Shown: one piece after another, positions 1 through 64,000 of the stretch
How positions within the stretch are numbered: the first letter of the stretch is position 1
How the letters are laid out: the number at the start of each line of letters is the position of its first letter
Source: Candidatus Woesearchaeota archaeon
GTDB taxonomy: Archaea; Nanobdellota; Nanobdellia; Woesearchaeales; JAHWIC01
Length of the DNA: 64,000 nucleotides
NCBI GenBank assembly: GCA_019322485.1
Contig: JAHWIK010000015.1
Span: forward strand, 23,216 to 87,215
Direction of reading: 5' to 3'
Program-made: the position numbers and the translations under genes
Notes under the pieces: generated by a model
The model's input: the letters and a program-made list of their open reading frames with translations, nothing else
Told to the model about the DNA's origin: nothing
Database searches by the model: none

Positions 1-168
1 TGGTGGTTCTATAAGGAGATGGAATCTTGGTTCTTCATTAAAGATGGGAGATGTTATGCATGCATTGATTGGACTTGTAACACCTTATATGACTGGAAAG
101 CTAGACGGCAGAGAAATAACAGATCCAGGTATCTTAAAGGTACATAGAAAGTATAAGCTTCCTGGTTA
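1..168 (+). CDS. C-terminal fragment of an unidentified protein (...GDVMHALIGLVTPYMTGKLDGREITDPGILKVHRKYKLPG*), runs off the 5' edge of the window
   Basis: Open frame 2 from position 2 to the TAA at 166-168; no start codon in the window. Product not recognised. Confidence 0.25.
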
Positions 169-169
169 A

Positions 170-1408
170 CTACAGAACAGAATAATAATCTTCTAAAACA
201 ATCTTATCCATATTCTCCAGGTCTCTTACAACATATAATCTGCCATTTCCCAGTTCTGTAATCCTTTCTGCCAGGGCTTTTGCTTTTGGCTCTAGCTTTA
301 TTCCAATCAAAGAAATAGTTATTCCAGCATTTCTTGCTTCTGAGATTGCTCTTATTGTTGCGTTCTCAGGGTCACTACCAACAGTTGGCATTGCGTCTGT
401 TATAAGAATCAAATGCTTTGTTATGTTTTCATTCGGGAATAACTCAATTGCTTTCTCTATTGTCTTTACAATGTTTGTTTCTTTTGAGGCCCTTATCTTT
501 GTGATTTCTTTTAACAGCATTCCAAAGTCATTTGTTGGTTCAATAGCTGTTTTTACTTCTGAACCAAATACAATTAAGCCAACCTTGTCTTTTTCATTAA
601 GGGCTTTAAACGCTAATGCAACACCTGCTTTTTTGCAGACATCAATCTTTGCGCCTTTCATTGAGCCGGATGCATCTAGGGCATAGATGATTGATATGCG
701 GCCTTTTCTCTGCCTTTCAAATGTCCTTAGGTCCTCTTTGATTAACTCCTTATGAGACCTTCTTACTGCCAGCTTGATTGAATCCCTTATTGCCAAATCC
801 TTGTATCTATCTCCTTTCTTGTATAGCTTGACATCCATCTTGTCGCCGTAATGCGCAGCTTTTTTATGCACTTTCTCTCCTAGAATTCCTTTAGGCATTA
901 GATTGCTTAATTCTTCTGTGTAAAGAATTAATGATGCAAGCTCAACACCTTTTTCCAGAATATTCCCTCTGCTGTCAATTAATTTATTATCTTTTAATTT
1001 CTCAATGTTCTCTTCAATATTCTTTCTTATCTCTTTCTGGAACTCAGGGATATTTATGTTTTTCTGGATATAGCCTGGCTCGTAATTGCTTAATAACCTT
1101 AGAATTGTGGGGCCAAAGACCTTCTTAGCCATTGAATAGCTTTTAACAAGCTGCTCCATCATTAAATCAGGAGTAAAGCAGCTAAGGCCCTGGTTGATTG
1201 ATTCTCTTATAAGCTTGCCGTCCTTGACTGTTTTCTTGTCGTTCTCAAGAACAGAATGCATTAATTTATCTCCAACCTTGCCTCTTGATAGTTTACCAGA
1301 AAGTTCTGTTATATCAGCCAGCTTTTCTACTTTAGTTTGCCGGCTGTCAAAGGCCACCACCCTTCTTGACGGCCTCGCTCTTTGAGAAATCCTTAAACTC
1401 CTCAGCAA
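170..1408 (-). CDS. von Willebrand factor A (vWA) domain protein, partner of the adjacent MoxR/ChlI-like ATPase; true start may be internal (Met at ~1261)
   Basis: vWA MIDAS-type motif 'ISIIYALDASGSMKG' near the middle. It sits directly downstream of an AAA+ ATPase on the same strand, a pairing typical of ChlI/ChlD-like or MoxR-vWA gene pairs. The 62-nt overlap with the upstream ORF suggests the annotated start is too early. Confidence 0.6.
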   Translation of the reverse strand: MLRSLRISQRARPSRRVVAFDSRQTKVEKLADITELSGKLSRGKVGDKLMHSVLENDKKTVKDGKLIRESINQGLSCFTPDLMMEQLVKSYSMAKKVFGPTILRLLSNYEPGYIQKNINIPEFQKEIRKNIEENIEKLKDNKLIDSRGNILEKGVELASLILYTEELSNLMPKGILGEKVHKKAAHYGDKMDVKLYKKGDRYKDLAIRDSIKLAVRRSHKELIKEDLRTFERQRKGRISIIYALDASGSMKGAKIDVCKKAGVALAFKALNEKDKVGLIVFGSEVKTAIEPTNDFGMLLKEITKIRASKETNIVKTIEKAIELFPNENITKHLILITDAMPTVGSDPENATIRAISEARNAGITISLIGIKLEPKAKALAERITELGNGRLYVVRDLENMDKIVLEDYYSVL

Positions 1409-2369
1409 TGTATTCCGTCGGGCTTTTGAGGTATTTAGCAGAAGGCTTTAACTCAATGCGATGGCTCAAGACAGAGACAACAGCCTCGGCTATATCTTCA
1501 AAATCAATTTTTTGCCTGCCTTTTAATTTTGCATTAGCTTGTGCTCTTTCATACAAGCCAATAGAAGCTCTAACACTAGGCTTTTTGCTTAGTTTGCTGT
1601 CTTCCCTTAATAACCTTACAAAGTAGATTGCTAGGTTTAGTAAATTATCTGCAAATTCAACATCAATTTTCTTTCCTTTTTGTTTTACTATCCCTGTTTC
1701 AATCTCTATGCTTTCTGGGTAAGCCATATATAAAACATCAAACCTGTCAATGAAAACATCTGATATGCGTTCTGTTGATGTGTCCTCTGGATTCATTGTT
1801 GCTATTAGTATGAAATTAGCAGGGATATCAACGTCATAGCTGCTTATGGTTGCTTTTCCTTCCTGCAGAACTTGCAGCAAGGCATTCTGCAGTTTCTCAG
1901 GGCACCTGTTGACTTCATCAAAGAACAAGATGCCATTATTTGCTTTGAATATCTTTCCTGGTGTAAAGGCCTCCATGCTTAAAGGGCCGGATTTTAATGC
2001 CTTTACAGGGTCAATGTCTCCAAGTAAATCCTCAACAGTTAAATCAGGACTTCCCTGGATTCTTATGAATCTTTCAACTCCTTTTACTTTCTTTGATTTT
2101 AGCTGTTTATTTGATTTACAAGAAGGGCAAACAGGATTCTTTGGGTCACAGTGGAACTCACAGCCATCAACAACATCAATCTCTGGCAGTAGTTCTGCAA
2201 CATTCTTTGCTAAGGTAGTCTTTCCAATACCGGGCGGCCCAACAATAATGATATGCCTTCCCATCAATAGGGCTGATTTTAGGCCGTGTTTTACCTTATC
2301 CTGCCCAAGAATATCTATAAATGGGTCTTTTTCCTTCAGGAAAATTGCTTCTAATTGTTTTGAAATCAT
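1347..2369 (-). CDS. AAA+ ATPase of the MoxR/Mg-chelatase ChlI-like family with an inserted Cys4 zinc-ribbon
   Basis: Walker A 'VGPPGIGKTTLAKN'; Walker B 'ILFFDEVNRC'; inserted 'CEFHCDPKNPVCPSCK' cysteine cluster; 340 aa. Confidence 0.7.
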   Translation of the reverse strand: MISKQLEAIFLKEKDPFIDILGQDKVKHGLKSALLMGRHIIIVGPPGIGKTTLAKNVAELLPEIDVVDGCEFHCDPKNPVCPSCKSNKQLKSKKVKGVERFIRIQGSPDLTVEDLLGDIDPVKALKSGPLSMEAFTPGKIFKANNGILFFDEVNRCPEKLQNALLQVLQEGKATISSYDVDIPANFILIATMNPEDTSTERISDVFIDRFDVLYMAYPESIEIETGIVKQKGKKIDVEFADNLLNLAIYFVRLLREDSKLSKKPSVRASIGLYERAQANAKLKGRQKIDFEDIAEAVVSVLSHRIELKPSAKYLKSPTEYIAEEFKDFSKSEAVKKGGGL

Positions 2370-2407
2370 TCCAAAATAAGAAGGTAGAATTACTTATAAA
2401 GGTTTGG

Positions 2408-3421
2408 TTATCGTGACTTGTATGCCCCAGTAGCTTTTTCACCATTCATTCCGCTTCTCAACAGCAAATGGCCGTTGCAGCGGAAATCATAGTACCTATT
2501 AGCTACAGTCCTTAAGATTTCCATATCTATTAACAGGGCTTCAGCTTTTTTTCTTGCTGAATCTTCACCACCCAAGTGTTCACTCACATATTTTTCCATA
2601 AAATGGTCCATTGCAGAGAATGCTCCCTTTAAATAATCTGCTCTGATTCTGCCCCTTAAGGGAATTGCTCTGCTTAGGTTACTATCTACCTGAGCAATTG
2701 CTCCTCTAAATCCGCTAAATTCGTCTCGTTGTCCTTCGGGTTTTGCCCCCAGGACTTTATCCTTGTATATTGCATCTATGTGTCTGCTTACACTTTCTCT
2801 GTATATACCACTGATTATACCGCTAAAAACAGCCTCTACTTCAGCAGGTTCATTGCCATACTTACGCATTTCATAGACTCCTACTTTATCCCACAGCTTT
2901 CTTGTTACATTAGCAACCATCTGGATAGACCTATTTGCTTTTACAGTAGGATGGTCCATCTCCCCATCCATAATCAAACCAAAATCAGTGCCATAATTTT
3001 CATATGCATAGTTTGTTGTGAATATTCTCATAACTGTCCCTAAGACTACCTCAGCCAGTAACATCCTTCTTGCGGGATCTTTAACAGGCTCTTCTACAAC
3101 AGCTCTTTCACCAAGTGCATCTCTTTCAATTCTTATTGTCGGTTCTGGGTCTTCTTCAGGATGAATAGCTAAGTGGACTTTAGCTGCATATACTCTTAAT
3201 GTGTCTATATCAAGATCGTGTAAATAGAATTTTTCTTCACCTTCTTCATCTGTAAAACTACCTTCTGTTGCTTCTCTTACAGCTGCTTGGAACTTAGCTT
3301 CTAATTTAACAATATCACTAAGCTCCTTCCTACTGCTTTCTCTATTTGCTGGGCTTCCTTGCCCTGCTTTGTTTAGTTCTTGCGTCATTTTTCCATAACT
3401 GCGAGAAGTAATCTCGCGCAC
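2408..3421 (-). CDS. hypothetical protein (337 aa), possibly the third component of the ATPase/vWA module
   Basis: Long ORF with a plausible start after an AT-rich TATA-like upstream region. No motif I can assign. Confidence 0.4.
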   Translation of the reverse strand: MREITSRSYGKMTQELNKAGQGSPANRESSRKELSDIVKLEAKFQAAVREATEGSFTDEEGEEKFYLHDLDIDTLRVYAAKVHLAIHPEEDPEPTIRIERDALGERAVVEEPVKDPARRMLLAEVVLGTVMRIFTTNYAYENYGTDFGLIMDGEMDHPTVKANRSIQMVANVTRKLWDKVGVYEMRKYGNEPAEVEAVFSGIISGIYRESVSRHIDAIYKDKVLGAKPEGQRDEFSGFRGAIAQVDSNLSRAIPLRGRIRADYLKGAFSAMDHFMEKYVSEHLGGEDSARKKAEALLIDMEILRTVANRYYDFRCNGHLLLRSGMNGEKATGAYKSR

Positions 3422-3517
3422 AGTCTTTTCACTTATTGAGGTTTTTCATACATAATCTAGAAGATTATATAATTTATATAATACGGGAAAATTAGGTACT
3501 TTATAAACCTTTTGTTT

Positions 3518-4114
3518 CTATAGAGTAGAGATAATCCTTGTTAGTTTAATAACAACAGAAGCAACAATTGGCATTACTATGTTATCATCTACCCTGCGCA
3601 TTCCGAACTTTATTTCAATGCCTTCTGCAATCATGGCAAAGATAGCAGCAAAAAAGGCTTCTGCTGGCCTGACAAATATAACTGCAGCAAGAAAGCCGGT
3701 GATTATGCCCACTATTGCACCTTCAATGAACTTGGCGCTGTCCAACGGATGTTTTACCCTTCCAAAATGCACTCCAACAAACCTTGAAATTGGGTCAGCA
3801 ATTGCAAGGATTGCTATTGAAGCAAGAGCGATATCCTGCGGGAAAAGGAAGACTACAATAGTAATTCCAGTGATATAAAAGAATGCACCCTTTGCTGGAA
3901 ACTTTTTTATGTCTTTTTCACGGTCAAATTGCTGCAGAAACCAGTGCATAACAGGTATTCTATATCTTTTTGAAATTAATGACAGCGCTAAAAGAGCTAG
4001 GGTCAATGTTAACAACAGCCATTTTGTAAGAAATTCAAATTTTAGCAGTAATATGATTATTGTACCGCACGTAATGTGGAACAATCCCCTTCTAAATTCA
4101 AACTTGCTAGCCAT
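3518..4114 (-). CDS. polyprenol/dolichol kinase-like CTP-dependent membrane protein
   Basis: Six predicted TM helices. The C-terminal motif 'ADPISRFVGVHFGRVKH...SAKFIEGAIVG' resembles the dolichol-kinase/CarS-type 'GDxxASxIGxxxGxxK....K(S/T)xEG' signature. Confidence 0.45.
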   Translation of the reverse strand: MASKFEFRRGLFHITCGTIIILLLKFEFLTKWLLLTLTLALLALSLISKRYRIPVMHWFLQQFDREKDIKKFPAKGAFFYITGITIVVFLFPQDIALASIAILAIADPISRFVGVHFGRVKHPLDSAKFIEGAIVGIITGFLAAVIFVRPAEAFFAAIFAMIAEGIEIKFGMRRVDDNIVMPIVASVVIKLTRIISTL

Positions 4115-4115
4115 T

Positions 4116-4694
4116 TTATCTTCTGAATATCTTTATTCTTTGAAAAATTTTATGCTTTTTTTCAATAAAGACAAAAAAGTGTGCAACTGCAAAACCAAGC
4201 AAAGCACCACCAATAACATCGCTTAAGTAGTGCACATTTAAATAGATTCTGCTAAAAGCGACTATAACTGCAAAAAGAACCCAGAACCATTTGAGCTTCG
4301 GAAATTCTAAATCAAGGATCGGTATTGCTGTGAAAGAGGCGCTTGCATGCAGGCTGGGGAATGAGTAAACTGTTGATATTATGAAATGCGCTGCTACCAG
4401 GTCTTCTGGCCTTGGCCTTGCGATAATGGATTTAAGGATAAGGCACAATATTGACGAAGCCAGGAAACTTACCCATAGGACAGGGATCCATTCACGCTTG
4501 CGTTCCTGCCATAAGAACAAGGAGGTCATTACTATCAAGACTATGAATACAGAGCCGAAATGGGTTACTGAGCCTAGGGCATAGTCTAGGATTGGATTTC
4601 TTACCATGCTTACCAATACTAATTTGTCTAAAAAGAAACTGATTATGAGAAGTATGATTCCTGCACTGTAGAAGATAATGTTTTTTGTTTTCAT
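4116..4694 (-). CDS. PAP2-family lipid phosphatase (phosphatidic acid/undecaprenyl-PP phosphatase type 2)
   Basis: PAP2 signatures 'ARPRPED' (KxxxxxxRP), 'SFPSLHAS' (PSGH) and 'SRIYLNVHYLSDV' (SRxxxxxHxxxD); multi-pass membrane protein. Confidence 0.7.
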   Translation of the reverse strand: MKTKNIIFYSAGIILLIISFFLDKLVLVSMVRNPILDYALGSVTHFGSVFIVLIVMTSLFLWQERKREWIPVLWVSFLASSILCLILKSIIARPRPEDLVAAHFIISTVYSFPSLHASASFTAIPILDLEFPKLKWFWVLFAVIVAFSRIYLNVHYLSDVIGGALLGFAVAHFFVFIEKKHKIFQRIKIFRR

Positions 4695-5566
4695 TTGGAT
4701 TTCTTAGTTACAATTGTCGTCGATAAAATCCCCAAAGCAAGGAAGAGAAGCATTACAACAATATTTGATATTGTCCACGAGGTTGTGTTCTGGCATACTT
4801 TCTTTATTGGAATGCTTAAACAACCAATTACCAACCCTAATAGGACATAGAGTGTTTTGCACTTGTCCTTTCTGAATAAAAATGATACAGCTCTTGAGAT
4901 GCTGAACGCCCCTAATATTGCCCCTATAGTGAACGCCATGAAATAATCAAGTTTTCCTAAGATATCATGCAGAACACTTAGCATAAACTCATAGATGCCC
5001 AATATAAGGAGTATGAATGCACCTGAGATTCCAGGCAGGAACATAGCGCTGATTGCAAGGAAACCTCCAATAAAAATATATGCTATATTTGGCGTTATTG
5101 TTGCTGGGATAAGTATTGAAAGTGATATGCCTACCAACAACCCGAGAAGACCGAACATGATATTTTTTGTATGGTGCCTTTCGATGTGGTCAAAGATTGC
5201 TTTTGATGACGCTAGAATCAGGCCAATAAAGAATGATATTGTGTATGCGTAATGATTCTCTAATAGGTAGGTTATAATCCTTGAGCCAATCAGTAATGCA
5301 GTAGCTATGCCTGCTCCTAATGTTATAAGGAAGATAAGGTCCAGCTTTTTTACATCCTGCTTTAATGCGCTTAAGCCCTGCTTGTCTCTCTTTATGCTGT
5401 ATCTGAACAAATCACCAACCAGCTTAGGAGAGAAGCTCTTTACAGCATTTATCAGTCTTGTATAAATCCCTGTGATAAAGGCAATTGTTCCTCCTGAGAT
5501 TCCAGGGATTATATCGCATATTCCCATCAAAACTCCTTTTAGAAATAATAAGGTAGTTTGCTTCAC
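4691..5566 (-). CDS. DUF368-family integral membrane protein
   Basis: Internally duplicated polytopic membrane protein with a 'GISGGT...GIY' motif in each half, as in DUF368; start/stop overlaps the neighbouring genes. Confidence 0.5.
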   Translation of the reverse strand: MKQTTLLFLKGVLMGICDIIPGISGGTIAFITGIYTRLINAVKSFSPKLVGDLFRYSIKRDKQGLSALKQDVKKLDLIFLITLGAGIATALLIGSRIITYLLENHYAYTISFFIGLILASSKAIFDHIERHHTKNIMFGLLGLLVGISLSILIPATITPNIAYIFIGGFLAISAMFLPGISGAFILLILGIYEFMLSVLHDILGKLDYFMAFTIGAILGAFSISRAVSFLFRKDKCKTLYVLLGLVIGCLSIPIKKVCQNTTSWTISNIVVMLLFLALGILSTTIVTKKSK

Positions 5567-6555
5567 TTCTTGACAACTCCTTTTAGTTTTTTATTCTTTT
5601 TTTTGATATTTGGCCAGATTAAGGTTCCTGGCTGTATAATTACGTTTTTTGCAGTTACTTTATCACCGATAATTGCGCCAAGTTTAAGAACTTTTATTTT
5701 TTTATTTTTTATAATTGAGATTACATTTGATTTTGATTCTATCTTTCCTTTGAAATAAACACCTTCTCCAATTATTGAATCCTTTACTATTGAACCTTTT
5801 TCAATGATTGAATTGTCCATAATGATTGAATTGATTACTTTTCCTTTGATTTTGCAGTTCTTTCCTATTGAGTTTCCTTTTATCCTGAATAATTTCTTTA
5901 CATCAAACAGATTCCATGGATAGCCAACTGATATCCATTGTTTTGCTGCAACACATTTTACTTTTTCTTTTTTTGCCAATGCCCTTACAGAATCAGTTAG
6001 CTCGTATTCTCCTCTTGGAGACCTTTTTATTTTTTTGAGTTCATTGAAGATTTCTTTGTCTAGAACATAAAGTGCAGTATTTGCTAGGTTTGATACTGGC
6101 TTTTTCGGCTTTTCAACTAAATCTGTTACAAAGCCGTTCTTTACAGTATAAACACCAAACCTTGAAGGGTCTTTTACTTTCTTGGCTAGAACTGAATATT
6201 TGTGTTTTATGCATTTTTTTATATCATTTCTCGAGTATAAATCATCTGCCATCAATACTATGAATTTGTTTTTTATCTTGTTTTTTGCTACAGCCAGGGC
6301 ATGGCCTGTTCCTAATTGCGGTTTCTGCAGAACATAACTAATCTTTAATTTTTTGTATCTTTTCTTGAATTGTTTTTTAATTGAATTTGCTTTAAAGCCA
6401 ACTATAAGGATTACTTCTTTAACCAAGCCATTTAACTGGTCTAGATTATATTCTAATAATGTTTTATTTCCTATTTTTAACAACGGCTTTGGCTTGTTTA
6501 TAGTCAGAGGATAGGTTCTTGTTGATTTACCTGCTGCTAGAATTACTGCCTGCAT
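5563..6555 (-). CDS. sugar-1-phosphate nucleotidyltransferase with a C-terminal left-handed beta-helix (GlmU/RmlA-like)
   Basis: N-terminal 'AVILAAGKSTRTYPLTINKPKPLL' nucleotidyltransferase P-loop-like motif; C-terminal hexapeptide repeats (IxGxxVxI...). Confidence 0.7.
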   Translation of the reverse strand: MQAVILAAGKSTRTYPLTINKPKPLLKIGNKTLLEYNLDQLNGLVKEVILIVGFKANSIKKQFKKRYKKLKISYVLQKPQLGTGHALAVAKNKIKNKFIVLMADDLYSRNDIKKCIKHKYSVLAKKVKDPSRFGVYTVKNGFVTDLVEKPKKPVSNLANTALYVLDKEIFNELKKIKRSPRGEYELTDSVRALAKKEKVKCVAAKQWISVGYPWNLFDVKKLFRIKGNSIGKNCKIKGKVINSIIMDNSIIEKGSIVKDSIIGEGVYFKGKIESKSNVISIIKNKKIKVLKLGAIIGDKVTAKNVIIQPGTLIWPNIKKKNKKLKGVVKK

Positions 6556-6556
6556 T

Positions 6557-7807
6557 TTATAGGAGTCTTATCTGCTTAACCTTTTCTTTTATGTATGGCT
6601 CTTTTATTAATTTTTTAACCAGGTCTTCTGGCTTTGTGAATTCTCTCTTCACCTTTGCAAAGACCTTTTTGCCTTTTGTGAATGTGTTCTTGTGCTTTGC
6701 TTTGAATCTTTTAACATGGAATTTCTGCTTTAATGCAGGCCCTTCGTGGAGCTTGATATTTGGCAGAGGTTTTTTATCGCAGATAAAGAAAATCGTTGCT
6801 TTTAATTCCTTATCCCAATGCCAGCCTTTTTCTAATATCTTGAAATCATTTCTTAGCAGTTTATCTGCCATATATTCAAAGGATTTTACGAGTTTTGCTC
6901 CTGCGATGTCTTCTTTTCTTCTTATTGTTTTGATGTCTAAGGCAATTAATTTCTTGTTTTTTGCTTTCTTTTTTAGGTCATCGGTTGTCAATACCTTTTC
7001 CTTGAAGAGCTCTTTTGACGGTTTTTTTAGGAAATTCTTGCAAGCCAATCTGAAATTATCGAATTTTTCCTTGCTAAGGGCTGCTGCAGCATTCCTGTCA
7101 TGCTGTACAGGGTCTATTAAGATTAATGGTGAATAGGCCTTTGATTTGTTTAGCTCCTGCAGCACATCCTTTCCTTTGTAGTATTTCTTTATGTCAATTA
7201 TTACCTTATCAGGCCATTTTGCTGCATTCCTTGCTAGTTTTAGGAACGAGCCGTAGTGGGTTGTTAGAACCTCGCAGATATAACCTGAGAATCCTCTTAT
7301 GTAGGATTCTGCACCATAGGCATTATTTGCTTTGCAGAATTGTTTTGTCAGCCTTATCTCATCTTTTAAGGCTTTATTTGTGTTGGCTGCAACCCATTTT
7401 GCATGCAATGGGCTTACATCAGTTATATTAACTGCCTGCTTGGCATCCTTTATATCGAGGATAGGGACTATCTCAAAGGTAAAGTTTCCTTTTTTTAGCT
7501 GAAAATAATCCCTGCTACCATGCAATTTTGTAATTCTTGGGAAAATTTTTTTTAATTTCTTCTCCAGGATACCGGATAACTGGTCGCTTTTGTCTTTATA
7601 CTTCGAATATTTGAAGCAGACAAATATATCTGCATCATTTGCACGCTTTAACCAGGTTCCTTTTGCACCAGAACCGCCCAGGATTACTTTAGCCTCTTTT
7701 ACCTTCTTCTTTAATGCTGAAAGAACAGAATAAATCTTTCCAGAAACCTCTGTTTTTAGCTCTTCATCTGGCTTTATTTCCTCTAAAACCTCTTTTAGTA
7801 AATTCAT
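6557..7807 (-). CDS. cca: archaeal class I CCA-adding tRNA nucleotidyltransferase
   Basis: Motif 'GGSGAKGTWLKRANDADIFV' (GS..KGT......DIDIF-like) and ~416 aa length, typical of the archaeal CCA enzyme. Confidence 0.75.
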   Translation of the reverse strand: MNLLKEVLEEIKPDEELKTEVSGKIYSVLSALKKKVKEAKVILGGSGAKGTWLKRANDADIFVCFKYSKYKDKSDQLSGILEKKLKKIFPRITKLHGSRDYFQLKKGNFTFEIVPILDIKDAKQAVNITDVSPLHAKWVAANTNKALKDEIRLTKQFCKANNAYGAESYIRGFSGYICEVLTTHYGSFLKLARNAAKWPDKVIIDIKKYYKGKDVLQELNKSKAYSPLILIDPVQHDRNAAAALSKEKFDNFRLACKNFLKKPSKELFKEKVLTTDDLKKKAKNKKLIALDIKTIRRKEDIAGAKLVKSFEYMADKLLRNDFKILEKGWHWDKELKATIFFICDKKPLPNIKLHEGPALKQKFHVKRFKAKHKNTFTKGKKVFAKVKREFTKPEDLVKKLIKEPYIKEKVKQIRLL

Positions 7808-8663
7808 GGCGAGAATAAAAGATATTGAGTTTAAAAGGTTTATGTTTTTAAGGAAAAACTTAATAAACAGTAATTCTAATGCTTGCTGTATGATAAAAAT
7901 AGGTCCTGCCGGAACCTCAGGCTTGGGTTATCCTGATGGATTTATACACTGCAAGGAGATTGGCCTGGATGCTTTAGAGGTTGAGTTCACCCACAGCGTT
8001 CATATGAATAATGAAAAGGCAAAGCTTGCTGGACAGGCTGCCAGGAAGCTGAAGCTTGACCTTTCTGTTCATGCCCCTTATTTCATTAATTTAGCGTCTG
8101 AGGAAAAGCCGAAGATAACTGCTTCTAAGAAAAGGATTTTGATGAGCTGCGAAAGAGCGCATTATTTAGGTGCAAAATATGTTGTTTTTCATGCCGGCTT
8201 CTACGGCAAAAAAGACCATGAAGAGGTTTATTCTATTATTTCAAATGAGATAGCTGACATGCAAAAGACAATCAAAGCAAAGAAATGGAATGTTGTTTTA
8301 GCTCCTGAGACAACCGGCAAGCCGGTCCAGTTCTGCGGCTTGGATACTTTATTGAGGTTAAGGAAGGATGTTAAGTGTGAACTTTGCATTGATTTTGCAC
8401 ATATGAAAGCCAGAACCCAGGGCAAGATGTCATATGATGAGATGCTTGACAAGCTCAAAGGAATAAAGCACATACATTCACATTTTTCTGGAATAGAATG
8501 GACTCCTAAAGGAGAGAGAAGGCATTTACTGACGCAAGCTAAAGATATAAAAGAACTGCTTAGTTGCTTACTTAAACATAAGGTTGATGTTACTATAATA
8601 AATGAAAGTCCGGATCCAATTGGGGATGCTCTTAAGATGAAGAAGATTTTAGAAAAACTATGA
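7806..8663 (+). CDS. nfo: endonuclease IV-like AP endonuclease / xylose-isomerase-like TIM-barrel protein
   Basis: 'HAPYFINLAS' matches the Nfo 'HAPYLINL' signature; 285 aa TIM-barrel-sized protein. Confidence 0.55.
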   Translation: MARIKDIEFKRFMFLRKNLINSNSNACCMIKIGPAGTSGLGYPDGFIHCKEIGLDALEVEFTHSVHMNNEKAKLAGQAARKLKLDLSVHAPYFINLASEEKPKITASKKRILMSCERAHYLGAKYVVFHAGFYGKKDHEEVYSIISNEIADMQKTIKAKKWNVVLAPETTGKPVQFCGLDTLLRLRKDVKCELCIDFAHMKARTQGKMSYDEMLDKLKGIKHIHSHFSGIEWTPKGERRHLLTQAKDIKELLSCLLKHKVDVTIINESPDPIGDALKMKKILEKL

Positions 8664-9043
8664 AGAAAATAATCATTGACACAAACTTTTTAATGGCAGT
8701 AAGCCAGTTTAAGGTAGATATTTTCTCGGAGATAAGAAGGATTTGTGATTTTAGTTATCAATTATTTATCATCGACAAAACAATCAATGAACTCAAGTCA
8801 ATAATAGAAACCCAGAAGGGGAAGAATAAGGCTGCGGCCAAATTAGCATTATCAATAATAAAACTCAAAAAAATTAAAAAAATAAAAACAAAGGAAGGAA
8901 CTGTTGATGAGCTGATTCTAAAACTTCCGAAGAAAGACACAATTGTTGCGACGCAGGATATGGAATTAAAGGGCAGGCTGAGGAAAAAAGGAATTCCTCT
9001 TATTGTTTTAAGGCAGAAGAAGTATTTGGTTATAGTTGAGTAG
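8660..9043 (+). CDS. PIN-domain protein (Fcf1/Nob1-like small nuclease)
   Basis: N-terminal 'KIIIDTNFLM' followed by conserved acidic residues and a C-terminal 'TQDMELKGRLRKKGIPLI' motif, typical of PIN domains; overlaps the upstream stop. Confidence 0.5.
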   Translation: MKKIIIDTNFLMAVSQFKVDIFSEIRRICDFSYQLFIIDKTINELKSIIETQKGKNKAAAKLALSIIKLKKIKKIKTKEGTVDELILKLPKKDTIVATQDMELKGRLRKKGIPLIVLRQKKYLVIVE

Positions 9044-9059
9044 AAATTTAAATTATATG

Positions 9060-9893
9060 CTAGTATTTGCTAATCTTAGGAAATTCCCTCAATAAAAATC
9101 TTGTTAAAGGTGTTTGCGGTTTTTCTTCAACCTCTCTCCTATAGACATGATACGAATGTAATATCTCTCTTTTGAAAGATTCTCTGAGATTTGCTCTTTT
9201 CTTGAATGCTTTTATCTGGGCAGTATAGGCTTGAAGGTCATGGTAGACCTCAAATAAATCTCCATTAAGATTCAGAACTCTTCTTTGGAATTCTCTAAGT
9301 ACATCTGATTCCATCTCAATCTTACCCCCAGCAAATATCTCAACATGCCTGTATTCATGATCAACTAGCATACTCAAGAATTCATCTTCTGACTGCAAAC
9401 CCTTGAATGAGCCTCTGTATATTGTTGTTCTTAGCTTTTGAGCAACTCCTCTATAATTACTTGGAGCTATAAATTTTGTTCTCATAATCATTGCGCCAGA
9501 CTCGACTAGCGGATTTGGGTGATAATCACTCTTGTTGTCATATACAACCAATAGATCTCTTATTGGAGGGGGATTCTTTTTCACGACCTGTTTAATGTAT
9601 GTTTCTCTGTATGCCTCATTTGCTTTTGCTTCCAGGAATGAGAGTTCTCTGTTTGGAACGCTCTCTGGTTTAGAGTTCATTTCATATTGAGGCCTACTAG
9701 CTCTAGATGCATAATAAGCGTAAATAGATGTTCCAGTTATTGCTAAAGCTGCAAGCCCGCTTAAGCCCCATACCCAGAGTTTGCTTCTTTTTTGAGGAGC
9801 TTTAGCTTCTTGCTGAGCAGGCTGTTTCTTTTTTGCTTGCTTTCTTAGCCTTTTCTGCCTTTTGGTTAAACCCTTGTTTTTTTTCCTTCCCAT
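9060..9893 (-). CDS. membrane-anchored protein with an N-terminal basic tail, one TM helix and a conserved HExxH motif; short paralog of the next gene
   Basis: N-terminus 'MGRKKNKGLTKRQKRLRKQAKKK' is nearly identical to the N-terminus of the 864-aa neighbour; TM helix 'LWVWGLSGLAALAITG'; 'DHEYRH' = HExxH. Confidence 0.5.
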   Translation of the reverse strand: MGRKKNKGLTKRQKRLRKQAKKKQPAQQEAKAPQKRSKLWVWGLSGLAALAITGTSIYAYYASRASRPQYEMNSKPESVPNRELSFLEAKANEAYRETYIKQVVKKNPPPIRDLLVVYDNKSDYHPNPLVESGAMIMRTKFIAPSNYRGVAQKLRTTIYRGSFKGLQSEDEFLSMLVDHEYRHVEIFAGGKIEMESDVLREFQRRVLNLNGDLFEVYHDLQAYTAQIKAFKKRANLRESFKREILHSYHVYRREVEEKPQTPLTRFLLREFPKISKY

Positions 9894-9910
9894 TTTGCCT
9901 TAGTTAAGGT

Positions 9911-12505
9911 CTATTTAACATCCTTTACAGGACTTTCTCTAAAATCTTTAACACCGTCTCTTACAAGCTCAGCATACTTAACTGGATTCTGCATATAATC
10001 CTGGAGAACTGCTGCACGTCCTTGTTCTTCAACAAGTTTTAAGATGATAGGAACGCCTAAATAAAGATGGCTTTGATTCTCGCTAATCTCGCGGTCAATA
10101 GCTTTTTGCGATATGCCAAATCTCTCTTTGTTTTCTCTTATCCAGTGCCAGGCAAGGGCATGCACAATTGCTTCGTCTGTAATCTTGCTCATGTACTTAG
10201 CTTCTTCTAAATTCTCATATGTTATCTCATCTCCGTCTCTTGAAACTTTAATGAGACTTTCCATAATCTTCCCGCTGTAAGGACCGATTAGGCAATGCAG
10301 TGTCTCACAATACATTGAAAAGTGTGCCCCTCCTACGTCTTCTTCATGAGCTTTGACAAAGATATATTCAGGGTCTAGCTTGACCTTTCCGTCTTTAAGA
10401 TTGCCTGTTCCTCCTCCACGGCCTCCTTCTCCTGCATCTAAATCAAGTGGTGGCAGTTTATCTTTGCGACCATCTGCATGAACAGCATAGGTTTGTCCAA
10501 TTACTCTCCTCCCAACTTGATTTACAATATAGATTGGCATGGAATCTCCCTTAGTTTCAGCTAAATCATCAATACTTTGAACTGCCTTAAGATGAAAATT
10601 AGTTCTTAGACCAAGCTTATCATAATCTTCAACTACATGACCAAGTGCTTCTTGAAACATAGACGGTTCATACTTCTTCAATGGCTGAATATATGTTCTC
10701 GTCTTTAATGTCTCAAATGAAACCTCAGTCACATCACTAAAACGTCCTCTGTGTTTTGGATGCCTCAAACTTTTCCAGATCCAGTCTCTGACCTTTAGTA
10801 GCAGTCCATCTTCCCTTATAGAGTTTTCAAAATTTCCTTTAACAATCACACCTTCTTCAGGAATATAACGATAATCTCCAACTTTTTTTGCTTTTAGCCT
10901 CAACTGGACTCTTCCAGCCTGGATTCTATCTAAGCTTGTATATTCGAGAAGCAATTCAATACCTGCTCTTTGAGGGCTGTTCCTTGTATCTTCAAAAAGT
11001 TGATTTTTCATCTCCCTGTAATCGGCTAATGCAACGTCATAAGTAATACTGCTTACTTTTCTTCTTCCACTTACAATCATAAGTAAAGGATGTATAGAAC
11101 TATGGTATTCCTCGAGGAGTGCACCTAAGTCTCCATTACCTGGTTGCCACAAGGCATCGAATAAGGCTTTGATATGTTGTATCTCTTCTTCGCTCATATC
11201 CTTGATAATAGGCCAATCTAATTGCCTATGATGTTTAGTTGCCGCATGCACAGACTCATTATCAACAGCAGAAAGCAGGTCTTGTTCAGTTTGGAACCCA
11301 AACCCAAAAGCATGCTTGGTCACACATACAGTTGCTGGCTGTCCACTTGGCTGATTACGTTCAACGTACATAGCTGTCTTTCCACTAAACTTCTTAATCC
11401 CATCATTTTCTCGAGTATCATCTCCTACATACCTGAACTCTCTAATAGACTCAAATAGAGGATTCTCGTCTCCTAAATGCTCCAGCAATTCATCAAGATA
11501 CTGCTGCCTTAGATTCTCAGCAACTTTTGCTTCGTGGTAAGTAAGTAAGCGTTCTGGCGGGCCATCCTGTCCAGCCTTTGAAAGTCTTTTTCCTATGGCA
11601 CTTAAATGATGGGGAAGATTAAATCTTGTTTTTAGGGCGTCAACAACTCCTGGCCTTACTTCCTCCCAATTTCTTGCTTCCTCTAACTTGGAGAGATATT
11701 CAAGATGGGTTGTAAGTAAATGTTCGGCATATCTTAGAGATATTGTATCAGGCGGTATAAGCCCACCACTAGGGTCAATCTTGATATGTTTTCTAATCTG
11801 ATGCTCATAACAGTCAAGTTCCTCTACAATGTCAAGTAGTCTTGTTGAGAGCGTTCCTTCTGCAGTTAAGCAGTATTTAATCAAGTCATTCCGTCCTGAG
11901 GCATACTGTTTACCATGTCTGAATTCATGATCTCTTAGAGCACATATAAAATCAGCTGCAGTCTCCATACTGGATTTTTCAGTGCTAAATGCACGAGAAC
12001 TTATTTCAATTCTGCTATTCTTGCCCTCTACTTTTCCATCTATGAACCTTGAGTTCTCTGGAGTAAATGCCCTCATTGCTGCCCTAGTGTCCTTTTTGAA
12101 ATAATCTGAGTTTGGAGCATATTTCATACCCATAACATATTCAGGCAAACCAATCTGTTTCTTGACTAAATCAATAAAATGAGCTCTTCTGCCTTCATCC
12201 CTTTGAGCAAGCCTGAATTCCTTTTCTAAATCAACTTTTGCTTCCCTAACAATAGGTGGTTTTTCTGCTATTGGCCTAGAATCAACCGCAGGACTGCTTC
12301 TTGAGAGATACCAGCCAGCTAAACCAGCAACTATAGAAAATCCAGCTGCAGCAATTATTCCAGGAACAGCATAACTTCTTTGTTGCTGCGCCTCTTGAGC
12401 TGCTTGCTCAGCAGCTTCTCTTTCTGCAGCCTGCTTTTTTAGCCTTTCCTGCCTTTTGGTTAAACCCTTGTGTTTTTCTCTCTTCTTTCTGCTTTTTGAA
12501 CCCAT
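9911..12505 (-). CDS. large (864 aa) membrane-anchored protein with a conserved HExxH motif (putative zinc metallopeptidase-like ectodomain)
   Basis: N-terminus 'MGSKSRKKREKHKGLTKRQERLKKQA' followed by a TM helix; 'DHEFRHGKQY' aligns with 'DHEYRHVEIF' of the paralog. No other recognised domain. Confidence 0.5.
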   Translation of the reverse strand: MGSKSRKKREKHKGLTKRQERLKKQAAEREAAEQAAQEAQQQRSYAVPGIIAAAGFSIVAGLAGWYLSRSSPAVDSRPIAEKPPIVREAKVDLEKEFRLAQRDEGRRAHFIDLVKKQIGLPEYVMGMKYAPNSDYFKKDTRAAMRAFTPENSRFIDGKVEGKNSRIEISSRAFSTEKSSMETAADFICALRDHEFRHGKQYASGRNDLIKYCLTAEGTLSTRLLDIVEELDCYEHQIRKHIKIDPSGGLIPPDTISLRYAEHLLTTHLEYLSKLEEARNWEEVRPGVVDALKTRFNLPHHLSAIGKRLSKAGQDGPPERLLTYHEAKVAENLRQQYLDELLEHLGDENPLFESIREFRYVGDDTRENDGIKKFSGKTAMYVERNQPSGQPATVCVTKHAFGFGFQTEQDLLSAVDNESVHAATKHHRQLDWPIIKDMSEEEIQHIKALFDALWQPGNGDLGALLEEYHSSIHPLLMIVSGRRKVSSITYDVALADYREMKNQLFEDTRNSPQRAGIELLLEYTSLDRIQAGRVQLRLKAKKVGDYRYIPEEGVIVKGNFENSIREDGLLLKVRDWIWKSLRHPKHRGRFSDVTEVSFETLKTRTYIQPLKKYEPSMFQEALGHVVEDYDKLGLRTNFHLKAVQSIDDLAETKGDSMPIYIVNQVGRRVIGQTYAVHADGRKDKLPPLDLDAGEGGRGGGTGNLKDGKVKLDPEYIFVKAHEEDVGGAHFSMYCETLHCLIGPYSGKIMESLIKVSRDGDEITYENLEEAKYMSKITDEAIVHALAWHWIRENKERFGISQKAIDREISENQSHLYLGVPIILKLVEEQGRAAVLQDYMQNPVKYAELVRDGVKDFRESPVKDVK

Positions 12506-12661
12506 GGGAAAGGAGAATTTTTAACCTTATAAAAACCTTTGCTATGTTACTACTTATAAATAATCATAGAGTAAGCTTTTCTTTTATTCACTATTGAGCG
12601 AAACCTTTAAAAATCACCCATATTTCTTCTATAAGACATCAATTAATTAGGAGACTATAAT

Positions 12662-13294
12662 ATGTTTTACAAAGTTGAACTGAAAGACCACATAAGGGTG
12701 CCGCCTGATTTATTTGGCTTGCCTTTAGATGAAGCTGTGATAAAGAGGATAAAGACAAAGTACTCTGGGTTTATATCAAAGGACCTTGGTGTGGTTATTG
12801 ATGTTTCTGAAGTAGACAGCATAGGTGAAGGAATAATAGTGCCTGGTGATGGCGCTTCTTACTATGATGTTACATTCAAGCTTCTTACTTTTAGGCCGGA
12901 ATTGCAGGAAGTTGTTATGGGAAAGATAAGGGAAATAGCTGACTTTGGTGCTTTTATGACTCTAGGCCCAATAGACGGCATGATACACATTTCACAAACA
13001 ATGGATGATTTTGTAAGCTTTAGCAAGGATAAGACCCTGTCTGGAAAGGAAACAAAGAAATCCCTGAGTGTTAATGACGTTTGCAGGGGCAGGGTAATAG
13101 CTGTGTCCTATAAAGATCCAATGAATCCCAAGATTGGCCTGACAATGAGGCAAGGCGGCTTGGGAAGGCTTGACTGGATAGAAGCAGAGCATGAGAAGGA
13201 AGAAAAAGAAAAAGCTGAAGAAGAGCCTGAAGAAAAGAAAGGCAAGGAAAAGCCAAAAGAGAAGAAGAAGGCTAAAGGGAATAAGAAAAAATGA
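12662..13294 (+). CDS. rpoE: DNA-directed RNA polymerase subunit E' (Rpo7/Rpb7 homolog) with a Lys/Glu-rich C-terminal tail
   Basis: 'MFYKVELKDHIRVPPDLFG' N-terminus and an S1 domain, characteristic of Rpo7; followed by spt4, S24e and S27ae as in the conserved archaeal cluster. Confidence 0.85.
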   Translation: MFYKVELKDHIRVPPDLFGLPLDEAVIKRIKTKYSGFISKDLGVVIDVSEVDSIGEGIIVPGDGASYYDVTFKLLTFRPELQEVVMGKIREIADFGAFMTLGPIDGMIHISQTMDDFVSFSKDKTLSGKETKKSLSVNDVCRGRVIAVSYKDPMNPKIGLTMRQGGLGRLDWIEAEHEKEEKEKAEEEPEEKKGKEKPKEKKKAKGNKKK

Positions 13295-13341
13295 GCTTAG
13301 AAATCAAAGATTTCTGGCTCATTGAAATTCGGTGAATTTCA

Positions 13342-13527
13342 ATGAAGAAAAAGGTATGCAAGGAATGCAAGATATTTGTTGAAGGCAATGTATGTCCTGT
13401 TTGCAAAGGTAATCAGTTTTCTCCAAATTGGCAGGGTAGATTGCATATTCTTGACGCAGATAAGTCAATAGTAGCAAAGAAAGTAGGGCTAAAGGTACAC
13501 GGCGAGTATGCAATAAAGGTAAGGTGA
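13342..13527 (+). CDS. spt4: RNA polymerase subunit E'' / transcription elongation factor Spt4
   Basis: 61-aa Zn-ribbon 'CKECKIFVEGNVCPVCKG'; conserved position between rpoE and S24e. Confidence 0.75.
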   Translation: MKKKVCKECKIFVEGNVCPVCKGNQFSPNWQGRLHILDADKSIVAKKVGLKVHGEYAIKVR

Positions 13528-13531
13528 AACT

Positions 13532-13936
13532 ATGGATCTTAAGATTATTGAGAAGAAAGAACAACCTATGCTCTCTAGGATAGAGATAAAGGGAAAACTT
13601 GAGTTTCAGGGAGCAACCCCTTCAGCTAATGAGGTTAAAAAACAATTATCTTCAGAATTAAAGGTTGATGAAAAGCTTATTGCTGTTAAGAACATCTCCA
13701 CCTATTTTGGTGTTAACAATGCTGACTTAGTTGCTTATGCTTATCTTAACAAAGAAGATATGGACAAGGTAGAGCCAAAGCCAAAGGAAAAGGCTGGAGC
13801 AAAGCCTGCTGCTAAAGAAGCTCCTAAGGAAGCTGCTAAAGAGGCTCCTAAGGAAGCGCCAAAAGAAAAGCCTAAAGAAGAAGCTCCTAAAGAAAAGCCT
13901 AAAGAGGCACCAAAGGAAGAAAAGCCTAAGGAATAA
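13532..13936 (+). CDS. rps24e: 30S ribosomal protein S24e with a KEAP-repeat C-terminal tail
   Basis: 'KIIEKKEQPMLSRIEIKGKLEFQGATPS' matches the S24e N-terminal consensus; tail 'KEAPKEAAKEAPKEAPKEKPKEEAPKEKPKE'. Confidence 0.8.
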   Translation: MDLKIIEKKEQPMLSRIEIKGKLEFQGATPSANEVKKQLSSELKVDEKLIAVKNISTYFGVNNADLVAYAYLNKEDMDKVEPKPKEKAGAKPAAKEAPKEAAKEAPKEAPKEKPKEEAPKEKPKEAPKEEKPKE

Positions 13937-13938
13937 AA

Positions 13939-14160
13939 ATGGCAAAGAAAAAAGTAAAACCAAAGAGACCAAGCAAAAGATACTCATTATACGAGAAATC
14001 AGGAGAGAAGAAGAACAGGTTCTGCCCTAAGTGCGGCCCTGGAATTTTTATGGCAAAGCATAATGATAGAATAGTTTGCGGTACATGCCATTATACTGAA
14101 TTTATTAAGTCAGAAACACCAGCTGATAAAAAAGCAGATAAACCAGCTGAGAAAAAATAA
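13939..14160 (+). CDS. rps27ae: 30S ribosomal protein S27ae
   Basis: C4 zinc-ribbon 'CPKCGPGIFMAKHNDRIVCGTCHYTEF', typical of S27ae. Confidence 0.8.
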   Translation: MAKKKVKPKRPSKRYSLYEKSGEKKNRFCPKCGPGIFMAKHNDRIVCGTCHYTEFIKSETPADKKADKPAEKK

Positions 14161-14162
14161 TC

Positions 14163-15056
14163 CTATTTCTTTGATTCTGAGCCCTGAAAAATAAGCAAGT
14201 CCTCTGTTGTAAGCTTTTCTCTCTTTTTTATCTTTTCCTGGACAAGTTCTTCCTTATCCTTTAACATAGTTTCTACCTTTTTCTTTTTTGCTTCCCTGGT
14301 TTCAATGTTGTTTTTGTCCAGCTCTTCTTTTATCTTGCCCAGCTCTGCGAGTTTATGCTTCAATTCATTATTGACATCATTGAATTTAACCTTGAATTCA
14401 GTAAATTTCATAAATGCTTTTTCTTCCTCGAGCTTTAACTCATCAAGCTGCTTAACTGAGGTAACCATTTCCTCATGCCTTTTCTGGGATTCTTTTGCTG
14501 TGGTCTGTATCTTTTTATGGATGTCCTGCGCCTTATTTTTCGCTTCATCTGTTTTTACTGATATGCCCCCTATGTCTTCACTGAGCTTCTTTATCTCTTT
14601 TGATTCGTTATACTTCTTTTTTAGGGTGTTAATCTGTTTCATCAGTTTCTTTTCCTTCTCAAATGACATTGCCTCTGTTTCTATACTCCCCTCCAGCCTT
14701 TCTATGAGGGGCTTTAGATTAGACGGATCTTCTTCTATATGCAGTTTTTTCATCAGGTCTGTCTTCTGGGTCCTTAGGCCTTTTATCTTAGAAATATGCT
14801 TTTTTGTTTCCTTGTTGAGCTTATCGCGCTCTTTCTTATCCTTCTTGACCTGATCTGTTAGAGAATTACGCTGATCCTTATTTTCGTTTACACTTTTTCT
14901 GATGTCACTTATCTTGTTTTTGAACTCTTCTTTTTTCTTGAACCATTCCTCTTTTTGTTCATCTATCTGGTTCAATCTTTCTTTTAATACAGACAGTTCC
15001 TTCTTCTTCTCATCCAGTTTCCTAAATAGCTCTTTCTTCTGTTCTTGCGTTAACAT
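14163..15056 (-). CDS. coiled-coil protein (K/E-rich, 297 aa), function unknown
   Basis: Heptad-like K/E/L-rich sequence throughout; no catalytic motif. Confidence 0.4.
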   Translation of the reverse strand: MLTQEQKKELFRKLDEKKKELSVLKERLNQIDEQKEEWFKKKEEFKNKISDIRKSVNENKDQRNSLTDQVKKDKKERDKLNKETKKHISKIKGLRTQKTDLMKKLHIEEDPSNLKPLIERLEGSIETEAMSFEKEKKLMKQINTLKKKYNESKEIKKLSEDIGGISVKTDEAKNKAQDIHKKIQTTAKESQKRHEEMVTSVKQLDELKLEEEKAFMKFTEFKVKFNDVNNELKHKLAELGKIKEELDKNNIETREAKKKKVETMLKDKEELVQEKIKKREKLTTEDLLIFQGSESKK

Positions 15057-15106
15057 ACTTAGTCACGTTCACTATTTGTTGCATTTTAAATAAAAGACAA
15101 AAAAGT

Positions 15107-15427
15107 TTAGCCGAATAAGGCGCCTAGACCGGCAGCTGCTTTTTCTTCAGATTTTTTCTCTTCTTCTGCTGACTTTTTCTTCTCTTCTTTCTTTTCACCG
15201 CCTGCAGCAGGTGCTTCAGCAGCACTTGGAGCGGCAGCGGGTGCAGCAGCAACAGCAGCTGTTTCTATAGCCTTCTCTATATCAACACCTTCAAGGCTAG
15301 CAACCAGAGCTTTTATCCTGGCGTCATCAACTTTAACACCAGCAGCTTCCAGTACTTTCTTTACAGATGCTTCTTCAACTTTTTGTCCAGCTTTATGCAA
15401 CAACATAGCTGCATATATGTATTCCAT
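15107..15427 (-). CDS. rpl12: 50S ribosomal stalk protein P1 (L12e)
   Basis: '[31 protein letters not shown]' N-terminal dimerisation domain, Ala/Glu-rich hinge, C-terminal 'GLGALFG'. Confidence 0.85.
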
Positions 15428-15431
15428 TTTT

Positions 15432-17414
15432 CTACCTCCTTAAAGTACCTTTCTTGACAAGATCTTTAGCTAATTTCTCTACATCCTTACTTTCTGTTTT
15501 TTGTTTTCTTTCTGCTAATTCTTGAGCAGTAGGAACGTCACCTTTAAATTCTGCTTTTCCCTTATTTTCAGCCAATTCCTGGATACTAGGGACATCACCA
15601 GGCTCTTTTTCCTTCTTTTCTGCCAGTTCATGAGCAGAAGGGACATCCACCCTTGGCTTAAGCTTTCCTTTTTGTTTGGTTAACTCTTGAATACTAGGAA
15701 CATGAATTCTAGGCTTTGGTTCAGGTTTTGGAGGTTCTTTCTTTACTTCTTCTATTAATTTTTCTGCAGTTGGTTCTGTTCCTTGGGCAAACTGTGTTGC
15801 CTGCTCAACCATCTTTGCTGTTTTGTCTTCTGTTTTGATTGCCTTTTCAACCTGCTTTTCCTCTTTTTTAATCTCTTTTTCTAAAACCTCAGCTGCCTTT
15901 TCAATCTCTTCTTTTTTCTCCGGCTCTTTAATCTCTTCTTTCTTTGCTTCTTTTTTAATCTCTTTTATCGTTTCTTCGGCTTCTTTCTTGACCTCTTTTA
16001 TTTCAGCCTCTTTCTTTGGGAAAGCTGTTCCCATCACTTCAGGTTTTTGTGGCTCTTGTATGACTCTCTTCTCTTCTACCTTCTTTGCTATCTGCTCGTC
16101 TACCTGTATCTCTTTTTCAACCTGCTTCTCTTCCTTTTCAACCTCTTTCTTCAGCTCTTTTGCTTCTTCAGGCTTGATTTCTTCTTTTTTTGCCAGTCCA
16201 TCAATCTCTTCCTTTATCTCCTTTGCCTCTTGCTTTAGCTCTTTGATTACTTCTTCCTTTTTTTCCTCGGTTGGCTTCTCTTCTGGCTTTGGTTCTTCTT
16301 TTTTCTCCACTACTGGCATCTCTTTCTTTACTTCAACTTCTGTTGGTGGTTTTACCTCAACAGCCTTTTCCTCAACCTTAGGTTCAGGTTTCGGCTCTTC
16401 TTTTTTCTCTTCAGCCTTAGGCTTTTCTTCTGCTTTCGGCTCTTCCTTAGGTTTTTCCTCTGCCTTTGGAGGTTCTGGCTTAGGCTCTTCAGCAGGTTTC
16501 TCTTCAGGCTTCTTTTCCTCAGCCTTAGGCTCTTCTTTTTTCTCTTCAGCCTTTTCTGCTGTTTCAATGTTTGCACTTGATTTTAAGCCAAGCATTCCTC
16601 TTTCAGCCTTTGCCAGTAAATCATCAATAATCCCTTTATCAATAATACCTTCAGATAATCCTAAAGCCTTTGCCTCTCTGAATGCTTTTGCAAGCAATGG
16701 TTCAATAGTGGTTTTTGTTGGATAGCCAACATAAATAGCAACATTAAATGCACCGGATGCAGCTGCTCTCAAGTCAGCGTTGAATTTGTCTTCATCAATA
16801 GCAAGAACATCCTTTCCGAAGATTACCCCGTTTTCATATGTTGCAGTAAGGTCCAGGCCAACTTCCATTGGCTGTATATTGAATCTTATCAGCAACTCAG
16901 CTACTTTTGGCTTTATCTTCTCTCCTTCCTTAACAACAACAGAATCCTCTTTTACTGCTACTTTTCCGCCCTCAACACCGCATTTTATCCCTACTGCACC
17001 AAGTTCACCGATTATTGGTCCTGGCATGAATGATGTAGGGCCAGCAGGTATAACAATATCCTTTGGAGAGGTCTGTCCTGGCTTTGCAGGAGCAGTACTC
17101 TTGCTTTTTTGCAGTGTTTTGTATAATTTGAAAGGATTTTCATTTGTGAATAATAAAGCAGGCATTCCTTTTAGGTGAGGCACTAATTGTTCAATTCCTG
17201 GCTTCTTTTCTTTTGCATTCTCAATCGCTATCTTCATTATTCTCCTTTTTGTCATGAACATAGTGACCTTATCTCTTAACTGCTGCTTCATCTTCTGCAG
17301 CTGCGGAGCTGGAAGATTCTCCATATTAACAGCTCCAACAATAGGATACTTACTAATTAAATCAACAATCTCCTTTACAATCTTCTTCTTTTTGTCTGAT
17401 ACGTGAGCTTTCAT
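15432..17414 (-). CDS. rpl10: 50S ribosomal stalk protein P0 (L10e) with a ~330-aa K/E/P-rich low-complexity extension
   Basis: N-terminal ~280 aa match the P0/L10 family ('[42 protein letters not shown]'). It is in the conserved L1-L10-L12 order. 660 aa against the usual ~340 aa. Confidence 0.8.
15554..16544 (-). repeat. low-complexity coding repeat region ([10 protein letters not shown] / EVKKEAEE units, then 4x 'DVPS[IA][QH]ELAE') inside the P0 gene
   Basis: Visible periodicity of gaa/aag/cct codons on the minus strand; the antisense S/F-rich ORF 15823..16725 is an artefact of this. Confidence 0.6.
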
Positions 17415-18256
17415 TTTTTAGCTTCACTCTTTGGAGCTTCCTTAGGCGTTTCGGCCTTAGGCTCTTCTTTTTTCTCTTCAGCCTTGGGTTCTTTTTGAGA
17501 AGTCTCCGACTTCTCTAAACCTTTCTCACTTTCGTTCGAAAGCTCTTTAGGAGCTTCCTTTGCAGGCTTTGGCTTCTTTCCCTTCTTTGCTTCTTCTTCT
17601 GTCTTTTCTCCTATCTTGACCACAGGACCCATGCTGAGCTTTAAGCAGACATTCTTCACATTATTCTTTCCGTCTGGCAGGTGGTGTATGACCTGGTCAT
17701 AGATAGACATTATGTTATCTATGACTTCATCGTCTTTCATATCCTCTTTTCCCGCTAAACATCTTACAACAGGATCATTAATTGTTCTTAATCTTATAGT
17801 TCTCTTTAGCTTTTCAGCTAATGGCTTTAGGTTTGCATTTGGCGGAACAACACACCCTGCTTTTGGGTTTGGCATCTTTCCTTTTGGGCCGAATACCCGG
17901 CCAAAAGATGTTGCTATCTTTGGCATGATTGTTGCCTGTGCTATGAAATAATCATAAGAGTTAGCCAGTTTCTTTACTATTTTCTTGTCCTTGTATTTTG
18001 GGAAATTATCAACAAGAACTGCTTCATCGCAGTTAGCTTTGGCGCTTTCACTTAGTTCAGGACCAATCAAAGCGCAGATTTTAGCCTGCTTCCCGCTTGG
18101 ATGGCTTAACTGCATGAAGAAATCAACCTTCTCTTCAGATTTCTTTAAGTTAATATGTTTTAGATTAATGATTAGGTCAACACTCTGTTTAAAATTCCTT
18201 TTAGTAGAAGTTTGCTTTACTCTCTTTAATGCTTCTGTTACTTGATTCTTATCCAT
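17411..18256 (-). CDS. rpl1: 50S ribosomal protein L1 with a K/E/P-rich C-terminal tail
   Basis: 'MDKNQVTEALKRVKQTSTKRNFKQSVDLIINLK' and overall L1 family similarity; overlaps the P0 start by 4 nt. Confidence 0.85.
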   Translation of the reverse strand: MDKNQVTEALKRVKQTSTKRNFKQSVDLIINLKHINLKKSEEKVDFFMQLSHPSGKQAKICALIGPELSESAKANCDEAVLVDNFPKYKDKKIVKKLANSYDYFIAQATIMPKIATSFGRVFGPKGKMPNPKAGCVVPPNANLKPLAEKLKRTIRLRTINDPVVRCLAGKEDMKDDEVIDNIMSIYDQVIHHLPDGKNNVKNVCLKLSMGPVVKIGEKTEEEAKKGKKPKPAKEAPKELSNESEKGLEKSETSQKEPKAEEKKEEPKAETPKEAPKSEAKK

Positions 18257-18348
18257 TCTACCCTCCTACTTGATAAGTAGTTGTACGGGAACAATTATGA
18301 GTATAGGATTTTGAGGGGGTTTATAAATGTTGTGGTGAAGGGGCAAAT

Positions 18349-19614
18349 TTAATTTATCCAGCCTAATTCTTTAGCAGTTTGTTGGCAAATTACAATCTGG
18401 TTTAGATTGGCACCCTGTCCTCCTCCATCCTCAGACAACACGATACCACCACACATTAAACATGCCTTATTTTGAGGATATAAAGGTTCTTTATTGGGCT
18501 CAGGAATTCCTTCTGGTATGTTGCAGCAGGACATGTAGGGTCCCCTTGGACAAGGTGCTGTATATTTGTCCTTTACAAAAGAAAGACCACTAAAATAACC
18601 AAGATTATGAGCATTTTCATGTATAAATGTTTCCAACTTTTCATCTCGATACGCGGATGAAGTTTCGAGTGAAATGTAAATGTTTGGGAAAGGGGCAAAA
18701 CTTAAGAAACCTTGATAACCACCATTTTGATGGAAGTCATTTAAAAAAATTATCGTGATACTGTCATAATGACTTATATTGATTTTCTGTTTTTTAATTT
18801 CTTTATCAAAAAAATCTACTATATCTTGATTTGACCCTGTGCGCCTTCCTCTTTGTGGAGGATCTTCTTCCAGCTTATATGGTCCAAAAATTGAAACATT
18901 AAAGATGTCATTATCATAGCTATAGCCATACCTTGCTGCTTCTTTCTTGAAAAAGTCATTTATATAAAACAAAGAGTGGGGTCCTGGGCTTCTGGTTGGT
19001 ACCGACTCGTCTGCTGTTACCTCGAGACCAAAATATCCATTAGGATTATTCAATACTTCTAAGAATGAAAAAGATTTATCTTCAATATCACAGTTCAATT
19101 GGCCGTTTGTCCAAAAACATTCTCTTTCGCCACTTAAATAATGTGTTCTGCAACAATAATAAGCTCTGCCATATTCAAAATCATCCTTAGCTTTAAATTC
19201 AATAACTGCAATTTTAATTGGCCTTCTTAATGACCCTTTTATACATTTGCCACCCTCACAAACAGAAAGCCCAGAACATTTATCTTGACATGATTTTATA
19301 CAAGCTCCATCTCTACAACCGTTTTCGCATTCATAAGGTTCAATTCTTATTCTATTGTTGCTGCAATAGTACTCATAAAGAGTATTGTTATTTCTGCATC
19401 TATCGGTATATATCCTTGTTATGCTTTTGTTCAGCCTAAACCAAGTCTTATAGGTATAACTTACACTTCCTTTTGTAAAATAATTTTGGCCGTCACTATC
19501 TGAACAGGATTCAGAACTTAACCAAAAAAATCCTCCGGTAAAATCTTTTATTTCTGCTAAATATACGGCTAGGAGGAGTAAGACAACCACAAGGATAATT
19601 GTTGACTTTTTCAT
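18349..19614 (-). CDS. secreted Cys-rich protein with an HExxH motif (putative zinc metallopeptidase)
   Basis: Signal/anchor 'MKKSTIILVVVLLLLAVYLA'; many Cys; 'IHENAHNLGYFSGLSF' zincin-like motif near the C-terminus. Confidence 0.5.
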   Translation of the reverse strand: MKKSTIILVVVLLLLAVYLAEIKDFTGGFFWLSSESCSDSDGQNYFTKGSVSYTYKTWFRLNKSITRIYTDRCRNNNTLYEYYCSNNRIRIEPYECENGCRDGACIKSCQDKCSGLSVCEGGKCIKGSLRRPIKIAVIEFKAKDDFEYGRAYYCCRTHYLSGERECFWTNGQLNCDIEDKSFSFLEVLNNPNGYFGLEVTADESVPTRSPGPHSLFYINDFFKKEAARYGYSYDNDIFNVSIFGPYKLEEDPPQRGRRTGSNQDIVDFFDKEIKKQKINISHYDSITIIFLNDFHQNGGYQGFLSFAPFPNIYISLETSSAYRDEKLETFIHENAHNLGYFSGLSFVKDKYTAPCPRGPYMSCCNIPEGIPEPNKEPLYPQNKACLMCGGIVLSEDGGGQGANLNQIVICQQTAKELGWIN

Positions 19615-19636
19615 TGATTTAGATTATTTTTTTGGT

Positions 19637-19647
19637 TGTATATAAAT
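19637..19647 (-). promoter_or_regulatory. TATA-box-like element ~27 nt upstream of the 18349..19614 gene
   Basis: 'ttgtatataaa' in the divergent intergenic region. Confidence 0.3.
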
Positions 19648-19736
19648 TTTTTGACCCATTCAATCATTTTTTTGTTTATTGCTGACCTGCTTTAAGCGGC
19701 TCTTGCAGACTCAAAAATTGAATATGCTATAGAAAA

Positions 19737-19746
19737 CTATAAATAC
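19737..19746 (+). promoter_or_regulatory. TATA-box-like element ~25 nt upstream of the 19768 start
   Basis: 'actataaata' at archaeal BRE/TATA spacing. Confidence 0.3.
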
Positions 19747-19767
19747 CAATTCATTCAAAATAAGAGT

Positions 19768-20229
19768 ATGAAATACACAATATTATTGTCTTTATTGTCA
19801 ATTATAATAATAAGCGGTTGTTATGCTGAAAAATTAAATGAGGGGGATATTTATATCGATAGGATTGAAATAGTGAATCAGAGGTCTTGCGAAGAAATTG
19901 AAGCAGCTATGGAAACATCGGAATTAGCGAGACTTGATGGTTATAAAACAATGGCTGAAGTTTATACTTATGTAAGCCCTATAGAAGAATCGAGTGGACA
20001 AGATTATGCTTGCATTATCTTAAGAGAGGATCAGTATGATATGTATAAAAAAACTGGCAAGTTAGGATATACTGGTTGGAAACCTGGACTAAATAAAGCT
20101 GAAAGTCTACTTGGATTAGAACTAGATAAAACCACTAAAGTGTATTTTTGTTGTTATATTGTTGATGAGAATGGAGAGAAGATTTCTAATGATTTATGCA
20201 GTGAAAAGACATTTGAAAAAGTTTGTTAG
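19768..20229 (+). CDS. small secreted protein (153 aa), Cys-containing, unknown function
   Basis: N-terminal hydrophobic signal 'MKYTILLSLLSIIIISGC' (lipobox-like). Confidence 0.35.
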   Translation: MKYTILLSLLSIIIISGCYAEKLNEGDIYIDRIEIVNQRSCEEIEAAMETSELARLDGYKTMAEVYTYVSPIEESSGQDYACIILREDQYDMYKKTGKLGYTGWKPGLNKAESLLGLELDKTTKVYFCCYIVDENGEKISNDLCSEKTFEKVC

Positions 20230-20388
20230 TAACAAAAGAGCGATTAAATTAGCAGCAGACTTTATAGTTAAATTAATTCTTGCTTTAGTCTTATTCTTTT
20301 TGGGAATAGTTTTTGTAATAAGATGGATAGGGTTATTTTAGTGGATGAGCCGCCTATATGTTCTTTCTGAATTGGATATAGTTGATAT

Positions 20389-20739
20389 TTACCTTATCTC
20401 AACTTCACAGGTCTTCTTCGGCTCAACAGAAGCCTTTAGGACTCTTATTGTAAGTCCAAGAGCGCTTCTCTCTGTTCCTGTTGTTATGGTCAGGGTTTCT
20501 TCATCAACCCTTATCCTGCAGAAGGTTTCCTGCGGGCTGACATCAACAAGGATAAGATTTCTGCCTTCATGCTCAGTGATAAATCCTTTTCTAAGCACTA
20601 CAACAGGTTCTGGCTCAGGCTCTTTCTCTACTGCTGCTTCTTCTTCAGCTGCAGCCTCTGGTTCAGGAGCTTCCTCCTCAACAGGCTTAGCGCAGCCAAT
20701 AAGCAAAAACAAGATAAGAACTGAAATTATCTTTTTCAT
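20389..20739 (-). CDS. small lipoprotein-like secreted protein; paralog A (shared ~60-aa C-terminal two-Cys domain)
   Basis: 'MKKIISVLILFLLIGCAKP' lipobox-like signal, acidic/Pro-rich linker, C-terminal domain alignable to 20744..21232. Confidence 0.4.
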   Translation of the reverse strand: MKKIISVLILFLLIGCAKPVEEEAPEPEAAAEEEAAVEKEPEPEPVVVLRKGFITEHEGRNLILVDVSPQETFCRIRVDEETLTITTGTERSALGLTIRVLKASVEPKKTCEVEIR

Positions 20740-20743
20740 ATTA

Positions 20744-21232
20744 TCACCTCAACATAACTCTGCATGTTTCATCAGGGCTAAGGGATGGTTCAAGCACTTC
20801 TATGGTAATGCCCTGGATGCTTCTTGACTTTCCTTTGGTTATCAATATGCTCTCGCCATCTACCCTGAACGAGCAGTATGTTTTTTTTGGGCTTACATGG
20901 CTTAGAATAACATCCTTGCCCCTGAATTGAGTAACAATCCCAATTTCAAGCACTGTGCCAGGTTTTGGCGGCTCAGGCTCTGCCTCAACCTCTTCTATTT
21001 CCTCAACAACAGGCTCAAATTTAGGCTCTTCTTTTTTTCTTTCTGGTATTAACTCCTTGATGTTGCTTCTTACATCTTCGATAGAAATAAACTGCGATAG
21101 GTCTGGTCCAGCTAGAAACAGAAAAGCGAGAAGAAGCACAACCACAATAGCTATGTTAATCATGCGCGCCTTTCTTTGCTTCTCTAATTCATCTATGTCC
21201 TGTATTAACTTGGTTTCTGTTGTTTTCTTCAT
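20744..21232 (-). CDS. membrane-anchored/secreted protein; paralog B of the preceding gene
   Basis: TM helix, acidic/Pro-rich linker, and a C-terminal domain aligning with paralog A. Confidence 0.4.
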   Translation of the reverse strand: MKKTTETKLIQDIDELEKQRKARMINIAIVVVLLLAFLFLAGPDLSQFISIEDVRSNIKELIPERKKEEPKFEPVVEEIEEVEAEPEPPKPGTVLEIGIVTQFRGKDVILSHVSPKKTYCSFRVDGESILITKGKSRSIQGITIEVLEPSLSPDETCRVMLR

Positions 21233-21537
21233 AGTCTCTTGTATTCCTTCTTAACTCGTACCTTAATCTTGTTTATAGGAGCAAAGACTGGCCTCCCAAG
21301 GTGGTTAAACTCAACTCTTTTCTTCTCTTCATCTATATGCCTTACCTCTCCTTCTATATGGGGCTTGTCAGCTAGCCTAACCACATCGTGCATGGTTATT
21401 TGGTGTATACTGCGGACTGATTTCCAGCGGCCTCCCTTGCTTTTTACTCTGACCTGATGTATTTTAGCACTACTATCAGCTACTGATGAGCCAAATTTTT
21501 CGTGATGAGGCCTTCTCCTGGAAAATATTATTGACAT
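21229..21537 (-). CDS. small basic protein (102 aa), possibly an RNA-binding beta-barrel (Gar1-like?)
   Basis: Lys/Arg-rich; weak resemblance of 'LGRPVFAPINKIKV' to the Gar1 'GPINSPYISVK' motif; overlaps the upstream gene by 4 nt. Confidence 0.25.
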   Translation of the reverse strand: MSIIFSRRRPHHEKFGSSVADSSAKIHQVRVKSKGGRWKSVRSIHQITMHDVVRLADKPHIEGEVRHIDEEKKRVEFNHLGRPVFAPINKIKVRVKKEYKRL

Positions 21538-21585
21538 TTTTATTCCTTTTATGATATATGCAAAGCACTTATTTAAGTTTTACTG

Positions 21586-22830
21586 TTATTTCTTTTTGCT
21601 CTTTACCTTCTTTTTTCTTTTCAATTTTCTGCCGCATTTATAGCAGAATTTAGCGCCTGGCGCATTCCTGGCTTTGCATTTCCTGCATATGGTGAGCTTA
21701 GGCTTTGGCTGTTCTTTTAATTTTTTAGCTTTGATAATCCTGTAGATAATCCATCCAATTAAAATCAAAAAAGCCAGGCCTAAAGTTCCGAATGCAATTG
21801 TGTTCATAAAAGCCCTTAATTTCCATGCTTCCTGGGCCTCTTTTTTTATATCAGCTAATTCCTTTATGCGTTCTTCATCCTCTGTTCTTTTGCACTCACC
21901 GCAGTCAGCAGCACAGCCCCTACATGTTTCTCCAGGCTGGCAAACACCATCACCGCACCAGTCGCAATCCTCAGCACAAACACCCTGCTCTTCAACCTCA
22001 CAGATGCCATTTCCGCAGTATGTTTCACAAACACCTAAGGAGGTGCACCTTTCATAGGCGCCGCAGGCACAATCCTTTGCAGAATTCCTGCAGTTTTCGT
22101 TAACTCCAGCATCACAAAAGCCGTCATTTCTTATAAACGGCGAATGGCTGCATGCCTTATGCACGCAATAGCTCCCTTCGCACTCATCTGCTTCATTGCA
22201 GAATTGTCCATCACATTTGCCTACATCAACTGGGCAGTTGCTGCATGTCTCGTATTGTTTCTCTTTCACCTCATTGCCGCAGTAGGTTGCGCATTTACGC
22301 TCATCAACATCTCTTTTGGAATCGCCTTTATCATCTATACAGCTTTTATTTGGGTCACAGGAACAGTCATTTTCTGCGCTGATGCAGGATTCGTAGCTGT
22401 TCCTTGTAGTGCAGATGCCATCACCTTCATATCCAAAGTCAAAACTTATTGTCTTGGTCTCTGTCTTTGTTGGCGGTGATGTCGGCCATGGATAGCAGGT
22501 CCATGTCTGCTTGCCAACACAGTTTACAATCAGGGGGGTTGAAACATGCCCGAAAATACCCTTTGCTTCTACCCTAAACCCAAAATTCTTAGTCTGCCCC
22601 GCCACAAGGTCTTCGCCTATATCCCCATTATGGTCTTCAGTTTTCCAATTGCATGTAAGCTTGCAGATATTGCTAAGACCCATATTGATGTTAGAAGTAA
22701 GTTCTACAGTCTCCCCCTGGTAAGGAAGGGATGCAGGACTGGGAATAGAACCAATGGTATACTCATAGGCATATGCAGGCTGAAGACTTACTAATAAAAC
22801 AAACAAAATGCATAGCGGTGTTTTGAGCAT
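21586..22830 (-). CDS. secreted Cys-rich repeat protein with a C-terminal TM anchor and basic zinc-ribbon tail
   Basis: Signal peptide 'MLKTPLCILFVLLVSLQPAYA'; CGNGICE...CAEDCDWCGDGVCQPGETCRGCAADCGEC repeats; C-terminal TM plus 'CRKCKARNAPGAKFCYKCGRKLKRKKK'. Confidence 0.5.
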   Translation of the reverse strand: MLKTPLCILFVLLVSLQPAYAYEYTIGSIPSPASLPYQGETVELTSNINMGLSNICKLTCNWKTEDHNGDIGEDLVAGQTKNFGFRVEAKGIFGHVSTPLIVNCVGKQTWTCYPWPTSPPTKTETKTISFDFGYEGDGICTTRNSYESCISAENDCSCDPNKSCIDDKGDSKRDVDERKCATYCGNEVKEKQYETCSNCPVDVGKCDGQFCNEADECEGSYCVHKACSHSPFIRNDGFCDAGVNENCRNSAKDCACGAYERCTSLGVCETYCGNGICEVEEQGVCAEDCDWCGDGVCQPGETCRGCAADCGECKRTEDEERIKELADIKKEAQEAWKLRAFMNTIAFGTLGLAFLILIGWIIYRIIKAKKLKEQPKPKLTICRKCKARNAPGAKFCYKCGRKLKRKKKVKSKKK

Positions 22831-22869
22831 TTTTACTATACCTTGTCCTTTTGTAATTTAAAGTTTTCC

Positions 22870-24288
22870 TTAACCTGCTATAAACTCTATGATTCTGTCA
22901 TATACTTCCGGGGTAGTTAGAGGATACAGCATATAAGTGTGCTTAAACCTTTCTCCAGTGTAAGCCAGGTTCTTAGCGCCTTGTAAAGGCACGCTTGTAG
23001 AGCAGACAACATCATCATGGTATAGTTCAGTCTTGCCGCAGGGATAATAAGGCACTACACCAGCAACATGAATCATTCCTTTTTTTGCTTTTCCGGTTAT
23101 AGTCAGGTATCTTGTTCTACCTGGGGTTTCATCACCTGAGTTCAGCCTTGTCAGGAATGGACTTCCCTCAACCATGTCATAGCACTCCAGCCCAGGATGG
23201 GAAAAACTGCAGCCCACTGCAGGAGCTATTATATTTTCCCCGCCAATAATTCCGTGGTTTGGTGTTCCGATTGTAACAAGAACCTCAACACTCCCGCTTC
23301 CATATTTTCTTATATATTCTCTTGACACTAATCCGCCCATGGAATGGGCTATGATTATGACCTTGTTCTTTCCAGTGTAGTGCTTTAAGGTATCTATTGT
23401 CTTCTTAATCCTGTCTGAGTAGGCTGAGATATCCTTTTCATCCTCAACGCCAATTATCGAGCCCCTGTCATCATATACACCTAGGTAATAGGTTGTTCTT
23501 ACACAGACTGGTTTGTTTAGCTTTCCCCACAGTCCTGCTCCAACAGATTCCTCTCTTGCGCTTGGCAGCAGGATACCTTTGTTGATATAAAGGCCGTCTT
23601 TCTCAAGTTTATTCTGGAACTCTAAAAAATGATTTATGTTAGAATAATCTACATCCTCATTTTCTTTTGCAGAATGCCCATGGATAAGGATAATTGGTAA
23701 ATCAGTGTTGGGGTCAACGCTTTCTTGGGGTATGTATTCCTCTTTGCAGTCTGCAGGGCAATTCATTGGATTTTCATTAGCATCGCATCTTCCATTGCCG
23801 CAGGTTATAATCTCGCATCTTCTTGTTTTTGTGTTGCATCTTCCGTTAACACCACATCTGCAGTCATTAGGCGCTGTAACACAGTTTTCCCCAAGTTCAG
23901 ATTCACAGAGGCCGTCCTGGCAGTCAACTAAACCGCAGTCCTTGTCGCAGCCAAGCCCACACTCCCCAGGATTGCAGATTAGGTCGCCGCAATAAGAGTC
24001 TGCCTCGCAGCTTCCGCAGTCTTTTGCGCATGCAGAACAGCTTTCTTCTGCCTGGCAGAAATAATCCCCGCACCAGTCGCAGTCTAAGGAACATATGCCT
24101 CCCTCGTCTTCCTGGCAGATTCCGTCACCGCACCAGTCGCAATCAGCAAAACACAGTTCAACCTCATTTTCCTGGCAGATTCCATCACCGCAATAAGGCT
24201 TATTTGCAATGAAGAATAAATAACCAGAACCGCTTACCAAAAGGACAATGATGAACACCACAACTATTTCATTTTCAGATATTTTCAT
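22870..24288 (-). CDS. membrane-anchored alpha/beta-hydrolase (lipase/esterase, PGAP1/lipase class 2-like) with an N-terminal Cys-rich CGDGxC repeat stalk
   Basis: TM anchor; three 'CGDGICQE.E...C..DCDWC' repeats; hydrolase motifs 'ILIHGHSAKE' and nucleophile elbow 'IIIAHSMGGLVSREY'. Confidence 0.6.
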   Translation of the reverse strand: MKISENEIVVVFIIVLLVSGSGYLFFIANKPYCGDGICQENEVELCFADCDWCGDGICQEDEGGICSLDCDWCGDYFCQAEESCSACAKDCGSCEADSYCGDLICNPGECGLGCDKDCGLVDCQDGLCESELGENCVTAPNDCRCGVNGRCNTKTRRCEIITCGNGRCDANENPMNCPADCKEEYIPQESVDPNTDLPIILIHGHSAKENEDVDYSNINHFLEFQNKLEKDGLYINKGILLPSAREESVGAGLWGKLNKPVCVRTTYYLGVYDDRGSIIGVEDEKDISAYSDRIKKTIDTLKHYTGKNKVIIIAHSMGGLVSREYIRKYGSGSVEVLVTIGTPNHGIIGGENIIAPAVGCSFSHPGLECYDMVEGSPFLTRLNSGDETPGRTRYLTITGKAKKGMIHVAGVVPYYPCGKTELYHDDVVCSTSVPLQGAKNLAYTGERFKHTYMLYPLTTPEVYDRIIEFIAG

Positions 24289-24484
24289 AGGTGTGAGTTG
24301 GGGATTATCCTATTTAAGTTTTTGCTAAATTTAAAAAAACTTATAAAGAGGTTTGGACTTCCGGCAGTTATATGGCTCCTCTAGAAGTATCGGAAATGGC
24401 CCTGAGAATTGGTGTTCCTGTGTTGATGGGTATTACAGCTAGTGTCTATATTTTTGACTATTTTCTTAGAAGAAGGCAGTATGA

Positions 24485-24838
24485 TTAGTCTTTTGTGATT
24501 AGCTCATCAGCCTCAATATAAGGCTTTGTTCCTGCAAAAGGAATCTCACCATAACGGATTGTCCCCCTTACAACATAATCAACCTCATACTCAAATGTTT
24601 GCTGCGCTACTGCTTTCTTTACATAAAGATAAGGGCCACCGCTTACCTTAGCCCATTCCCGCTTTGCTGTTCCATCTATGATGCCCCTTATCTCAACTTC
24701 CATGCCTTCATACTTTTCAGGATTATCATTTATTGCTTTAATCAATGCACCATCACTTGCTTTTCTTACAATAATCTCATAGCCACCAAACTGGCAGCCG
24801 CATAAAAAAATTAAAAATAAAACTAATAGTTTTTTCAT
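24485..24838 (-). CDS. small secreted/lipoprotein-like protein (117 aa), last gene of the giant-protein operon
   Basis: 'MKKLLVLFLIFLCGCQFGG' signal; start overlaps the stop of the upstream gene by 4 nt. Confidence 0.4.
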   Translation of the reverse strand: MKKLLVLFLIFLCGCQFGGYEIIVRKASDGALIKAINDNPEKYEGMEVEIRGIIDGTAKREWAKVSGGPYLYVKKAVAQQTFEYEVDYVVRGTIRYGEIPFAGTKPYIEADELITKD

Positions 24839-26016
24839 TTTTTCTTCCTCTTTTTAGGCTTTAGTTTCTTTATCATTATTATCAATGCTGCAGCTATAAT
24901 AGCTAAGGCAACTGCCACATACAACAATGGAGATACCTTTCTTTCTGCTTCGTGCAGCTCTATTGTAAACTCCCTTTCAAAGGTTTTATCTTTATAGTAA
25001 GCCTTTGCCTTTAGTTCATAAGATCCAAGCTCCAGCTCATGCGCTTCCCAATGAAGCCTTACAGAGCTGTTCCTGTTTGGTTCGATATCAATCCTGTTTG
25101 CTTCCATAGCTGCAATTACTGTGCCATTCCTGATAATATCTGCAGTCAGGTTAACATCCTCAAGCTCTTTATTCCAGTTTGACCCTAAGAACATATTTAT
25201 CCTGTTGATTTTATCAACAACAGCAGTTCTTGTTCCTAAGAAAATCAGCACCCCTTCTTCACCAATCCTAAAACTTCCAGTTTCTTCTACTGCTTTTCCG
25301 GAAAACTTAATGATTGATTCTGCATCATACTCACCAGGCTTGAACAGGAACTTCTTTATGGTTAATTGGTTTTCATGACTTTTTCCAGGCTCAATAGTAA
25401 ATGTTGCTTTTGGCAGGGATAGTATCTTCTTCTCTGTATTTCCCAGAATCTTATAACCAAGCACTACATCATGGAATCCATTTACAAGTGCAGCTTTGTA
25501 CAGGCTTGCAACTTTCTCTTTATTCTCATATATGTTAAGGTCATTCTCTATTCCTCCAATTGTTATTGCGCCTTTGTTTTCCATTACTGTTGTAAATTTC
25601 ATAAGATATTGGCTGTCATCAATAACCAAAAGCTCTGTTTTAAGGTATTCCTCAGGATACGGAACAAATAAATTAACCGTATGATGTACTGATGGCTTTG
25701 TTGTTACTGTTCCTGAACCTGCTGGTTCTTCATATACAACTATCTTAGCCTGATGCTCGCCAGGCCCGAAAGGCCCTGATAGGTTAAAGCTGAATTCTTT
25801 TGGGCCTATTACAACCCCTTCACGCGCAATCTCCACGTCAAGCTCACCTTCAACACCAATTGTAATCCTTGTTGGAAGGTTTGATGAAGGTATAACTGTA
25901 AAAACACCTGAATGCTCTTTATTCCCAAAGAAATCTGTCTTTGCGGGCATTGCCCCTAAAGCAAACACAGCGTCTATTGAAAGCACCAATATAATAAATA
26001 AAATCCATTTTTTCAT
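24835..26016 (-). CDS. secreted protein with an N-terminal signal peptide and a C-terminal TM anchor plus KKRKKK tail (393 aa)
   Basis: Signal 'MKKWILFIILVLSIDAVFALG'; C-terminal 'PLLYVAVALAIIAAALIIMIKKLKPKKRKKK'; start overlaps the giant gene's stop. Confidence 0.45.
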   Translation of the reverse strand: MKKWILFIILVLSIDAVFALGAMPAKTDFFGNKEHSGVFTVIPSSNLPTRITIGVEGELDVEIAREGVVIGPKEFSFNLSGPFGPGEHQAKIVVYEEPAGSGTVTTKPSVHHTVNLFVPYPEEYLKTELLVIDDSQYLMKFTTVMENKGAITIGGIENDLNIYENKEKVASLYKAALVNGFHDVVLGYKILGNTEKKILSLPKATFTIEPGKSHENQLTIKKFLFKPGEYDAESIIKFSGKAVEETGSFRIGEEGVLIFLGTRTAVVDKINRINMFLGSNWNKELEDVNLTADIIRNGTVIAAMEANRIDIEPNRNSSVRLHWEAHELELGSYELKAKAYYKDKTFEREFTIELHEAERKVSPLLYVAVALAIIAAALIIMIKKLKPKKRKKK

Positions 26017-29000
26017 GTTGTTCTCACCAATATAGTTGAATTCTTCTGCCCCGAGGGCTCAAGCAACGGCACAGTTGCGTTCAAATCAATCTCTGCTGTG
26101 TCTGAGGCATCTTCCCAGTTTAGATTATATATTGCCGGCGTGCTGTTTGAAGGCATTGGAGTTAATGTTGTCGTTGCTGAAGTGAATGAGCCGGATTCAT
26201 TCACGCCTATTGCGAATTGATATGACTCATTTGGATTAGGCACTGTCTCAAACAAGTCAGTTGCATTTATTGATATGTTGACAATTAAATTGCCTACATT
26301 TTCCAATAGGAGCGGCAGTGGGCTGTCATCTTCTGTGGATTCACTAAAGCCAGGTATTACCACCCCAAAGTCAACTACATCCCTTGTCAGGTTTATTGCT
26401 ATGTATGAGCTTAATGTAAAGTTCCATACATCGCTCCATTCTCCTGAGATAATGGAGTGATAAGCCCTTACTCTCCAGAAATATGTCTTGTCAAGCTCGA
26501 GGTCGCTTATTAGTGTGTGGCTGGTTTCATTATTGCTTCCTTCTGATAGATTTCCTCTTGAGTAATCTAATGATGTAAAGATTGGCGAATCATCTATCTC
26601 TATCTCGTATTTTGCAGTTGTTGAGCCATTGTAGGTTGCATTGTACCAAGTGAATGTTGGCCTTAGCTCTGTTGTGGTGTTTCCGCTTTCCGGGCTTTTG
26701 AGGATAACCTTTGACGGCCTGTTGGCTTCTTCTCTTTCACATGCGTCTTTGCATGTGTAGCCATTGTATGTCTGGGTATAATCACAGACCCATATGTTCT
26801 CTTTGCTGTTTCCATTGCTCCAAGGCAGTTCTCCTGATACTGTTCTTGTGTCATTGTCATCTCTTAACTCAACCTCAACAGTATAGTATCCTTCACTCAA
26901 GCCGCTTAAACTGACTGTGCCATTGCACATTCCTGTTGATGCAAGCGGAACACTTCCGAGAGATATCCTGCTGCCAGGGCTGTTCTTTTCTGCATAAACA
27001 ACACAGCCAGAGGCATTAGCAGTAAATCCATAAGTGCTTGTGAAATTAACTGCTACATTCAGTGTTTCTGTTGGCACGTAATAATCCTTTGTTGGGTATG
27101 AAGTACTGCAGTTTGTGTCTATGCAGAAGAATCCTGTTGTTTGTTTTGGCAAGGTTCTTACATCAATGGTCAGGCTTGTGTTTGGACCAATATTGCCGAC
27201 ACCATCAACTGCCCTTGCATAGATTGTATTTAAGCCGTCAGATAATGTGAGGGCATACCTGCAGTCATAAGCTGATGTTTCATTTACCCATCCAGTGCCG
27301 TCATTAAACTGGCAAAGTTCAACGCCGGAATTCCATGTGCCAGAGTCAGTTGCATTTACTCTTACATAAACAGTGTCTGAGGCGCTTAATCTGGTAACTG
27401 TATTGTCTGTTTTTATCATTCTTAGCCTGGAGGTTGTGTAATCATCATCTGCAGGAGTTGTTTTTACAAATACTGGTGCTTGCGGCGGCTCTGTTTCAAG
27501 GATGTACTGCGTAACATCTGCATTTTGCTCTACTCCGCCTATACTTGTTGAGACATAATACGAGAAACTCGAGTTTTGTACAATTGTGTCATTATCAGGG
27601 ACAGTTATCCAGAATGTTAGGTTTAAAATCTGGTTTGGATATGCTCCGCTGTATTCTATAAGGACAGCCTGGTAATGATATCCTGATTGAGCACTGTACT
27701 GCACATTGAAATTACCAGAGTCTGTTCCATAGATTCCAGAGTTTGATGCATTCATCTCATAATCTAATGGCACATAGGTTGCGCTTGCACTTCCAAGATA
27801 AATCTGGATTGTTTTTCCGTTTACATTTGTGGCTGAGTCTGTGAATGTGAATGTAAGGTTTTTTCCTCTCCAATGATATTCTGTGTATGTCAGGTCAGGT
27901 GTTCCGCCGCCCCAGTTTGTGTTTACTGAGTAATCTGGGGGCTCTCCGCCTATGTAGCTGACTGCTGCTGCATCAGAGCATTTTAGCGTGCATGCTGCTA
28001 AACTATTTGTATACGGGGCCAGGCATGAAGCACCTGATGAACAATCTGAGTCTTCGCAGTCAACTGAATTGTCAAAATCATTGTCATAGCTGTCTGTGCA
28101 TGCTGATTCTGTTGTTCTATACCCTGTTCCTGCACTAGCCGAGTTGCAGATTCCTTGGCTTGTAGACCACACACCAACGATTCCATCACAGTCTGAATCC
28201 CTGCAGTCATAAACACCATCATTAAGGCTGGCGTTTATCTCATTAGGGTCATAATTTGTCTTTGAGATGTATTCATCTTGGTATTCATACTCATTGTTTA
28301 AGCCATCCATGCACGAATCTAGCGTTACATTCTCTTCTGGAGGACAGACCCTGCATAATCCTTGATGATAACATCCTGTATCATAACAGTTTGCAAGATT
28401 ATCGCCATCATTATCCATTGAGTAAGCTGTTGTTCCGCTTGAATTATAATCACCGCAAAGAGTATCATCAAAAGGATCAAAGTACATCTCTTCAAATAAT
28501 GCACATAAAATATCTCCTGGGCCCAGCAGGCCATTGCAGTCAGGGTCGCCACAATCTGTTCCTGAAGCATCATTTGTCTCGTATTCTGTTCCATTCCATG
28601 TGTAGGCATCTAGGTCATTGTCTAATGTGTCATTGCAGGTCTGCTCTACTATTGATAATCCTGAGCCGTCATCTGTACAGACATACAGGCCAGATTCCTG
28701 CACAGCATAGCAGTTATAATCATCACAATCTTCACCTGTATTTGCACCGGCATGTGCGCTTCCTGACTCTCCAACATAATAGGTTCCTAGGTCTTGGTCA
28801 TTGTCAACTCCATCAGAACAGTTGTATTCCCATCTTATTGTGCATAAGCCGATATTTCCTGAGTCATTTATGTAAGTGTTATTGCAGTCAGAGTCATAAT
28901 TATTCCATGCACAGTCAATTCCTGCTCCAGCTGCAGTACTTAGATTAATACCATCTGACAAATAATTATCAAGGTCATTGTCAATGCTGTCAAGGCACCA

Positions 29001-32000
29001 GTTTTGTGTGCTGTTGCAGCCAGTTGGTGAGCATGTATAGTTTTCCCGGCCAGGGCAGGCAGAATTGTTATAACAGCTGTAATCATTGCAGTCACCATCT
29101 TGCAGGTAGGTGTTTGCTCCAAAGTGGTATTGATATGATGCATTTGTCCATCCAGGGTTCTGCATCTGGCTGATGTAATAATCCTGGTCATTATCAAAAA
29201 CATCTGTACAGTTTCTTTCAATAATTAATTCACAGTTTTGTCCTGACGGGCCGATAGCTGTATCATTGCAGTCTTGGTCATATCTATAGCTGTCATAAGC
29301 AATAGCATACGGCCAGAATTGGTTTGGAGTGAGACCATATGCATAATAGATGCAGTCTATTCCGCCTGATAGGTTTTCCACTCTGTTTGAATCTAATAAA
29401 TAATCAGTTATGTTGTAGACATACCTGTCTAGGTCATTGTCAACTCCATCAGTGCACAATGATGCTGTTTCTGTTGTAGGGCATGCAGAGTCATTTGCAC
29501 AGTCATAATCATCACAATCATAGCCGCCAGAGGCGCTTGTCCTATTCCCGCCAGGATTGTATGCATTATCTAAGTCATTGTCATAACCATCTGTACAGTT
29601 TATCTCGTGGCCTAGCTCACATTTTCCAGGACCCATATCAACACCATCACAGTCTGCATCAGGGTAGTGGTTTCCATCATAGTTATATCTGCAGTCCATT
29701 CCACCGCCATACTGGTTGTTTGTTGCACTATATTGTGTTCCTGTCCAGCCGGTTATTGTATAATAATCAAGGTCATTATCCTTGTTGTCAGAACAGTTTG
29801 CTCCATCATTTTCCCAATAGTTTGTTACATTGCATGTTGATTGGCAGTCATACTCTCCATGTGCAATGTTGCTTCCACCTGCACCATATTGATAATTTGG
29901 GTTTGTTGTTGAGGCTCCTGTTGAGGTCGTATTGCAGTCAAGTTCCCCATCCTGGTCATTATCAAATCCATCTGAGCAGCTTGTTTCAAAGATTAATTGG
30001 CATGTTCCTGCTGGCAATACAGAACTATTGCAGTCTATATCATACTCTACCATCCTGCAGTCAGCTCCTGCTCCTGGCAAGCCCGAGTAAAAGTCTAGGT
30101 CATTGTCCTTTCCGTCAATGCATGTTATTCCTGACTCATTTATGGGACAGTTTGAATCATTGAAACAATCATATTCTCCATGAGGATAAGTTCCTCCACC
30201 AGAATAGGTTGACCTGGGGTTAGTTGGATTGCTTAAGTACTGGATTACCCCGCCTGTAAAGAATGCTGTTGTGTTGCAGTCAAATGCTCTGTCACGGTCA
30301 TTATCAAACAAGTCATTACATATTGTTTCTACCCCTAATTCGCATGTGCCATTGATTCCTCCAACATTATAGCTGAGCCAGCTTGAGTTTAGGATGTATG
30401 TGTTGTTGCAGTCAGTGTCCCATGTACCTGCATTATAATGGCAGTCTGTATCACCATCATCGTCATTGTCAAAGCCGTCTGTGCAGGAGTTATTTGTTGC
30501 AGCATATTTGCTTTCATTCTGGTAAGCGCATAAAGGATAGGTTCCGTCAGGGTTTGCCGATGTTGAACCAATATAAGCGTCGCAATCAATGTCAATACAG
30601 TCTGTTGTATAATCCAAGTCATTGTCATATGAGTCTGCACAAGATATATCATGTTCATCTCTTACGCCGTCATCTGAAATATTTATGTTAAATTTAAAGT
30701 CATATGCTGAACCATTAAATATCCTGTTCAAGACTAAGCCATACATTCCATAGAAGTTGTTTGTTGTATTCATCATTGCTTTTAGGACATTATCTAATGT
30801 GCTTTGGGTGTAAGGTGTTGGGTCAGAAGGAGGATTTGGGCCAGACTGGGCAATTATTGAGTTAGCACTTGTTGTTTTTCCGCTTAGACCGGTTGTTGCG
30901 GAGTAGTTTAATATCCAGAAATCACCAGGGTTTTCCTGCCATAATGATGTATTGAACTGCCACACCTTGAAATAAGCTGTATAGCCTGTTATTTGCGAGG
31001 TTTGATACAGCCTCATACTAAACAATGCTTCTGGCTGTATCTTGTATGTGTAAGTGACTGCTGTGTTCGATGCTGTTCCAGTGCATAAGTTTGGTGCGCA
31101 TGAAGCATCACAGGTTCCACCGTCTATGCATTGAAGTGACCCATCTAAATCACCTGGGTCATATGGCGGGTCATCTCTCCAGCCAGCTGCTGTTTTGTTG
31201 CAAGTCCATGCAGGAGTGCCCTGCTTGTTTGTATTAGAGCCCCCTACAATATAATATTCTCCGTAGACAATTGAAGCGCAGTCTGAATCCTCACAATCTA
31301 TTTTACCATCTCCATCATCATCTGCATTATTAGCACAGTGCGTCTCCACAACGTCAGGGGTATTCTTTTTCTTTATTGAGAAGTCAACGTCTTTTGCACC
31401 ATAATAATATGATGAGTCTGCGGGATTATAGAAAACACTTGAACAGGTGTTGTTTTCAAGGAAGTAGTTTGAGTTATCTACGCCGGCTGCACAGTTTGCT
31501 GCCCTGGTCACATAACCTACATACCATGCATAGTTGAGGGCAGCTTTACCCTCGTAGAAAGCAAGTTGCACTGTTCCGTTTAATCTTCTGCCAGATGTTA
31601 CAGGTATTGTGCATGTCCTGTGGCATTCTTCACCAACAGGGCATGTTGAATCCTCAGAGTTATTGACATTAGTCACTGTATTGCTTTGGCTTATTGTATA
31701 GGATATAGAGTAATTATTTCCTGCTGTGTTGGTAACTGTTTCTGCTCCATCTGCATAGTTCGAGTCCATGCAGGAGAAATTAGCTTTTAGGTTTTCGATT
31801 ATTCCTTCTCCGATTACTGTCAGATTTATTACTGAACCATCTTCGTAGAACACCCTTCTCCTGTAATTATTTGAGGTATCTGCCACTCTCAACAGGAAGA
31901 ATCCTACTGTTCCTGATGAGCTAGCTCCTCCTGTTATTTCTGTAATAGATGATAACTCTTTTCCATCAGGGATTATGAAGAAGTTTAGTGAACTGACAAG

Positions 32001-32063
32001 TAAGAGGATAATACAAAGTACTAATTTAATAATTTCAGATATCTTTTTTGTTTTATCTTTCAT
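26013..32063 (-). CDS. giant (2016 aa) cell-surface protein with ~14 MopE-like putative metal/Ca-binding repeats (C[ST]DGxDND[LQD]D...DC); N/T/S/D/G/Y-rich with many N-glycosylation sequons
   Basis: Uninterrupted 6051-nt ORF. N-terminal signal-anchor 'IIKLVLCIILLLVSSLNFFIIP'. Repeated motifs such as 'CTDGFDNDDDGDTDC', 'CSDGFDNDQDGELDC', 'CTDGYDNDLDN' and 'CANNADDDGDGKIDCEDSDC'. Almost no K/R/E in the mature region. Confidence 0.7.
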   Translation of the reverse strand: MKDKTKKISEIIKLVLCIILLLVSSLNFFIIPDGKELSSITEITGGASSSGTVGFFLLRVADTSNNYRRRVFYEDGSVINLTVIGEGIIENLKANFSCMDSNYADGAETVTNTAGNNYSISYTISQSNTVTNVNNSEDSTCPVGEECHRTCTIPVTSGRRLNGTVQLAFYEGKAALNYAWYVGYVTRAANCAAGVDNSNYFLENNTCSSVFYNPADSSYYYGAKDVDFSIKKKNTPDVVETHCANNADDDGDGKIDCEDSDCASIVYGEYYIVGGSNTNKQGTPAWTCNKTAAGWRDDPPYDPGDLDGSLQCIDGGTCDASCAPNLCTGTASNTAVTYTYKIQPEALFSMRLYQTSQITGYTAYFKVWQFNTSLWQENPGDFWILNYSATTGLSGKTTSANSIIAQSGPNPPSDPTPYTQSTLDNVLKAMMNTTNNFYGMYGLVLNRIFNGSAYDFKFNINISDDGVRDEHDISCADSYDNDLDYTTDCIDIDCDAYIGSTSANPDGTYPLCAYQNESKYAATNNSCTDGFDNDDDGDTDCHYNAGTWDTDCNNTYILNSSWLSYNVGGINGTCELGVETICNDLFDNDRDRAFDCNTTAFFTGGVIQYLSNPTNPRSTYSGGGTYPHGEYDCFNDSNCPINESGITCIDGKDNDLDFYSGLPGAGADCRMVEYDIDCNSSVLPAGTCQLIFETSCSDGFDNDQDGELDCNTTSTGASTTNPNYQYGAGGSNIAHGEYDCQSTCNVTNYWENDGANCSDNKDNDLDYYTITGWTGTQYSATNNQYGGGMDCRYNYDGNHYPDADCDGVDMGPGKCELGHEINCTDGYDNDLDNAYNPGGNRTSASGGYDCDDYDCANDSACPTTETASLCTDGVDNDLDRYVYNITDYLLDSNRVENLSGGIDCIYYAYGLTPNQFWPYAIAYDSYRYDQDCNDTAIGPSGQNCELIIERNCTDVFDNDQDYYISQMQNPGWTNASYQYHFGANTYLQDGDCNDYSCYNNSACPGRENYTCSPTGCNSTQNWCLDSIDNDLDNYLSDGINLSTAAGAGIDCAWNNYDSDCNNTYINDSGNIGLCTIRWEYNCSDGVDNDQDLGTYYVGESGSAHAGANTGEDCDDYNCYAVQESGLYVCTDDGSGLSIVEQTCNDTLDNDLDAYTWNGTEYETNDASGTDCGDPDCNGLLGPGDILCALFEEMYFDPFDDTLCGDYNSSGTTAYSMDNDGDNLANCYDTGCYHQGLCRVCPPEENVTLDSCMDGLNNEYEYQDEYISKTNYDPNEINASLNDGVYDCRDSDCDGIVGVWSTSQGICNSASAGTGYRTTESACTDSYDNDFDNSVDCEDSDCSSGASCLAPYTNSLAACTLKCSDAAAVSYIGGEPPDYSVNTNWGGGTPDLTYTEYHWRGKNLTFTFTDSATNVNGKTIQIYLGSASATYVPLDYEMNASNSGIYGTDSGNFNVQYSAQSGYHYQAVLIEYSGAYPNQILNLTFWITVPDNDTIVQNSSFSYYVSTSIGGVEQNADVTQYILETEPPQAPVFVKTTPADDDYTTSRLRMIKTDNTVTRLSASDTVYVRVNATDSGTWNSGVELCQFNDGTGWVNETSAYDCRYALTLSDGLNTIYARAVDGVGNIGPNTSLTIDVRTLPKQTTGFFCIDTNCSTSYPTKDYYVPTETLNVAVNFTSTYGFTANASGCVVYAEKNSPGSRISLGSVPLASTGMCNGTVSLSGLSEGYYTVEVELRDDNDTRTVSGELPWSNGNSKENIWVCDYTQTYNGYTCKDACEREEANRPSKVILKSPESGNTTTELRPTFTWYNATYNGSTTAKYEIEIDDSPIFTSLDYSRGNLSEGSNNETSHTLISDLELDKTYFWRVRAYHSIISGEWSDVWNFTLSSYIAINLTRDVVDFGVVIPGFSESTEDDSPLPLLLENVGNLIVNISINATDLFETVPNPNESYQFAIGVNESGSFTSATTTLTPMPSNSTPAIYNLNWEDASDTAEIDLNATVPLLEPSGQKNSTILVRTT

Positions 32064-32212
32064 TATTCTATTAACACCACTTTTACTTTTTTGTTAGCCC
32101 AGTGTTTAGGAACGTAGATTTGAGCACCGTTGCCGCTGTGTTTTGCGGTCTTCTCAATAACCTCATAACCTTCCATTTCCATTTGAATCGGCTTTCTCTT
32201 TAGGCGTTTCAT
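32063..32212 (-). CDS. DUF2080-like small protein, copy 1 (49 aa; MKRLKRKPIQMEMEGYEVIEKTAKHSGNGAQIYVPKHWANKKVKVVLIE); stop overlaps the giant gene's ATG (TAATG)
   Basis: Translated by hand from the minus strand; below the 60-aa cutoff of the ORF track. '...GNxAxIxVPKxWxxKxVKVxLxE' matches my recollection of the archaeal DUF2080 ('putative transposon-encoded') family. Confidence 0.5.
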   Translation of the reverse strand: MKRLKRKPIQMEMEGYEVIEKTAKHSGNGAQIYVPKHWANKKVKVVLIE

Positions 32213-32352
32213 TATTCTATTAACACCACCTTGACTTTTTTGTTAGCCCAGTGTTTAGGAACGTAGATTTGAGCACCGTTGCCGCTGTGTTTTGCAGTCT
32301 TCTCAACTACCTCATGCCCTTCTATTTTCATCTGAATTGGCTTACTTTTCAT
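32064..32352. repeat. tandem direct duplication (2 x ~145 bp, the first ~100 nt nearly identical) carrying the two DUF2080-like genes
   Basis: 'ttctattaacaccac(c)tt(t/g)acttttttgttagcccagtgtttaggaacgtagatttgagcaccgttgccgctgtgttttgc' occurs at 32066 and 32215. Confidence 0.8.
32212..32352 (-). CDS. DUF2080-like small protein, copy 2 (46 aa; MKSKPIQMKIEGHEVVEKTAKHSGNGAQIYVPKHWANKKVKVVLIE); stop overlaps the copy-1 ATG
   Basis: Tandem duplicate of copy 1; the 3' two-thirds are near-identical at nucleotide level and the N-terminal coding part has diverged. Confidence 0.5.
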   Translation of the reverse strand: MKSKPIQMKIEGHEVVEKTAKHSGNGAQIYVPKHWANKKVKVVLIE

Positions 32353-32388
32353 GTAGCTACAATGTAGCTACATCACTTTATAAAGATT
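32351..32388 (-). promoter_or_regulatory. putative promoter/operator of the DUF2080-giant-protein operon: TATA-like 'TTTATAAA' (32378-32385) plus duplicated palindrome 'ATGTAGCTAC-A-ATGTAGCTAC' (32351-32371) abutting the start codon
   Basis: The TATA-like element is ~29 nt upstream of the minus-strand ATG at 32352. GTAGCTAC is self-complementary and occurs twice in tandem. Confidence 0.4.
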
Positions 32389-32436
32389 TCGGTATTTTAG
32401 AAGATATTTTGAGAAAGAACGTCAGAAAGAAACTAT

Positions 32437-32715
32437 TTACTGAATATCCTCAATCCTAATTATATGATATCCAAACTGAGTCTTTACGGGGCCGACAATG
32501 TCTCCTTTCTTTGCATTGAAGCAGGCATTCTCAAACTCTTTTGCCATTTGACCTCTTTTAAACCATCCAAGATTTCCTCCCTTTTTTCTTGAAGGGCACA
32601 TTGATTTCTCTTTAGCAACCTCTGCAAAGTCCTTTCCATGAGTCACATCATAAGAAACAACAAGAGCTTCCTGCTCTGTTTTAACTAAGATATGCGATGC
32701 ATTGACTTTTTTCAT
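32437..32715 (-). CDS. parvulin-type peptidyl-prolyl cis-trans isomerase (Par10/PinA-like)
   Basis: 92 aa; 'ASHILVK...CPSRKKGGNLGWFKRGQMAKEFENACF...GYHIIRIE' parvulin signature. Confidence 0.75.
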   Translation of the reverse strand: MKKVNASHILVKTEQEALVVSYDVTHGKDFAEVAKEKSMCPSRKKGGNLGWFKRGQMAKEFENACFNAKKGDIVGPVKTQFGYHIIRIEDIQ

Positions 32716-32729
32716 AAAACACCCCTGAT

Positions 32730-33452
32730 TTATTCAACATAAACCTTTTCCTTTCCTAGATTCTTAAATGGAATCTCACCAAATCTGCAATTTCTGCAGG
32801 TTGCATCCAAATCAACCCAGTGGTCCATTGATTTATAGCTTTTCAGGGCATCTGGAAGATAAGCCTGGACATAAACATGCCTTGGAATGAAAACTAACCT
32901 TGTGTTTACACCAATTGCTTCTAAGAGAGTTGCTAATAGAACAGCAGCATCATCGCAGTCACCACCCTGAACAGAAAGAGATTCTTTGGCTGTCTTAACA
33001 TACTCAAACTCATTTGGGTCAGAGACATAATTGAAATTATCACGAATAAAATAATAGAGGGCTTTTGCATGGCATACGCGATTAGTAGGGCAGCCCATAA
33101 CTGAAACCCTGTCAGCAGTCTGCTTGATTAAAGGGTCTGTTGGGTCTATTAACTCCAAGAAATCGTATTTGTTGGTCACATTATGTTTTGTAAGGTTTAA
33201 TGAGAATTCTGGAACAACCTCGCTGATTGTTGGAATATAATTAGGTGCAGGATCAATCTTTATAGAATAAGAAGGAACCAGCCATAGCACAACTAATAAT
33301 AACAGAAATATTGCCATAATCCATTTTATAGGGCCTCTCCACCATGGCTCTTGCTCAATATCCTCATGAACTTCGTGTTCTTCTTCCATATTGATTGTTT
33401 TTTCTTCTATGTTTATATTGTTTTTGTTTGAGGAAAGCTTTATAAATCGCAT
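32730..33452 (-). CDS. membrane-anchored transglutaminase-like cysteine protease domain protein
   Basis: TM helix, then 'VQGGDCDDAAVLLATLLEAIGVNTRLV' (transglutaminase-core Cys motif) and downstream His/Asp. Confidence 0.55.
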   Translation of the reverse strand: MRFIKLSSNKNNINIEEKTINMEEEHEVHEDIEQEPWWRGPIKWIMAIFLLLLVVLWLVPSYSIKIDPAPNYIPTISEVVPEFSLNLTKHNVTNKYDFLELIDPTDPLIKQTADRVSVMGCPTNRVCHAKALYYFIRDNFNYVSDPNEFEYVKTAKESLSVQGGDCDDAAVLLATLLEAIGVNTRLVFIPRHVYVQAYLPDALKSYKSMDHWVDLDATCRNCRFGEIPFKNLGKEKVYVE

Positions 33453-33472
33453 AAAAATCCTGCGCTGGAAAA

Positions 33473-33925
33473 ATGGACTATGCTGAATCAGATAGGGAAC
33501 ATTTGGAGAGCACCTTAGCAGCTGCTACTTCGCCAGTATTAGCTTATTATAGAACTGGCTCAACAGTGAATGGCCAAGCTTTGCCTCACTCTGATATAGA
33601 TTATATTATAATAAATGACATGGATACACATACTCCTTATGGGCATGTTGCCCGTGTCTGGGACCCAAATGCTGCAAAGTTTGTTGATTTTGTTCATTTT
33701 ACAAGAAAGGACCTGGAGTCTCCATCAACAATACCAGATGAGCAGGGCAGAGATGGCAAAATTAAGTATTTGATGAGAGAATTAGTGCGTGAGAGGATAC
33801 TTCTTCATGGTGGAGATGCTTTTCTTGCTTTATTAAATGAAGGAGACCTAAAAAGAGTAGCAGAACAATTAGGGATAGATTCTAGTTCAATGGCAAGGCT
33901 GAAAAATGCAGTATCCTGGGAATAG
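33473..33925 (+). CDS. Pol-beta-superfamily nucleotidyltransferase domain protein (MNT-like)
   Basis: 'GSTVNGQALPHSDIDYIIIND' matches the GS...G...SDIDL nucleotidyltransferase motif. Confidence 0.5.
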   Translation: MDYAESDREHLESTLAAATSPVLAYYRTGSTVNGQALPHSDIDYIIINDMDTHTPYGHVARVWDPNAAKFVDFVHFTRKDLESPSTIPDEQGRDGKIKYLMRELVRERILLHGGDAFLALLNEGDLKRVAEQLGIDSSSMARLKNAVSWE

Positions 33926-33954
33926 GTTTTTCTTTTTATCCCGAAATTAAAACA

Positions 33955-33965
33955 ACCTTTATAAA
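33955..33965 (+). promoter_or_regulatory. TATA-box-like element upstream of dxs
   Basis: 'cctttataaac' ~35 nt upstream of the dxs ATG. Confidence 0.25.
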
Positions 33966-33996
33966 CAATAATTCTTAACTTTTTCTGGGGGAAATA

Positions 33997-35889
33997 ATGG
34001 TTAAAGAGGAGTTAGATAGAAGTCACTTTCTTGATTTAGTCAGTAGTCCGAAGGATTTGAGGCTGTTGAATAAGCAGCAGTTAGATATGCTTGCTGAGGA
34101 ATTAAGAAGGCTAATAATTGAAACTGTAAGCAAGACAGGCGGCCACTTAGCGTCCAGCCTTGGTGTTATTGAATTAACTATTGCTTTGCATTATGTTTTT
34201 GACTCACCAAATGACAAGATAGTATGGGATGTTGGACATCAGGCTTATGCACATAAGCTGTTAACAGGAAGAAAAAATAAGTTCCATACCTTAAGGCAGC
34301 ACAAGGGCATAGCTGGTTTTCCAAAATCAAAGGAGAGCCCTCACGATGCCTTTGATACTGGACACAGCTCAACAGCAATATCAGCAGCTTTAGGAATAGC
34401 AGCTGCTCGCGATTTAAAGCATGAAAAAAACAAGGTGATAGCTGTTATTGGAGACGGAGCTTTAACTGGCGGAATGTCTTTTGAAGCCTTAAATCATGCT
34501 GGCTCATTAAAGAAAGACCTCATAGTAATCCTTAATGATAATGAGATGTCAATAAGCAAGAATGTAGGTGCTTTATCCTCTTATCTTTCAAAGCTGGTAT
34601 CAAAGCCTGGTTATGTCGACAGAAGAAAGAAAGTAGAAAGGATTTTAAGGGGGATACCTGGCCTGAGAAGGCAGGCTGCTAAGGTTTTTGGAATCGAGGA
34701 TACAATAAGGGCTTTAGCAGCTACAACTCCTGGCCTGATATTCAGGGAGCTTGGTTTTAGGTATTTTGGACCTGTTGATGGCCATAATATCGAGCAGATG
34801 ATAAAAACATTAGAGAACATAGAACAGCTTAAAGGTCCTATATTGCTTCATGTCATAACAAAAAAAGGGAAAGGCTATAGCTATGCAGAAGCTGACAGGA
34901 CAAGGTTTCATGGCATTGCGCCATTCAACATAGAGAATGGTGAAAAGAAGCACAAGAGCAGCGTTACATACACAACAGCATTCTCAAGATGTTTGACAAA
35001 GCTTGCAAAGCAGGACAAAAGGGTAGTTGCAATAACAGCAGCAATGAAGCCTGGAACAGGATTAGACCAGTTTGCAGGAATGTTTCCAGACAGGTTATTT
35101 GACGTCGGCATAGCAGAGCAGCATGCAGTTACATTTGCAGCTGGCTTGGCTAAGAACGGCTATAAGCCGGTATGCGCGATTTATTCTACTTTCCTGCAAA
35201 GGGCTTATGACCAGATTGTGCACGATGTTTGTTTGCAGAACCTGCCTGTTGTCTTTGCAATTGATAGAGCTGGCTTGGTCGGAGAGGACGGACCAACACA
35301 TCATGGAAGTTTTGATTTATCTTATCTGAGGCATATACCAAACATGACTGTAATGGCTCCAAAGGACGAGAATGAACTGGGGCATATGCTAAAAACAGCT
35401 TTAGAGATTGACGGGCCGGTTGCAGTAAGATACCCAAGAGGTACGGGCTTGGGGGTTGCAATACAGAACCCATACCACCCAATAGAATTAGGAAAAGCAG
35501 AAGTAATGCAGAAAGGAAAAGATTTGGCAATATTAGCAGTTGGTTCTTGCGTTGATATGGCGAATAAGGCTGCTGAGAAACTGGGGAAGAATAAAATAAA
35601 TGCAACCGTTGTTAATGTAAGGTTTGTAAAGCCTCTGGACGAGAAACTAATACTGAACCTAGCAAAGAAACACAGGAAACTGATTACTATAGAGGAGAAT
35701 GCATTAGATGGCGGTTTTGGTTCTGGTGTGCTGGAATTGTTGGAGCAGTATAACACCAAGGCAACGGTAAAAAGAATTGGAATACCTGATAAATTTGTAG
35801 AGCACGGTTCAATGTCAATCTTAAGAGAAAAAATTGGATTAACTGAGGATAATATAGTGAAGGAAGCGAAGTCGTTGATGGCAAAATGA
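33997..35889 (+). CDS. dxs: 1-deoxy-D-xylulose-5-phosphate synthase
   Basis: Signature 'GGHLASSLGVIELTIALHYVFDSPNDKIVWDVGHQAYAHKLLTGR', ThDP-binding 'GDGALTGGMSFEALNHAG', 630 aa. Confidence 0.9.
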   Translation: MVKEELDRSHFLDLVSSPKDLRLLNKQQLDMLAEELRRLIIETVSKTGGHLASSLGVIELTIALHYVFDSPNDKIVWDVGHQAYAHKLLTGRKNKFHTLRQHKGIAGFPKSKESPHDAFDTGHSSTAISAALGIAAARDLKHEKNKVIAVIGDGALTGGMSFEALNHAGSLKKDLIVILNDNEMSISKNVGALSSYLSKLVSKPGYVDRRKKVERILRGIPGLRRQAAKVFGIEDTIRALAATTPGLIFRELGFRYFGPVDGHNIEQMIKTLENIEQLKGPILLHVITKKGKGYSYAEADRTRFHGIAPFNIENGEKKHKSSVTYTTAFSRCLTKLAKQDKRVVAITAAMKPGTGLDQFAGMFPDRLFDVGIAEQHAVTFAAGLAKNGYKPVCAIYSTFLQRAYDQIVHDVCLQNLPVVFAIDRAGLVGEDGPTHHGSFDLSYLRHIPNMTVMAPKDENELGHMLKTALEIDGPVAVRYPRGTGLGVAIQNPYHPIELGKAEVMQKGKDLAILAVGSCVDMANKAAEKLGKNKINATVVNVRFVKPLDEKLILNLAKKHRKLITIEENALDGGFGSGVLELLEQYNTKATVKRIGIPDKFVEHGSMSILREKIGLTEDNIVKEAKSLMAK

Positions 35890-36923
35890 GAAGCAAAACA
35901 AAAGAAATCAGGATTGGAAAACTGAAGATTGGCGGAGATAATCCTATTGCAATACAGTCAATGACTAATACTGATACAAAAGACGAGGAAGCAACAATAA
36001 AACAGATTCATGAGCTAGAGGAGAATGGCTGCGAGATAGTTAGGGTTTCTGTTCCTGACAAGGAATCGTTGCTTTCATTAAGAGCAATAAAAGAAAACAT
36101 AAGCATTCCATTGGTTGCTGATATTCATTTTGACCATAAATTAGCTGTAGAAGCTGCAAGGATTGCAGACAAGATAAGGATTAACCCAGGAAATATTGGG
36201 AAAGAGAACCTGAAAGAGGTTGTTGATGCTGTTATGGATTCAAATATTCCGATGAGGGTGGGGATTAACCTAGGTTCTTTGGAAAAAGACATTGAGAAGA
36301 AGTTTGGCCTTACTGCATTAGGTATGGTTGAGAGCGCAATGAGGTCTGTGAAAGAGATAGAAAGGCTTGGCTTCTACAATATGGTTATTTCATTAAAGGC
36401 TTCTGATGTGTTAAAGACAATAGAAGCTTACAGATTGTTTTCACAGAGGTCACAATACCCTTTACACGTCGGTATAACCGAGTCTGGGAGCAGTTTTACA
36501 GGAACTGTTAATTCATCAGTTGGAATTGGAGCTTTATTATTGCAGGGAATTGGAGATACAATCCGCGTTTCATTATCAGCTGAGCCTGTTGAAGAGGTTA
36601 AAGTTGGCTGGCAGATTCTGAAAGCACTTAGGCTTAGGAAGAGGGGGATTGACATAACAAGCTGCCCAACGTGCGCAAGAAAAGGCATAGATGTTATCAA
36701 TATTGTCAAGGAGCTTGAGCAAAGAACCTCAAAAATGAACAAGCCTTTGCATATTGCAGTTATGGGCTGCGGTGTTAATGGTCCAGGAGAAGCTAAAGAA
36801 GCTGATATTGGTGTTGTCGGCGGAAAAGGAAATGTTTTGCTTTACAAGAATGGAATGATGGTCGGCAATATTGAGGGAGATGTTCTTGAAAGGTTGATGA
36901 AGGAGATAGAGAATTCAAAATGA
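35886..36923 (+). CDS. ispG: 4-hydroxy-3-methylbut-2-en-1-yl diphosphate synthase (GcpE/IspG)
   Basis: 'IRIGKLKIGGDNPIAIQSMTNTDTKD' N-terminal TIM-barrel signature; C-terminal [4Fe-4S] ligands 'CPTCAR...MGCGVNGPGE'; start overlaps the dxs stop. Confidence 0.9.
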   Translation: MRSKTKEIRIGKLKIGGDNPIAIQSMTNTDTKDEEATIKQIHELEENGCEIVRVSVPDKESLLSLRAIKENISIPLVADIHFDHKLAVEAARIADKIRINPGNIGKENLKEVVDAVMDSNIPMRVGINLGSLEKDIEKKFGLTALGMVESAMRSVKEIERLGFYNMVISLKASDVLKTIEAYRLFSQRSQYPLHVGITESGSSFTGTVNSSVGIGALLLQGIGDTIRVSLSAEPVEEVKVGWQILKALRLRKRGIDITSCPTCARKGIDVINIVKELEQRTSKMNKPLHIAVMGCGVNGPGEAKEADIGVVGGKGNVLLYKNGMMVGNIEGDVLERLMKEIENSK

Positions 36924-38305
36924 GCTGGAAATTAATCACATTAAAACAGTATCCGATGTTCTCGAGATGGTGGATACATGAAGCGTTTCTCCACGATATG
37001 AAAGATACTTTAGGTATGAATTTTAAAATGTACAAATCGCTCTATAGCGGGACTTATGCTGATAGTGATGAGGTTGAAAAGTTAAGGTCTATGTTAATAT
37101 CTAAACTTGAAAAAGATATTGATTCAATTAGGAAATTATGTGAGAATTGGAAACATGATTGTGATGAGCTTATTAGATTTACAAAAGAATTAGAAAAATC
37201 GGACTTCTCAAAAAACTCTGATGAGGAATTAGTTAATTTATCAGAGAATTGCATTAAAAAATTAAGAAGAAGCGCTTCATATATTTATCTGTCAGTTGTT
37301 TTGGATGAATATTTTCAGAATTGGCTGAATAAAATACTTGAAGCTAAGGTTCAGGACCAGAATGAGAGGACAAAATACTTCCAAATTCTTACATCTCCAA
37401 CAAAAAATACTAAATTAATTGACGCTAAGAAGGTATTAATTGAGATTTCTAAAGTTGTTAAAGAGAAAGGTCTTGAGGGAGCAGAGGACTTAATCAAAGA
37501 TTATGTATCTAAATTTAAATGGCTTGGATATGATACTGGAATTGGAAGTGATTTAACTATAGAACAAACAAAGGATAAGATTTCTAATATTCTTGAGCAA
37601 AAACAGCACGACTCTGATGTTAAAAATAGGGATGAGGTCTTGTCTGAGTTGGATCTCAATGAAAAAGATAAAGAATTACTTGACTTGATGGACGAACTTA
37701 TTTTCCTAAGGACTTATAGGGCTGAAAGCAATATGGTTGCAGGAGCTGATATAAGGCCTATTCTTGAAGAACTTGCAAAAAGAGCCAATACAAATTATGA
37801 TAATCTAGTTCAATTAACCATTGATGAAATAAAAGACTCAATAAAGTCAAAAAAAGTAGACTTGAAGAAGATTGAGGAGAGAAAGAATAAGTATGGCTTG
37901 TTAATGGTCGATGGAAAGAATACAATCTACAGTGGAGATGAAGTGGATAAAGTAGAGGAAAAGGTTGAAGTTCCTGAAGGATTGACAGAGTTAAAAGGAT
38001 TAGTAGCACACCATGGAAATAAGAGGGGCCATGTTAAGATTGTTTTGAGGCATAAAGACTTTGATAAGATTGAATTTGGAGATATTTTGGTAACAAAGAT
38101 GACTAATCCTGATTTTATAGTTGTTTTAGAACAGTGTTCTGGAATAATTACAGACATTGGAGGGATAACCTCTCATGCAGCGATTGTTGCACGAGAACTA
38201 AACAAGCCATGCATTACAGGAACTCAATATGCTACAAAAGTCTTGAAAGATGGTGACTTAGTTGAGCTTGATACAGATAAAGGCATTGTAAAGATAATAA
38301 AATGA
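36920..38305 (+). CDS. PEP-utilising-enzyme mobile (phosphohistidine swivel) domain protein with a ~340-aa helical N-terminal region of unknown function
   Basis: C-terminal 'GIITDIGGITSHAAIVARELNKPCITGT' is the PpsA/PPDK/rifampin-phosphotransferase His-domain signature. There is no ATP-grasp or PEP-binding TIM-barrel domain. Start and stop overlap ispG and ispDF by 4 nt each. Confidence 0.6.
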   Translation: MSWKLITLKQYPMFSRWWIHEAFLHDMKDTLGMNFKMYKSLYSGTYADSDEVEKLRSMLISKLEKDIDSIRKLCENWKHDCDELIRFTKELEKSDFSKNSDEELVNLSENCIKKLRRSASYIYLSVVLDEYFQNWLNKILEAKVQDQNERTKYFQILTSPTKNTKLIDAKKVLIEISKVVKEKGLEGAEDLIKDYVSKFKWLGYDTGIGSDLTIEQTKDKISNILEQKQHDSDVKNRDEVLSELDLNEKDKELLDLMDELIFLRTYRAESNMVAGADIRPILEELAKRANTNYDNLVQLTIDEIKDSIKSKKVDLKKIEERKNKYGLLMVDGKNTIYSGDEVDKVEEKVEVPEGLTELKGLVAHHGNKRGHVKIVLRHKDFDKIEFGDILVTKMTNPDFIVVLEQCSGIITDIGGITSHAAIVARELNKPCITGTQYATKVLKDGDLVELDTDKGIVKIIK

Positions 38306-39453
38306 ACATAGCAATCATAACAGCAGCTGGAAAAGGAACAAGGATGAATGAAAAAGTCAATAAAATATTGTTATCTTTAGTCGATAAATCAATAATTGAA
38401 GAAACAATCGAGGTTTTTGAGGCGTGTAAAGATATTGATGAGATAATTATTGTTGGAAACAGCGATGATATTGAATCATTAAACAAAATCAATGAAAAAA
38501 ATAATTATAAAAAAATTAAAAAAATCATTGAAGGCGGAGAACAACGGCAGGATTCAGTGTTTAATGGAATAAAATCCATTGAAAATGCGAGTAATGATGA
38601 TATTTTATTGATTCATAATGGTGCAAACCCCCTTGTAGACGAGAAAACGATTCTTGAATGTATTAAAGAAGCAAAGGAGCATGGGGCAGCTGTTGCTGCA
38701 ATGCCTGCAAAAGATACAATAAAACAGGTTGAGAATGGTTTTGTTGCTAAAACATTGGATAGAAAGCAGCTCTGGCAGATGCAGACACCGCAAACAATCC
38801 AGTTTGGGCTTGCGAAAGAGGCTTTTGAAAAGGCATTTGCTGATAATTTCTATGGAACTGATGATGTTGGGCTTGTAGAAAGGCTTGGAAAAAAGGTTAA
38901 GATTGTTGAGTGCAATACTGAGAACGTAAAAATCACAACAAAGAATGATTTAGAACAAGCAAGACTCTTGCTTAATGCTTCTGTTGTTGGAATCGGACAG
39001 GATTCCCACAAATTTACCGACGAGAAAAAGGATTTAGTTTTGGGTGGTGTAGTAATTCCAAATGAGCAGGGCTTAGAAGCAAACTCTGATGGTGATGTCA
39101 TCCTGCATGCCTTGTTTAATGCTTTAAGCCAGGCAGCTGGAGAAAAATCATTGGGAAATTATGCAGATTCAATGTGTGAGAATGGAATAAAAGACAGCAG
39201 AGAGTATCTAAGAGTGATTTTAGACATAATCAACAAGAAAAATTACAAGATAAATAATGTTGGCTTTATGATAGAAGCAAAAAAGCCAAGGCTAGGGGCT
39301 AATGAAGACAGAATAAAAGAGAATATTGCAAATTTATTGGGAATAACTAAAGATAAAGTTGGAATAACAGCAACCTCAGGAGAGGAATTAACTCCATTTG
39401 GCCAGGGCAAGGCAATACAGGTATTTTCAGTTGCAAGCTTAACAAGAAAATAA
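38302..39453 (+). CDS. ispDF: bifunctional IspD/IspF (MEP cytidylyltransferase / MEcPP synthase)
   Basis: N-terminal 'MNIAIITAAGKGTRM' (IspD); C-terminal 'GIGQDSHKFTD' and 'SDGDVILHALFNALSQAAG' (IspF metal/CDP-binding motifs). Confidence 0.9.
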   Translation: MNIAIITAAGKGTRMNEKVNKILLSLVDKSIIEETIEVFEACKDIDEIIIVGNSDDIESLNKINEKNNYKKIKKIIEGGEQRQDSVFNGIKSIENASNDDILLIHNGANPLVDEKTILECIKEAKEHGAAVAAMPAKDTIKQVENGFVAKTLDRKQLWQMQTPQTIQFGLAKEAFEKAFADNFYGTDDVGLVERLGKKVKIVECNTENVKITTKNDLEQARLLLNASVVGIGQDSHKFTDEKKDLVLGGVVIPNEQGLEANSDGDVILHALFNALSQAAGEKSLGNYADSMCENGIKDSREYLRVILDIINKKNYKINNVGFMIEAKKPRLGANEDRIKENIANLLGITKDKVGITATSGEELTPFGQGKAIQVFSVASLTRK

Positions 39454-39474
39454 TGAAAATCAAAGATTTTCAGT

Positions 39475-40344
39475 ATGTCAAAAACCAAGGTTTTTAACAT
39501 GATCCAGCTAAAAGCACACGCAAAGATAAACCTGACCTTAGATGTACTTGCAAGGCTGGATGACGGCTATCATCGGATAGAATCTATAAAACAGCAGGTT
39601 GGTTTGCACGATAAAATCTCATTAGGGCCATTGGATGATATAAAGGTAATCTGCAGCCATCCTAACATAACCACAAAAGAAAATCTTGTCTTTAAAACAG
39701 CATTGTTGCTAAAAAATGAATTTAATGTAGCAGAGGGAGCGAAGATAACAATAGAAAAAAATATTCCATTAGCTGCTGGCTTGGCTGGAGGCTCATCAGA
39801 CGCAGCAGCAACCCTGGTAGGATTAAACAAGCTTTGGAAACTTGAGCTTGATGAGCAGGAACTGACAAAATTAGCTGCAGAGATTGGAATGGATGTTCCT
39901 TTTTCTGTTGTTGGCGGTTCTTGTTTTGCAGAGGGCAAAGGCACTAAACTAAGCAGGATAGAGCTGCCTGAGATGCATGTGCTGTTAATCAACCCTGGTT
40001 TTGAAGTCTCTACAAGAACAGCTTACCAAAGCCTTGACTTGTCAAGAACAGGAAAGGCAATGGCAACAAAGAAACTATTGGAAGTAAGGAACATGGGTGT
40101 GAGAGAAATATCAAAGGTCATGCATAATGACTTTGAAGCTGTGGTGCTGGGGAAGCATTCTATTCTGAAAGAGATAAAGGGCAAATTAATGGAGAATAAT
40201 GCCTTGAATGCAATAGTATCTGGCTCAGGGCCAACTGTTTTTGGCTTGTTTGAGGATGAATCAACTATAAGCAAGGCTTACGAATCTCTTAAAGAAACTT
40301 ATCCATTTGTATTCATGACAAAAACAGTAGCGAGGAAAGAATGA
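39475..40344 (+). CDS. ispE: 4-diphosphocytidyl-2-C-methyl-D-erythritol kinase (GHMP kinase)
   Basis: 'AHAKINLTLDV' and GHMP motif 'PLAAGLAGGSSDAAATLVGLNKLW'. Confidence 0.85.
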   Translation: MSKTKVFNMIQLKAHAKINLTLDVLARLDDGYHRIESIKQQVGLHDKISLGPLDDIKVICSHPNITTKENLVFKTALLLKNEFNVAEGAKITIEKNIPLAAGLAGGSSDAAATLVGLNKLWKLELDEQELTKLAAEIGMDVPFSVVGGSCFAEGKGTKLSRIELPEMHVLLINPGFEVSTRTAYQSLDLSRTGKAMATKKLLEVRNMGVREISKVMHNDFEAVVLGKHSILKEIKGKLMENNALNAIVSGSGPTVFGLFEDESTISKAYESLKETYPFVFMTKTVARKE

Positions 40345-41153
40345 GAATTAAAAAAGCAAAGCACTCTGGATTTTGTTTTGGTGTTAAGAGGGCAGTAGAG
40401 TCAGCGCTGGGCACAGAGGGGGAAGTAAAGACATTAGGCCCATTAATACATAATCCTCAGTTTATAGCAGAGCTTGAGAAAAAGGGAATAAAATCTGTTG
40501 ATTCTGTCGATGAGGTTGAAAAAGGCTCTTTGATAATAAGGGCGCATGGTGTCCCGGATTCTGTTATAGAAAAGGCCAGGGGAAAAGGGCTTAATGTAAC
40601 TGATTTAACATGTCCTTTTGTCAGGAAGGTGCATGATTATGCTAAGGAATTCTACAAACAAGGCTATAGTGTGGTTGTGGTTGGAGAGAAAAACCATCCT
40701 GAGGTTGTAGGAATAATTGGCAACATTGATGGTATTGTTGTGGGCAATGCAGATGATGCAAGGAAACTTGGCAGGTTCGAAAAGATTGGAGTGGTTGCAC
40801 AAACAACACAATCACTTGAGAACTTTAACAATGTTGTTGATGAGCTGAAAAAGCATACAGATGAGTTAAAGGTACATAATACCATATGCTCTGAAACAGA
40901 TTCAAGGCAGAAACACGCTATTGAGCTGGCAAAAGAGGTTGACTTGATGATAGTTATTGGGGGGAGAAACTCTGGAAATACCAGAAGGCTTGCCCAGCTT
41001 TGCTCTAAATTAACTGAAACAAAGCATATTGAGTCTGAGGATGAGTTAAAGGAGGGGTGGTTTGCAGGCAAGGGTTGTGTTGGGATAACAGCTGGCGCTT
41101 CAACACCGGACAGCACAATCAAGAAGATTGAGGATAGAATCAGGGAGATATGA
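40341..41153 (+). CDS. ispH: 4-hydroxy-3-methylbut-2-enyl diphosphate reductase (LytB/IspH)
   Basis: 'HSGFCFGVKRAVE', 'LTCPFVRKVH', 'ICSETDSRQ' and 'VIGGRNSGNTRRL' LytB motifs. Confidence 0.85.
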   Translation: MRIKKAKHSGFCFGVKRAVESALGTEGEVKTLGPLIHNPQFIAELEKKGIKSVDSVDEVEKGSLIIRAHGVPDSVIEKARGKGLNVTDLTCPFVRKVHDYAKEFYKQGYSVVVVGEKNHPEVVGIIGNIDGIVVGNADDARKLGRFEKIGVVAQTTQSLENFNNVVDELKKHTDELKVHNTICSETDSRQKHAIELAKEVDLMIVIGGRNSGNTRRLAQLCSKLTETKHIESEDELKEGWFAGKGCVGITAGASTPDSTIKKIEDRIREI

Positions 41154-41157
41154 GATT

Positions 41158-42246
41158 ATGGAATTCATACAAGCAGTAGGGCAATACAAGGGAATAGTCA
41201 ATAAGACTTTAAGCACGTTCTTTGATAATCATATCAATAAAACACAGGATGGCTTTCTAAAATTTAATTATTCTACACTTAGGGATTATGTTTTGCGGGA
41301 CGGCAAGAGATTAAGGCCAATCACACTGATAATGGCTTACAAGTCAATAACTGATAATGATGAGCAGAAGATTTACATGCCTTCTTTGAGTATGGAACTG
41401 TTCCATGCTTCCTCATTAATACATGATGATATAATGGATGAGGATGATTTAAGGAGGGGAAAAGAGAGCATGCATACCCTGTTTAACCAGTGGTTTGTTG
41501 ATAATCACGGCCAGGCAGGCTATAATGGGCCTATATTTAACCAGTTATCTACTAAGTTTGGGGTTTCTATGGCAATACTGCAGGGAAATATACTGATTGC
41601 TTTAGGTGAGTCCTGCTTGTCAGGCTCCTCATTTGCCCCGGAACAGATAAAGGCTGCTTTAATGGTGTGCAATAACACAAACAAGGTAGTTAATGAAGGC
41701 CAGATACAGGACATTGTTCTGGAGACAAAGAGGGAGTTTACTGAAAATGATTATTTGAGTATGATTGCTAAGAAAACAGGCAAATTATTCAGCACATCTC
41801 TTGAGATAGGTGCAGTATTTGCAGGTGCAACAGATTCTCAGAGAAAAGCGCTTGATAATTATGCATTATCTGCAGCAACAACATTCCAGATACAGGACGA
41901 TATAATGGACATAAGCCCTGATATGAAAAAGGGGCATGAGGTTGGCTCTGATATAAAGCAGGGAAAAAGAACCTTGCTTGTTATGAAGGCCCTGGAAAAA
42001 GGGGATGAAGGCCAAAAAAAGGTTTTGTTTGATGCTCTTGGCAATGAGAAAGCAACACCAGAAGAAATAGAGATTGCTATCGATGTTATGCACGCTACAG
42101 GGGCAGTTGATTATGCAAAGAATCTTGCAGCTGATATGATTAAGAAAGGAAAGGATGCGCTTAAGGAAGCAGACCCTGCTTTATCTTCTGATGGATTGAA
42201 GTTCTTTAATGATTTAGCAGATTATATGGTAAATAGAAATGTCTAG
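41158..42246 (+). CDS. idsA: trans-polyprenyl diphosphate synthase (probable GGPP synthase); start moved to the Met after the ispH stop
   Basis: FARM 'LIHDDIMDEDDLRRGKES' and SARM 'FQIQDDIMD'; last gene of the MEP cluster. Confidence 0.8.
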   Translation: MEFIQAVGQYKGIVNKTLSTFFDNHINKTQDGFLKFNYSTLRDYVLRDGKRLRPITLIMAYKSITDNDEQKIYMPSLSMELFHASSLIHDDIMDEDDLRRGKESMHTLFNQWFVDNHGQAGYNGPIFNQLSTKFGVSMAILQGNILIALGESCLSGSSFAPEQIKAALMVCNNTNKVVNEGQIQDIVLETKREFTENDYLSMIAKKTGKLFSTSLEIGAVFAGATDSQRKALDNYALSAATTFQIQDDIMDISPDMKKGHEVGSDIKQGKRTLLVMKALEKGDEGQKKVLFDALGNEKATPEEIEIAIDVMHATGAVDYAKNLAADMIKKGKDALKEADPALSSDGLKFFNDLADYMVNRNV

Positions 42247-42764
42247 GATTTGATTAGTTTCTCTAGCTTGTCCCAATTGTCTGCTGAGTTTTCTTCGCAG
42301 TTATAGGTTGCCAGCTTGACTCCTTGAGGTATGACCTTGACTTTGTATGCATGAGCTCCTTTAGAGTTTACTTTCTCATTTCTTATGCTTTTTTTAATCT
42401 CTTCAGAGCAGGCAAAGCCAATAACTCCTCTTGGCTTGTGTTTCTTTATAATCCTCTTCATGAAGTTAAGAGAAGGAACAACAAAGAATTTAGAGCCAAG
42501 GCCTTCGCTTAATTTTCTTATGTCCCCTATCTTACACAGTCCGCAGCTGATGCACTTAACCCCTTCTAATGAATCAAGCCTTGCAGGACATTTAGGATTT
42601 CTTAAGCAGTGAGGCAGAAAAACGGCTCTTTCATTCTTAGGTATTTTCCTGAAGTCTTCCTCATAATATTTGTTGATAGCATCTAGGATATCATGTTTTA
42701 TTCCTAATAGCTTTCTAAGTGGATATAACGATACTGTCAGGAAGAATTTCACTTTTTTATTCAT
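42243..42764 (-). CDS. Cys-rich protein, possibly DUF116-like (173 aa)
   Basis: Conserved cysteines 'LPHCLRNPKCPARL...CISCGLCKIG...GFAC'; convergent with the GGPP synthase gene. Confidence 0.3.
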   Translation of the reverse strand: MNKKVKFFLTVSLYPLRKLLGIKHDILDAINKYYEEDFRKIPKNERAVFLPHCLRNPKCPARLDSLEGVKCISCGLCKIGDIRKLSEGLGSKFFVVPSLNFMKRIIKKHKPRGVIGFACSEEIKKSIRNEKVNSKGAHAYKVKVIPQGVKLATYNCEENSADNWDKLEKLIKS

Positions 42765-42788
42765 TTTTTTGAATAAAAATAAAAAAAT

Positions 42789-43244
42789 TTATTCTAACAA
42801 CATTCTTGCTCTTGATGGATCATATTTCCACTCAGAGGATAATTTTCCAGTTCTCTTGTAGTACTTTACAAGCCTGTTTATCTTTGACGAGGTTAACAAC
42901 AAGCCTCTTTTTGCAGTTGAGTCTCTTGTGTTTGCCTCAAGATGCTTGTGTATCTTAACTGCCCTCCTTATGAGGCTTTGCAGGTCCTCAGGCATAGCTG
43001 GCAGAATTTTCTTTTCTTTTAGAATCTGCGTAATGTCCTTTTTTGTTAACAGCTTAACATTAGGAACACCGTAAGTATCTCTTAGTGAAATGCCTATCTG
43101 GGAAGGTGTTTTGCCTTCTTTTGCCAGCCTTACAATCAATAATTCTATTTCCTTTCCTTTGTACCTTGTCCATGTGGGTGTTGTTGTCTGTAATGGTTTT
43201 TTGCTTTTAGCTTTACCTTTCCTTCTTGAATACATTCTTGCCAT
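42789..43244 (-). CDS. rps15: 30S ribosomal protein S15P/S13e
   Basis: 151 aa; 'MARMYSRRKGKAKSKKP...' N-terminal extension and the C-terminal S15 fold motif 'RDSTAKRGLLLTSSKINRLVKYYK'. Confidence 0.85.
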   Translation of the reverse strand: MARMYSRRKGKAKSKKPLQTTTPTWTRYKGKEIELLIVRLAKEGKTPSQIGISLRDTYGVPNVKLLTKKDITQILKEKKILPAMPEDLQSLIRRAVKIHKHLEANTRDSTAKRGLLLTSSKINRLVKYYKRTGKLSSEWKYDPSRARMLLE

Positions 43245-43382
43245 AGTATCACCTTTAGTCTATTTTATTTGGAAACAAATGAGAATTCATTTTGTCTCCA
43301 GTATAAGCGAGCCATTATTGACCTGCTTATCTCTCGATATAATATAGGAATGATAATTGGTTTAAAAACCTTACTATATGAA

Positions 43383-43554
43383 GAAATAATCAATAGCCCC
43401 GGGCAGATTCGAACTGCCGTCCCCGGCTGTTTTCGATGGAAATCGCAAAACTGTTGGAAATCTTTGATTTCCACCACCAAAAGCAGGGATGATTTGTCGG
43501 AAATCGGAGATTTCTGAGCAAATTGAAAATCTCCGATTTTCAATTGACCACTAC
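43383..43554 (-). tRNA. tRNA-like gene (acceptor AGCCCCG/CGGGGCU-A, canonical D-loop start, canonical T-arm GGCAG-UUCGAAU-CUGCC) interrupted by ~100 nt of structured insert; isotype unresolved (5' end resembles archaeal tRNA-Gln)
   Basis: Hand reverse-complement gives a 7-bp acceptor stem, 'UAGUGUAGUGGUC' D-region and a perfect T-arm. The 99 nt in between contain long hairpins with recurring GAAAUC/GAUUUC motifs. A contiguous anticodon arm could not be placed. Confidence 0.4.
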
Positions 43555-43644
43555 ACTACGGGGCTCTAAAGCTAAGAAACTCCTCGCGAATATATAAAAG
43601 TTGTGATAAACTAAATCAAAAATTATTTATACCAGTGTTTTAGA

Positions 43645-44247
43645 TTGTTAGTCATGGCACTATTGACCAGTATGTTGGAGGCCTTGAATCAGATAGGGGC
43701 TTCTTTTACTCAGGATTATAGTTTGTGGTGGTATCTTGCACCTGTTTTTTTGCTGTGGACCCTATTGGAGCTTTATTTTGGCAAATATAAGAGGGAAAAG
43801 CTTGGTTGGAACACCTCTCTCGGTAATGGGATTACTTTAACCTGGATTAGTGTTGAGTCAATGCGTTTCCTGTTTGAAAAGCAGCCCTCAAATTTTTGGT
43901 TTAAATTTGGAATTATAATGGCAATATTGCTTTATGCAATGTTGATAGTTTATTTTGCATTCTCACATAAATTATCTGCTAAGGTCACTTATACCCTGGC
44001 AAGCCCTAGTCCGGTGTATTTTCTGAGCGCTGTTACGATTTTATGGGGCCATGGAGTTTTGATTGTGACCTGGTGGGTTCTGCTTGACCTGGTCATTATA
44101 TATATCCTCTTGGCGATTATTTTTTTAATTATCAAAAAGATTATGCCAGAGTCAACAAGGGATATGGAAGGAGAACAGCCTCCAGGGTTAGGGGGCATGG
44201 GTAAAGAGGATTTAGGTTTGAAAGATCTCAAAGATTTAAAGATCTAA
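43645..44247 (+). CDS. polytopic membrane protein (200 aa), unknown
   Basis: Four to five hydrophobic helices; acidic/Gly-rich C-terminus. Confidence 0.4.
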   Translation: MLVMALLTSMLEALNQIGASFTQDYSLWWYLAPVFLLWTLLELYFGKYKREKLGWNTSLGNGITLTWISVESMRFLFEKQPSNFWFKFGIIMAILLYAMLIVYFAFSHKLSAKVTYTLASPSPVYFLSAVTILWGHGVLIVTWWVLLDLVIIYILLAIIFLIIKKIMPESTRDMEGEQPPGLGGMGKEDLGLKDLKDLKI

Positions 44248-44255
44248 TTTTCAAC

Positions 44256-44558
44256 ATGAAAAAAATTATTTTATTTTGTTTGGTGCTTCTAGTAGTGCTA
44301 GCTGGCTGCAGGCCAAAGGAAAAGATAGTTATTGCAGACAAAACAGGAGCTATGACTAAATCTATGGGAGGGCCTTCCTTGAACTGCCAGGACAGTGACG
44401 GAGGAAATACTCCAGAAGTAAAGGGAACTGTTACAGTGACTGGAGCTGAGGAAACTGACTCCTGCCTTGGAGATTTCCTGGTAGAGTATTACTGCGAGAA
44501 TGGAAGGAAAACACATACGAATATAAGATGCGATTGTGAAGACGGCGCTTGTTCTTAG
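44256..44558 (+). CDS. small secreted lipoprotein-like Cys-containing protein (100 aa)
   Basis: 'MKKIILFCLVLLVVLAGC' lipobox-like signal; C-terminal 'CENGRKTHTNIRCDCEDGAC'. Confidence 0.35.
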   Translation: MKKIILFCLVLLVVLAGCRPKEKIVIADKTGAMTKSMGGPSLNCQDSDGGNTPEVKGTVTVTGAEETDSCLGDFLVEYYCENGRKTHTNIRCDCEDGACS

Positions 44559-45286
44559 CTGTAAAGCTTAAGTGATTCTTCTTCCATGAAATGCAGATTT
44601 CCCGGTATGATTAAACACTGAGGATATTTTTCAATCTTTAGATTCTTAATGTCTCTCAATTTAGCTGATTTGATAAAGGGAGCATCAGAGCCGAGCTGTG
44701 CGCAGGCAACAGCTAGTTTGTCACTCTCAACACCTTCTTTTATCAGATATTTAGCTGCATCACCTATAGTTAGGAACTTGTTGTTTTTGGGGTCTAAGTC
44801 TAATAGAAACAAAGTATGGAACCCAATTGACTGGTTGCTTTTCAATACACTAACTGGTGATTTAATATCTTTATTATTGAATGGAATGGAGGTTGTTTTT
44901 CCGAATTTATACAGCTCTAAACCAGTTATGCCAACAGCAGTCAGTATAGAGGCATTATGGATTATTTTTGTCTTAACTCCAGCTTTCTTTGCTCTCATAA
45001 GAATGTCAATATGTGTTGTCGCTCCAAACACATCGCCAATTATCAATAAAGCAGTTTCCTTGGTTTTTGCATCTTTGAGTATGGTTTCTTCAGCTTTTTT
45101 CTCTACTAGGTCTCTATCAGCCACTATAATCTTCTTTCCGTAGACTTTCTCTAGAGCTCCTACAGAACAATTAAGCTTAGATGTGTAGCTTTCCAAGTAA
45201 ACTGATTCACATTTCCTTACAGCTTCCAAGCCTTTAACACTGATATCTTTCTCATCATTAAGGCCGATTCCTATTAGGTATAACAT
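44555..45286 (-). CDS. dph5: diphthine synthase (tetrapyrrole-methylase-fold SAM methyltransferase)
   Basis: 'MLYLIGIGLNDEKDISVKGLEAVRKCESVYLESYTS' closely matches the Dph5 N-terminus; 243 aa. Confidence 0.8.
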   Translation of the reverse strand: MLYLIGIGLNDEKDISVKGLEAVRKCESVYLESYTSKLNCSVGALEKVYGKKIIVADRDLVEKKAEETILKDAKTKETALLIIGDVFGATTHIDILMRAKKAGVKTKIIHNASILTAVGITGLELYKFGKTTSIPFNNKDIKSPVSVLKSNQSIGFHTLFLLDLDPKNNKFLTIGDAAKYLIKEGVESDKLAVACAQLGSDAPFIKSAKLRDIKNLKIEKYPQCLIIPGNLHFMEEESLKLYS

Positions 45287-45448
45287 GGGAAAGGAAAATT
45301 AAGGCTGTTTTATAAACATTATTAAAAATAAAAAAAGAAAAAAAATCCCCGCTATGCGCAGGGGATTCAAGGCCTTCATCCTAAAACGCGTTGGGGGGTG
45401 GTTTAAAAGATGAAGGCAGAATTTCACCGAACTGGTGAATATGATGCC

Positions 45449-46522
45449 TTACCTCACTACGTCTATTCCAAGCTCTTCGCTTATCTGCATAGCTTGAGGG
45501 CTTGCTTTTGTGTAGTCAATCTTGCCTAGGATCCATGGAGACTTTACTCCAGTTATTATAGTCATAACTGTTAACTTGCCTTTTAGTGTGTCATCAACTC
45601 TTGCTCCCCAGATAACATTTGCATCAGGGTCAAGGCTTTCAGTTACTTGTTCTCCAACCTTGTTGATTTCATCCAAGGTCATATCTGGACCACCAGCTAT
45701 ATGTATTAATGCGCCTGTTGCTCCTTTGTAGCTTATGTCAAGCAAAGGATTGCTTAATGCTCCCTTTACTGCTTCATCTACTCTGTTGTTTGTGTCAGAA
45801 GCACCAACTCCGATAGCTGCTACTCCGCCGTTTGTCATTATTGTTTTAACATCTGCATAATCAAGGTTAACCAAGCTAGGTATTGCTATTGTCTCAACAA
45901 TTCCTTTTATCATTGTAGCTATTAGTTCGTTAGCTACGGCAAACGCTTGTTTTATAGGCAGGTTACCTGCTATATTTACCAGCCTGTTGTTATCAATGAC
46001 TATAACTGTGTCTGCAACTTGTCTTAATTGCTGCAAGCCAAATTCAGCTTTGTCTACTCTCGCGCGCTCAATCTTAAATGGCATTGTCACTGTTCCTATT
46101 ACTATGGAACCAGTGTCTTTTGCTACTTGTGCTATTATTGGGGCTCCGCCTGTACCTGTGCCGCCACCCATGCCTGCGCAGACAAATACCATGTCTGAGC
46201 TTTTTAGCACTTCTTTTATCTCCTGTATGCTTTCCTGTGCTGCTTCAGCACCTTTCTCTGGATAGCCTCCACAGCCTAGGCCACGAGTTACTTCTTTCCC
46301 AACCAGGAACTTGCGGTCAGAATCAGTTATATCTAAGTGCTGTCTGTCAGTGTTGGCTGCGATTATTTCAGCACCTTTTATACCCTTTTGGTATAGCCAG
46401 CCAACCATGTTATTGCCAGCTCCGCCAATACCAATTACCTTTATATTTGCTTGACCTATGTCAAGTTCTTTTGTTCCCTGTTCTTCTGCGTGTTTTAACG
46501 CACTATCTATTATAAAGTCCAT
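45449..46522 (-). CDS. ftsZ: cell division GTPase FtsZ
   Basis: 'IKVIGIGGAGNNMV' and tubulin signature 'GGGTGTGGAPIIAQVAKD'. Confidence 0.85.
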   Translation of the reverse strand: MDFIIDSALKHAEEQGTKELDIGQANIKVIGIGGAGNNMVGWLYQKGIKGAEIIAANTDRQHLDITDSDRKFLVGKEVTRGLGCGGYPEKGAEAAQESIQEIKEVLKSSDMVFVCAGMGGGTGTGGAPIIAQVAKDTGSIVIGTVTMPFKIERARVDKAEFGLQQLRQVADTVIVIDNNRLVNIAGNLPIKQAFAVANELIATMIKGIVETIAIPSLVNLDYADVKTIMTNGGVAAIGVGASDTNNRVDEAVKGALSNPLLDISYKGATGALIHIAGGPDMTLDEINKVGEQVTESLDPDANVIWGARVDDTLKGKLTVMTIITGVKSPWILGKIDYTKASPQAMQISEELGIDVVR

Positions 46523-46565
46523 TTTTTCTCCCCCATTTTTGTTTTTGTGGTTTTCATAATATATT

Positions 46566-46593
46566 TTTCGATATATACATCGAATTATCGAAA
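46566..46593 (-). promoter_or_regulatory. palindromic AT-rich element 'TTTCGATATATACATCGAATTATCGAAA' 44-72 nt upstream of ftsZ (TATA-like core inside an inverted repeat)
   Basis: Inverted repeat ttcgata/tatcgaa flanking 'atatata'; two further 'TTTCGCCAAAA' direct repeats at 46687 and 46747. Confidence 0.3.
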
Positions 46594-46839
46594 TATTTAA
46601 ATAGGAGCTTATACTATATACTCCTTAGAACGGGTTTAACACTTGCGCCAACAGGTGTTTAAGCTTGTGCACGGCGGTTTGACTATCTTTCGCCAAAAGG
46701 ATTCCAAAAACCGCTTTTTTCAACCAACAAACGTTTTTAATTGAGTTTTTCGCCAAAAAAACCCAATAGACACGATTTCTATTTTATTATACACATATGT
46801 ATACTAGTATTTAAATTTTTCTATTATAGATTATATAAA

Positions 46840-47499
46840 TCAACGTTTGAGCTTTTCCTTAACTTTCTCAGAAATCTTTTCATGCAGTTTCTTTAGGCTT
46901 TTTACTCCTTCTTTTAGGTATATCTCTGTTCTCTTGGACCACCAGCCCCAGGATGAAGGAGGTATATGCTTTCTTGATCCCCATCTGTTCACAAAGAATA
47001 TTGCAAAGGCCCTGTTCTTTGGTGGCGGCTCTGGTTCTTCAGCAGCATAACCCACTGTAATAATAGCCTGAGGTATCACTTCCTCTGGCAGGCCTAAAGC
47101 CCTGCGCATCATGTCTTCATCAAAGGCACTAACCCAGCAGGCACCTAAGCCAAGTGCATGGGCTGCTATTAACATGTTTTCTGCAGCAGCAGCACAATTC
47201 TGTATTGCGTATAAACGCTCGCCTCTGACACCATAGAATCTTTTTACTTTCTCAGGCACTGCTATGATAGCAAAGTGTACTGGCGCTTGAACCATCCATG
47301 TTTGTTGCAAGGCGGCTTCAGCTACCTGTTTCCTTACTGCCTCTTCCCTGATGATTATAAATTTCCAGCTTTGTATATTTCCTGAAGAAGGAGCCAGCCT
47401 TCCGGAATCTAGGATAGTTGCTATCATATCCCAAGGCACTGCCTTATCCTTGTACTTCCTTACAGACCTTCTTGTAATAATACATTCAATTGCATCCAT
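46840..47499 (-). CDS. nitroreductase-family NAD(P)H-flavin oxidoreductase
   Basis: 'ITRRSVRKYKDKAVPWDMIATILDSGRLAPSSGNIQSWKFIII' nitroreductase N-terminal signature. Confidence 0.7.
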   Translation of the reverse strand: MDAIECIITRRSVRKYKDKAVPWDMIATILDSGRLAPSSGNIQSWKFIIIREEAVRKQVAEAALQQTWMVQAPVHFAIIAVPEKVKRFYGVRGERLYAIQNCAAAAENMLIAAHALGLGACWVSAFDEDMMRRALGLPEEVIPQAIITVGYAAEEPEPPPKNRAFAIFFVNRWGSRKHIPPSSWGWWSKRTEIYLKEGVKSLKKLHEKISEKVKEKLKR

Positions 47500-47541
47500 C
47501 TAACAAGTTTTTTATACTTACTTATATTTATATCTAACGGT

Positions 47542-49299
47542 ATGAAGTATCAAAATCTGGTTAATGTTTATCAAAAACTTGAAGCAACAACAAAGCGCTT
47601 AGAGAAGACCCATATTATCTCTGAGTTTTTGAAAACAATTGAAGCAGAGGATTTACCTAAGGTTATTCTGCTGCTGCAGGGAAAGCTATTTCCAAATTGG
47701 GATCCAAGCAAGATTGGTGTTGCTTCCAGGCTGATTTTGAAGGCTATTGCAATTTCTACTGGAATTGATACGAGCAAGGTTGAGAATAGCTGGAAGCGAA
47801 GCGGTGACCTGGGAAAAACTGCTGAAGAGCTTGTTGTGCTCAAGAAACAGGCAACACTCTTTTCAAAAGAGTTGGATGTAAAGAAGGTCTTTGATAACCT
47901 GAGAAAACTTGCAACCTTGGAAGGAGCAGGCACTGTTGAAAGAAAGATTCAATTAATTGCTGAGTTGCTGACAAGTGCAGAGCCGTTAGAAGCAAGATAT
48001 ATAGTACGGACTGTTTTAGGTGAGCTAAGGGTTGGTGTTGGAGAAGGAAGCTTGCGTGATGCAGTTGTTTGGGCATTCTTTACAGATGAGATAGGCTTTA
48101 CATATAATACTAAAGAAAATAATATTGAGATTGAGAACAGGGATGATTATAACAAGTATGCAAATGCTGTTCAGCAGGCTTACGATTTGACAAATGATTT
48201 TTCTTCTGTTGCTAAGGTTGCTAAGACTGCTGGCATTGATGGCTTGTTGAATATGGAGCTTGAGGTTAACAGGCCTGTTAAGGTTATGCTTGCCATAAAG
48301 GTAAAGGATATTGGTGATGGCTTTGAAAGGGTTGGAAAGCCAGCTGCTGTTGAGTTTAAGTATGACGGCTTTAGGATGCAGATACATAAAGCGCATGATA
48401 AGATAACTATATTTACCCGGCGTTTAGAGGATGTCACAAGACAGTTTCCTGAGGTTGTTAAGTATGTTAAGGATAATGTTAAGGGCAAGGAATTTATTAT
48501 TGATTCTGAGGCTGTTGGTTACGACCCTAAAACAGATAAGTATCTGCCTTTCCAGAGTGTTTCCCAGAGAATAAAAAGAAAGTATGATATTGAGAAGATG
48601 GCTAAGGATTTCCCTGTTGAGCTTAATGTTTTTGATATAATCTATTTTGAGGGAAAGAATCTGATAAAAGAAGGATTTGGCAGAAGACGAGAGGTTCTCT
48701 GGAAGATTGTAAACCAGGTTCCTAAGAGGATAGTTCTTGCAAAGAATCTGATAACCTCTAGTGAGGATGAGGTTAGGGCTTTTTATAATGAATCTTTAGA
48801 GGCTGGCAATGAGGGGATTATGTTTAAGACTCTTGATGCTCCCTACAAGCCTGGTGCTCGTGTTGGCCATATGGTAAAGTTAAAGCCTACAATGGAAACA
48901 CTTGATTTAGTCATAGTTGGTGCTGACTGGGGCGAGGGTAAAAGAGCTTCATGGCTTTCAAGCTTTACAATTGCATGCATTGATGATAATGGAAATTTTC
49001 TTGAGGTTGGAAAGGTTGGCACTGGTATAAAGGAAAAAGAAACTGAAGAAGGGGTAACGTTTAAGCAGCTTACTGAATTGCTTAAGCCTTTGATAATTGC
49101 AGAGAAAGGCAAAGAGGTTAAGATACAGCCGAAGATTGTTATTGAGATAACCTATGAAGAGATACAGAAAAGTCCTACTTATGCTTCTGGTTATGCTTTA
49201 AGGTTTCCTAGGCTGCTTAATATTCGTGAAGACCGTTCTGCTGAGGATATAAGCACTTTAGAGATGGTTGAGGAGTTTTATCTTGGACAGAAGAAATAA
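47542..49299 (+). CDS. lig: ATP-dependent DNA ligase (archaeal Lig)
   Basis: Adenylation motif I 'EFKYDGFRMQIH' (KxDGxR); OB-fold and DNA-binding domain lengths consistent (585 aa). Confidence 0.85.
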   Translation: MKYQNLVNVYQKLEATTKRLEKTHIISEFLKTIEAEDLPKVILLLQGKLFPNWDPSKIGVASRLILKAIAISTGIDTSKVENSWKRSGDLGKTAEELVVLKKQATLFSKELDVKKVFDNLRKLATLEGAGTVERKIQLIAELLTSAEPLEARYIVRTVLGELRVGVGEGSLRDAVVWAFFTDEIGFTYNTKENNIEIENRDDYNKYANAVQQAYDLTNDFSSVAKVAKTAGIDGLLNMELEVNRPVKVMLAIKVKDIGDGFERVGKPAAVEFKYDGFRMQIHKAHDKITIFTRRLEDVTRQFPEVVKYVKDNVKGKEFIIDSEAVGYDPKTDKYLPFQSVSQRIKRKYDIEKMAKDFPVELNVFDIIYFEGKNLIKEGFGRRREVLWKIVNQVPKRIVLAKNLITSSEDEVRAFYNESLEAGNEGIMFKTLDAPYKPGARVGHMVKLKPTMETLDLVIVGADWGEGKRASWLSSFTIACIDDNGNFLEVGKVGTGIKEKETEEGVTFKQLTELLKPLIIAEKGKEVKIQPKIVIEITYEEIQKSPTYASGYALRFPRLLNIREDRSAEDISTLEMVEEFYLGQKK

Positions 49300-50502
49300 T
49301 TATTTATTCGGAACAAAATACATTATTCCTAATCCTATAACAAAGAATCCCATCAACAGCCATAAAGCTGGCTGGTAGCCTGCTCTGACAACAATAAAAC
49401 CAAACAGTACAGGTCCAATCAAGCCAGAGAATTTCTCTGTTAAACCTTGGAAGCCGAAGAATTGCGCCAACTTGTTCTTTGGGCTTAGGTGTACTAACAT
49501 TGGCCTGTTTAAGGTCCAGATTGCACCTAAGGCTGCTCCGCCAAGGCAGCCAGCTATTATGAATGTAACTACATTGTTAACCTTCATTAATAAGTATATG
49601 ATTCCAATCCAAAGAAACAAAGCAGTAACTATAGATCTCTTTGAGCCGATCTTGTCTCCAAGTTTTCCGAATATTAAAGCACCTAAAGCAGAGGTTAAAG
49701 CCATTCCTGCATAAGCATAAAAGAAATTAACCATACTGATTCCTATTTGCTCGCGGCCGTAAAGATAAAGGAATACAATTGCAGTATTCATTCCGTCTGT
49801 ATATAACAAACAAGCTATTAAGAAAATGAATAAGCTCTTGTGTTTTCTTGCCTCCCTGAAGGTTGATTTAATTGCTGAATAGGCTTTTTTAATCCCTTCT
49901 TTTAGGCTTACTGTTGCTTTTCTTACTTTGTCTTTGACAAGGATGAAGGTGATTATTGAAAAACCTAGGAAGAAAATTGCTGTTGCTGGAAAGATTGATT
50001 TTACTGCTGCTTCTGTTTCCCAGCCAAGCATACTCATTAATATGTATGCCATGACCAGGCTTAGGATTGTTCCAACATAACCCATTGCAACACCATAGCC
50101 AGAGATCTTTGACATATTCTTTTTTGTCGAGATATCTGTTAGTATTGCATCATAGACATCCAGGCATGCATGGAAGGTAAGTGTTGCAAATACTCCAAGA
50201 ATTAAGGCACCATACAATCCAATATAAGGTGTTAATGCTGTTGCAGTAACGCAAAGCAGGGTAAAGAAAATAACATAAGGCATCTTCCTTCCAGTTGAGT
50301 CAGATAAAGCACCAATAAAAGGAACAAATACGCCAGCAAGGAATATTCCAAGGCTTGTTACTAAGCCCACATGGAATTCATTCCCGCCCAAGAAAACCTT
50401 GATTAAAACAGGAAAGAAGAATGTTACATATAAAGCAGAGAAAGCAGTATTTGCTAAGTCATATATTGTCCAGCCAAAGATTTTTTTTGTTAGTTTCTTC
50501 AC
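49300..50502 (-). CDS. MFS-type transporter (12 TM)
   Basis: Twelve hydrophobic segments with a central loop; starts 1 nt after the ligase stop on the opposite strand. Confidence 0.6.
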   Translation of the reverse strand: MKKLTKKIFGWTIYDLANTAFSALYVTFFFPVLIKVFLGGNEFHVGLVTSLGIFLAGVFVPFIGALSDSTGRKMPYVIFFTLLCVTATALTPYIGLYGALILGVFATLTFHACLDVYDAILTDISTKKNMSKISGYGVAMGYVGTILSLVMAYILMSMLGWETEAAVKSIFPATAIFFLGFSIITFILVKDKVRKATVSLKEGIKKAYSAIKSTFREARKHKSLFIFLIACLLYTDGMNTAIVFLYLYGREQIGISMVNFFYAYAGMALTSALGALIFGKLGDKIGSKRSIVTALFLWIGIIYLLMKVNNVVTFIIAGCLGGAALGAIWTLNRPMLVHLSPKNKLAQFFGFQGLTEKFSGLIGPVLFGFIVVRAGYQPALWLLMGFFVIGLGIMYFVPNK

Positions 50503-50619
50503 AAGCTTCTTTCTGATATAATAGTATAAAATCTTTTTGGTTTACTATCTCTATTGTTTACTATTTTGTAGTGGTAAAATTGAAAAGCTTTATATATAAA
50601 AAACCATTTTGGTCCTATT

Positions 50620-52584
50620 ATGGTACCAGATAATGGAGAAAAGGATACTGGTAACTCTACAGAAGGACCTCCAGAGGACACCCAAGGAGAACCTACAGAG
50701 AGCCCTACAGAAGCCTCTACAGAAGAACCTGAAGAAGAAAAGCTTCTAGTAATAAGACCTTTTGATGAGGTTAAGGCGGATTTGATAAGGCTATCTGAAT
50801 CAACGGATGATGCTGAGAAGGAAGTGATTCGTGGTAGGTTACATGAGGACTTCGATTCTGTCTATCCTATGTTAAAGGGACTGCCTCGCGGGGAAGATGC
50901 TACACTTCTTTCCTACCCTGGGCAAGAGAATATGGTTTCTGCTGTGGATATGGTTGCTAAAAAACCCAAAAAGAAATATGTAGATATGGCAAGCCAACAA
51001 CTAGGCAGGCTTTATGAATCGTATCAGGCAGAGGTTCTTCAAGCGAAATGGAATACTGAAGCTGAGAAACTGCAGTCAGCAGTAGCAAACCCACAAGAGA
51101 CAATAACCCATCTAAGAACTTCCCTTTCTTCTCATCTGTCAGGGCTTCATAGAGATGTTCGTGCTTGTACCATCGACCTATTAATAAAATATAGGGACTT
51201 TAAAATAGGGGAAGATCCTGCTCGGGATGAGGAGAGGATCACTGATAGTTTGCTTGACCCTGAAGATGGGTATTACATCTTAGGTTATACCATAAGGATT
51301 TTTGAGGATGTAAGCGCTAGATATAATGATGTCCGGCTTAAGCAACTTGCACTGAATCCAAGTATTGCTGATACAGCCCGTACCTTATTGCAGATAGTTA
51401 ATGAGGCTCGAAAGATAACTGGGGAGGCTGGCCTTAGTTTAGAAATCTCGTGCAGGGAAGAACTTGAAGCTATGCTGGAGAAAGGAGAGCCTTCTCCTGC
51501 TGATTCAGAGAGGATACTTGCCACTAATAACGAAATACTAATACAACTTGGTAATTTCTTGCTTGATGCTGTTCAAGGCACAAGTTTAGAAGGTAAGTTG
51601 GATTATAAGAAACAAGACTTGCCTGAGAGAGAGCAGGCAGATAAACCAAAAGCGCCACGCAGGGAATATAAAAGGTCTGCTCCGAGCAGGGTATTTTCAA
51701 ATGAATCTCACTCTGAACTTGCAGGTCTTATTTGCACGCTTTCTGCTTCAGAGAATAACGAGGAGTGGGCAGAGATGAGGGGGTGTATAAAAGGAATGCT
51801 GAGTGAGGCGTATAGAGCAATAGGGATAACAGAGGCACATGTGAACGAAATACGTTTGACCTATCCTAAAGAGGAGGAGTTATGTTCTTTGGCTGATAAA
51901 ATTCCTGAACAAAAGGAGACAACTTATGAATTAACTGCTAAGGTGAGAGCTCTTTATGAAGCTGGCACTGCTTACACTGCCCTGGCTTTTTGGAAGAGAT
52001 GGGTGGCTTCATTAAAGGAAGAGTTGGCAACTGAATCTATGGTATATGATACCTGGAAAGGTGCTTTATCAACTTATATGAAGCATTGCGCACCTGAATC
52101 TAGGGACGAAGTTAATAAACGTTTGATAGCGCGTAGAAGGTCAGTCATGGGAGAAGAAGAAAGCCAGAAGTATAGTGATGAGGAAATACTTTTAGCAGTA
52201 AATTCCGAGCTGGATGACAGAGGTAGGCCTGATTTAATGTTAGATCATTCTGCAATATTTTTTGAGGTTGCTATAGAAGATTACGCTCGTTTAGCAAATG
52301 ATGTATGTAAGAAATGGAGGGGCACAACTGAGTTTATTGGTGCTATGCTTAGGTTTTGTGGCGGTGTTTCTCCTTTGGCAGGCTCGTTAGGTATAACTGC
52401 AGATGATTCAGACAGCACCAAACTTAAGGAGTCGTATGAAAAAGGGCTGGGCTATGTTATGGAAGATGAGCATGACCCAAAAGATGTTGCTAATACTTTA
52501 GGTACTTCAAAGAATGTATTGAAGCAGTACGGGGAAATTTATATTAAAATTCTTGAGAAGGTTGCTGAAGAGAAACAGAAATAA
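50620..52584 (+). CDS. hypothetical acidic protein (654 aa) with an N-terminal low-complexity T/E/P region
   Basis: Long ORF, no recognisable domain; its stop codon directly abuts a convergent tRNA gene. Confidence 0.4.
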   Translation: MVPDNGEKDTGNSTEGPPEDTQGEPTESPTEASTEEPEEEKLLVIRPFDEVKADLIRLSESTDDAEKEVIRGRLHEDFDSVYPMLKGLPRGEDATLLSYPGQENMVSAVDMVAKKPKKKYVDMASQQLGRLYESYQAEVLQAKWNTEAEKLQSAVANPQETITHLRTSLSSHLSGLHRDVRACTIDLLIKYRDFKIGEDPARDEERITDSLLDPEDGYYILGYTIRIFEDVSARYNDVRLKQLALNPSIADTARTLLQIVNEARKITGEAGLSLEISCREELEAMLEKGEPSPADSERILATNNEILIQLGNFLLDAVQGTSLEGKLDYKKQDLPEREQADKPKAPRREYKRSAPSRVFSNESHSELAGLICTLSASENNEEWAEMRGCIKGMLSEAYRAIGITEAHVNEIRLTYPKEEELCSLADKIPEQKETTYELTAKVRALYEAGTAYTALAFWKRWVASLKEELATESMVYDTWKGALSTYMKHCAPESRDEVNKRLIARRRSVMGEEESQKYSDEEILLAVNSELDDRGRPDLMLDHSAIFFEVAIEDYARLANDVCKKWRGTTEFIGAMLRFCGGVSPLAGSLGITADDSDSTKLKESYEKGLGYVMEDEHDPKDVANTLGTSKNVLKQYGEIYIKILEKVAEEKQK

Positions 52585-52700
52585 TGCCCCTGCCGAGAAT
52601 CGAACTCGGGTCTTCAGGTTTTTGCAAAATTGCCGCAACCTAATATTCTTTTTGGCTATGCCGAACCTTGTTCAGCAAGTATCCACTATACTACAGGGGC
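52585..52700 (-). tRNA. intron-containing tRNA (116 nt; acceptor GCCCCUG/CAGGGGC-A, canonical T-arm CCGAG-UUCGAUU-CUCGG); anticodon not confidently assigned
   Basis: Hand fold gives a 7-bp acceptor, a D-arm with GG in the loop, an intact T-arm and ~40 extra nt containing a BHB-like hairpin (AGGUUGC...GCAAAAACCU). Confidence 0.5.
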
Positions 52701-52712
52701 AATAATTTGTTT

Positions 52713-53264
52713 TTAATCTGACTCTTTTAATAAACCTTTCTTAACTTTGAGGAAGAAATCCTGGTTTTCTTTTAGTTTGTAATCAGCAAAGGTATGGTTA
52801 AATTCAATAATCTCATCACCATTAAATCCCAGAACTTTATGCAAGAATATTCCATCTCCAATCTCTGTTTTAAACGGCCTGTGCTTTAAGCTTGCCATGA
52901 AAACTCCTTCTTCAGAAATATATCCAGGATCAATGTTAACTGTTCTTTTGTTATCAATTCTAAATTTGTCTTCAATCTTTCCGGTTTGGATTCTTATTTT
53001 TGCTAATTCTTCATCATTAATTATTTTTTTAAAAGAAATAAACCTCTTTTTTAGATTCTTTCCAGATTCTTTTTCGTAATAATCGGTAAAAGTAAAATCA
53101 TACTCTCCACTTTCATCATCAATTTCTCCAAATTGATTTTTCAATTCAATAACTGCTTTATCAAGAGCTTCTTTTTCTGAGTACATTACAGCCATTAATA
53201 GTTTCATCTTAACCATTATTTCAATCTTAATAAAAATAAATCTGAAAATTCCTTTCACAATCAC
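52713..53264 (-). CDS. hypothetical protein (start possibly at the internal Met 'MKLLMAV')
   Basis: ORF only; no motif recognised. Confidence 0.35.
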   Translation of the reverse strand: MIVKGIFRFIFIKIEIMVKMKLLMAVMYSEKEALDKAVIELKNQFGEIDDESGEYDFTFTDYYEKESGKNLKKRFISFKKIINDEELAKIRIQTGKIEDKFRIDNKRTVNIDPGYISEEGVFMASLKHRPFKTEIGDGIFLHKVLGFNGDEIIEFNHTFADYKLKENQDFFLKVKKGLLKESD

Positions 53265-53375
53265 TATAAAGGAATTTTCATCTGCTTAATTTACTTCATG
53301 ACATATGATGAGTTTTGCTTTAAAGGATGGAAGAAGGCAAAACTCAGATTTATTTCTTTTTATTGATTATTTTTC

Positions 53376-54944
53376 TCATTGATTCCAATCTTTAAGACTA
53401 ATCTGTCCTTTTCTCTTGCGTTCAGGAACTTTTGATTTATCTATGTCCTCGCCAACCTGCTTCTTGACGTCAATCGCAACCTTTTTCCCAAGTATTTGGA
53501 CTAGTTTTGTGATGTCAGCTTTCTTCACACCTGAAACATCCTTAATCTTGTTTCTGAATAAAGCTCTTGCACGCACTCTTCCAACATTCTTTATCCTAAG
53601 CAGAGGCAGCAGCTCTTCCTTAACACCATACTTAAGCCTTAACCTAAGCTTTATTATCTCGCTTATCAAAGATTTCAGCTTAAGAATCCTGCACAGCTCT
53701 TCTGCTGCATAAAGAAGCCAGTCCGCATTATCCACTTTAACCCGCAATTCACCAGGCCTTACATTAAACTCTTCAAGAATAAATTCCTCATCCTTTTCAT
53801 CTATCCAGTTCTGCATGAATAAGGCAGTCTTAACTGAGCTGAGAAAATCCTCATATTCTGGGTCATACATAGATGGAATCTCTTCCAGTATAGAGTCATG
53901 GTATGTCACCAAAGCTTCTTCTATTTTCTCGTATTCCTTTACCCTTACCTTGAGCAGGGGCCTTATTTCTAGTGTGTGCGATACCATCTGCAGGAATGAA
54001 AATGCTTCTGTCCTGTTATGGGCCTTTTTTAGACATTCAATAAAGAAATGCGCTGTCAGAGGGTCAATATAAAGCTCAGCAACCCTTTTTCCTAGGATTG
54101 TTGCCTTGTACTTTTCATTTCCAAATTCATCAGCTGTTTGGAAGTCAGCACTTTTGCTTGTGGATGTTAAGAATCCCCAGTCCTCAAGCAGGGTCAGCAT
54201 CCTCATGATAATCTCTTCAAGCTTTTCCATATCCTTGAACTGATAAGCCCAGAATGTTTTTTCAAAAAAATCAAGAATGCTTTTCTTGTCATTGATAAAG
54301 TTAGCAGCAATCAATGACAGCAGATAAGTCCTGAGAACAGGCTCGACTGCAAGCTTTGAATAGATGTCTTCCGGCTCTCCCAGGATATATTTCTCATGAA
54401 TCTTTTTTTTCTCAGGCTTTGTTGCAGCTATTGCTATTGCCTGGCCTTCCTTGTCATAATTAGGACGGCCGGCACGGCCAGCCATCTGCAGATATTCTAG
54501 GACAGGGATAAACTGCATTCCACGATGACCGTAACGCCTTAAATCCTTGAGGATAGCCCTGAATGCAGGCAAATCAACTCCTAAGGCGAGTGTTGGTGTG
54601 GCACAGATAATCTTTATTGTTCTGTCCCTGAAAGAATTCTCAATTAATTCTTTTTGCTTATGGGTTAAGCCTGCGTGATGGAATGCAATGCCTTTCTTGA
54701 CGCATGAAGCCAGCCTTTCACACTGCCTTGTTGGCCTTGAAAGAACTTTTAGTACAGCTTCAGAAAGTTCTTGAAGTTTTTTATCACTTATTTTGGCTTT
54801 TTTAGAAATCTCTTCTGCAGTTTTTTCAGCAGAGCGCTTTGTATTCACGAATACAATCGCCTGTTTATTTTTATTTATAGTATCTAATGCAAGGTTTATT
54901 GTTGCATCATCAGCATTCCCGCTAATCTTTACTGTTTTATCCAT
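53376..54944 (-). CDS. hel308: Hel308/Ski2-like DNA helicase, C-terminal portion only (RecA2 + winged-helix + ratchet + HLH domains); the RecA1/Walker domain is absent
   Basis: Motif IV 'AIVFVNTKRSAE', motif V 'ATPTLALGVDLPA' and motif VI 'YLQMAGRAGRP' are present. No Walker A/DEAH motifs. The ORF begins ~200 aa into the expected protein. Confidence 0.65.
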   Translation of the reverse strand: MDKTVKISGNADDATINLALDTINKNKQAIVFVNTKRSAEKTAEEISKKAKISDKKLQELSEAVLKVLSRPTRQCERLASCVKKGIAFHHAGLTHKQKELIENSFRDRTIKIICATPTLALGVDLPAFRAILKDLRRYGHRGMQFIPVLEYLQMAGRAGRPNYDKEGQAIAIAATKPEKKKIHEKYILGEPEDIYSKLAVEPVLRTYLLSLIAANFINDKKSILDFFEKTFWAYQFKDMEKLEEIIMRMLTLLEDWGFLTSTSKSADFQTADEFGNEKYKATILGKRVAELYIDPLTAHFFIECLKKAHNRTEAFSFLQMVSHTLEIRPLLKVRVKEYEKIEEALVTYHDSILEEIPSMYDPEYEDFLSSVKTALFMQNWIDEKDEEFILEEFNVRPGELRVKVDNADWLLYAAEELCRILKLKSLISEIIKLRLRLKYGVKEELLPLLRIKNVGRVRARALFRNKIKDVSGVKKADITKLVQILGKKVAIDVKKQVGEDIDKSKVPERKRKGQISLKDWNQ

Positions 54945-54976
54945 GAAAAAACAAGAAGAAATACGAATATAAATAG

Positions 54977-57130
54977 TTATACCTTTTCTGTTACAACGTA
55001 CGTCTTGTAAGTATACTGCCTTGGTGGTATTGGTTGAGGTGCGGGTTGAGGTGTTGGTTCTGGTGCAGGCTGTGGTGCTGGTGCAGGCGCTGGTGTTGGC
55101 TCAGGAGTAGGCTCCGGAGCTGGTTCTGGTGCAGGCTGTGGTGCTGGTGCAGGTGTTATTGGTGTTGGTTGCGGTGCGCTTGTAACAACCATTTGAGGAA
55201 GGGTTTGCCGTTCTATTACACTAACAATCCATCTGACACTTACAGCAGCTTTGCCATCAGAGATAATAACTCTCACCTCTTTTTTTCCAGGAGAAGTAAA
55301 CCAACGTCTATGCAGCGGGCCCCCTTTGTAGCGCGCAAGTGGACCAAATATCCATTCATAGCTTAGTGCATCACCATCAGGGTCCTGGGCAGATGCTTGG
55401 AACAAAACAGAGCTGTTGACATAAACACCAAATTGACCCACCATTGGGCTGACATTCCATACAACAGGCTCCCTGTTTGTGTTGTGCACAAGGACTACTG
55501 CATCTTCGCTTGAATTTAAGTCACCATCTGAAGCTGTAAAGGTGACTGTATATTGTTTTGCTTCCAGCCTTCTTGTCTCATCATGGCTGGGGGTCCAGCT
55601 AAACCCGTCTGCATCAAAACTTGAGCCGGCAGGCACATCTTCTGCAGATGTGACAATCCTGTCATTATCTGGGTCATAGGAATTAACATTAAAGTGTAAA
55701 ACTGCTCCTTCATCTACATCCTGCTGAGGTATTTCCTCAAGAACAGGCGGCCTGTTAACATTATTTACAACAACTGTTACGTTCTTCTCAACAGAGGTTT
55801 TGCTGTCAGATAATTTAATAAATACTGTGTAGGTGCCTGCATCATCATAACCAGTCCCTTTCACAGCTTTGTTCATCCAGCCGCTATATCTATAAGATAC
55901 CTTATCACCATCAAGGTCATATCCATTAGGCTCTAATACAAGGGTTTCCCCTTCATTCATGACTATTGTTCCCATATCTTCAAGCACAGGGGCCCTATTC
56001 TCTTCCATGACCCTAATCTTTATGGTTTTGGTTGTGCTAAATTCATTGCTTTCAGCCAGGAATGTTATAGTTTGAGTTCTGCTGAGTAAGTGGAAATTGT
56101 CAAGGAAATATGTAAAGAGGTTTGTTTTTTTAACAAAATCCTTGCTTGGTGTCCATTTAAAGACATTGCCATCAAATCCTGAATTTTCCGGCGCTTCAAG
56201 AACTGTGATTATTATATCATCGCCATCTGGGTCGCTGGCATTTACTACTAAGTTTACTTCCTCACCTTCTCTTACAGTTATATCATGGAGTGGTTCAATT
56301 ATCGGTTCGCGGTCTACATCATAAACTACAAGGTCTACCTTTTTTGAATATTCAAAATCCCTGTCCCTTATTGTTATTGTTACCATGTATTCACCATCAT
56401 CCTCATAGGTGGTTTGCCAGAAATTTTCATTGCCTATTGGCTCTGATATCTCATATTCAAGATGGTAGGCTCCTAAATCAGGAAGCTCGATACTTACTAT
56501 GTCTGTTTCATCTACTTCAATATAGCTTATGTTATCCAGGAGTTGTGCCCTGTCAACATCCTCAATATCCATAGTCCATTCCTGGGATGTTTTAAGCGTG
56601 CTGTCAGATACAACTACTTTTATGGTATGCGTTCCCTGGTCAAAATAGTCTGCGTAATACTCAATCTCTTGCTCCCTGCCTAAGAATTCATCATCAATGA
56701 ACCATTTGTAGGTTAGTTCATCTTCGTTTATGTCAGAGGCCTCAGCCCTGAAGTAGAGGCTTTCACCCTCTTCAATTGACAAAGAGGTATCTTCTGGGTA
56801 GAAATCATATATTTCAGGCTGTTCTTCTTTTTTGTTAACAACGATTATGACCTCTTCTTCTGTGATAAGGTCGCCGTCAGAAGCAGTGACTGAGGCAATA
56901 TAATTTCCAGCATCTCCATAGGTAGTTTGCCATTCTCCCTCGCTGTTTAAGGGGTATGTGTAGGAATATTCTAATGTATCACCGTCAGGATCATCAAAAG
57001 AAGGTTTTATGGAGACAAGGTCAGTCTCATTAACTATCATATTAGTTAGAGAATAAGTTATTGGCAATACAATAATTAGAACTAATACTAAAATTAACCA
57101 TTTCTTATCCATTAACCCAACCCCCAACAT
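54977..57130 (-). CDS. secreted multi-domain surface protein with repeated ~90-aa DPDGD-containing Ig/PKD-like modules and a Pro-rich (PAPEPTPE) C-terminal stalk
   Basis: Signal anchor 'WLILVLVLIIVLPITYS'; repeated '..DPDGD.L.Y.Y......W.T.YGD.G.Y...V..SDG' modules; C-terminal 'PAPAPQPAPEPAPEPTPEPTPAPAP'. Confidence 0.5.
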   Translation of the reverse strand: MLGVGLMDKKWLILVLVLIIVLPITYSLTNMIVNETDLVSIKPSFDDPDGDTLEYSYTYPLNSEGEWQTTYGDAGNYIASVTASDGDLITEEEVIIVVNKKEEQPEIYDFYPEDTSLSIEEGESLYFRAEASDINEDELTYKWFIDDEFLGREQEIEYYADYFDQGTHTIKVVVSDSTLKTSQEWTMDIEDVDRAQLLDNISYIEVDETDIVSIELPDLGAYHLEYEISEPIGNENFWQTTYEDDGEYMVTITIRDRDFEYSKKVDLVVYDVDREPIIEPLHDITVREGEEVNLVVNASDPDGDDIIITVLEAPENSGFDGNVFKWTPSKDFVKKTNLFTYFLDNFHLLSRTQTITFLAESNEFSTTKTIKIRVMEENRAPVLEDMGTIVMNEGETLVLEPNGYDLDGDKVSYRYSGWMNKAVKGTGYDDAGTYTVFIKLSDSKTSVEKNVTVVVNNVNRPPVLEEIPQQDVDEGAVLHFNVNSYDPDNDRIVTSAEDVPAGSSFDADGFSWTPSHDETRRLEAKQYTVTFTASDGDLNSSEDAVVLVHNTNREPVVWNVSPMVGQFGVYVNSSVLFQASAQDPDGDALSYEWIFGPLARYKGGPLHRRWFTSPGKKEVRVIISDGKAAVSVRWIVSVIERQTLPQMVVTSAPQPTPITPAPAPQPAPEPAPEPTPEPTPAPAPAPQPAPEPTPQPAPQPIPPRQYTYKTYVVTEKV

Positions 57131-57156
57131 TAAAAATTAAAAAAATAAAAAAGAAA

Positions 57157-58272
57157 TTATCTTTGTTCTATTCCTAGGAATACAGGTGCCCTGTTAACGT
57201 TTTCAACAGCCACGTTTATCTGCTGGCTTACTGAAAGGTCACCGTCGCTTACTGTTATTGTTACATCATAGCTGCCTGAATCATCATAGGTTGTATCCCA
57301 CGCAAAGACATTCCCTTCCTGCTCAAATTTGTCGCTATCTGCTGCAAAGGATAGGCCGTCTCCATCTAGGTCAGAGGCTTCTACAACAATTATTACAGGC
57401 TCATTTTCATTAACTATGATGTTGTCTAGTTCTTCCATTTCAGGCGGCCTGTTAACATTTTCAACTGTAATAGCCCATATCTGTGATGTCTCAAGTGTGC
57501 CGTCGGTTATTGATAACTTAATAGTGTGTGAACCAGCACTGTCATAGCCTAGGTCAAATGCGAATGAGGTGTCGGTTGATACTTCCTCGCCATCAATCTT
57601 CCATTCATAATCCAGGTAATCACCATTAAGGTCTGATGCTGATACGCTGAATTCTATGATGTTATCCTCTGCTATGATTAATTCTGTATCTGCTGGATTA
57701 GCAAACTCAATTATTGGGGCCTCTTCTTTTCTGTTTACAATTATTAATACATCCTGTGAAGCAGAAAGGTCTCCATCAGATGCGGTTATTGTTACTGTGT
57801 ATTCACCCTCATCTCCATAAGTAGTTTGCCAATCACCTATGCCATCAAGAGGTGATGTGAATGCGTAAGTTAAAGGGTCTCCATCAGGGTCAGTTGCGTC
57901 AGGTTCTAAGCTGACAAGCTCTGTTTCTTCTACTATGATAACAACTGCTTGCTGGTCAACAACGTCTACATCTTCTAATACTACTTCCTCCTCTTCCTCA
58001 ATAATCTCAATGACCTCTTCAATGTCTTCCTCGACCTCTTCTTCCTCTTCCTCATCTCTTCTGAAGATGTCAAGAGGGCTTGTTCTTTCTTCCTCCTCTT
58101 CCACTTCTTCTTCCTCTTCTGCAACCTCCTCATCTTCTTCACCCTCAACAACAATATCATCCATGCTTATTGTAGAAACATCAGATTTGCCATATATATC
58201 TTCATAGATTTGACATCCACTCAATAAGAACAAGACTATCACACCAATTACAAGTAAATATTTCTTAAACAT
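57157..58272 (-). CDS. secreted protein with a poly-Glu acidic region and three DPDGD Ig/PKD-like modules; paralog of the upstream gene
   Basis: Signal 'LLVIGVIVLFLLSGC'; 'EEDEEVAEEEEEVEEEEE' run; modules alignable to those in 54977..57130. Confidence 0.5.
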   Translation of the reverse strand: MFKKYLLVIGVIVLFLLSGCQIYEDIYGKSDVSTISMDDIVVEGEEDEEVAEEEEEVEEEEERTSPLDIFRRDEEEEEEVEEDIEEVIEIIEEEEEVVLEDVDVVDQQAVVIIVEETELVSLEPDATDPDGDPLTYAFTSPLDGIGDWQTTYGDEGEYTVTITASDGDLSASQDVLIIVNRKEEAPIIEFANPADTELIIAEDNIIEFSVSASDLNGDYLDYEWKIDGEEVSTDTSFAFDLGYDSAGSHTIKLSITDGTLETSQIWAITVENVNRPPEMEELDNIIVNENEPVIIVVEASDLDGDGLSFAADSDKFEQEGNVFAWDTTYDDSGSYDVTITVSDGDLSVSQQINVAVENVNRAPVFLGIEQR

Positions 58273-58456
58273 ATACCAACACCTCCAGGTTTTTGTGTTT
58301 TTATTATTTTTATCATTATAAAATGGGAACTTCTATATAAACTTTATGGTAGTCAAAGCTATAAAACCATTTTTTTTTTACCACTGTTTCCGACGACAAA
58401 CTTAGACTTTTTTCGTAACTGGGTTTGGACGAATCGGAAAAATTTGCTGAAAAATC

Positions 58457-58480
58457 TGAAAAAAATGGGCCCGCTGTGAC
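58457..58480. repeat. direct repeat copy 1 'TGAAAAAAATGGGCCCGCTGTGAC'
   Basis: Identical to 58573-58596 except one C/T; GC-rich island in an AT-rich intergenic region. Confidence 0.6.
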
Positions 58481-58572
58481 CTAAGGGTTTCACCCGATAG
58501 ACCCCTGTAGGGAACATAAAGTTCCCTGCCGCAATTTGCTGTATAGTTAAGATTGCGGATTGTTAAGTTTTT

Positions 58573-58596
58573 GAAAAAAATGGGCCCGCCGTGACT
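58573..58596. repeat. direct repeat copy 2 'TGAAAAAAATGGGCCCGCCGTGAC'
   Basis: See copy 1; a partial inverted copy (cacgggccca) lies at 58704-58713. Confidence 0.6.
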
Positions 58597-58728
58597 TTCT
58601 AGCCACAAGTTTTAGAACTTGATGACATTTGAACACGGGACCACTCGATGTCTGTATTTCGCTTGCGCGAAATGTATCAGTCGAGCGCGCCACCAGACTA
58701 TGCCACGGGCCCACTATCATAACAAAAA

Positions 58729-58856
58729 CGCCTCTGGGCAGATTTTCCCGCCATAAATCTTTCGGATTTAATGCGTCTCGAACTGCCGACCTTGTGATTT
58801 CTTCACCAAAGAATTGGTGTAACAGTCACACGCTCTACCTGCTAAGCTACAGAGGC
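58729..58856 (-). tRNA. tRNA-Asn (anticodon GUU) with two introns: a 21-nt intron in the anticodon loop (after nt 37) and a ~34-nt intron in the T-loop (after nt 58)
   Basis: Hand fold: GCCUCUG-UA-GCUU-AGCAGGUA-GAGC-G-UGUGA-CUGUUA[CACCAAUUCUUUGGUGAAGAA]A-UCACA-AGGUC-GGCAG-UUCGA[GACGCAUUAAAUCCGAAAGAUUUAUGGCGGGAAA]AU-CUGCC-CAGAGGC-G. All stems pair, GG sits in the D-loop, U33 and A37 are present, and the discriminator is G73 as expected for Asn. Confidence 0.6.
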
Positions 58857-58900
58857 ATTAAGTTCAAGAATTGATACTATATTTATATAATTTTCTATGG

Positions 58901-59395
58901 CTATGATTTCTTTTTCTTGAGTATAATATATACTATTATTGCAGCTAGAATTGCTGAAGCAAGAATAATGGGGATTGTTATAGTTAACCTTTTTTCCCTT
59001 AAATCAGCTGTCAACACATTTTCTTCTTTTTCATTGTATATGTTTATCTGCTTTGCATCTGGCAGCGAGGGCAGGATTAATGCAAAATCTGTATTATCTA
59101 CCCTAACAAGGCCCCCCTGGGTTTTGCCGTCCATATGAATATCTGTGTAATGTTCTAATGGAACCTCAAATCTGAATGAATATATGACATCATCATCTAC
59201 GGAAATTATTTCTGCCTTATAGCCTGCATCAGGCTGTATCTTTCTGTCGGGATAGTATCCATATGTTTCTATCTCGTCAATAATAGAGACTTTGCCATTA
59301 TCGTAATTGAGATTTAAGATTAATATTTTTTCAGCGCATGCTGCCTGCGCAAATAATAACAGCATTATCATTAAGATAAGTTTTTTAGTTTTCAT
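58901..59395 (-). CDS. secreted/membrane-anchored protein (signal peptide plus C-terminal TM and KKKKS tail)
   Basis: 'MKTKKLILMIMLLLFAQAACA' signal; C-terminal 'IPIILASAILAAIIVYIILKKKKS'. Confidence 0.35.
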   Translation of the reverse strand: MKTKKLILMIMLLLFAQAACAEKILILNLNYDNGKVSIIDEIETYGYYPDRKIQPDAGYKAEIISVDDDVIYSFRFEVPLEHYTDIHMDGKTQGGLVRVDNTDFALILPSLPDAKQINIYNEKEENVLTADLREKRLTITIPIILASAILAAIIVYIILKKKKS

Positions 59396-60546
59396 CTTTC
59401 GTACACGCTTAATTTTTCTATTATTGCTTCTTCATTAATTGGGCCGTAATATTCTGCGTAGAGGCTCCTCATCAATGAGTTTTCTGTTCCACGGTAATAT
59501 CCATCTGTTGAGCAGCCCTTTAAGCAGTCAGTTCCTTCTGTACCAGCCCATTTTGAGCATTGGCTGTTGTCACAATTCGGATACTCCTCTCCATCAAATT
59601 TTATTTGCAGGTAATAATCATCAACATATTCATCAGCCAGGTCACCAAAGCTGTGGCCAAACTCATGCATTAGTACAGATGGGTTGTCAGCTGTGTTGAT
59701 GTTTGCTATGTTTGCTATAGCGCTTGACCTGATTGGTATTACAAGATCCTTAATCTTGTTCCTTTCTATTAAAATAAAAATAAATTCATGAGGACATCTT
59801 GATGCAATCCTCTTCACCTTAAAATTATTGCACAAGACATAATTATTGAATGTACAGCTTAGGTCCTGGAAGTCATCCACCATATAGAAATTGAATTTGT
59901 CTCTGTTTGCGTGGAATGGCTCAAGCTTGAAGAAAACATTGTTTATATAATTATAAACCTCATCTTTGAATTCTTCTGTTGTCTTATATGCCTGGCCTAA
60001 AAAGACAATATCAATTCCATCATCTGGTTCTGAGGTATAGAAAACAGAGACACATTCTTCTCTTTCATCCTCTTCTGAAAAACCATCGATAGTTGAGGTT
60101 CCGAGCTTGCTTGTTAGTTTTAATCTAACCTTGCCATTAACTGCTTTGATGCATAGGGGGCTTCTGTCAATCTCAAAGTTTTCAAGTTTTTCTGCTCTGA
60201 GTTCTTCTGAAGGTAAAACAAAGAAATTTGAGTCTGGATAATTATCAATATTCATTGTAAGCTCGTTATTGGCAAAATCATCGAATTCTTTTGAGCGGTC
60301 AACAAAGCAAATAGAGGTTATATCCTTTGGTACAGCCATGGTCCTGTCTACATAGCTTCCATAGCCTTGCTTGCTTTGGACGCCTATAGCACTTTTGACA
60401 CTCTCAATAAATATTGCAACCTCTCTTTTCTGCGCAGATTCTTCAAGCTCCCTGATATAAACAAAACCAAATGATAGAACAAGTACTGCTAAAATAGCTG
60501 TTACAGCGAAGATAAATGGTTTTGCCGCTACCTGAGCTTTTGTCAT
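59392..60546 (-). CDS. membrane-anchored zinc metallopeptidase, M64 (IgA-peptidase)-like
   Basis: N-terminal TM; 'VLMHEFGHSFGDLADEYVDDYY' matches the M64 'HExGHxFGxLADEY' signature. Confidence 0.6.
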   Translation of the reverse strand: MTKAQVAAKPFIFAVTAILAVLVLSFGFVYIRELEESAQKREVAIFIESVKSAIGVQSKQGYGSYVDRTMAVPKDITSICFVDRSKEFDDFANNELTMNIDNYPDSNFFVLPSEELRAEKLENFEIDRSPLCIKAVNGKVRLKLTSKLGTSTIDGFSEEDEREECVSVFYTSEPDDGIDIVFLGQAYKTTEEFKDEVYNYINNVFFKLEPFHANRDKFNFYMVDDFQDLSCTFNNYVLCNNFKVKRIASRCPHEFIFILIERNKIKDLVIPIRSSAIANIANINTADNPSVLMHEFGHSFGDLADEYVDDYYLQIKFDGEEYPNCDNSQCSKWAGTEGTDCLKGCSTDGYYRGTENSLMRSLYAEYYGPINEEAIIEKLSVYER

Positions 60547-60578
60547 AATCTATTTTCTTGAGGAATTTATATATAAAC

Positions 60579-62030
60579 TTATTGCTTGACTCTAGCGATA
60601 ATGCTTCTCAACATATGCCCGATAACTTCAATATCATAGAATTTGTTTAATTCAAGCCTTTCTTTGACCCCTATGATTAAAGGATAGGTGCCAATCTGCC
60701 TTCCAAAGGTTGTTTTGCCGTCATAAATTTCCATTCTTACATCCTTGATAACAGTTCCTTCTGGAACAAGTTTCTTTAGCATAGGTGAATCAATCTCCTG
60801 CCTTATCTGGTTGCGCCATTTCCAGTAATATTTCTTGTTCTTTTTTATGAACTTGTTTCCAACAGTATTATATAGCTGGGTTCCTTCAAAAATATCAACC
60901 TGCCTGACATTGATTCTTCTTAGTAATAAGCCCTCACCCATAAAGCGCTTTAGCCATTGGATGTTATGCTCATTTGTGGATTTGCTCTCTCCAATCAGCC
61001 CAAACAGCAAGTTGATTCCAGGCAGGAATTTAGGCATGCCATTCTTGCCTCTTTCCTGGCCATATTTATTCAGTATTCTTCCAGCCTCGTAAGTAACCTC
61101 AGGGTCAGCGTTAAGGTTGTTTTGCTTTACAACCTCTGGGTCAAAGCTTTCAACGCCAAATGCAGCTGTATTGCCTGCTGTACCATACTTAACAATAGCT
61201 TTTGTTATCTCAATTCCTTTTTTTGACACAACATTTACAGGATTTACATTATCAATATGCAAAACCTTTGGCTCGCATTCTTTTCTAATGCCTTCAATAA
61301 TACCAATGGCTTCTGGGTGAGAATAGTAGTCAGACTGTTTTCCTAGTCTAAAATATTTTACACCAAGCTTGTCGAATGCTTTTGCTTCTTTTAGGATATC
61401 TTTTTTTGGTCTGAATGAGATGCTGTTTTTTATTGGCTCTGTGCAAAAGCTGCAATGTGTTTTTCTTGAGCAGCCTTTTGAGGTCTCTAGCTCAATTATT
61501 CTTAAGCTCGGGATTTGTTTTATCAATTCTGTTCCTTTGACTGCAAAATCTTCTACCTCTTCATAGCTGAAATTGAAATCTTTTATCTCGTTGAAATTTG
61601 AAAGGTCTGCCTTTTCAAAGAATCTTCCTCCCTCTGTTGATGTTCCGTAAACAGCAGGTCCAGTTAATATTTTTCTGCAGTTTAGGTCTTTTGTCAGCTG
61701 TATAATCTCCTTTAAAGTACCAGGAACAGCACTTAGGTATTTTCCAGGAGTATGAACACCAGCGATTATAATTAGTTCAGAAGTGGAGTTTAAGATTCCC
61801 TTTATTTCATCACTAGTTCTTGTGGTGTTATATTTTTTAATATTTGTTTTTTGAATTGATTTCTTTTCATTGATACTTTTTAGTAATCTTAAATCGTCTA
61901 TTGTAATATAGTTTGGAATCTTTTCTAAAGAACCGGCAATATATCTAGGATAAGTGCCCAAGTAAGGCGGAACACCTAGACCAGCTGGTTCATCTGTGTA
62001 GCAGTCTAATATTGTGAATACCATAGGCAT
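60579..62030 (-). CDS. radical-SAM-like TIM-barrel protein with a non-canonical Cx5Cx2C cluster motif (483 aa)
   Basis: 'TSKGCSRKTHCSFCTEP' Cys triad followed by Gly-rich SAM-binding-like segments; identity uncertain. Confidence 0.4.
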   Translation of the reverse strand: MPMVFTILDCYTDEPAGLGVPPYLGTYPRYIAGSLEKIPNYITIDDLRLLKSINEKKSIQKTNIKKYNTTRTSDEIKGILNSTSELIIIAGVHTPGKYLSAVPGTLKEIIQLTKDLNCRKILTGPAVYGTSTEGGRFFEKADLSNFNEIKDFNFSYEEVEDFAVKGTELIKQIPSLRIIELETSKGCSRKTHCSFCTEPIKNSISFRPKKDILKEAKAFDKLGVKYFRLGKQSDYYSHPEAIGIIEGIRKECEPKVLHIDNVNPVNVVSKKGIEITKAIVKYGTAGNTAAFGVESFDPEVVKQNNLNADPEVTYEAGRILNKYGQERGKNGMPKFLPGINLLFGLIGESKSTNEHNIQWLKRFMGEGLLLRRINVRQVDIFEGTQLYNTVGNKFIKKNKKYYWKWRNQIRQEIDSPMLKKLVPEGTVIKDVRMEIYDGKTTFGRQIGTYPLIIGVKERLELNKFYDIEVIGHMLRSIIARVKQ

Positions 62031-62057
62031 AGAATATTATTTCTTGTTATTAAAGCT

Positions 62058-62585
62058 TTACTTAGAACTCTTAATCATTTTAACGCCAATCATAAAATAT
62101 TGGATTGTAGTTAGAAGGCTGAGGATTATTGTTGCAGCTAACAGAAAATCCTTAAACTGATAATTAATGATAAATGATGCTATTACAACCACCTGTAAAA
62201 AGGTTGTTACTTTTCCCAGCTTACTTGCCTTCCAGACTGCTTTTCGTTTTATATGTGCAAGGAGTGAACCGCATAGTGAGATAATATCCCTGGAAAAAAT
62301 CAACAGCCCGTATAAAGGAAAATTGAATCCAATAATAAGTGCTATGACAGCTAGAGTAACCATAAACTTATCAGCCATGGGGTCAAGGAATTCACCAAAC
62401 TTTGTTCTTTGTTTTATGCGCCTGGCTACAAACCCGTCAACCCAATCAGTTAATGCAACAATAAGGAAAACAGTCAGCCCCAGAATGATTTTTGATTTTA
62501 GAAGTAGAATGAAAAATATTGGTGATGCAAGTATGCGAAGTATTGTCAGAACATTTGGGATTAACAGGATTTTTTTTAGTTTCAT
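62058..62585 (-). CDS. CDP-alcohol phosphatidyltransferase (start taken at the internal Met 'MKLKKILL')
   Basis: Signature 'DWVDGFVARRIKQRTKFGEFLDPMADK' (D-G-x2-A-R-x8-G-x3-D-x3-D). Confidence 0.75.
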   Translation of the reverse strand: MKLKKILLIPNVLTILRILASPIFFILLLKSKIILGLTVFLIVALTDWVDGFVARRIKQRTKFGEFLDPMADKFMVTLAVIALIIGFNFPLYGLLIFSRDIISLCGSLLAHIKRKAVWKASKLGKVTTFLQVVVIASFIINYQFKDFLLAATIILSLLTTIQYFMIGVKMIKSSK

Positions 62586-62586
62586 T

Positions 62587-63534
62587 TTAGAATAGATGCT
62601 TAAAATGCATATGATGTTTGGATTCTTTTTTAAGTTCTTTATGGTGGGCATGCACATGGAAATGGAATTCTTCTTTTTTCATCTTATTTTTAAGATGCTC
62701 CATTTCATTTTGATAGTGTGTTTTCAACCATAACAGCCCCTCATGCTTTTTTATGGCGCGCTTAAAATAAAATTTTTCCTTTACTATCTGGTGTATTGCG
62801 TCTGTAAAGAAGCATTCCTCTTTTCCTATGGCAATAGAATTGCCCCTGATTAGAGATTTGAGGAACGATTCAATGTCATTTCCATGAGCTAATGAAATAT
62901 CCAGGCCTAACTCAGCAGTTGTATGGCCGTCTGTTCCAGCAGTCATGCCTTTCTTTAGTTTGTTAGCCCAGTTTATAGCTTTTATGTTCATTCCTCTCAG
63001 GCAAACACCGTTAATACCTTCAATTAAATCTATCTTTTTTATTGTTTTTGGAGGGACATTTATTTTATTGATGCCTGTTACTCCAGGACCAAATGGATGC
63101 GACGCACAAATGACGCAGTTATATTTACTTGCAGCTTCAATTAAGTCTGCTATTTTTGTAGGGATAAAGAAAGGGTTTATTTTTTTCTGAAACAGGATTT
63201 CTTTTTTATAGAACTCCTTGCATTCTGATAATGAATAAAAATAAAGAAGCAGATGCGCGCCTTCATGACAGCTGACTTCTACTCCAGGTATAATGAATTC
63301 TTTTTTCTTAAGCTTAAAGGCTTTTATAACACCGCCAATCTCATTATGGTCTGTTATTGCAACACCAGTGTTAAGTTTCCTGCATCGCTTTAGAACGTTA
63401 TTTATTTTTGATATCCCATCCATGCTGAATTCTGTATGAAAGTGCATGTCAGCTGATGTATAGCCCTCTTTTTCCAGCAGTGATAATACTGGCCCGTAAA
63501 CACCAGCTGGGTTTTCAAGTACGATATCAGTCAT
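62587..63534 (-). CDS. PHP-domain metal-dependent phosphoesterase
   Basis: 'ADMHFHTEFSMDG' N-terminal His motif and further His/Asp ligands typical of the PHP family; C-terminal His-rich tail. Confidence 0.6.
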   Translation of the reverse strand: MTDIVLENPAGVYGPVLSLLEKEGYTSADMHFHTEFSMDGISKINNVLKRCRKLNTGVAITDHNEIGGVIKAFKLKKKEFIIPGVEVSCHEGAHLLLYFYSLSECKEFYKKEILFQKKINPFFIPTKIADLIEAASKYNCVICASHPFGPGVTGINKINVPPKTIKKIDLIEGINGVCLRGMNIKAINWANKLKKGMTAGTDGHTTAELGLDISLAHGNDIESFLKSLIRGNSIAIGKEECFFTDAIHQIVKEKFYFKRAIKKHEGLLWLKTHYQNEMEHLKNKMKKEEFHFHVHAHHKELKKESKHHMHFKHLF

Positions 63535-63631
63535 AAGTATAATCTTGTTAGATTAATATTTAAATCTACCGATATAAAACAAAATTTTTTAAATAGAACC
63601 ATTTCGTGATTATTAAAAGAGGGAATATAGA

Positions 63632-64000
63632 ATGATGTACCCAATAGCTAACCATACCTTATTTGCCTTTTTTAGGTTATTTGTGCGGAAGGTTGAAGGA
63701 CGGAAGAACATTCCAAAGAGTAAGCCGTTTATAATGGCTGCAAATCATGATAGTATTCTTGACCCTCTGATTTTATGCTCTACTATACTGCCCTGGATTG
63801 ACCGTAAGATACATTGGCTTGCGATGAAGGGAAGGTTCTGGAATCTTTTTGGGGACAGGATTTCTAGGAATTGGGCTGGCTGTGTTCCTTTTAATGAAGG
63901 CAAGAAAAAAGCTGTAAACACATTAATAGATTTTTTAAAAAAGGGAGATAATGTTGGCATATTCCCTGGCGGTCCAAGAAGCCTTAATGGAAGCCTGACA
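63632..64000 (+). CDS. PlsC-like lysophospholipid (glycerol-3-phosphate) acyltransferase, 5' part (runs off the 3' edge)
   Basis: Hand-translated open frame MMYPIANH... with acyltransferase motif I 'AANHDSILDP' (HxxxxD) and motif III 'IFPGGPRS' (FPEGTR-like). Absent from the ORF track because it has no stop in the window. Confidence 0.55.
   Translation, partial: MMYPIANHTLFAFFRLFVRKVEGRKNIPKSKPFIMAANHDSILDPLILCSTILPWIDRKIHWLAMKGRFWNLFGDRISRNWAGCVPFNEGKKKAVNTLIDFLKKGDNVGIFPGGPRSLNGSLT

What the first reader, a model, noticed from the sequence alone, without database searches (positions are those of the whole stretch)
33997..42246. Bacterial-type MEP (non-mevalonate) isoprenoid operon in an archaeal genomic context
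dxs, ispG, ispDF (fused), ispE, ispH and a GGPP-synthase-like prenyltransferase form one tightly packed plus-strand operon, with start/stop overlaps at four of the six gene junctions. The flanking genes are unambiguously archaeal (S15P/S13e, parvulin, tRNAs with archaeal-type introns, S24e/S27ae/P0 elsewhere). Archaea canonically make IPP via the mevalonate pathway, so this looks like horizontal acquisition of the MEP route, probably feeding GGPP for ether-lipid synthesis. The AT-rich composition of the operon looks the same as its surroundings, which argues against a chimeric assembly.
Basis: partly seen in the sequence, partly recalled or inferred. Interest (0 to 1): 0.7.

Follow-up and report, generated by a model that had tools for sequence, protein, structure and literature searches.

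The report
Known bacterial-type isoprenoid operon in Woesearchaeota
A tiny DPANN archaeon (Woesearchaeota) really does carry a bacterial-style MEP isoprenoid operon inside a normal archaeal chromosome, but this has already been published for this clade; the only new detail is an unrelated kinase-component gene sitting where the dxr gene used to be.

Summary
Window 33997-42246 (+) is a compact operon in a Candidatus Woesearchaeota MAG (locus-tag prefix KY360).

- **Not chimeric.** Both flanks are archaeal, composition is uniform, and a distant Woesearchaeon (L098) is syntenic on both sides. An independent assembly reproduces 3.7 kb at 100% identity.
- **Already published.** Castelle & Banfield 2018, Castelle 2021 and Huang 2021 describe the MEP pathway in Woesearchaeota, including the fused ispDF, a bacterial origin, and the sister MAG Yap2000.bin4.8.
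- **dxr.** It is absent from the window. It very probably lies on another contig of the same MAG, beside bacterial-type gpsA and archaeal uS2.
- **Gene order.** Outgroups have ispG-dxr-ispDF and sister genomes have ispG-ispDF. Here the slot holds the 461-aa gene.
- **The extra gene.** It is the substrate-binding plus phospho-histidine swivel component of a split rifampin-phosphotransferase/HpeH-like dikinase. Its homologues pair with a stand-alone ATP-grasp gene and are never in MEP operons.

The ether-lipid destination is not supported. Interest is low.

The parts
33958..33965 (+). TTTATAAA, a candidate archaeal TATA-like element about 35 nt upstream of the dxs ATG. It follows a T-rich tract after the stop of the upstream gene.
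   Evidence: Read directly from the sequence. This is inference only; no archaeal promoter model was run.
33997..35889 (+). [quoted passage not shown]
   Evidence: TIGR00204 scores 881.6 bits against a cut-off of 466, and PF13292, PF02779 and PF02780 all match. It is 81% identical to the Yap2000.bin4.8 protein.
35886..36923 (+). ispG (gcpE), HMBPP synthase (345 aa). It overlaps dxs by 4 nt.
   Evidence: NF001540 scores 461.8 bits against a cut-off of 345. Cys260, Cys263 and Cys295 are present. It is 86% identical to L004 and L092.
36920..38305 (+). gene 3 (MBW2980312.1, KY360_02750; 461 aa). It is the RPH/HpeH-like substrate-binding helical domain plus the phospho-histidine swivel domain of a split small-molecule dikinase. 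It has ATGA overlaps at both ends and lies in the slot that holds dxr in outgroup Woesearchaeota.
   Evidence: PF00391 matches residues 386-455. The AF2 model has pLDDT 92.3. The top Foldseek hits are rifampin phosphotransferase 5FBU/5FBT/5HV1, with E = 4e-15 and TMq up to 0.64. His419 is invariant within the TDIGGITSH motif. The gene is absent from L004 and L092, and dxr occupies the slot in L094 and L098. Homologues sit next to a stand-alone PPDK_N gene.
38302..39453 (+). fused ispDF, MEP cytidylyltransferase plus MEcPP synthase (383 aa)
   Evidence: TIGR00453 scores 216.5 against 181.3 and TIGR00151 scores 151.8 against 116.5. The fusion is described for Woesearchaeota subgroup J in PMC8421398.
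39475..40344 (+). ispE, CDP-ME kinase (289 aa)
   Evidence: TIGR00154 scores 241 bits against a cut-off of 138.7.
40341..41153 (+). ispH (lytB), HMBPP reductase (270 aa)
   Evidence: TIGR00216 scores 280.6 bits against a cut-off of 187.9. Cys12, Cys91 and Cys183 are present.
41158..42246 (+). idsA-like archaeal-type short-chain trans-prenyl diphosphate synthase (362 aa from ATG 41158; the ORF opens at TTG 41128)
   Evidence: PF00348 matches at E = 4e-55. The closest solved structures are the archaeal GGPPS 5JFQ and 1WY0. FARM (DDIMD) and SARM (DDIMD) are present, residue -5 before FARM is Ser, and there is a 22-aa insertion after FARM. NCBIfam equivalog cut-offs are not reached.
42243..42764 (-). 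DUF116 gene. It converges on idsA and overlaps its 3' end by 4 nt. This is flank, not pathway.
   Evidence: PF01976 matches at E = 5.9e-33.
42789..43244 (-). archaeal ribosomal protein S15P/S13e, a flank marker
   Evidence: NF006331 scores 200.8 bits against a cut-off of 154, and the PF08069 N-terminal domain is present. It is syntenic in L098.
32730..33452 (-). transglutaminase-like gene, the conserved left flank
   Evidence: PF01841 matches. It is 84% identical and in the same position in L004, and 51% identical in L098.

Best explanation
This is an authentic, chromosomally resident, bacterial-derived MEP (non-mevalonate) isoprenoid operon of a DPANN archaeon, a Candidatus Woesearchaeota MAG with locus-tag prefix KY360.

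**Pathway.** The operon encodes Dxs, IspG, IspD-IspF (fused), IspE and IspH. The seventh activity, Dxr, is very probably supplied from another contig of the same genome. Together these convert pyruvate plus glyceraldehyde-3-phosphate into IPP and DMAPP. The last gene is an archaeal-type prenyl-diphosphate synthase that condenses them into a short- or medium-chain prenyl diphosphate.

**Expression.** The genes are co-directional, and four junctions are 4-nt stop/start overlaps. They are therefore most likely transcribed as one unit and translationally coupled. This step is inferred.

**History.** The operon was acquired from bacteria before this Woesearchaeal clade diversified. It has since stayed at the same chromosomal site, between a transglutaminase-like gene and S15P-dph5-FtsZ-nitroreductase-ligase. 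In the lineage of this MAG and its sisters, dxr left the ispG/ispDF slot for a locus next to gpsA and plsC-like genes.

**The extra gene.** In this MAG alone, the vacated slot holds a 461-aa gene. It encodes the substrate-binding and phospho-histidine swivel component of a two-component RPH/HpeH-like ATP-dependent dikinase. It most likely phosphorylates an unknown hydroxylated small molecule, working with a separately encoded ATP-grasp subunit. It is most likely a hitch-hiking insertion, not a MEP enzyme.
For: - **Gene identities and catalytic residues:**
- **Organism:** names it as a Woesearchaeota archaeon, KY360_02750.
- **Archaeal markers on both flanks:**
- **Uniform composition:**
- **Synteny in three independent assemblies:**
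  - L004 (Yap2000.bin4.8): TGase-dxs-ispG-ispDF at 79-86% aa identity.
  - L092.
  - L098 (GCA_964609455.1): TGase...dxs-ispG-dxr-ispDF-ispE-ispH...S15P...dph5-FtsZ-nitroreductase-ligase at 44-87% aa identity.
- **Independent assembly:** the Logan contig L096 is 100% identical to window 38034-41765 and spans the gene3/ispDF junction.
- **dxr elsewhere in the genome:**
  - Yap2000.bin4.8 encodes dxr as gene _00748.
  - Its 86% homologue P0123 is MBW2979868.1, 444 accession numbers before gene 3 (MBW2980312.1, about the 550th gene by locus tag).
  - P0123 is found in the same sequencing run, SRR14699980, as L096.
  - The dxr locus is gpsA-DUF212-dxr-archaeal uS2.
- **Gene 3 is a clean indel:** DNA alignments of L004 and L092 stop at window 36914 and resume at 38305.
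- **Gene 3 fold and motif:**
- **Homologues pair with stand-alone PPDK_N and lie outside MEP operons:**
- **Characterised two-component analogues:** HpeHI, CreHI and PpsAB, PMC12167813.
- **Literature on MEP in Woesearchaeota:** PMC8204110 and PMC8421398.
Against: - dxr is not in the window. Assigning it to the same MAG rests on accession-number arithmetic and a shared sequencing run, not on reading the assembly.
- No ATP-grasp (PPDK_N) partner for gene 3 is detectable in the 64 kb. The attempt to find one elsewhere in the MAG was swamped by Patescibacteria proteins. Gene 3 may therefore be an orphan.
- The perfect ATGA coupling of gene 3 at both ends, in exactly the former dxr slot, is more orderly than a random insertion would suggest. 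This leaves room for a functional link to the pathway.
- Transcription, enzyme activity and the product chain length of the prenyltransferase are all inferred.
- Reductant partners for IspG and IspH were not examined.
Confidence: 0.88

Rival explanations
1. Gene 3 is functionally tied to isoprenoid metabolism. As a dikinase component co-translated with the MEP enzymes, it would phosphorylate a pathway-related alcohol. Examples are salvage of 1-deoxyxylulose, methylerythritol, isoprenol/prenol or a polyprenol. Alternatively it would regulate a pathway enzyme by phosphotransfer.
For: - It is embedded with 4-nt overlaps on both sides between ispG and ispDF, exactly where dxr lay ancestrally.
- The ORF is intact and keeps every family-invariant residue, including His419.
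- The related HpeH component alone can catalyse phosphotransfer between small molecules (PMC12167813).
- Polyprenyl-phosphate handling genes (PAP2 and DUF368) occur in the same window.
Against: - The two closest operons (L004, L092) lack it entirely.
- None of the nine homologue contexts examined contains an isoprenoid gene. Five of them hold a stand-alone PPDK_N gene next to it or close by, and two carry a second paralogue.
- No ATP-grasp partner is found in the window.
- There is no substrate evidence.
Confidence: 0.1
2. Gene 3 is a non-orthologous replacement of Dxr, or it enables a Dxr bypass. The operon would then be a self-sufficient, novel MEP variant.
For: It occupies the positional slot of dxr, and dxr is absent from the 64-kb window.
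Against: - A canonical dxr, 86% identical to the sister genome's, is very probably encoded in the same MAG.
- Sister genomes have an empty slot plus a relocated dxr.
- Gene 3 has a phosphotransfer fold with no NAD(P)H-binding or reductoisomerase features.
Confidence: 0.02
3. The operon's archaeal context is an assembly or binning artefact, with bacterial DNA joined to archaeal DNA.
For: The sequence is a metagenome-assembled genome. The MEP genes are bacterial-like.
Against: - Archaeal genes lie within 25-550 nt of the operon's end, and DUF116 overlaps idsA.
- There is no compositional break.
- The same two-sided synteny appears in independent MAGs and assemblies from other samples.
- An independent contig is 100% identical.
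- 52 Woesearchaeota genomes are reported with the pathway (PMC8204110).
Confidence: 0.01
4. The pathway is a decaying relic and is not functional in this reduced-genome symbiont.
For: - dxr is unlinked.
- Published analyses find no GGGPS or DGGGPS in the subgroup.
- DPANN archaea commonly scavenge lipids. This last point is my own knowledge.
Against: - All six MEP ORFs are full length, score above the equivalog cut-offs and retain their catalytic residues.
- The operon is more compact than in its relatives.
- Operon order is conserved across 44-87% aa divergence, which implies purifying selection.
Confidence: 0.04

Closest known systems
MEP operons of Woesearchaeota subgroup J and the 52-genome Woesearchaeota clade (Castelle & Banfield 2018 as cited in PMC8204110 and PMC8421398; Castelle et al. 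2021, PMC8204110; Huang et al. 2021, PMC8421398). The closest genome is Yap2000.bin4.8.
   Same: - The same co-located dxs, ispG, fused ispDF, ispE and ispH genes.
- The same chromosomal neighbourhood.
- 79-86% aa identity to Yap2000.bin4.8.
- Bacterial (Firmicutes-like) affinities.
- dxr encoded next to bacterial-type glycerol-3-phosphate dehydrogenase and acyltransferases.
   Different: - This MAG has an extra RPH/HpeH-like gene between ispG and ispDF.
- dxs and ispG overlap by 4 nt instead of being separated by a spacer of about 450 nt.
- An archaeal-type prenyltransferase plus DUF116 lie at the 3' end, where the outgroup L098 has a geranylgeranyl-reductase-like gene.
Bacterial MEP pathway gene clusters, for example the Firmicutes dxr-(rseP)-ispG neighbourhood
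   Same: The enzymes are orthologous and score above NCBIfam equivalog cut-offs. dxr and ispG are linked in the Firmicutes loci and in outgroup Woesearchaeota.
   Different: - In bacteria the MEP genes are usually dispersed. This statement is from my own knowledge.
- Here six activities form one operon together with an archaeal-type prenyltransferase, in an archaeal genome, and dxr is unlinked.
Two-component small-molecule dikinases HpeHI, CreHI and PpsAB, and the single-chain rifampin phosphotransferase RPH (PMC12167813; PMC4844700)
   Same: - Gene 3 has the RPH substrate-binding helical domain plus the C-terminal His swivel domain (Foldseek E = 4e-15, TMq 0.64).
- It carries the T/SxxGGxxxH motif as TDIGGITSH.
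- Its homologues are encoded beside a stand-alone ATP-grasp subunit, as HpeH is beside HpeI.
   Different: - It is only about 15-17% identical to RPH.
- It keeps the PEP-synthase-like Thr two residues before the His, where HpeH and RPH have Met.
- No ATP-grasp partner is nearby.
- The substrate is unknown.
- It occurs in DPANN and CPR genomes rather than in aromatic-degrading bacteria.
Archaeal type-I geranylgeranyl diphosphate synthases (Geoglobus acetivorans 5JFQ, Pyrococcus horikoshii 1WY0; NCBIfam IdsA_Meth and GGPP_syn)
   Same: These are the best sequence matches among solved structures (E = 5.5e-48 and 7.2e-44). Both DDxxD motifs are conserved.
   Different: - It scores below the equivalog cut-offs (207 against 468, and 197 against 500).
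- A 22-residue insertion follows the first Asp-rich motif.
- Ser replaces the aromatic residue at position -5, so the product length is uncertain.

Membership tests
MEP (non-mevalonate) pathway gene set | Dxs present | tested here: met
   TIGR00204 scores 881.6 bits against a cut-off of 466.
MEP (non-mevalonate) pathway gene set | Dxr (IspC) present | tested here: inconclusive
   Dxr is not in the 64-kb window (tblastn; positive control). A canonical Dxr, MBW2979868.1, very probably belongs to the same MAG. This rests on accession arithmetic and a shared sequencing run. The assembly itself could not be read.
MEP (non-mevalonate) pathway gene set | IspD, IspE and IspF present | tested here: met
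   TIGR00453 scores 216.5 against 181.3, TIGR00154 scores 241 against 138.7, and TIGR00151 scores 151.8 against 116.5.
MEP (non-mevalonate) pathway gene set | IspG and IspH present with their [4Fe-4S] cysteine ligands | tested here: met
   NF001540 scores 461.8 against 345 and TIGR00216 scores 280.6 against 187.9. IspG has Cys260/263/295 and IspH has Cys12/91/183.
MEP (non-mevalonate) pathway gene set | Pathway is active and produces IPP and DMAPP | not testable with these tools
   This needs expression data or complementation experiments.
Published Woesearchaeota MEP clade (subgroup J) | Woesearchaeal genome, fused ispDF and co-located MEP genes | tested here: met
   The NCBI name is Candidatus Woesearchaeota archaeon. 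The fused IspD+YgbB architecture is confirmed. The nearest genome is Yap2000.bin4.8 at 79-86% identity. The clade features are described in PMC8421398.
Two-component RPH/HpeH-like small-molecule dikinase (H component) | C-terminal swivel domain with a conserved catalytic His in a T/SxxGGxxxH motif | tested here: met
   PF00391 matches at E = 4.8e-26. The motif is TDIGGITSH, and His419 is invariant in 52 homologues. The motif definition comes from PMC12167813.
Two-component RPH/HpeH-like small-molecule dikinase (H component) | RIF-binding-like helical substrate domain N-terminal to the swivel domain | tested here: met
   The AF2 model has pLDDT 92.3. Foldseek matches RPH-Lm 5FBU across the whole length, with E = 4e-15 and TMq 0.64.
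Two-component RPH/HpeH-like small-molecule dikinase (H component) | Cognate stand-alone ATP-grasp (PPDK_N) subunit encoded alongside | tested here: not met
   No PPDK_N homologue is found in the window. The feature is met in the homologues' loci L002, L003, L084-86 and L088. The rest of the MAG could not be searched.
Two-component RPH/HpeH-like small-molecule dikinase (H component) | ATP-dependent phosphorylation of a small-molecule hydroxyl group | not testable with these tools
   This needs biochemistry.
Archaeal type-I GGPP synthase | Two Asp-rich motifs (FARM and SARM) in a trans-prenyltransferase fold | tested here: met
   PF00348 matches at E = 4e-55. DDIMD is present twice.
Archaeal type-I GGPP synthase | Score above the equivalog cut-off, and an aromatic residue at position -5 before FARM that limits the product to C20 | tested here: not met
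   NF040698 scores 207 against 468 and NF041003 scores 197 against 500. Ser aligns with the Phe of 5JFQ. The chain-length rule is from my own knowledge.

The most novel reading that the evidence does not exclude
The RPH/HpeH-like dikinase component is precisely translationally coupled into the former dxr slot. It may have been recruited into isoprenoid metabolism in this lineage. One possibility is a salvage or activation kinase for a pathway alcohol (deoxyxylulose, methylerythritol, C5 isoprenols or polyprenols). Another is a phosphotransfer regulator of MEP flux. Either would give the first physiological role for the very abundant split dikinases of DPANN archaea and CPR bacteria.
Probability: 0.1. 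Interest if true: 0.55.

Novelty: already known. Interest (0 to 1): 0.22.

Why it matters
The main finding is that an archaeon uses the bacterial MEP route instead of mevalonate. This bears on the 'lipid divide' and on gene flow between bacteria and DPANN archaea. It has, however, been in the literature since 2018 and has been analysed for the sister genome of this very MAG. This locus therefore adds confirmation rather than discovery.

What this analysis adds is a locus-level history. The operon has been stably resident at one chromosomal site across deep Woesearchaeal divergence. dxr then moved to a locus of bacterial-type phospholipid genes. Finally, a split-dikinase component was inserted into the vacated slot.

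The history cautions against reading 'dxr missing from the operon' as a pathway gap. It also flags a large, uncharacterised family of two-component dikinases in DPANN archaea and CPR bacteria that is worth biochemical attention.

Tried and rejected
1. **Gene 3 as a Dxr substitute.** Rejected. A canonical dxr exists in the sister genome and very probably in this MAG. Gene 3 has a phosphotransfer fold.
2. **A conserved link between gene 3 and MEP.** Rejected. None of the nine homologue contexts examined contains MEP genes.
3. **Finding gene 3's ATP-grasp partner elsewhere in the MAG.** The profile search was swamped by Patescibacteria proteins and gave no answer.
4. **Exact look-up of gene 3 in the contig index.** It is not on record.
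5. **Supplementary Table 4 of Castelle 2021.** The terms searched were not found in the text held for it.
6. **tRNA searches.** Rfam at gathering score, and at E-value threshold around 43.3-43.6 kb, gave no tRNA call. Only ARAGORN in intron mode did.
7. **The metagenome scan with IspDF.** It returned only three loci, but these were informative.
8. **Chimerism.** Rejected on composition, synteny and an independent assembly.

Full report
**What is in the window**

The span 33997-42246 holds seven co-directional ORFs on the plus strand.

| Gene | Coordinates | Evidence |
|---|---|---|
| dxs | 33997-35889 | TIGR00204, 881.6 bits vs cut-off 466 |
| ispG | 35886-36923 | NF001540, 461.8 vs 345 |
| gene 3 | 36920-38305 | only Pfam hit is the PEP-utilizers mobile (phospho-histidine) domain, residues 386-455 |
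| ispDF | 38302-39453 | TIGR00453, 216.5 vs 181; TIGR00151, 151.8 vs 116 |
| ispE | 39475-40344 | TIGR00154, 241 vs 139 |
| ispH | 40341-41153 | TIGR00216, 280.6 vs 188 |
| polyprenyl synthase | 41128/41158-42246 | PF00348, E = 4e-55 |

The [4Fe-4S] cysteines of IspG and IspH and the signature motifs of Dxs, IspD, IspE and IspF are intact.

Four junctions are ATGA-type 4-nt overlaps: dxs/ispG, ispG/gene3, gene3/ispDF and ispE/ispH. The ispDF/ispE junction has a 21-nt gap. The prenyltransferase most plausibly starts at ATG 41158, 4 nt after the ispH stop.

**Organism and context**

Gene 3 is identical to NCBI MBW2980312.1 (locus tag KY360_02750), from a Candidatus Woesearchaeota archaeon on a 92.6-kb contig. 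Archaeal or eukaryote-type markers lie on both sides of the operon:

- S15P/S13e, 543 nt downstream
- dph5 and FtsZ
- RpoE/Rpb7, S24e, S27ae, P0 and L1
- the archaeal CCA-adding enzyme, ATP-dependent DNA ligase and an archaeal helicase domain

Default ARAGORN and Rfam find no tRNA. ARAGORN in intron mode predicts tRNA-Lys with an 83-nt intron and tRNA-Pro with a 28-nt intron.

**The contig is not chimeric**

- Tetranucleotide correlation with the whole window is 0.94-0.975 across the operon. The only outlier in the window is a 2016-aa repetitive ORF at 26-32 kb.
- The closest genome in GTDB is Woesearchaeota Yap2000.bin4.8 (L004). It has the same TGase-dxs-ispG-ispDF order at 79-86% aa identity.
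- A more distant Woesearchaeon (L098, GCA_964609455.1) is syntenic on both flanks at 44-87% aa identity. Its order is TGase ... dxs-ispG-dxr-ispDF-ispE-ispH ... S15P ... dph5-FtsZ-nitroreductase-DNA ligase.
- An independent Logan assembly of run SRR14699980 (L096) is 100% identical to window 38034-41765.

The operon is therefore an old resident of this chromosomal site in Woesearchaeota.

**Where dxr is**

tblastn with E. coli Dxr finds nothing in the 64 kb. The same query detects dxr in many Firmicutes loci. Huang et al. 2021 list dxr in Yap2000.bin4.8 as gene _00748, near bcd _00742.

Searching with that protein gives P0123, which is 86% identical. It is NCBI MBW2979868.1, from a Woesearchaeota archaeon on a 187-kb contig. 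This accession is 444 numbers before gene 3, and gene 3's locus tag makes it about the 550th gene. P0123 also occurs in the same run, SRR14699980. I infer, with roughly 0.9 confidence, that dxr is on another contig of the same MAG.

Its neighbourhood in L095 is bacterial-type GpsA, DUF212, dxr and archaeal uS2. In L097, a relative whose Dxr is 85% identical to that of Yap2000.bin4.8, the neighbourhood extends to KR, Bcd, EtfBA and two PlsC-like acyltransferases. This matches the published remark that the MEP genes lie near bacterial lipid genes.

**History of the slot between ispG and ispDF**

- The outgroups L094 and L098-L100 have ispG-dxr-ispDF.
- The sisters L004 and L092 have ispG directly abutting ispDF.
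- In the window the slot holds gene 3. DNA alignments of L004 and L092 stop at 36914 and resume at 38305, so the difference is a clean 1.39-kb indel of exactly one ORF.

The most parsimonious order of events is that dxr relocated in the common ancestor of the window, L004 and L092. Gene 3 was then inserted in the window's lineage only.

**What gene 3 is**

By sequence, only the last 120-170 residues or so match solved proteins. These are PEP synthase at E = 7e-25 and Listeria rifampin phosphotransferase (RPH) residues 698-866. An AlphaFold2 model built from 52 homologues is confident (pLDDT 92.3, pTM 0.89). Its best structural matches over the whole length are RPH-Lm 5FBU, 5FBT and 5HV1 (E = 4e-15, TMq up to 0.64). 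Gene 3 therefore corresponds to the RIF-binding helical domain plus the His swivel domain. It has no ATP-grasp domain.

The motif TDIGGITSH fits the T/SxxGGxxxH signature, and His419 is invariant. This architecture matches the 'H' component of the two-component dikinases HpeHI, CreHI and PpsAB (PMC12167813).

Homologues are abundant in DPANN archaea and CPR bacteria. Nine of them were checked for context:

| Homologue | Identity to gene 3 | Context |
|---|---|---|
| P0003 | 67% | archaeal contig with pantoate kinase; stand-alone PPDK_N (ATP-grasp) gene immediately downstream |
| P0006 | 59% | stand-alone PPDK_N immediately downstream, a second paralogue upstream, and bacterial RecO two genes downstream |
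| P0011 | 45% | Saccharimonadales; stand-alone PPDK_N adjacent |
| P0016, P0017 | 42-43% | fused to PPDK_N |
| P0002, P0004, P0007, P0008 | 46-66% | no MEP genes |

No context contains MEP genes. No PPDK_N homologue is present in the window. A search meant to find one elsewhere in the MAG was uninformative.

**The prenyltransferase**

Its closest solved relatives are the archaeal GGPP synthases 5JFQ and 1WY0, and both DDxxD motifs are present. It falls below the NCBIfam equivalog cut-offs. It has a 22-residue insertion after the first motif. It has Ser where archaeal GGPPS have the chain-length-limiting aromatic residue (the rule is my own knowledge). 'GGPPS-like' is fair, but the product length is open. 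The operon is thus a mosaic of bacterial-derived MEP genes, a DPANN/CPR-type dikinase component and an archaeal-type prenyltransferase.

**Comparison with the literature**

- Castelle et al. 2021 (PMC8204110) report the MEP pathway in a monophyletic clade of 52 Woesearchaeota genomes. The genes are co-located and lie near bacterial G3P dehydrogenase and fatty-acid genes. They cite Castelle & Banfield 2018 for the first report.
- Huang et al. 2021 (PMC8421398) describe the pathway in subgroups F and J, including Yap2000.bin4.8. They report the fused ispDF and Firmicutes-like dxr and ispG. They also report the absence of GGGP and DGGGP synthases.

The suggested ether-lipid destination is not supported by what is published for the closest relatives.

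**Verdict**

The novelty class is 'already known'. The locus-specific twist is a split-dikinase component translationally coupled into the former dxr slot. It is most likely a hitch-hiking insertion. A functional link to isoprenoid metabolism cannot be excluded (about 0.1) and would be moderately interesting.

Noticed in passing
window 15432-17414 (-), 13532-13936 (+), 13939-14160 (+): Ribosomal stalk protein P0 is 660 aa. It has a normal L10P/P0 core followed by a Lys/Glu/Pro-rich low-complexity tail of about 380 aa. S24e and S27ae also carry shorter KEAPKE-like tails. This region shows the strongest AT and GC skew in the window.
   Followed up: partly
window 26013-32063 (-), with 24835-26016 (-) and 22870-24288 (-): A 2016-aa ORF has no Pfam hit and is the only strong tetranucleotide outlier (correlation 0.63). 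It lies next to a protein with a WxL-interacting-protein host-binding-like domain and a lipase-like alpha/beta hydrolase. This may be a giant surface or adhesion protein cluster of an episymbiont.
   Followed up: no
window 4116-6555 (-): A PAP2 phosphatase, a VCA0040/DUF368 undecaprenyl-phosphate-translocase-like protein and a sugar-nucleotidyltransferase lie in a row. They look like polyprenyl-phosphate carrier recycling genes. They suggest one sink for the isoprenoids other than membrane ether lipids.
   Followed up: no
window c[43394,43565] and c[52584,52701]: Candidate tRNA-Lys(UUU) with an 83-nt intron and tRNA-Pro with a 28-nt intron, both at non-canonical positions. ARAGORN finds them only in intron mode. 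Rfam and default ARAGORN miss them. A clear T-arm sequence is visible at about 43394-43420.
   Followed up: partly
L095 1-4578 and L097 1-11011: The dxr locus of this clade runs: short-chain dehydrogenase, Bcd, EtfB, EtfA, two PlsC-like acyltransferases, bacterial-type GpsA, DUF212, dxr, archaeal uS2. A second block of bacterial-type lipid genes is thus embedded next to an archaeal ribosomal protein gene.
   Followed up: partly
L098 13902-15047 (-) versus window 41158-42764: In the outgroup Woesearchaeon, a geranylgeranyl-reductase-family gene follows ispH on the opposite strand. In the window that position holds the idsA-like prenyltransferase plus a DUF116 gene.
   Followed up: no
L004 9552-10000 and L092 198-646: The sister genomes have a non-coding spacer of about 450 nt between dxs and ispG. 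In L004, the only copy read, it contains GC-rich hairpins. In the window these two genes overlap by 4 nt.
   Followed up: no
L084, L002, L088 and the protein hits: Stand-alone PPDK_N (ATP-grasp) proteins of about 311 aa, paired with one or two swivel-domain proteins of about 460-500 aa, are extremely abundant in Patescibacteria and DPANN. In one search, 7991 of 8000 scored candidates had E <= 1e-20. This is an apparently uncharacterised branch of the two-component dikinases.
   Followed up: partly

What the first reader, a model, noticed from the sequence alone, without database searches (positions are those of the whole stretch)
36920..38305. PEP-utilising phosphohistidine-domain protein inserted in the MEP operon where dxr (IspC) is missing
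The only MEP step with no gene in the operon is DXP reductoisomerase. In its place, overlapping ispG (ATGA) and ispDF (ATGA), sits a 461-aa protein. Its C-terminus is the mobile His-swivel domain of PEP synthase / PPDK / rifampin phosphotransferase ('GGITSHAAIVARELNKPCITGT'). Its N-terminal ~340 aa are helical and of unknown function, and there is no ATP-grasp or PEP-binding barrel. A phosphotransfer protein tightly co-translated with MEP enzymes has no described role in this pathway. It could be a novel kinase or phosphocarrier acting on a pathway intermediate, a regulator, or part of a split PpsA whose other parts are elsewhere.
Basis: partly seen in the sequence, partly recalled or inferred. 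Interest (0 to 1): 0.75.

Follow-up and report, generated by a model that had tools for sequence, protein, structure and literature searches.

The report
Split small-molecule dikinase subunit in MEP operon
The gene sitting where dxr "should" be in this archaeon's isoprenoid (MEP) operon is the substrate-binding and phosphohistidine half of a two-part, rifampin-phosphotransferase-like kinase; it does not replace DXR, because a normal dxr gene lies on another contig of the same genome.

Summary
A 461-aa ORF (36920-38305, +) lies between ispG and ispDF with ATGA overlaps on both sides. It has only a C-terminal PEP-utilizers swivel domain, and neither the operon nor the 64-kb window contains dxr.

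The interpretation mostly fails. The same MAG (Ca. Woesearchaeota, locus prefix KY360) encodes a canonical Dxr (MBW2979868.1) on another contig. Sister genomes (Yap2000.bin4.8, YT1_182, the L009 genome) also keep dxr away from the operon, so dxr was relocated, not lost.

The ispG|ispDF slot holds dxr in a more distant relative. It holds a 1088-aa transglutaminase-like gene in the closest relative and nothing in an Omnitrophota copy.

By structure and profile, the protein matches the rifampin-binding plus swivel-His domains of RPH, without the ATP-grasp domain. That is the architecture of HpeH/CreH/PpsA, the non-ATP-binding component of two-component small-molecule dikinases. Relatives are fused to, or encoded next to, a PPDK_N ATP-grasp gene. 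None of 80 related loci carries MEP genes.

The substrate is unknown, and no partner gene was found in this window. Verdict: an ordinary new member of a known enzyme kind, placed in the operon in one lineage only. Interest is low to moderate.

The parts
36920..38305 (+). CDS of protein X (461 aa; GenBank MBW2980312.1, KY360_02750): the HpeH/PpsA-type component of a split RPH-like small-molecule dikinase.
   Evidence: ORF; identity to P0001; AF2 model pLDDT 91.2, pTM 0.87; RPH-Lm is the best structural match.
36920..37939 (+). N-terminal, mostly helical domain (aa 1-340), homologous to the RIF-binding (second-substrate-binding) domain of rifampin phosphotransferase.
37706..37726 (+). Motif L263-R-T-Y-R267-A-E269. 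R267 is nearly invariant in the family and E269 is invariant in the close subfamily. The motif aligns to the RPH-Lm segment Y665-R666-E667-Y668-P669-K670, which carries the phosphotransfer residues. The register is uncertain by 1-3 residues.
   Evidence: Alignments; translation; roles of RPH Arg666/Glu667/Lys670 from PMC4844700.
37520..37540 (+). Motif W201-L-G-Y204-D205-T206-G. W201, Y204, D205 and T206 are invariant in the close subfamily. It is a candidate substrate-pocket element (inference).
   Evidence: invariant columns; translation.
38075..38284 (+). PEP-utilizers mobile (swivel phosphohistidine) domain, aa 386-455.
   Evidence: PF00391 E 4.8e-26; matches PEP synthase 8a8e at E 6.8e-25.
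38174..38176 (+). Codon of His419, the predicted phospho-carrier histidine. It sits in GGITSH, a PEPS-type motif with Thr417 at position -2.
   Evidence: Invariant in 40/40 and 15/15 aligned homologs. Aligns to RPH His825. Translation. Motif consensus from PMC12167813.
36920..36923 (+). ATGA overlap of the ispG stop codon with the X start codon.
38302..38305 (+). ATGA overlap of the X stop codon with the ispDF start codon.
33997..35889 (+). dxs (context: first gene of the operon).
   Evidence: TIGR00204 881.6 bits.
35886..36923 (+). ispG (context).
   Evidence: NF001540 461.8 bits.
38302..39453 (+). ispDF fusion (context).
   Evidence: IspD + YgbB domains.
39475..42246 (+). ispE, ispH and idsA (context: the rest of the operon).

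Best explanation
X is the substrate-binding and phosphocarrier component (HpeH/CreH/PpsA type) of a two-component, RPH-like small-molecule dikinase.

Inferred mechanism, by homology:
1. A separately encoded ATP-grasp protein (PPDK_N type) transfers the beta-phosphate of ATP to His419 of X's swivel domain, giving AMP + Pi.
2. The swivel domain then docks on X's own helical domain.
3. It passes the phosphate to a hydroxyl group of a small molecule bound there. The conserved R267/E269 segment plays the role of RPH Arg666/Glu667/Lys670.

X neither replaces nor compensates for DXR. The MEP pathway of this organism is complete, because a canonical dxr lies on another contig.

In this Woesearchaeota subclade dxr left its ancestral slot between ispG and ispDF. 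That junction has since been occupied by different genes in different lineages, and X is this lineage's occupant.

X's substrate is unknown. Co-translation with MEP enzymes is shown by the sequence. A role in isoprenoid metabolism is not supported by conservation.
For: Shown:
- Fold and profile homology to RPH covers both domains. His419 is invariant and there is a conserved Arg motif at the position of the RPH catalytic segment.
- There is no ATP-grasp or PEP barrel in X.
- Two-component precedents with exactly this division of labour are characterised biochemically: HpeHI, CreHI and PpsAB (PMC12167813).
- Partner linkage is seen in relatives. P0017 and P0016 (42-43% identical over the full length of X) carry an N-terminal PPDK_N. 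P0011 (45%) lies beside a stand-alone PPDK_N gene. Of 25 loci of at least 10 kb with a stand-alone X-like gene, 11 also hold a PPDK_N gene or fusion.
- dxr is elsewhere. P0245, with all 3 DXR Pfam domains, is MBW2979868.1. That is 444 accessions before X, inside the KY360 numbering, on a 187-kb contig. It is also found in run SRR14699980, which contains a contig 100% identical to window 1785-4057; GC is 0.385 vs 0.388.
- This Dxr is 64% identical to the in-operon Dxr of L011, the same divergence as Dxs, IspG and IspDF.
- YT1_182 and Yap2000.bin4.8 have dxr far from the operon. The L009 genome has MFC1704867.1.
- Slot variability: dxr in L011, a 1088-aa Transglut_core gene in L009, nothing in L010.
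- X is intact, with native-like GC3 and codon usage.
Against: - No ATP-grasp partner was found in the 64-kb window, and the rest of the genome could not be searched, so the two-component mechanism is unproven for this organism.
- X's N-domain is not recognised by the NCBIfam models that cover the PpsA-like proteins. Only the swivel part matches, far below cut-off.
- The swivel motif is of PEPS type (Thr at -2), not the Met seen in RPH and HpeH.
- Tight translational coupling on both sides is unusual for a functionally unrelated passenger gene and leaves room for a pathway-related role.
- Assignment of dxr to the same genome rests on MAG binning, accession order and a shared sample, not on a closed genome.
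Confidence: 0.62

Rival explanations
1. X is functionally tied to the operon. It would be a salvage or feeder kinase that, with an ATP-grasp partner, phosphorylates a scavenged free intermediate or product of isoprenoid metabolism. Examples are 1-deoxy-D-xylulose to DXP, 2-C-methyl-D-erythritol to MEP, or isoprenol, prenol or a polyprenol.
For: - X has ATGA translational coupling with ispG and ispDF and native-like codon usage.
- HpeHI-type dikinases have been proposed to act as scavenging systems that trap diffusible substrates (PMC12167813).
- DPANN archaea are scavengers.
- The invariant residues of the N-domain are largely polar (Y46, E51, Y204, D205, T206, R267, E269, R288, E303, R321). 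This is compatible with a polar small substrate, though that is an inference.
Against: - None of the 80 X-family loci, nor the 4 contexts of closer homologs, contains MEP genes.
- The nearest homolog with a known context (P0002, 66%) sits next to a paralog and an HD protein.
- The closest MEP operon (L009) has an unrelated gene in the slot, and L010 has none.
- Close subfamily members occur in Saccharimonadales and other lineages without any visible MEP linkage.
Confidence: 0.13
2. X is an orphan or decaying subunit. It was inserted at a recombination-prone operon junction, has no partner in this genome, and has no current function.
For: There is no partner within 64 kb. The placement is so far unique to this genome. 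The slot demonstrably accepts unrelated genes.
Against: - The reading frame is full-length.
- All family-invariant residues, including His419, are retained.
- The fold is predicted with confidence.
- Codon usage is indistinguishable from the operon's.
- Precise ATGA overlaps are maintained on both sides.
- Identity to homologs of 58-67% runs over the full length.
Confidence: 0.08
3. X is a phosphocarrier charged from PEP rather than ATP, for example in trans by the PEP-binding domain of the organism's own PEP synthase/PPDK or by an EI-like protein. It would then act as a regulator or kinase.
For: The swivel domain is most similar to archaeal PEP synthase (8a8e, E 6.8e-25, about 50% identity) and keeps the PEPS-type GGxTSH motif with the regulatory Thr.
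Against: - Relatives are fused or adjacent to ATP-grasp domains, not to PEP-utilizers_C barrels.
- There is no PEP-utilizers_C gene in the window.
- All characterised enzymes with this RIF-BD-like domain use ATP.
Confidence: 0.05
4. X is a non-homologous replacement for DXR, converting DXP to MEP by new chemistry.
For: Only its position: it occupies the slot that holds dxr in L011.
Against: - A canonical dxr is present in the same MAG and in sister genomes.
- X has no NAD(P)H-binding or DXR-like domain.
- Its fold is a phosphotransferase fold.
- The closest relative's slot holds a transglutaminase-like gene.
Confidence: 0.01

Closest known systems
HpeH / CreH / PpsA: the swivel-plus-substrate-binding component of the two-component small-molecule dikinases HpeHI, CreHI and phenylphosphate synthase PpsAB
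   Same: The architecture is the same: an RPH RIF-BD-like helical substrate-binding domain followed by a C-terminal swivel phosphohistidine domain, with no ATP-grasp in the polypeptide. In many family members the ATP-grasp is supplied by a separate, often adjacent PPDK_N-type protein.
   Different: - X is about 460 aa, against about 600 aa for HpeH and PpsA.
- Its N-domain has no detectable sequence match to the PpsA-type NCBIfam models (PRK08296 group); only the swivel part matches, at 95.6 bits against a cut-off of 578.
- The swivel motif is of PEPS type (Thr at -2) rather than Met.
- It occurs in DPANN archaea and CPR bacteria rather than in aromatic degraders.
- No partner gene lies within 64 kb.
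- The substrate is unknown and there are no aromatic catabolic genes nearby.
Rifampin phosphotransferase RPH-Lm (PDB 5FBS/5FBT/5FBU, 5HV1)
   Different: X lacks the N-terminal ATP-grasp domain (RPH residues 1-314). Identity is only about 17%. The NCBIfam RPH model scores 79.9 bits against a cut-off of 999. There is no reason to expect rifamycins as the substrate.
PEP synthase (PpsA) / PPDK
   Same: The swivel phosphohistidine domain is about 50% identical to archaeal PEPS, including the GGxTSHAAIVARE motif.
   Different: X has no ATP-grasp and no PEP/pyruvate-binding TIM barrel. TIGR01418 scores 101 bits against a cut-off of 739.75. The second-substrate domain has a different fold, RIF-BD-like.
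DXP reductoisomerase (Dxr/IspC) and DXR-like (DRL) enzymes
   Same: Only the genomic position is shared: dxr occupies this slot in the related operon L011.
   Different: There is no sequence or fold similarity. The real Dxr of this genome is P0245/MBW2979868.1.

Membership tests
Two-component small-molecule dikinase, H/A component (HpeH/CreH/PpsA type) | C-terminal swivel phosphohistidine domain with the conserved catalytic His | tested here: met
   PF00391 E 4.8e-26. His419 is invariant in 40 homologs and aligns to RPH His825.
Two-component small-molecule dikinase, H/A component (HpeH/CreH/PpsA type) | Second-substrate-binding domain homologous to the RIF-binding domain of RPH, located N-terminal to the swivel domain | tested here: met
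Two-component small-molecule dikinase, H/A component (HpeH/CreH/PpsA type) | No ATP-grasp domain in the same polypeptide | tested here: met
   Pfam and NCBIfam and the model.
Two-component small-molecule dikinase, H/A component (HpeH/CreH/PpsA type) | A separately encoded ATP-grasp partner (HpeI/PpsB type) in the same genome, usually adjacent | tested here: inconclusive
   None in the 64-kb window, and the rest of the MAG could not be searched. Present next to, or fused with, relatives.
Two-component small-molecule dikinase, H/A component (HpeH/CreH/PpsA type) | ATP-dependent dikinase chemistry (ATP to AMP + Pi, with a phospho-His intermediate) | not testable with these tools
   Needs biochemistry. 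Inferred from HpeHI and RPH.
Two-component small-molecule dikinase, H/A component (HpeH/CreH/PpsA type) | Sequence-level membership in the curated PpsA-like models (NCBIfam PRK08296 group) | tested here: not met
   The best is NF006153 at 95.6 bits against a cut-off of 578, and only the swivel part matches. X is therefore a distinct, uncurated branch.
Rifampin phosphotransferase (RPH) | Three-domain polypeptide: ATP-grasp + RIF-BD + swivel | tested here: not met
   The ATP-grasp is absent. NF041857 scores 79.9 bits against a cut-off of 999.
PEP synthase / PPDK | PPDK_N ATP-grasp plus swivel plus PEP-utilizers_C TIM barrel | tested here: not met
   Only the swivel domain is present. TIGR01418 scores 101 bits against a cut-off of 739.75.
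DXP reductoisomerase (DXR or DRL) | NADPH-binding Rossmann domain plus DXR catalytic and C-terminal domains | tested here: not met
   X has no PF02670, PF08436 or PF13288 hit. phmmer with E. coli Dxr finds nothing in the window.

The most novel reading that the evidence does not exclude
X, charged by an ATP-grasp partner encoded elsewhere, is a dedicated salvage kinase of the MEP/isoprenoid pathway. It would, for example, phosphorylate scavenged 2-C-methyl-D-erythritol, 1-deoxy-D-xylulose or a prenol. That would be a first dikinase-type entry point into the MEP pathway and a first assigned physiological substrate for the large DPANN/CPR branch of split RPH-like dikinases.
Probability: 0.1. Interest if true: 0.7.

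Novelty: new member of a known kind. Interest (0 to 1): 0.3.

Why it matters
The attraction of the finding was an apparently DXR-less MEP pathway with a mystery phosphotransfer protein in DXR's place. That premise does not hold. The pathway is complete and the protein belongs to a recognisable enzyme class.

What remains useful:
1. It corrects the 'hypothetical protein / PEP-utilizing enzyme' annotation to 'HpeH/PpsA-type component of a split RPH-like dikinase'.
2. It shows that this class, so far characterised only in aromatic-degrading bacteria, has a large uncharacterised branch in DPANN archaea and CPR bacteria. This includes tandem arrays of diverged substrate-binding subunits that share one ATP-grasp gene.
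3. It documents that the ispG|ispDF junction of the Woesearchaeota MEP operon is a variable slot left after dxr relocated.
4. The operon embedding gives one cheap hypothesis, an isoprenoid-related substrate, for de-orphaning a member of this branch.

Tried and rejected
- Look-ups of proteins near the window ends, meant to extend the 92.6-kb contig, did not return the NCBI contig. The look-up of X itself was not on record. The remaining 28 kb of the contig and the rest of the MAG could therefore not be scanned for a PPDK_N partner.
- The supplement of Castelle et al. 2021 held no searchable MEP-neighbourhood table.
- The identity of YT1_182_00538, the gene in the same slot in that genome, is not listed in the Huang et al. 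supplement.
- The AFDB50 fold library was unavailable.
- PADLOC gave no defence-system match.
- Pfam on the N-domain alone gave only a sub-threshold FAS_I_H hit.
- The AF2 model of the fused homolog P0017 was poor in the ATP-grasp part (pLDDT below 50 for aa 1-282) and was not used.
- The HD-domain neighbour seen beside two close homologs has no ortholog in the window, so it gave no lead.
- L081, reported by tblastn at 62% identity, proved to be only a distant family member, 27% identical in the N-domain.
- Rfam and tRNA scans of the window were empty.
- Literature searches found no description of this DPANN/CPR family or of any dikinase-MEP link.
- Rejected readings: DXR replacement, degraded ppsA fragment, and defence gene.
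Full report
OBSERVATION

The ORF is real and sits where stated: window 36920-38305, + strand, 461 aa. Pfam and NCBIfam confirm its neighbours:
- dxs (33997-35889)
- ispG (35886-36923)
- a fused ispDF (38302-39453)
- ispE (39475-40344)
- ispH (40341-41153)
- a short-chain prenyl diphosphate synthase, idsA (41128-42246)

All are on the + strand. The ispG/X and X/ispDF junctions are both ATGA stop/start overlaps. X's only Pfam domain is the PEP-utilizers mobile domain at aa 386-455 (E 4.8e-26), and GGITSHAAIVARE is at aa 414-426. A phmmer search with E. coli Dxr, a stand-alone PPDK_N protein, the ATP-grasp part of a fused homolog and X itself finds no dxr, no ATP-grasp and no paralog among all six-frame ORFs of the window. 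Pfam scans of the called genes agree.

ORGANISM AND BACKGROUND

X is GenBank MBW2980312.1 (KY360_02750), from a Candidatus Woesearchaeota MAG, on a 92,607-bp contig. The window is clearly archaeal: it carries L10P, L1, S15P, Rpb7, an archaeal helicase, an ATP-dependent ligase, an archaeal CCA enzyme and FtsZ.

A bacterial-type MEP pathway with co-located genes is already documented in a Woesearchaeota clade. That work includes the ispD/F fusion and the presence of dxr (PMC8204110; PMC8421398).

IS DXR REALLY MISSING? NO.

Three lines of evidence show that dxr was relocated.

1. Operon layouts in relatives.
   - In a more distant relative (L011, IspDF 61% identical) the operon reads dxs-(152 aa)-ispG-dxr-ispDF-ispE-ispH. 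Canonical dxr therefore occupies exactly the slot where X sits here.
   - In the closest relative found (L009, IspDF 84%, IspG 90%) the same slot holds an unrelated 1088-aa transglutaminase-core protein. It too overlaps the ispDF start.
   - In an Omnitrophota genome (L010), ispG abuts ispDF directly.

2. Published annotation tables (PMC8421398 supplement).
   - In YT1_182 the order is dxs_00536, ispG_00537, an unnamed gene _00538, ispDF_00539, ispE_00540, ispH_00541. dxr is gene _00091, near bcd/etfB.
   - In Yap2000.bin4.8 (IspDF 78% identical to the window's), dxr is _00748, far from dxs/ispG at _01252/_01253.

3. A Dxr in the window's own genome. Searching with the Yap2000 Dxr sequence returned P0245. 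It is 86% identical, 376 aa, and has all three DXR Pfam domains.
   - P0245 is MBW2979868.1, 'Candidatus Woesearchaeota archaeon', on a 187,486-bp contig.
   - That accession is 444 numbers before X. X's locus tag (02750/5 = about the 550th gene) places the start of this genome's accession block earlier still, so P0245 falls inside the same submission.
   - The same protein is found on an assembly contig of run SRR14699980 (L094). That run also yields a contig 100% identical to window 1785-4057 (L093). GC is 0.385 against 0.388 for the window.
   - P0245 is 64% identical to the in-operon Dxr of L011. This equals the divergence of Dxs (65%), IspG (64%) and IspDF (61%), as expected for an orthologous gene that moved rather than a foreign replacement.

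The L009 genome likewise has a Dxr (MFC1704867.1) 95 accessions from its IspDF (MFC1704772.1).

Conclusion: with about 0.9 confidence this organism has a complete MEP pathway. The caveat is that MAG membership is inferred, not proven by a closed genome.

WHAT X IS

An AF2 model built on 40 homologs is confident (pLDDT 91.2, pTM 0.87).
- Foldseek's best solved match is rifampin phosphotransferase RPH-Lm (5FBU, E 2.5e-15, TMq 0.63).
- A profile of the family matches RPH-Lm residues 442-866 at E 2e-35. Homology therefore extends deep into the RIF-binding domain and is not only structural.

His419 is invariant and aligns to RPH His825. The segment L263-R-T-Y-R267-A-E269, with R267 nearly invariant, aligns to RPH Y665-R666-E667-Y668-P669-K670. 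In RPH, Arg666, Glu667 and Lys670 hold the phosphate during transfer (PMC4844700). The exact register is uncertain by a few residues.

[quoted passage not shown] Curated models for RPH, PEP synthase and PpsA-like proteins all match only its C-terminal part and score far below their cut-offs.

THE KNOWN KIND IT BELONGS TO

A 2025 study defined two-component small-molecule dikinases: HpeHI, CreHI and phenylphosphate synthase PpsAB. In these, one protein (HpeI/PpsB) is the ATP-grasp and the other (HpeH/PpsA) carries the RIF-BD-like and swivel domains. Both components are needed, AMP is the product, and mutating the swivel His abolishes activity (PMC12167813). X has exactly the HpeH-type architecture.

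Evidence that X's own family works this way:
- The homologs P0017 (740 aa) and P0016 (42-43% identical over all of X) carry an N-terminal PPDK_N domain.
- P0011 (45%, Saccharimonadales) lies next to a 276-aa stand-alone PPDK_N gene.
- Among 80 metagenomic loci with family members, 21 hold only fused forms. Of the 25 loci of at least 10 kb with stand-alone forms, 11 also contain a PPDK_N gene or fusion.
- An exhaustive search with the N-domain alone finds 658 representative clusters (139 at E <= 1e-10, 16 at E <= 1e-30). Most are 450-510 aa with X's layout.

X is thus not a degraded ppsA fragment. It is a full-length member of a conserved family. Its GC3 (0.29) and codon usage match the operon; ispDF has GC3 0.29.

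IS IT LINKED TO THE MEP PATHWAY?

Conservation says no.
- None of the 80 family loci has a MEP gene near the X-like gene. One apparent Dxs hit is a split transketolase.
- P0002, the 66%-identical homolog (the closest one whose context could be retrieved), lies beside a paralog and an HD-domain gene. P0010 lies beside an HD gene. P0011 and P0017 are as described above.
- In the MEP operons inspected, X occupies the slot only in this window.

What speaks for a link is only the tight translational coupling on both sides, plus the general idea that such dikinases trap scavenged substrates. I give a pathway-related substrate about 0.1-0.15 probability.

MECHANISM COMMITTED TO

Steps 1-3 are inferred by homology. 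The domain content, the conserved residues and the operon structure are shown.
1. An ATP-grasp partner encoded outside this window binds ATP and pyrophosphorylates or phosphorylates His419, with release of AMP and Pi.
2. The swivel domain returns to X's helical domain.
3. The phosphate passes to a hydroxyl group of a small, probably polar, substrate held in the cleft lined by the conserved W201-x-x-Y-D-T and R267/E269 segments.

The unresolved points are the partner in this genome and the substrate.

RIVALS

- MEP-linked salvage kinase: 0.13
- Orphan or decaying subunit: 0.08
- PEP-charged carrier: 0.05
- DXR replacement: 0.01

Each is detailed in its own section.

SIDE OBSERVATIONS

- In bacterial, CPR-like contigs (a bacterial-type MetK and a CtpB-like protease flank them), the family forms same-strand tandem arrays of up to 11 paralogs, in several cases with a single PPDK_N gene in the locus (L014, L017, L024, L038, L046), while others show no ATP-grasp gene within the fetched stretch (L023, L051, L059). 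Swivel domains stay about 52% identical while N-domains have diverged to about 25-31%. This suggests one ATP-grasp subunit serving many substrate-specific subunits.
- One ORF of at least 2,629 aa strings six X-like modules together.
- An Omnitrophota genome carries dxs-ispG-ispDF-ispE that are 74-89% identical to this archaeon's genes.

VERDICT

- Observation: confirmed.
- Interpretation: partly supported. It is a split phosphotransfer enzyme component, but it is not connected to a missing DXR.
- Novelty: a new member of a known kind.
- Interest: 0.3.

Noticed in passing
L014, L017, L023, L024, L038, L046, L051, L059 (metagenome loci): X-family genes form same-strand tandem arrays of 4-11 paralogs. 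Several arrays (L014, L017, L024, L038, L046) have a single stand-alone PPDK_N ATP-grasp gene in the locus; L023, L051 and L059 show none within the fetched stretch. Swivel domains stay about 52% identical while N-domains diverge to about 25-31%. Flanking genes are bacterial (bacterial-type MetK, CtpB-like protease) and GC is 0.39-0.46. This looks like a modular dikinase battery in which one ATP-grasp serves many substrate-specific subunits. No description was found in the searched literature.
   Followed up: partly
L036 5159-13045 (+); L050 1585-6219 (+): These are giant multi-module proteins. One ORF of at least 2,629 aa runs to the locus end and contains six consecutive X-like modules. A 1,545-aa ORF has PPDK_N, an X-like module and two extra swivel domains. 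The representative search also shows proteins of 1,100-1,500 aa with several N-domain copies (P0389, P0396, P0416).
   Followed up: partly
L010 (CP070655.1, 1.14-Mb 'Candidatus Omnitrophota' genome) 101-4899: A bacterial genome (it has LptF/G, ExoVII and YmdB nearby) carries dxs-ispG-ispDF-ispE that are 80, 89, 74 and 80% identical in protein to this archaeon's genes. There is no gene between ispG and ispDF. This suggests a recent cross-domain transfer of the dxr-less form of the operon.
   Followed up: partly
L009 443-3709 (+), between ispG and ispDF: In the closest relative's MEP operon, the slot that X occupies here holds a 1088-aa transglutaminase-core protein that overlaps the ispDF start. 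In YT1_182 an unnamed gene (_00538) sits there. The junction is therefore a repeatedly re-used insertion point after dxr relocated.
   Followed up: partly
window 15432-17414 (-): Ribosomal protein L10P/P0 is encoded as a 660-aa ORF. The L10 and insertion domains cover only the first ~180 aa, and the last ~370 aa form a Lys/Glu/Pro-rich low-complexity extension.
   Followed up: partly
window 26013-32063 (-): A 2,016-aa protein with a signal or anchor-like N-terminus and many Cys/Asp/Asn-rich repeats (DNDxD-type motifs), presumably a giant surface protein. Other PKD/Big_9/cadherin-like surface proteins lie at 54977-58272.
   Followed up: no
L012 11143-12786 (+) and 8702-9967 (+): In another Woesearchaeota genome, ispE and ispH are fused into one 547-aa protein, and a Peptidase_U32 gene lies directly upstream of ispDF. 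No dxs, ispG or dxr lies within 10 kb.
   Followed up: no
window 42243-42764 (-); L012 13859-14392 (-): A DUF116 gene convergent with idsA is conserved at the end of the MEP/idsA cluster in both genomes. A small transglutaminase-like gene upstream of dxs (window 32730-33452) is also conserved in L011.
   Followed up: no
window 4116-7807 (-): A cluster of PAP2 phosphatase, a VCA0040-like (undecaprenyl-phosphate translocase-like) protein, a nucleotidyltransferase and the CCA-adding enzyme. A related set (CCA-adding enzyme, nucleotidyltransferase, VCA0040-like) lies near the L012 MEP cluster, so polyprenyl-phosphate handling genes sit in the wider neighbourhood.
   Followed up: no
window 1-64000: No tRNA gene (ARAGORN) and no Rfam family at gathering threshold was found in 64 kb.
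   Followed up: yes
contexts of P0002 and P0010 (L001 9459-10058): Two close homologs of X (66% and 47% identity) each have a ~200-aa HD-domain phosphohydrolase gene close by: directly adjacent to P0010, and one gene away from P0002, upstream of its paralog. There is no ortholog in the window. This may be a functional partner of the subfamily.
   Followed up: partly

What the first reader, a model, noticed from the sequence alone, without database searches (positions are those of the whole stretch)
43383..43554. tRNA-like gene with perfect acceptor, D-region and T-arm but ~100 nt of structured insert and no contiguous anticodon arm
The 5' 21 nt (AGCCCCGUAGUGUAGUGGUCA, resembling archaeal tRNA-Gln) and the 3' 27 nt (GGCAG-UUCGAAU-CUGCC-CGGGGCU-A) are canonical. 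The middle 99 nt form long hairpins (AUCGGAGAUUU...AAAUCUCCGAU; GGAAAUC-AAA-GAUUUCC). This could be a tRNA with two or three introns or a permuted/split-type arrangement, both known in DPANN and Nanoarchaeota, or a tRNA gene disrupted by a small structured insertion element.
Basis: seen in the sequence. Interest (0 to 1): 0.5.

Follow-up and report, generated by a model that had tools for sequence, protein, structure and literature searches.

The report
Two-intron glutamine tRNA gene
This is an ordinary glutamine tRNA gene of a tiny (DPANN-type) archaeon, interrupted by two short protein-spliced introns; that hides it from standard tRNA finders, but the arrangement is already known in archaea.

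Summary
The tRNA-like sequence is real. It is a tRNA-Gln(UUG) gene cut into three exons (22, 16 and 35 nt) by two introns.

- **Intron 1:** 51 nt, in the D-loop (21/22), with a relaxed bulge-helix-bulge (BHB) motif.
- **Intron 2:** 48 nt, at the canonical 37/38 site, with a perfect BHB motif.

Removing both gives a 73-nt cloverleaf that ARAGORN calls tRNA-Gln(UUG). It is 69/73 identical to uninterrupted tRNA-Gln genes.

The closest relative found is a Woesearchaeota MAG with the same gene order. Its exons are near-identical, it lacks the 48-nt insert exactly at the predicted junction, and its D-loop intron is only 21 nt. Nine D-loop introns parsed in other genomes sit at the same place, and all keep a GGUC:GAC(C/U/A)-type helix with both cuts 2 nt 3' of it.

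The split/permuted and mobile-insertion options are not.

One U29·C41 mismatch, and the absence of RNA data or a splicing endonuclease gene in the window, leave function inferred.

The two introns resemble each other, which hints at intron duplication. This is a new member of a known kind, of modest interest.

The parts
43394..43565 (-). Whole tRNA-Gln(UUG) gene (172-nt precursor body; precursor position p = 43566 - coordinate). No CCA is encoded.
   Evidence: ARAGORN with introns allowed reports a gene at exactly c[43394,43565].
43544..43565 (-). Exon 1 (pos 1-22): acceptor 5' strand AGCCCCG, U8 A9, D-stem 5' strand GUGU, D-loop AGUGGUCAA.
   Evidence: Identical to the first 22 nt of 91 uninterrupted tRNA-Gln genes.
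43493..43543 (-). Intron 1 (pos 23-73, 51 nt) in the D-loop (21/22 by the BHB rule; sequence alone allows 20/20a to 22/23). Relaxed BHB: central helix G18-C70, U19-A69, C20-G68 (G17·A71 mismatched); cuts after A22 and A73, each 2 nt 3' of the helix; 14-bp distal helix A27-U40 : G52-U65.
   Evidence: Homologous introns in L099 and L124 (0 and 1 of 3000 shuffles reach the score).
43477..43492 (-). Exon 2 (pos 74-89, 16 nt): UCAU (D-stem 3' strand), C26, CCUGC (anticodon-stem 5' strand), UUUUGG (positions 32-37).
   Evidence: Aligns to ATCATTCCGGCTTTTGG of the syntenic ortholog L023.
43478..43480 (-). Anticodon UUG (pos 86-88).
   Evidence: ARAGORN on the spliced product, and on the precursor lacking intron 1. 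All top brute-force solutions give UUG.
43429..43476 (-). Intron 2 (pos 90-137, 48 nt) at canonical 37/38. Strict BHB: central helix U84-U87 : G132-A135; bulges G88 G89|U90 and A136 C137|A138; distal 10-bp helix G91-C100 : G122-C131; outer helix is the anticodon stem.
   Evidence: (BHB score 4/4 central, 10 bp distal). Absent exactly at this junction in L023. Homologous intron in L077.
43394..43428 (-). Exon 3 (pos 138-172, 35 nt): A38, GCCGG (anticodon-stem 3' strand), variable loop GGAC, T arm GGCAG-UUCGAAU-CUGCC, acceptor 3' strand CGGGGCU, discriminator A73.
   Evidence: 35/35 identical to L023.
43591..43599 (-). TATA-box-like element TTTTATATA, 26-34 nt upstream of the mature 5' end.
   Evidence: Read directly. 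The second tRNA gene has TTTATTAAAA at a similar distance. This is an inference: no archaeal promoter tool was available.
43381..43393 (-). T-rich tract TTGATTATTTCTT immediately after the discriminator; a possible archaeal oligo-T terminator.
   Evidence: Read directly; inference only.

Best explanation
Window 43394-43565 (minus strand) is a tRNA-Gln(UUG) gene of a DPANN (Woesearchaeota-like) archaeon, split into three collinear exons by two protein-spliced (BHB) introns.

The proposed pathway, inferred from the established archaeal one, is:
1. The 172-nt region is transcribed as one precursor from a TATA-like box about 30 nt upstream.
2. The archaeal splicing endonuclease (EndA) cuts the strict BHB at 37/38, after G89 and after C137.
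3. EndA also cuts the relaxed BHB in the D-loop, after A22 and after A73.
4. An RtcB-type ligase joins the three exons into a 73-nt tRNA.
5. CCA is added post-transcriptionally. A class-I CCA-adding enzyme gene lies in the same window.

Shown here: the exon and intron layout, both BHB geometries, and orthology to less interrupted genes. Inferred: that splicing occurs, which enzyme does it, and in what order.
For: **The spliced product is a valid tRNA-Gln.**
- Joining positions 1-22, 74-89 and 138-172 gives a 73-nt cloverleaf that ARAGORN calls tRNA-Gln(ttg).
- With only intron 1 removed, ARAGORN itself finds Gln(ttg) with a 48-nt intron at the predicted site.
- Exhaustive one- and two-intron excision shows every top-ranked solution has anticodon UUG and the same 89|137 junction, with a 4/4 central helix and a 10-bp distal helix.
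- An alignment to 91 uninterrupted tRNA-Gln genes, using no structural information, recovers inserts of 51 nt (D-loop) and 48 nt (37/38).
- The product is 69/73 identical to intron-less genes. It has the commonest D-loop/D-stem sequence of that family (AGUGGUCAAUCAU, 81/91) and a 4-nt variable loop GGAC that 12/91 share.

**The syntenic ortholog confirms the junctions.**
- L023 keeps the order dph5 - membrane protein - tRNA - S15 - DUF116, with S15 83% identical.
- It has an identical exon 1 and exon 3.
- It has no insert at ...TTTTGG|AGCCGG....
- Its D-loop intron is 21 nt.

**D-loop introns recur at the same site.**
- Nine other genomes parsed for the motif carry one, and all nine pair 3-4 of 4 nt with GGUC, with both cuts 2 nt 3' of that helix.
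- L124 has a homologous intron showing the same helix.
- The three-sequence consensus fold keeps the helices, with 2 compensatory pairs.

**Homology and context.**
- Intron 2 has a homologue in L077 that retains the BHB, with a G-C to A-U change at the base of the distal helix.
- The flanking genes are archaeal: S13e/S15, S24e, L1, Rpo7 and FtsZ.
- The window encodes a CCA-adding enzyme.
- The same architecture, a D-loop HBh' intron plus a canonical intron, was cleaved in vitro in Methanopyrus kandleri pre-tRNA-Glu (PMC5829648).
Against: - There are no RNA data, so splicing is inferred.
- No EndA or RtcB gene was found among the 50 window ORFs scanned. Eight ORFs were not scanned. The enzyme type, and whether it accepts relaxed motifs, is untested.
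- The anticodon stem has a U29·C41 mismatch where L023 has G29-C41. This makes the cloverleaf about 6 kcal/mol weaker than L023's. A register-shifted helix (CCCUG/CGGGG) competes with it in the precursor.
- The BHB-compatible precursor fold is about 8 kcal/mol above the MFE.
- Intron 1's motif is relaxed: 3 bp plus a G·A mismatch, a 4-nt 5' bulge and no outer helix.
- The exact D-loop junction cannot be fixed from this sequence alone. Four equivalent cut pairs give the same product, and a 72-nt alternative scores similarly on cloverleaf rules.
- Whether the genome has another tRNA-Gln copy is unknown.
Confidence: 0.9

Rival explanations
1. It is a decaying pseudogene: a former tRNA-Gln gene inactivated by small structured insertions such as a MITE-like or palindromic element, and no longer producing a functional tRNA.
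For: - The U29·C41 mismatch is absent from the closest ortholog.
- The inserts are palindrome-rich and share the unit GAAAUC-NNN-GAUUUCC. A near copy occurs once elsewhere in the window.
- Standard finders see no gene here.
- The MFE fold of the precursor is not the BHB-competent one.
Against: - Both inserts end exactly where BHB geometry predicts.
- Exons 1 and 3 are identical to those of the syntenic ortholog, while the introns and flanks diverge.
- The locus is the conserved syntenic tRNA-Gln site next to rps15.
- 13 of 91 uninterrupted genes also carry one anticodon-stem mismatch.
- Homologous inserts sit at the same tRNA positions in other genomes.
- The extra palindrome at 13299-13315 is a simple intergenic hairpin after a stop codon.
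- No target-site duplication or other copies were seen.
Confidence: 0.06
2. It is a tRNA with a single long intron and a different identity, as ARAGORN -i proposes for the raw sequence: tRNA-Lys(UUU) with an 83-nt intron at 32/33 and a long variable arm.
For: ARAGORN -i returns this model for the unedited precursor.
Against: - The model has a D stem with only two standard pairs, G32, and an intron inside the loop at a site with no BHB.
- It needs a type-II variable arm, which tRNA-Lys does not normally have (own knowledge).
- The acceptor and D-arm are those of archaeal tRNA-Gln.
- The ortholog L023 shows the real exon junctions.
Confidence: 0.01
3. The same two-intron gene, but with the D-region junction one nucleotide different: a 52-nt intron giving a 72-nt tRNA with D-stem 3' strand ACAU. 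A further small intron is another variant.
For: Cloverleaf scoring alone ranks the 72-nt product (…GGUCAA|CAUC…) slightly higher, because ACAU pairs 4/4 with GUGU.
Against: - That junction has a 0/4 central helix.
- 81 of 91 uninterrupted genes, and all the spliced relatives with TCAT-type D stems, read GGUCAAUCAU.
- The BHB rule places both cuts at 22|23 and 73|74.
Confidence: 0.03

Closest known systems
Methanopyrus kandleri pre-tRNA-Glu(UUC), which has a relaxed HBh' intron in the D-loop plus a canonical 37/38 BHB intron (Kaneta et al. 2018, PMC5829648)
   Same: - The same two-site architecture: one D-loop intron and one canonical intron, collinear exons, and a short middle exon running from about A21 to G37.
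- The D-loop motif is relaxed and the canonical one is strict.
- Cleavage is by EndA.
   Different: - A different tRNA (Gln, not Glu) and a different phylum (DPANN, not Euryarchaeota).
- The intron sequences are unrelated.
- Here the splicing is not demonstrated and the EndA type is unknown.
Multi-intron tRNA genes and tRNA-intron transposition in Thermoproteales (Sugahara 2007/2008 and Fujishima 2010, as reviewed in Yoshihisa 2014, PMC4090602)
   Same: - Introns at non-canonical positions (20/21, 22/23, 25/26, 53/54, 56/57, 59/60 and others), with up to three per gene.
- Similar intron sequences are found at different positions, implying intron duplication or transposition.
- The interrupted tRNA-Gln genes compared here show the same three hot spots (D-loop, anticodon loop, T-loop) and intron-intron similarity.
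   Different: - The lineage is DPANN rather than Crenarchaeota.
- The similarity seen here is within one gene, or one orthologous gene family, rather than across many isoacceptors.
- The statistical support is moderate and post hoc.
Disrupted tRNA genes of DPANN archaea: split tRNAs of Nanoarchaeum equitans, ARMAN-2 introns with the epsilon2 EndA, and predicted sets for Pacearchaeota and Woesearchaeota (PMC3239211, PMC5829648)
   Same: - The same superphylum.
- The literature already notes that DPANN EndAs carry an extra loop (L3) associated with more tRNA gene disruption, and that incomplete tRNA sets point to undetected disrupted genes.
   Different: - This gene is not split or permuted. It is a plain cis-spliced two-intron gene.
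- I found no paper describing this particular tRNA-Gln D-loop intron family, but I made only two literature searches.

Membership tests
Archaeal BHB-intron-containing (multi-intron) tRNA gene | Exons, once joined, form a complete canonical cloverleaf with a 7-nt anticodon loop. | tested here: met
   ARAGORN calls the 73-nt product tRNA-Gln(ttg). It matches the intron-less family in length and architecture at 69/73. There is one U·C mismatch in the anticodon stem.
Archaeal BHB-intron-containing (multi-intron) tRNA gene | The canonical intron lies between 37 and 38 and is flanked by a strict hBHBh' motif: two 3-nt bulges, a 4-bp central helix, and cuts after the second bulge nucleotide. | tested here: met
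   Central helix UUUU:GAAA, bulges GG|U and AC|A, a 10-bp distal helix and the anticodon stem as outer helix. The junction is confirmed by the ortholog L023, which lacks the intron.
Archaeal BHB-intron-containing (multi-intron) tRNA gene | The non-canonical intron is flanked by a BHB or an accepted relaxed form (HBh', hBH or BHL). | tested here: met
   It is met in relaxed form only. The central helix is 3 bp plus a G·A mismatch, with cuts 2 nt 3' of each helix strand, a 4-nt 5' bulge and no outer helix. Relatives at the same site have the full 4-bp GGUC:GACC helix.
Archaeal BHB-intron-containing (multi-intron) tRNA gene | The host encodes a splicing endonuclease able to cut relaxed motifs, plus an RNA ligase. 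| not testable with these tools
   No tRNA_int_endo or RtcB hit among the 50 window ORFs scanned. The rest of the genome is not available.
Archaeal BHB-intron-containing (multi-intron) tRNA gene | The spliced RNA is observed. | not testable with these tools
   No transcriptome data.
Archaeal tRNA-Gln | A1-U72 first pair, AGCCCCG acceptor, anticodon YUG and discriminator A73. | tested here: met
   All are present. The 5' 21-mer retrieved more than 120 archaeal tRNA-Gln genes. That A1-U72 is a Gln hallmark is my own knowledge, not tested here.
Split or circularly permuted tRNA gene | Halves are encoded at separate loci, or the 3' half lies upstream of the 5' half. | tested here: not met
   The three exons are collinear on one strand within 172 nt.
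tRNA gene disrupted by a mobile insertion element (MITE or IS) | The insert is repeated elsewhere in the genome and has terminal inverted repeats with a target-site duplication. | tested here: not met
   The motif search found no other copy in 64 kb except one 16-nt intergenic palindrome. No target-site duplication was seen. Only the window could be searched.
Group I or group II self-splicing intron in a tRNA gene | A catalytic core more than about 200 nt long that matches the Rfam intron models. | tested here: not met
   The inserts are 51 and 48 nt. Rfam gave no hit at gathering or at E<=10 other than chance hairpin matches.

The most novel reading that the evidence does not exclude
The two introns may be paralogues. 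The canonical 37/38 intron would then be a recent copy of the D-loop intron family, or the reverse. More generally, BHB introns in these Woesearchaeota-like DPANN genomes may duplicate or move between the D-loop, anticodon loop and T-loop of the same tRNA-Gln gene. That would explain why the gene at one conserved syntenic site carries between one and three introns in the relatives seen here.

Support:
- Global alignment of intron 1 against intron 2 scores 32, against 18.3 ± 4.4 for shuffles (18 of 3000 reach it).
- The 5' 21 nt of intron 2 match the 5' 21 nt of the L124 D-loop intron (19 identical positions plus one gap; 2 of 3000).
- The D-loop and T-loop introns of L081 share an exact 17-mer.
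- The closest ortholog lacks intron 2 altogether.

The tests were chosen after looking at the sequences. AT-rich palindromes inflate similarity, so this is not established.
Probability: 0.4. Interest if true: 0.45.

Novelty: new member of a known kind. Interest (0 to 1): 0.27.

Why it matters
**Annotation.** Default ARAGORN and the Rfam gathering-threshold scan both report no tRNA in this 64-kb window. Yet it holds at least two interrupted tRNA genes. Genome surveys of DPANN archaea that report "missing" tRNAs, for example tRNA-Gln, may therefore be undercounting. Kaneta et al. 2018 already suspected this.

**Evolution.** The same syntenic tRNA-Gln locus carries different numbers and lengths of introns in related genomes. 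This gives a clean natural series for studying how BHB introns are gained, lost, shortened and possibly duplicated outside the Thermoproteales. Neither point changes what is known about the mechanism.

Tried and rejected
- **Standard finders.** Default ARAGORN and Rfam at gathering threshold found nothing in the window. Rfam at E<=10 on the locus gave only chance miRNA-type hairpin hits and an antisense partial match to the T arm.
- **ARAGORN -i on the raw precursor.** It gave a poor tRNA-Lys(UUU) model with an 83-nt intron, which I rejected.
- **Metagenome scan** with TAGTGGTCAATTRAAAATC. Of 16 hits, only L124 is a tRNA-Gln gene. The rest are chance matches with no tRNA-Gln 5' exon, and most look like coding sequence.
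- **Viral-contig scan** with the start of intron 2. All 8 hits are chance matches with no tRNA-Gln exon nearby.
- **The look-up of encoding contigs** with the S15 protein. It is not on record, so the source genome could not be extended.
- **The palindrome GAAATCNNNGATTTCC as a mobile element.** The only other copy in the window (13299-13315, one mismatch) is an intergenic hairpin after a stop codon. Rejected as a repeat family.
- **Local alignment of intron 1 against intron 2.** It was not significant (127 of 2000 and 284 of 3000 shuffles reach the score). Only the global alignment and the comparison with L124 were.
- **Strict BHB for intron 1.** Not met for any of the four equivalent junction pairs; the best is 3/4.
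- **C/D-box sRNA inside the introns.** No RUGAUGA/CUGA pair on the RNA strand, by direct reading.
- **Pfam scan of 50 of the 58 window ORFs for EndA or RtcB.** None found.
- **The second interrupted tRNA gene.** Its D-region junction could not be resolved, and no relatives were present among the fetched loci.
- **One paper lookup** (PMC6379350) held nothing on DPANN.

Full report
**1. What is in the sequence**

The tRNA-like sequence is on the minus strand. I number the precursor from A1 = 43565, so coordinate = 43566 - position.

These are the 5' part AGCCCCGUAGUGUAGUGGUCA, the T arm GGCAG-UUCGAAU-CUGCC, the 3' acceptor strand CGGGGCU with discriminator A, and both hairpins.

The precursor folds much better than dinucleotide shuffles (-65.9 against -46 ± 4.1 kcal/mol, z = -4.85). 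Default ARAGORN and Rfam at gathering threshold report no RNA gene anywhere in the window. A permissive Rfam scan of the locus gives only chance hairpin hits.

**2. Solving the exon and intron structure**

Reading the sequence against the archaeal tRNA-Gln pattern gives three exons and two introns:
- Exon 1 is positions 1-22. It holds the acceptor 5' strand, U8 A9, GUGU and the D-loop AGUGGUCAA.
- Intron 1 is positions 23-73 (51 nt).
- Exon 2 is positions 74-89, reading UCAU-C-CCUGC-UUUUGG. It holds the D-stem 3' strand, nucleotide 26, the anticodon-stem 5' strand and loop positions 32-37. The anticodon UUG is at positions 86-88.
- Intron 2 is positions 90-137 (48 nt).
- Exon 3 is positions 138-172. 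It holds A38, GCCGG, the variable loop GGAC, the T arm, the acceptor 3' strand and A73.

Three independent tests support this:
- ARAGORN calls the joined 73-mer tRNA-Gln(ttg). With only intron 1 removed, it finds Gln(ttg) with a 48-nt intron at exactly this place on its own.
- I enumerated every one- and two-intron excision that leaves a cloverleaf. All top solutions have anticodon UUG and the 89|137 junction. That junction has a perfect BHB: central helix U84-U87:G132-A135, bulges G88 G89|U90 and A136 C137|A138, a 10-bp distal helix, and the anticodon stem as outer helix.
- An alignment to 91 uninterrupted genes that uses no structural information recovers inserts of 51 nt in the D-loop and 48 nt at 37/38.

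ARAGORN -i on the raw precursor instead proposes tRNA-Lys(UUU) with an 83-nt intron and a long variable arm. That model has a D stem with only two standard pairs, G32 and no BHB, so I reject it.

**3. Comparative evidence**

Of these, 91 carry uninterrupted 73-nt tRNA-Gln genes. The predicted product is 69/73 identical to the nearest of them. It has the commonest D-loop/D-stem sequence of the family (AGUGGUCAAUCAU in 81/91), and its 4-nt variable loop GGAC is shared by 12/91.

*The syntenic ortholog.* The closest relative found is L023, a Woesearchaeota MAG. The gene order dph5-like methylase, membrane protein, tRNA, S15, DUF116 is conserved. S15 is 83% identical and the dph5-like protein 86%. 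The pairwise alignment shows:
- an identical exon 1 and exon 3;
- two substitutions in exon 2 (C26/U and U29/G);
- no sequence at all between ...TTTTGG and AGCCGG...;
- a D-loop intron of only 21 nt that keeps UCGGAGA and GACAAA.

This natural 48-nt "deletion" fixes the boundaries of intron 2. They cannot be slid, because the flanking bases differ.

*D-loop introns elsewhere.* Nine further genomes parsed for the motif (L021, L023, L025, L047, L049, L081, L099, L101) and L124 have an intron between GGUCAA and (U/G)CA(U/C). In all of them the 4 nt that precede the last two intron nucleotides pair with GGUC. The sequence is GACC, GGCC or GACU (4/4) in seven of the nine, and GACA or GGCA (3/4) in two; the window also reads GACA. 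Both cuts therefore fall 2 nt 3' of each strand of a 4-nt helix, which is the BHB rule.

From simple base-pairing odds, a random 4-mer pairs at 3 or more of 4 positions about 22% of the time, and at all 4 about 3%. This is my own arithmetic and the lineages are not fully independent.

*Homology of the introns.*
- Intron 1 is homologous to the D-loop introns of L099 and L124 (0 and 1 of 3000 shuffles reach the alignment score). The three-sequence consensus fold keeps the GGUC helix and a 13-bp distal helix, with two compensatory pairs.
- Intron 2 is homologous to the canonical intron of L077 (1 of 3000). L077 keeps the UUUU:GAAA central helix, and the base of its distal helix changes from G-C to A-U.

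**4. How it most likely works**

*Shown.* The locus has the layout and the splice-site geometry of an archaeal multi-intron tRNA gene. It sits at the conserved tRNA-Gln site beside rps15 in an archaeal gene context. The neighbours include S13e/S15, S24e, L1, an acidic ribosomal stalk protein, Rpo7 and FtsZ.

*Inferred from established archaeal tRNA processing* (PMC4090602 and PMC5829648):
1. Transcription starts from the TATA-like TTTTATATA 26-34 nt upstream.
2. The ends are matured.
3. EndA cuts at the two BHB motifs.
4. An RtcB-type ligase joins the exons.
5. CCA is added.

The gene encodes no CCA, and a class-I CCA-adding enzyme gene lies at 6557-7807 on the minus strand.

The D-loop motif in this gene is relaxed: 3 bp plus G17·A71, a 4-nt 5' bulge and no outer helix. 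It therefore needs a broad-specificity EndA. DPANN EndAs with the L3 loop are reported to be associated with increased tRNA gene disruption. No EndA or RtcB gene lies among the 50 window ORFs scanned.

**5. Caveats**

- The anticodon stem has a U29·C41 mismatch where L023 has G-C. However, 13 of 91 uninterrupted genes also carry one anticodon-stem mismatch, including A·C and U·U at 29-41.
- The mismatch weakens the cloverleaf by about 6 kcal/mol relative to L023.
- It allows a register-shifted CCCUG/CGGGG helix. With that helix, the precursor MFE lies about 8 kcal/mol below the best BHB-compatible fold.
- The D-loop junction is fixed only by comparison and by the BHB rule. Four cut pairs give the same product.
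- No RNA evidence exists.
- The source genome could not be extended.

**6. Comparison with what is known**

[quoted passage not shown] M. kandleri pre-tRNA-Glu(UUC) has the same pairing of a relaxed D-loop intron with a canonical intron, and it is cleaved in vitro. tRNA sets of Pacearchaeota and Woesearchaeota have been predicted, with the comment that undetected disrupted genes remain.

This locus is therefore a new member of a known kind. Split or permuted genes, insertion-element disruption and self-splicing introns each fail a defining test. The details are in the membership table.

**7. The one less ordinary aspect**

The two introns resemble each other:
- Their 5' ends are alike (UGAAAAUCGGAGAUUUUCAA against UGGAAAUCAAAGAUUUCCAA).
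- Both carry the unit GAAAUC-NNN-GAUUUCC.
- Their global alignment scores 32, against 18.3 ± 4.4 for shuffles (18 of 3000 reach it). Other real introns score 5.5-20.
- The start of intron 2 matches the start of the L124 D-loop intron at 19 positions with one gap over about 21 nt (2 of 3000).
- In L081 the D-loop and T-loop introns share an exact 17-mer.

Across the 27 interrupted tRNA-Gln genes (26 relatives plus the window), inserts cluster in the D-loop, the anticodon loop and the T-loop. Syntenic orthologs differ in intron number and length.

This fits intron duplication or transposition of the kind proposed for Thermoproteales. However, the tests were chosen after inspection and the sequences are AT-rich palindromes, so I rate it about 0.4.

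**8. Verdict**

The locus is a two-intron tRNA-Gln(UUG) gene (confidence 0.9), a new member of a known kind. Interest is about 0.27. Its main value is as an example of tRNA genes that routine annotation misses, and as a small window on intron turnover in DPANN archaea.

Noticed in passing
window 52585-52700 (minus strand): A second interrupted tRNA gene (116 nt) that default ARAGORN and Rfam miss. It has acceptor GCCCCUG/CAGGGGC with discriminator A, and T arm CCGAG-UUCGAUU-CUCGG. Brute-force excision gives tRNA-Arg(GCG), with anticodon arm UUAGG-UUGCGGA-CCUGA, after removing two inserts. One is a 13-nt canonical intron with a 4-bp central helix UUGC:GCAA in bulge-helix-loop form. The other is about 30 nt in the D region, and its exact junction I could not resolve (D stem only 3/4). 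ARAGORN -i miscalls it Pro(agg).
   Followed up: partly
window 13299-13315 and 13320-13343: The palindrome AGAAATCAAAGATTTCT is a 15/16 match to the hairpin unit of intron 2. It lies in the short intergenic gap after the stop codon of an Rpo7-like gene, followed by a second hairpin ATTGAAATTC-GGT-GAATTTCAAT just before the next start codon. It looks like an ordinary intergenic hairpin, not a repeat family.
   Followed up: partly
window 35886-42246 (plus strand): A run of bacterial-type MEP isoprenoid pathway genes sits on an otherwise archaeal contig: GcpE/IspG, a PEP-utilising-domain protein, an IspD-IspF fusion, a GHMP kinase (IspE-like), LytB/IspH and a polyprenyl synthetase. I did not check whether this is already documented for this lineage.
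   Followed up: no
window 6557-7807 (minus strand): A class-I (archaeal) CCA-adding enzyme gene (tRNA_NucTransf2 + CAA_C + NTP_transf_2). This is consistent with neither interrupted tRNA gene encoding CCA.
   Followed up: partly
window 43265-43543 (-) and 43269-43517 (+): Spurious ORFs of 92 and 82 aa lie across the tRNA gene. A gene caller could annotate a hypothetical protein here instead of the tRNA.
   Followed up: no
L124 8084-8251; also L076 and L040: tRNA-Gln(CUG) genes whose anticodon loop reads CCCUGGA, that is C33 instead of the near-universal U33.
   Followed up: no
L092 (566-682) and L100: In two DPANN MAGs labelled Parvarchaeota and Woesearchaeota, inserts at about 25/26 of tRNA-Gln consist of tandem repeats of the adjacent exon sequence (GCATAAGGCTC two to three times). 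This suggests intron birth by local duplication of exon sequence.
   Followed up: no
L081 6468-6653: A three-intron tRNA-Gln(CUG) gene (D-loop 47 nt, 37/38 20 nt, T-loop 46 nt). Its D-loop and T-loop introns begin with the same exact 17-mer CAAAAACAGGGTTTTTG (2 of 3000 shuffles reach the score).
   Followed up: partly
L058, L076, L097 (and L021, L028, L047, L101): Contigs carrying an archaeal tRNA-Gln are filed under bacterial MAG names (beta proteobacterium, Aminicenantes, Eggerthellaceae); L076 also carries an archaeal S15 and a dph5-like gene. Several 'Methanosarcinales' binchicken MAGs share dph5/S15 synteny with this window. These are probably mis-binned or mislabelled contigs.
   Followed up: no
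window 26013-32063 (minus strand): A very large ORF (2016 aa), flanked by ORFs with Ig-like, WxL-interacting or transglutaminase-type domains and by several ORFs with no Pfam hit. I did not analyse it.
   Followed up: no
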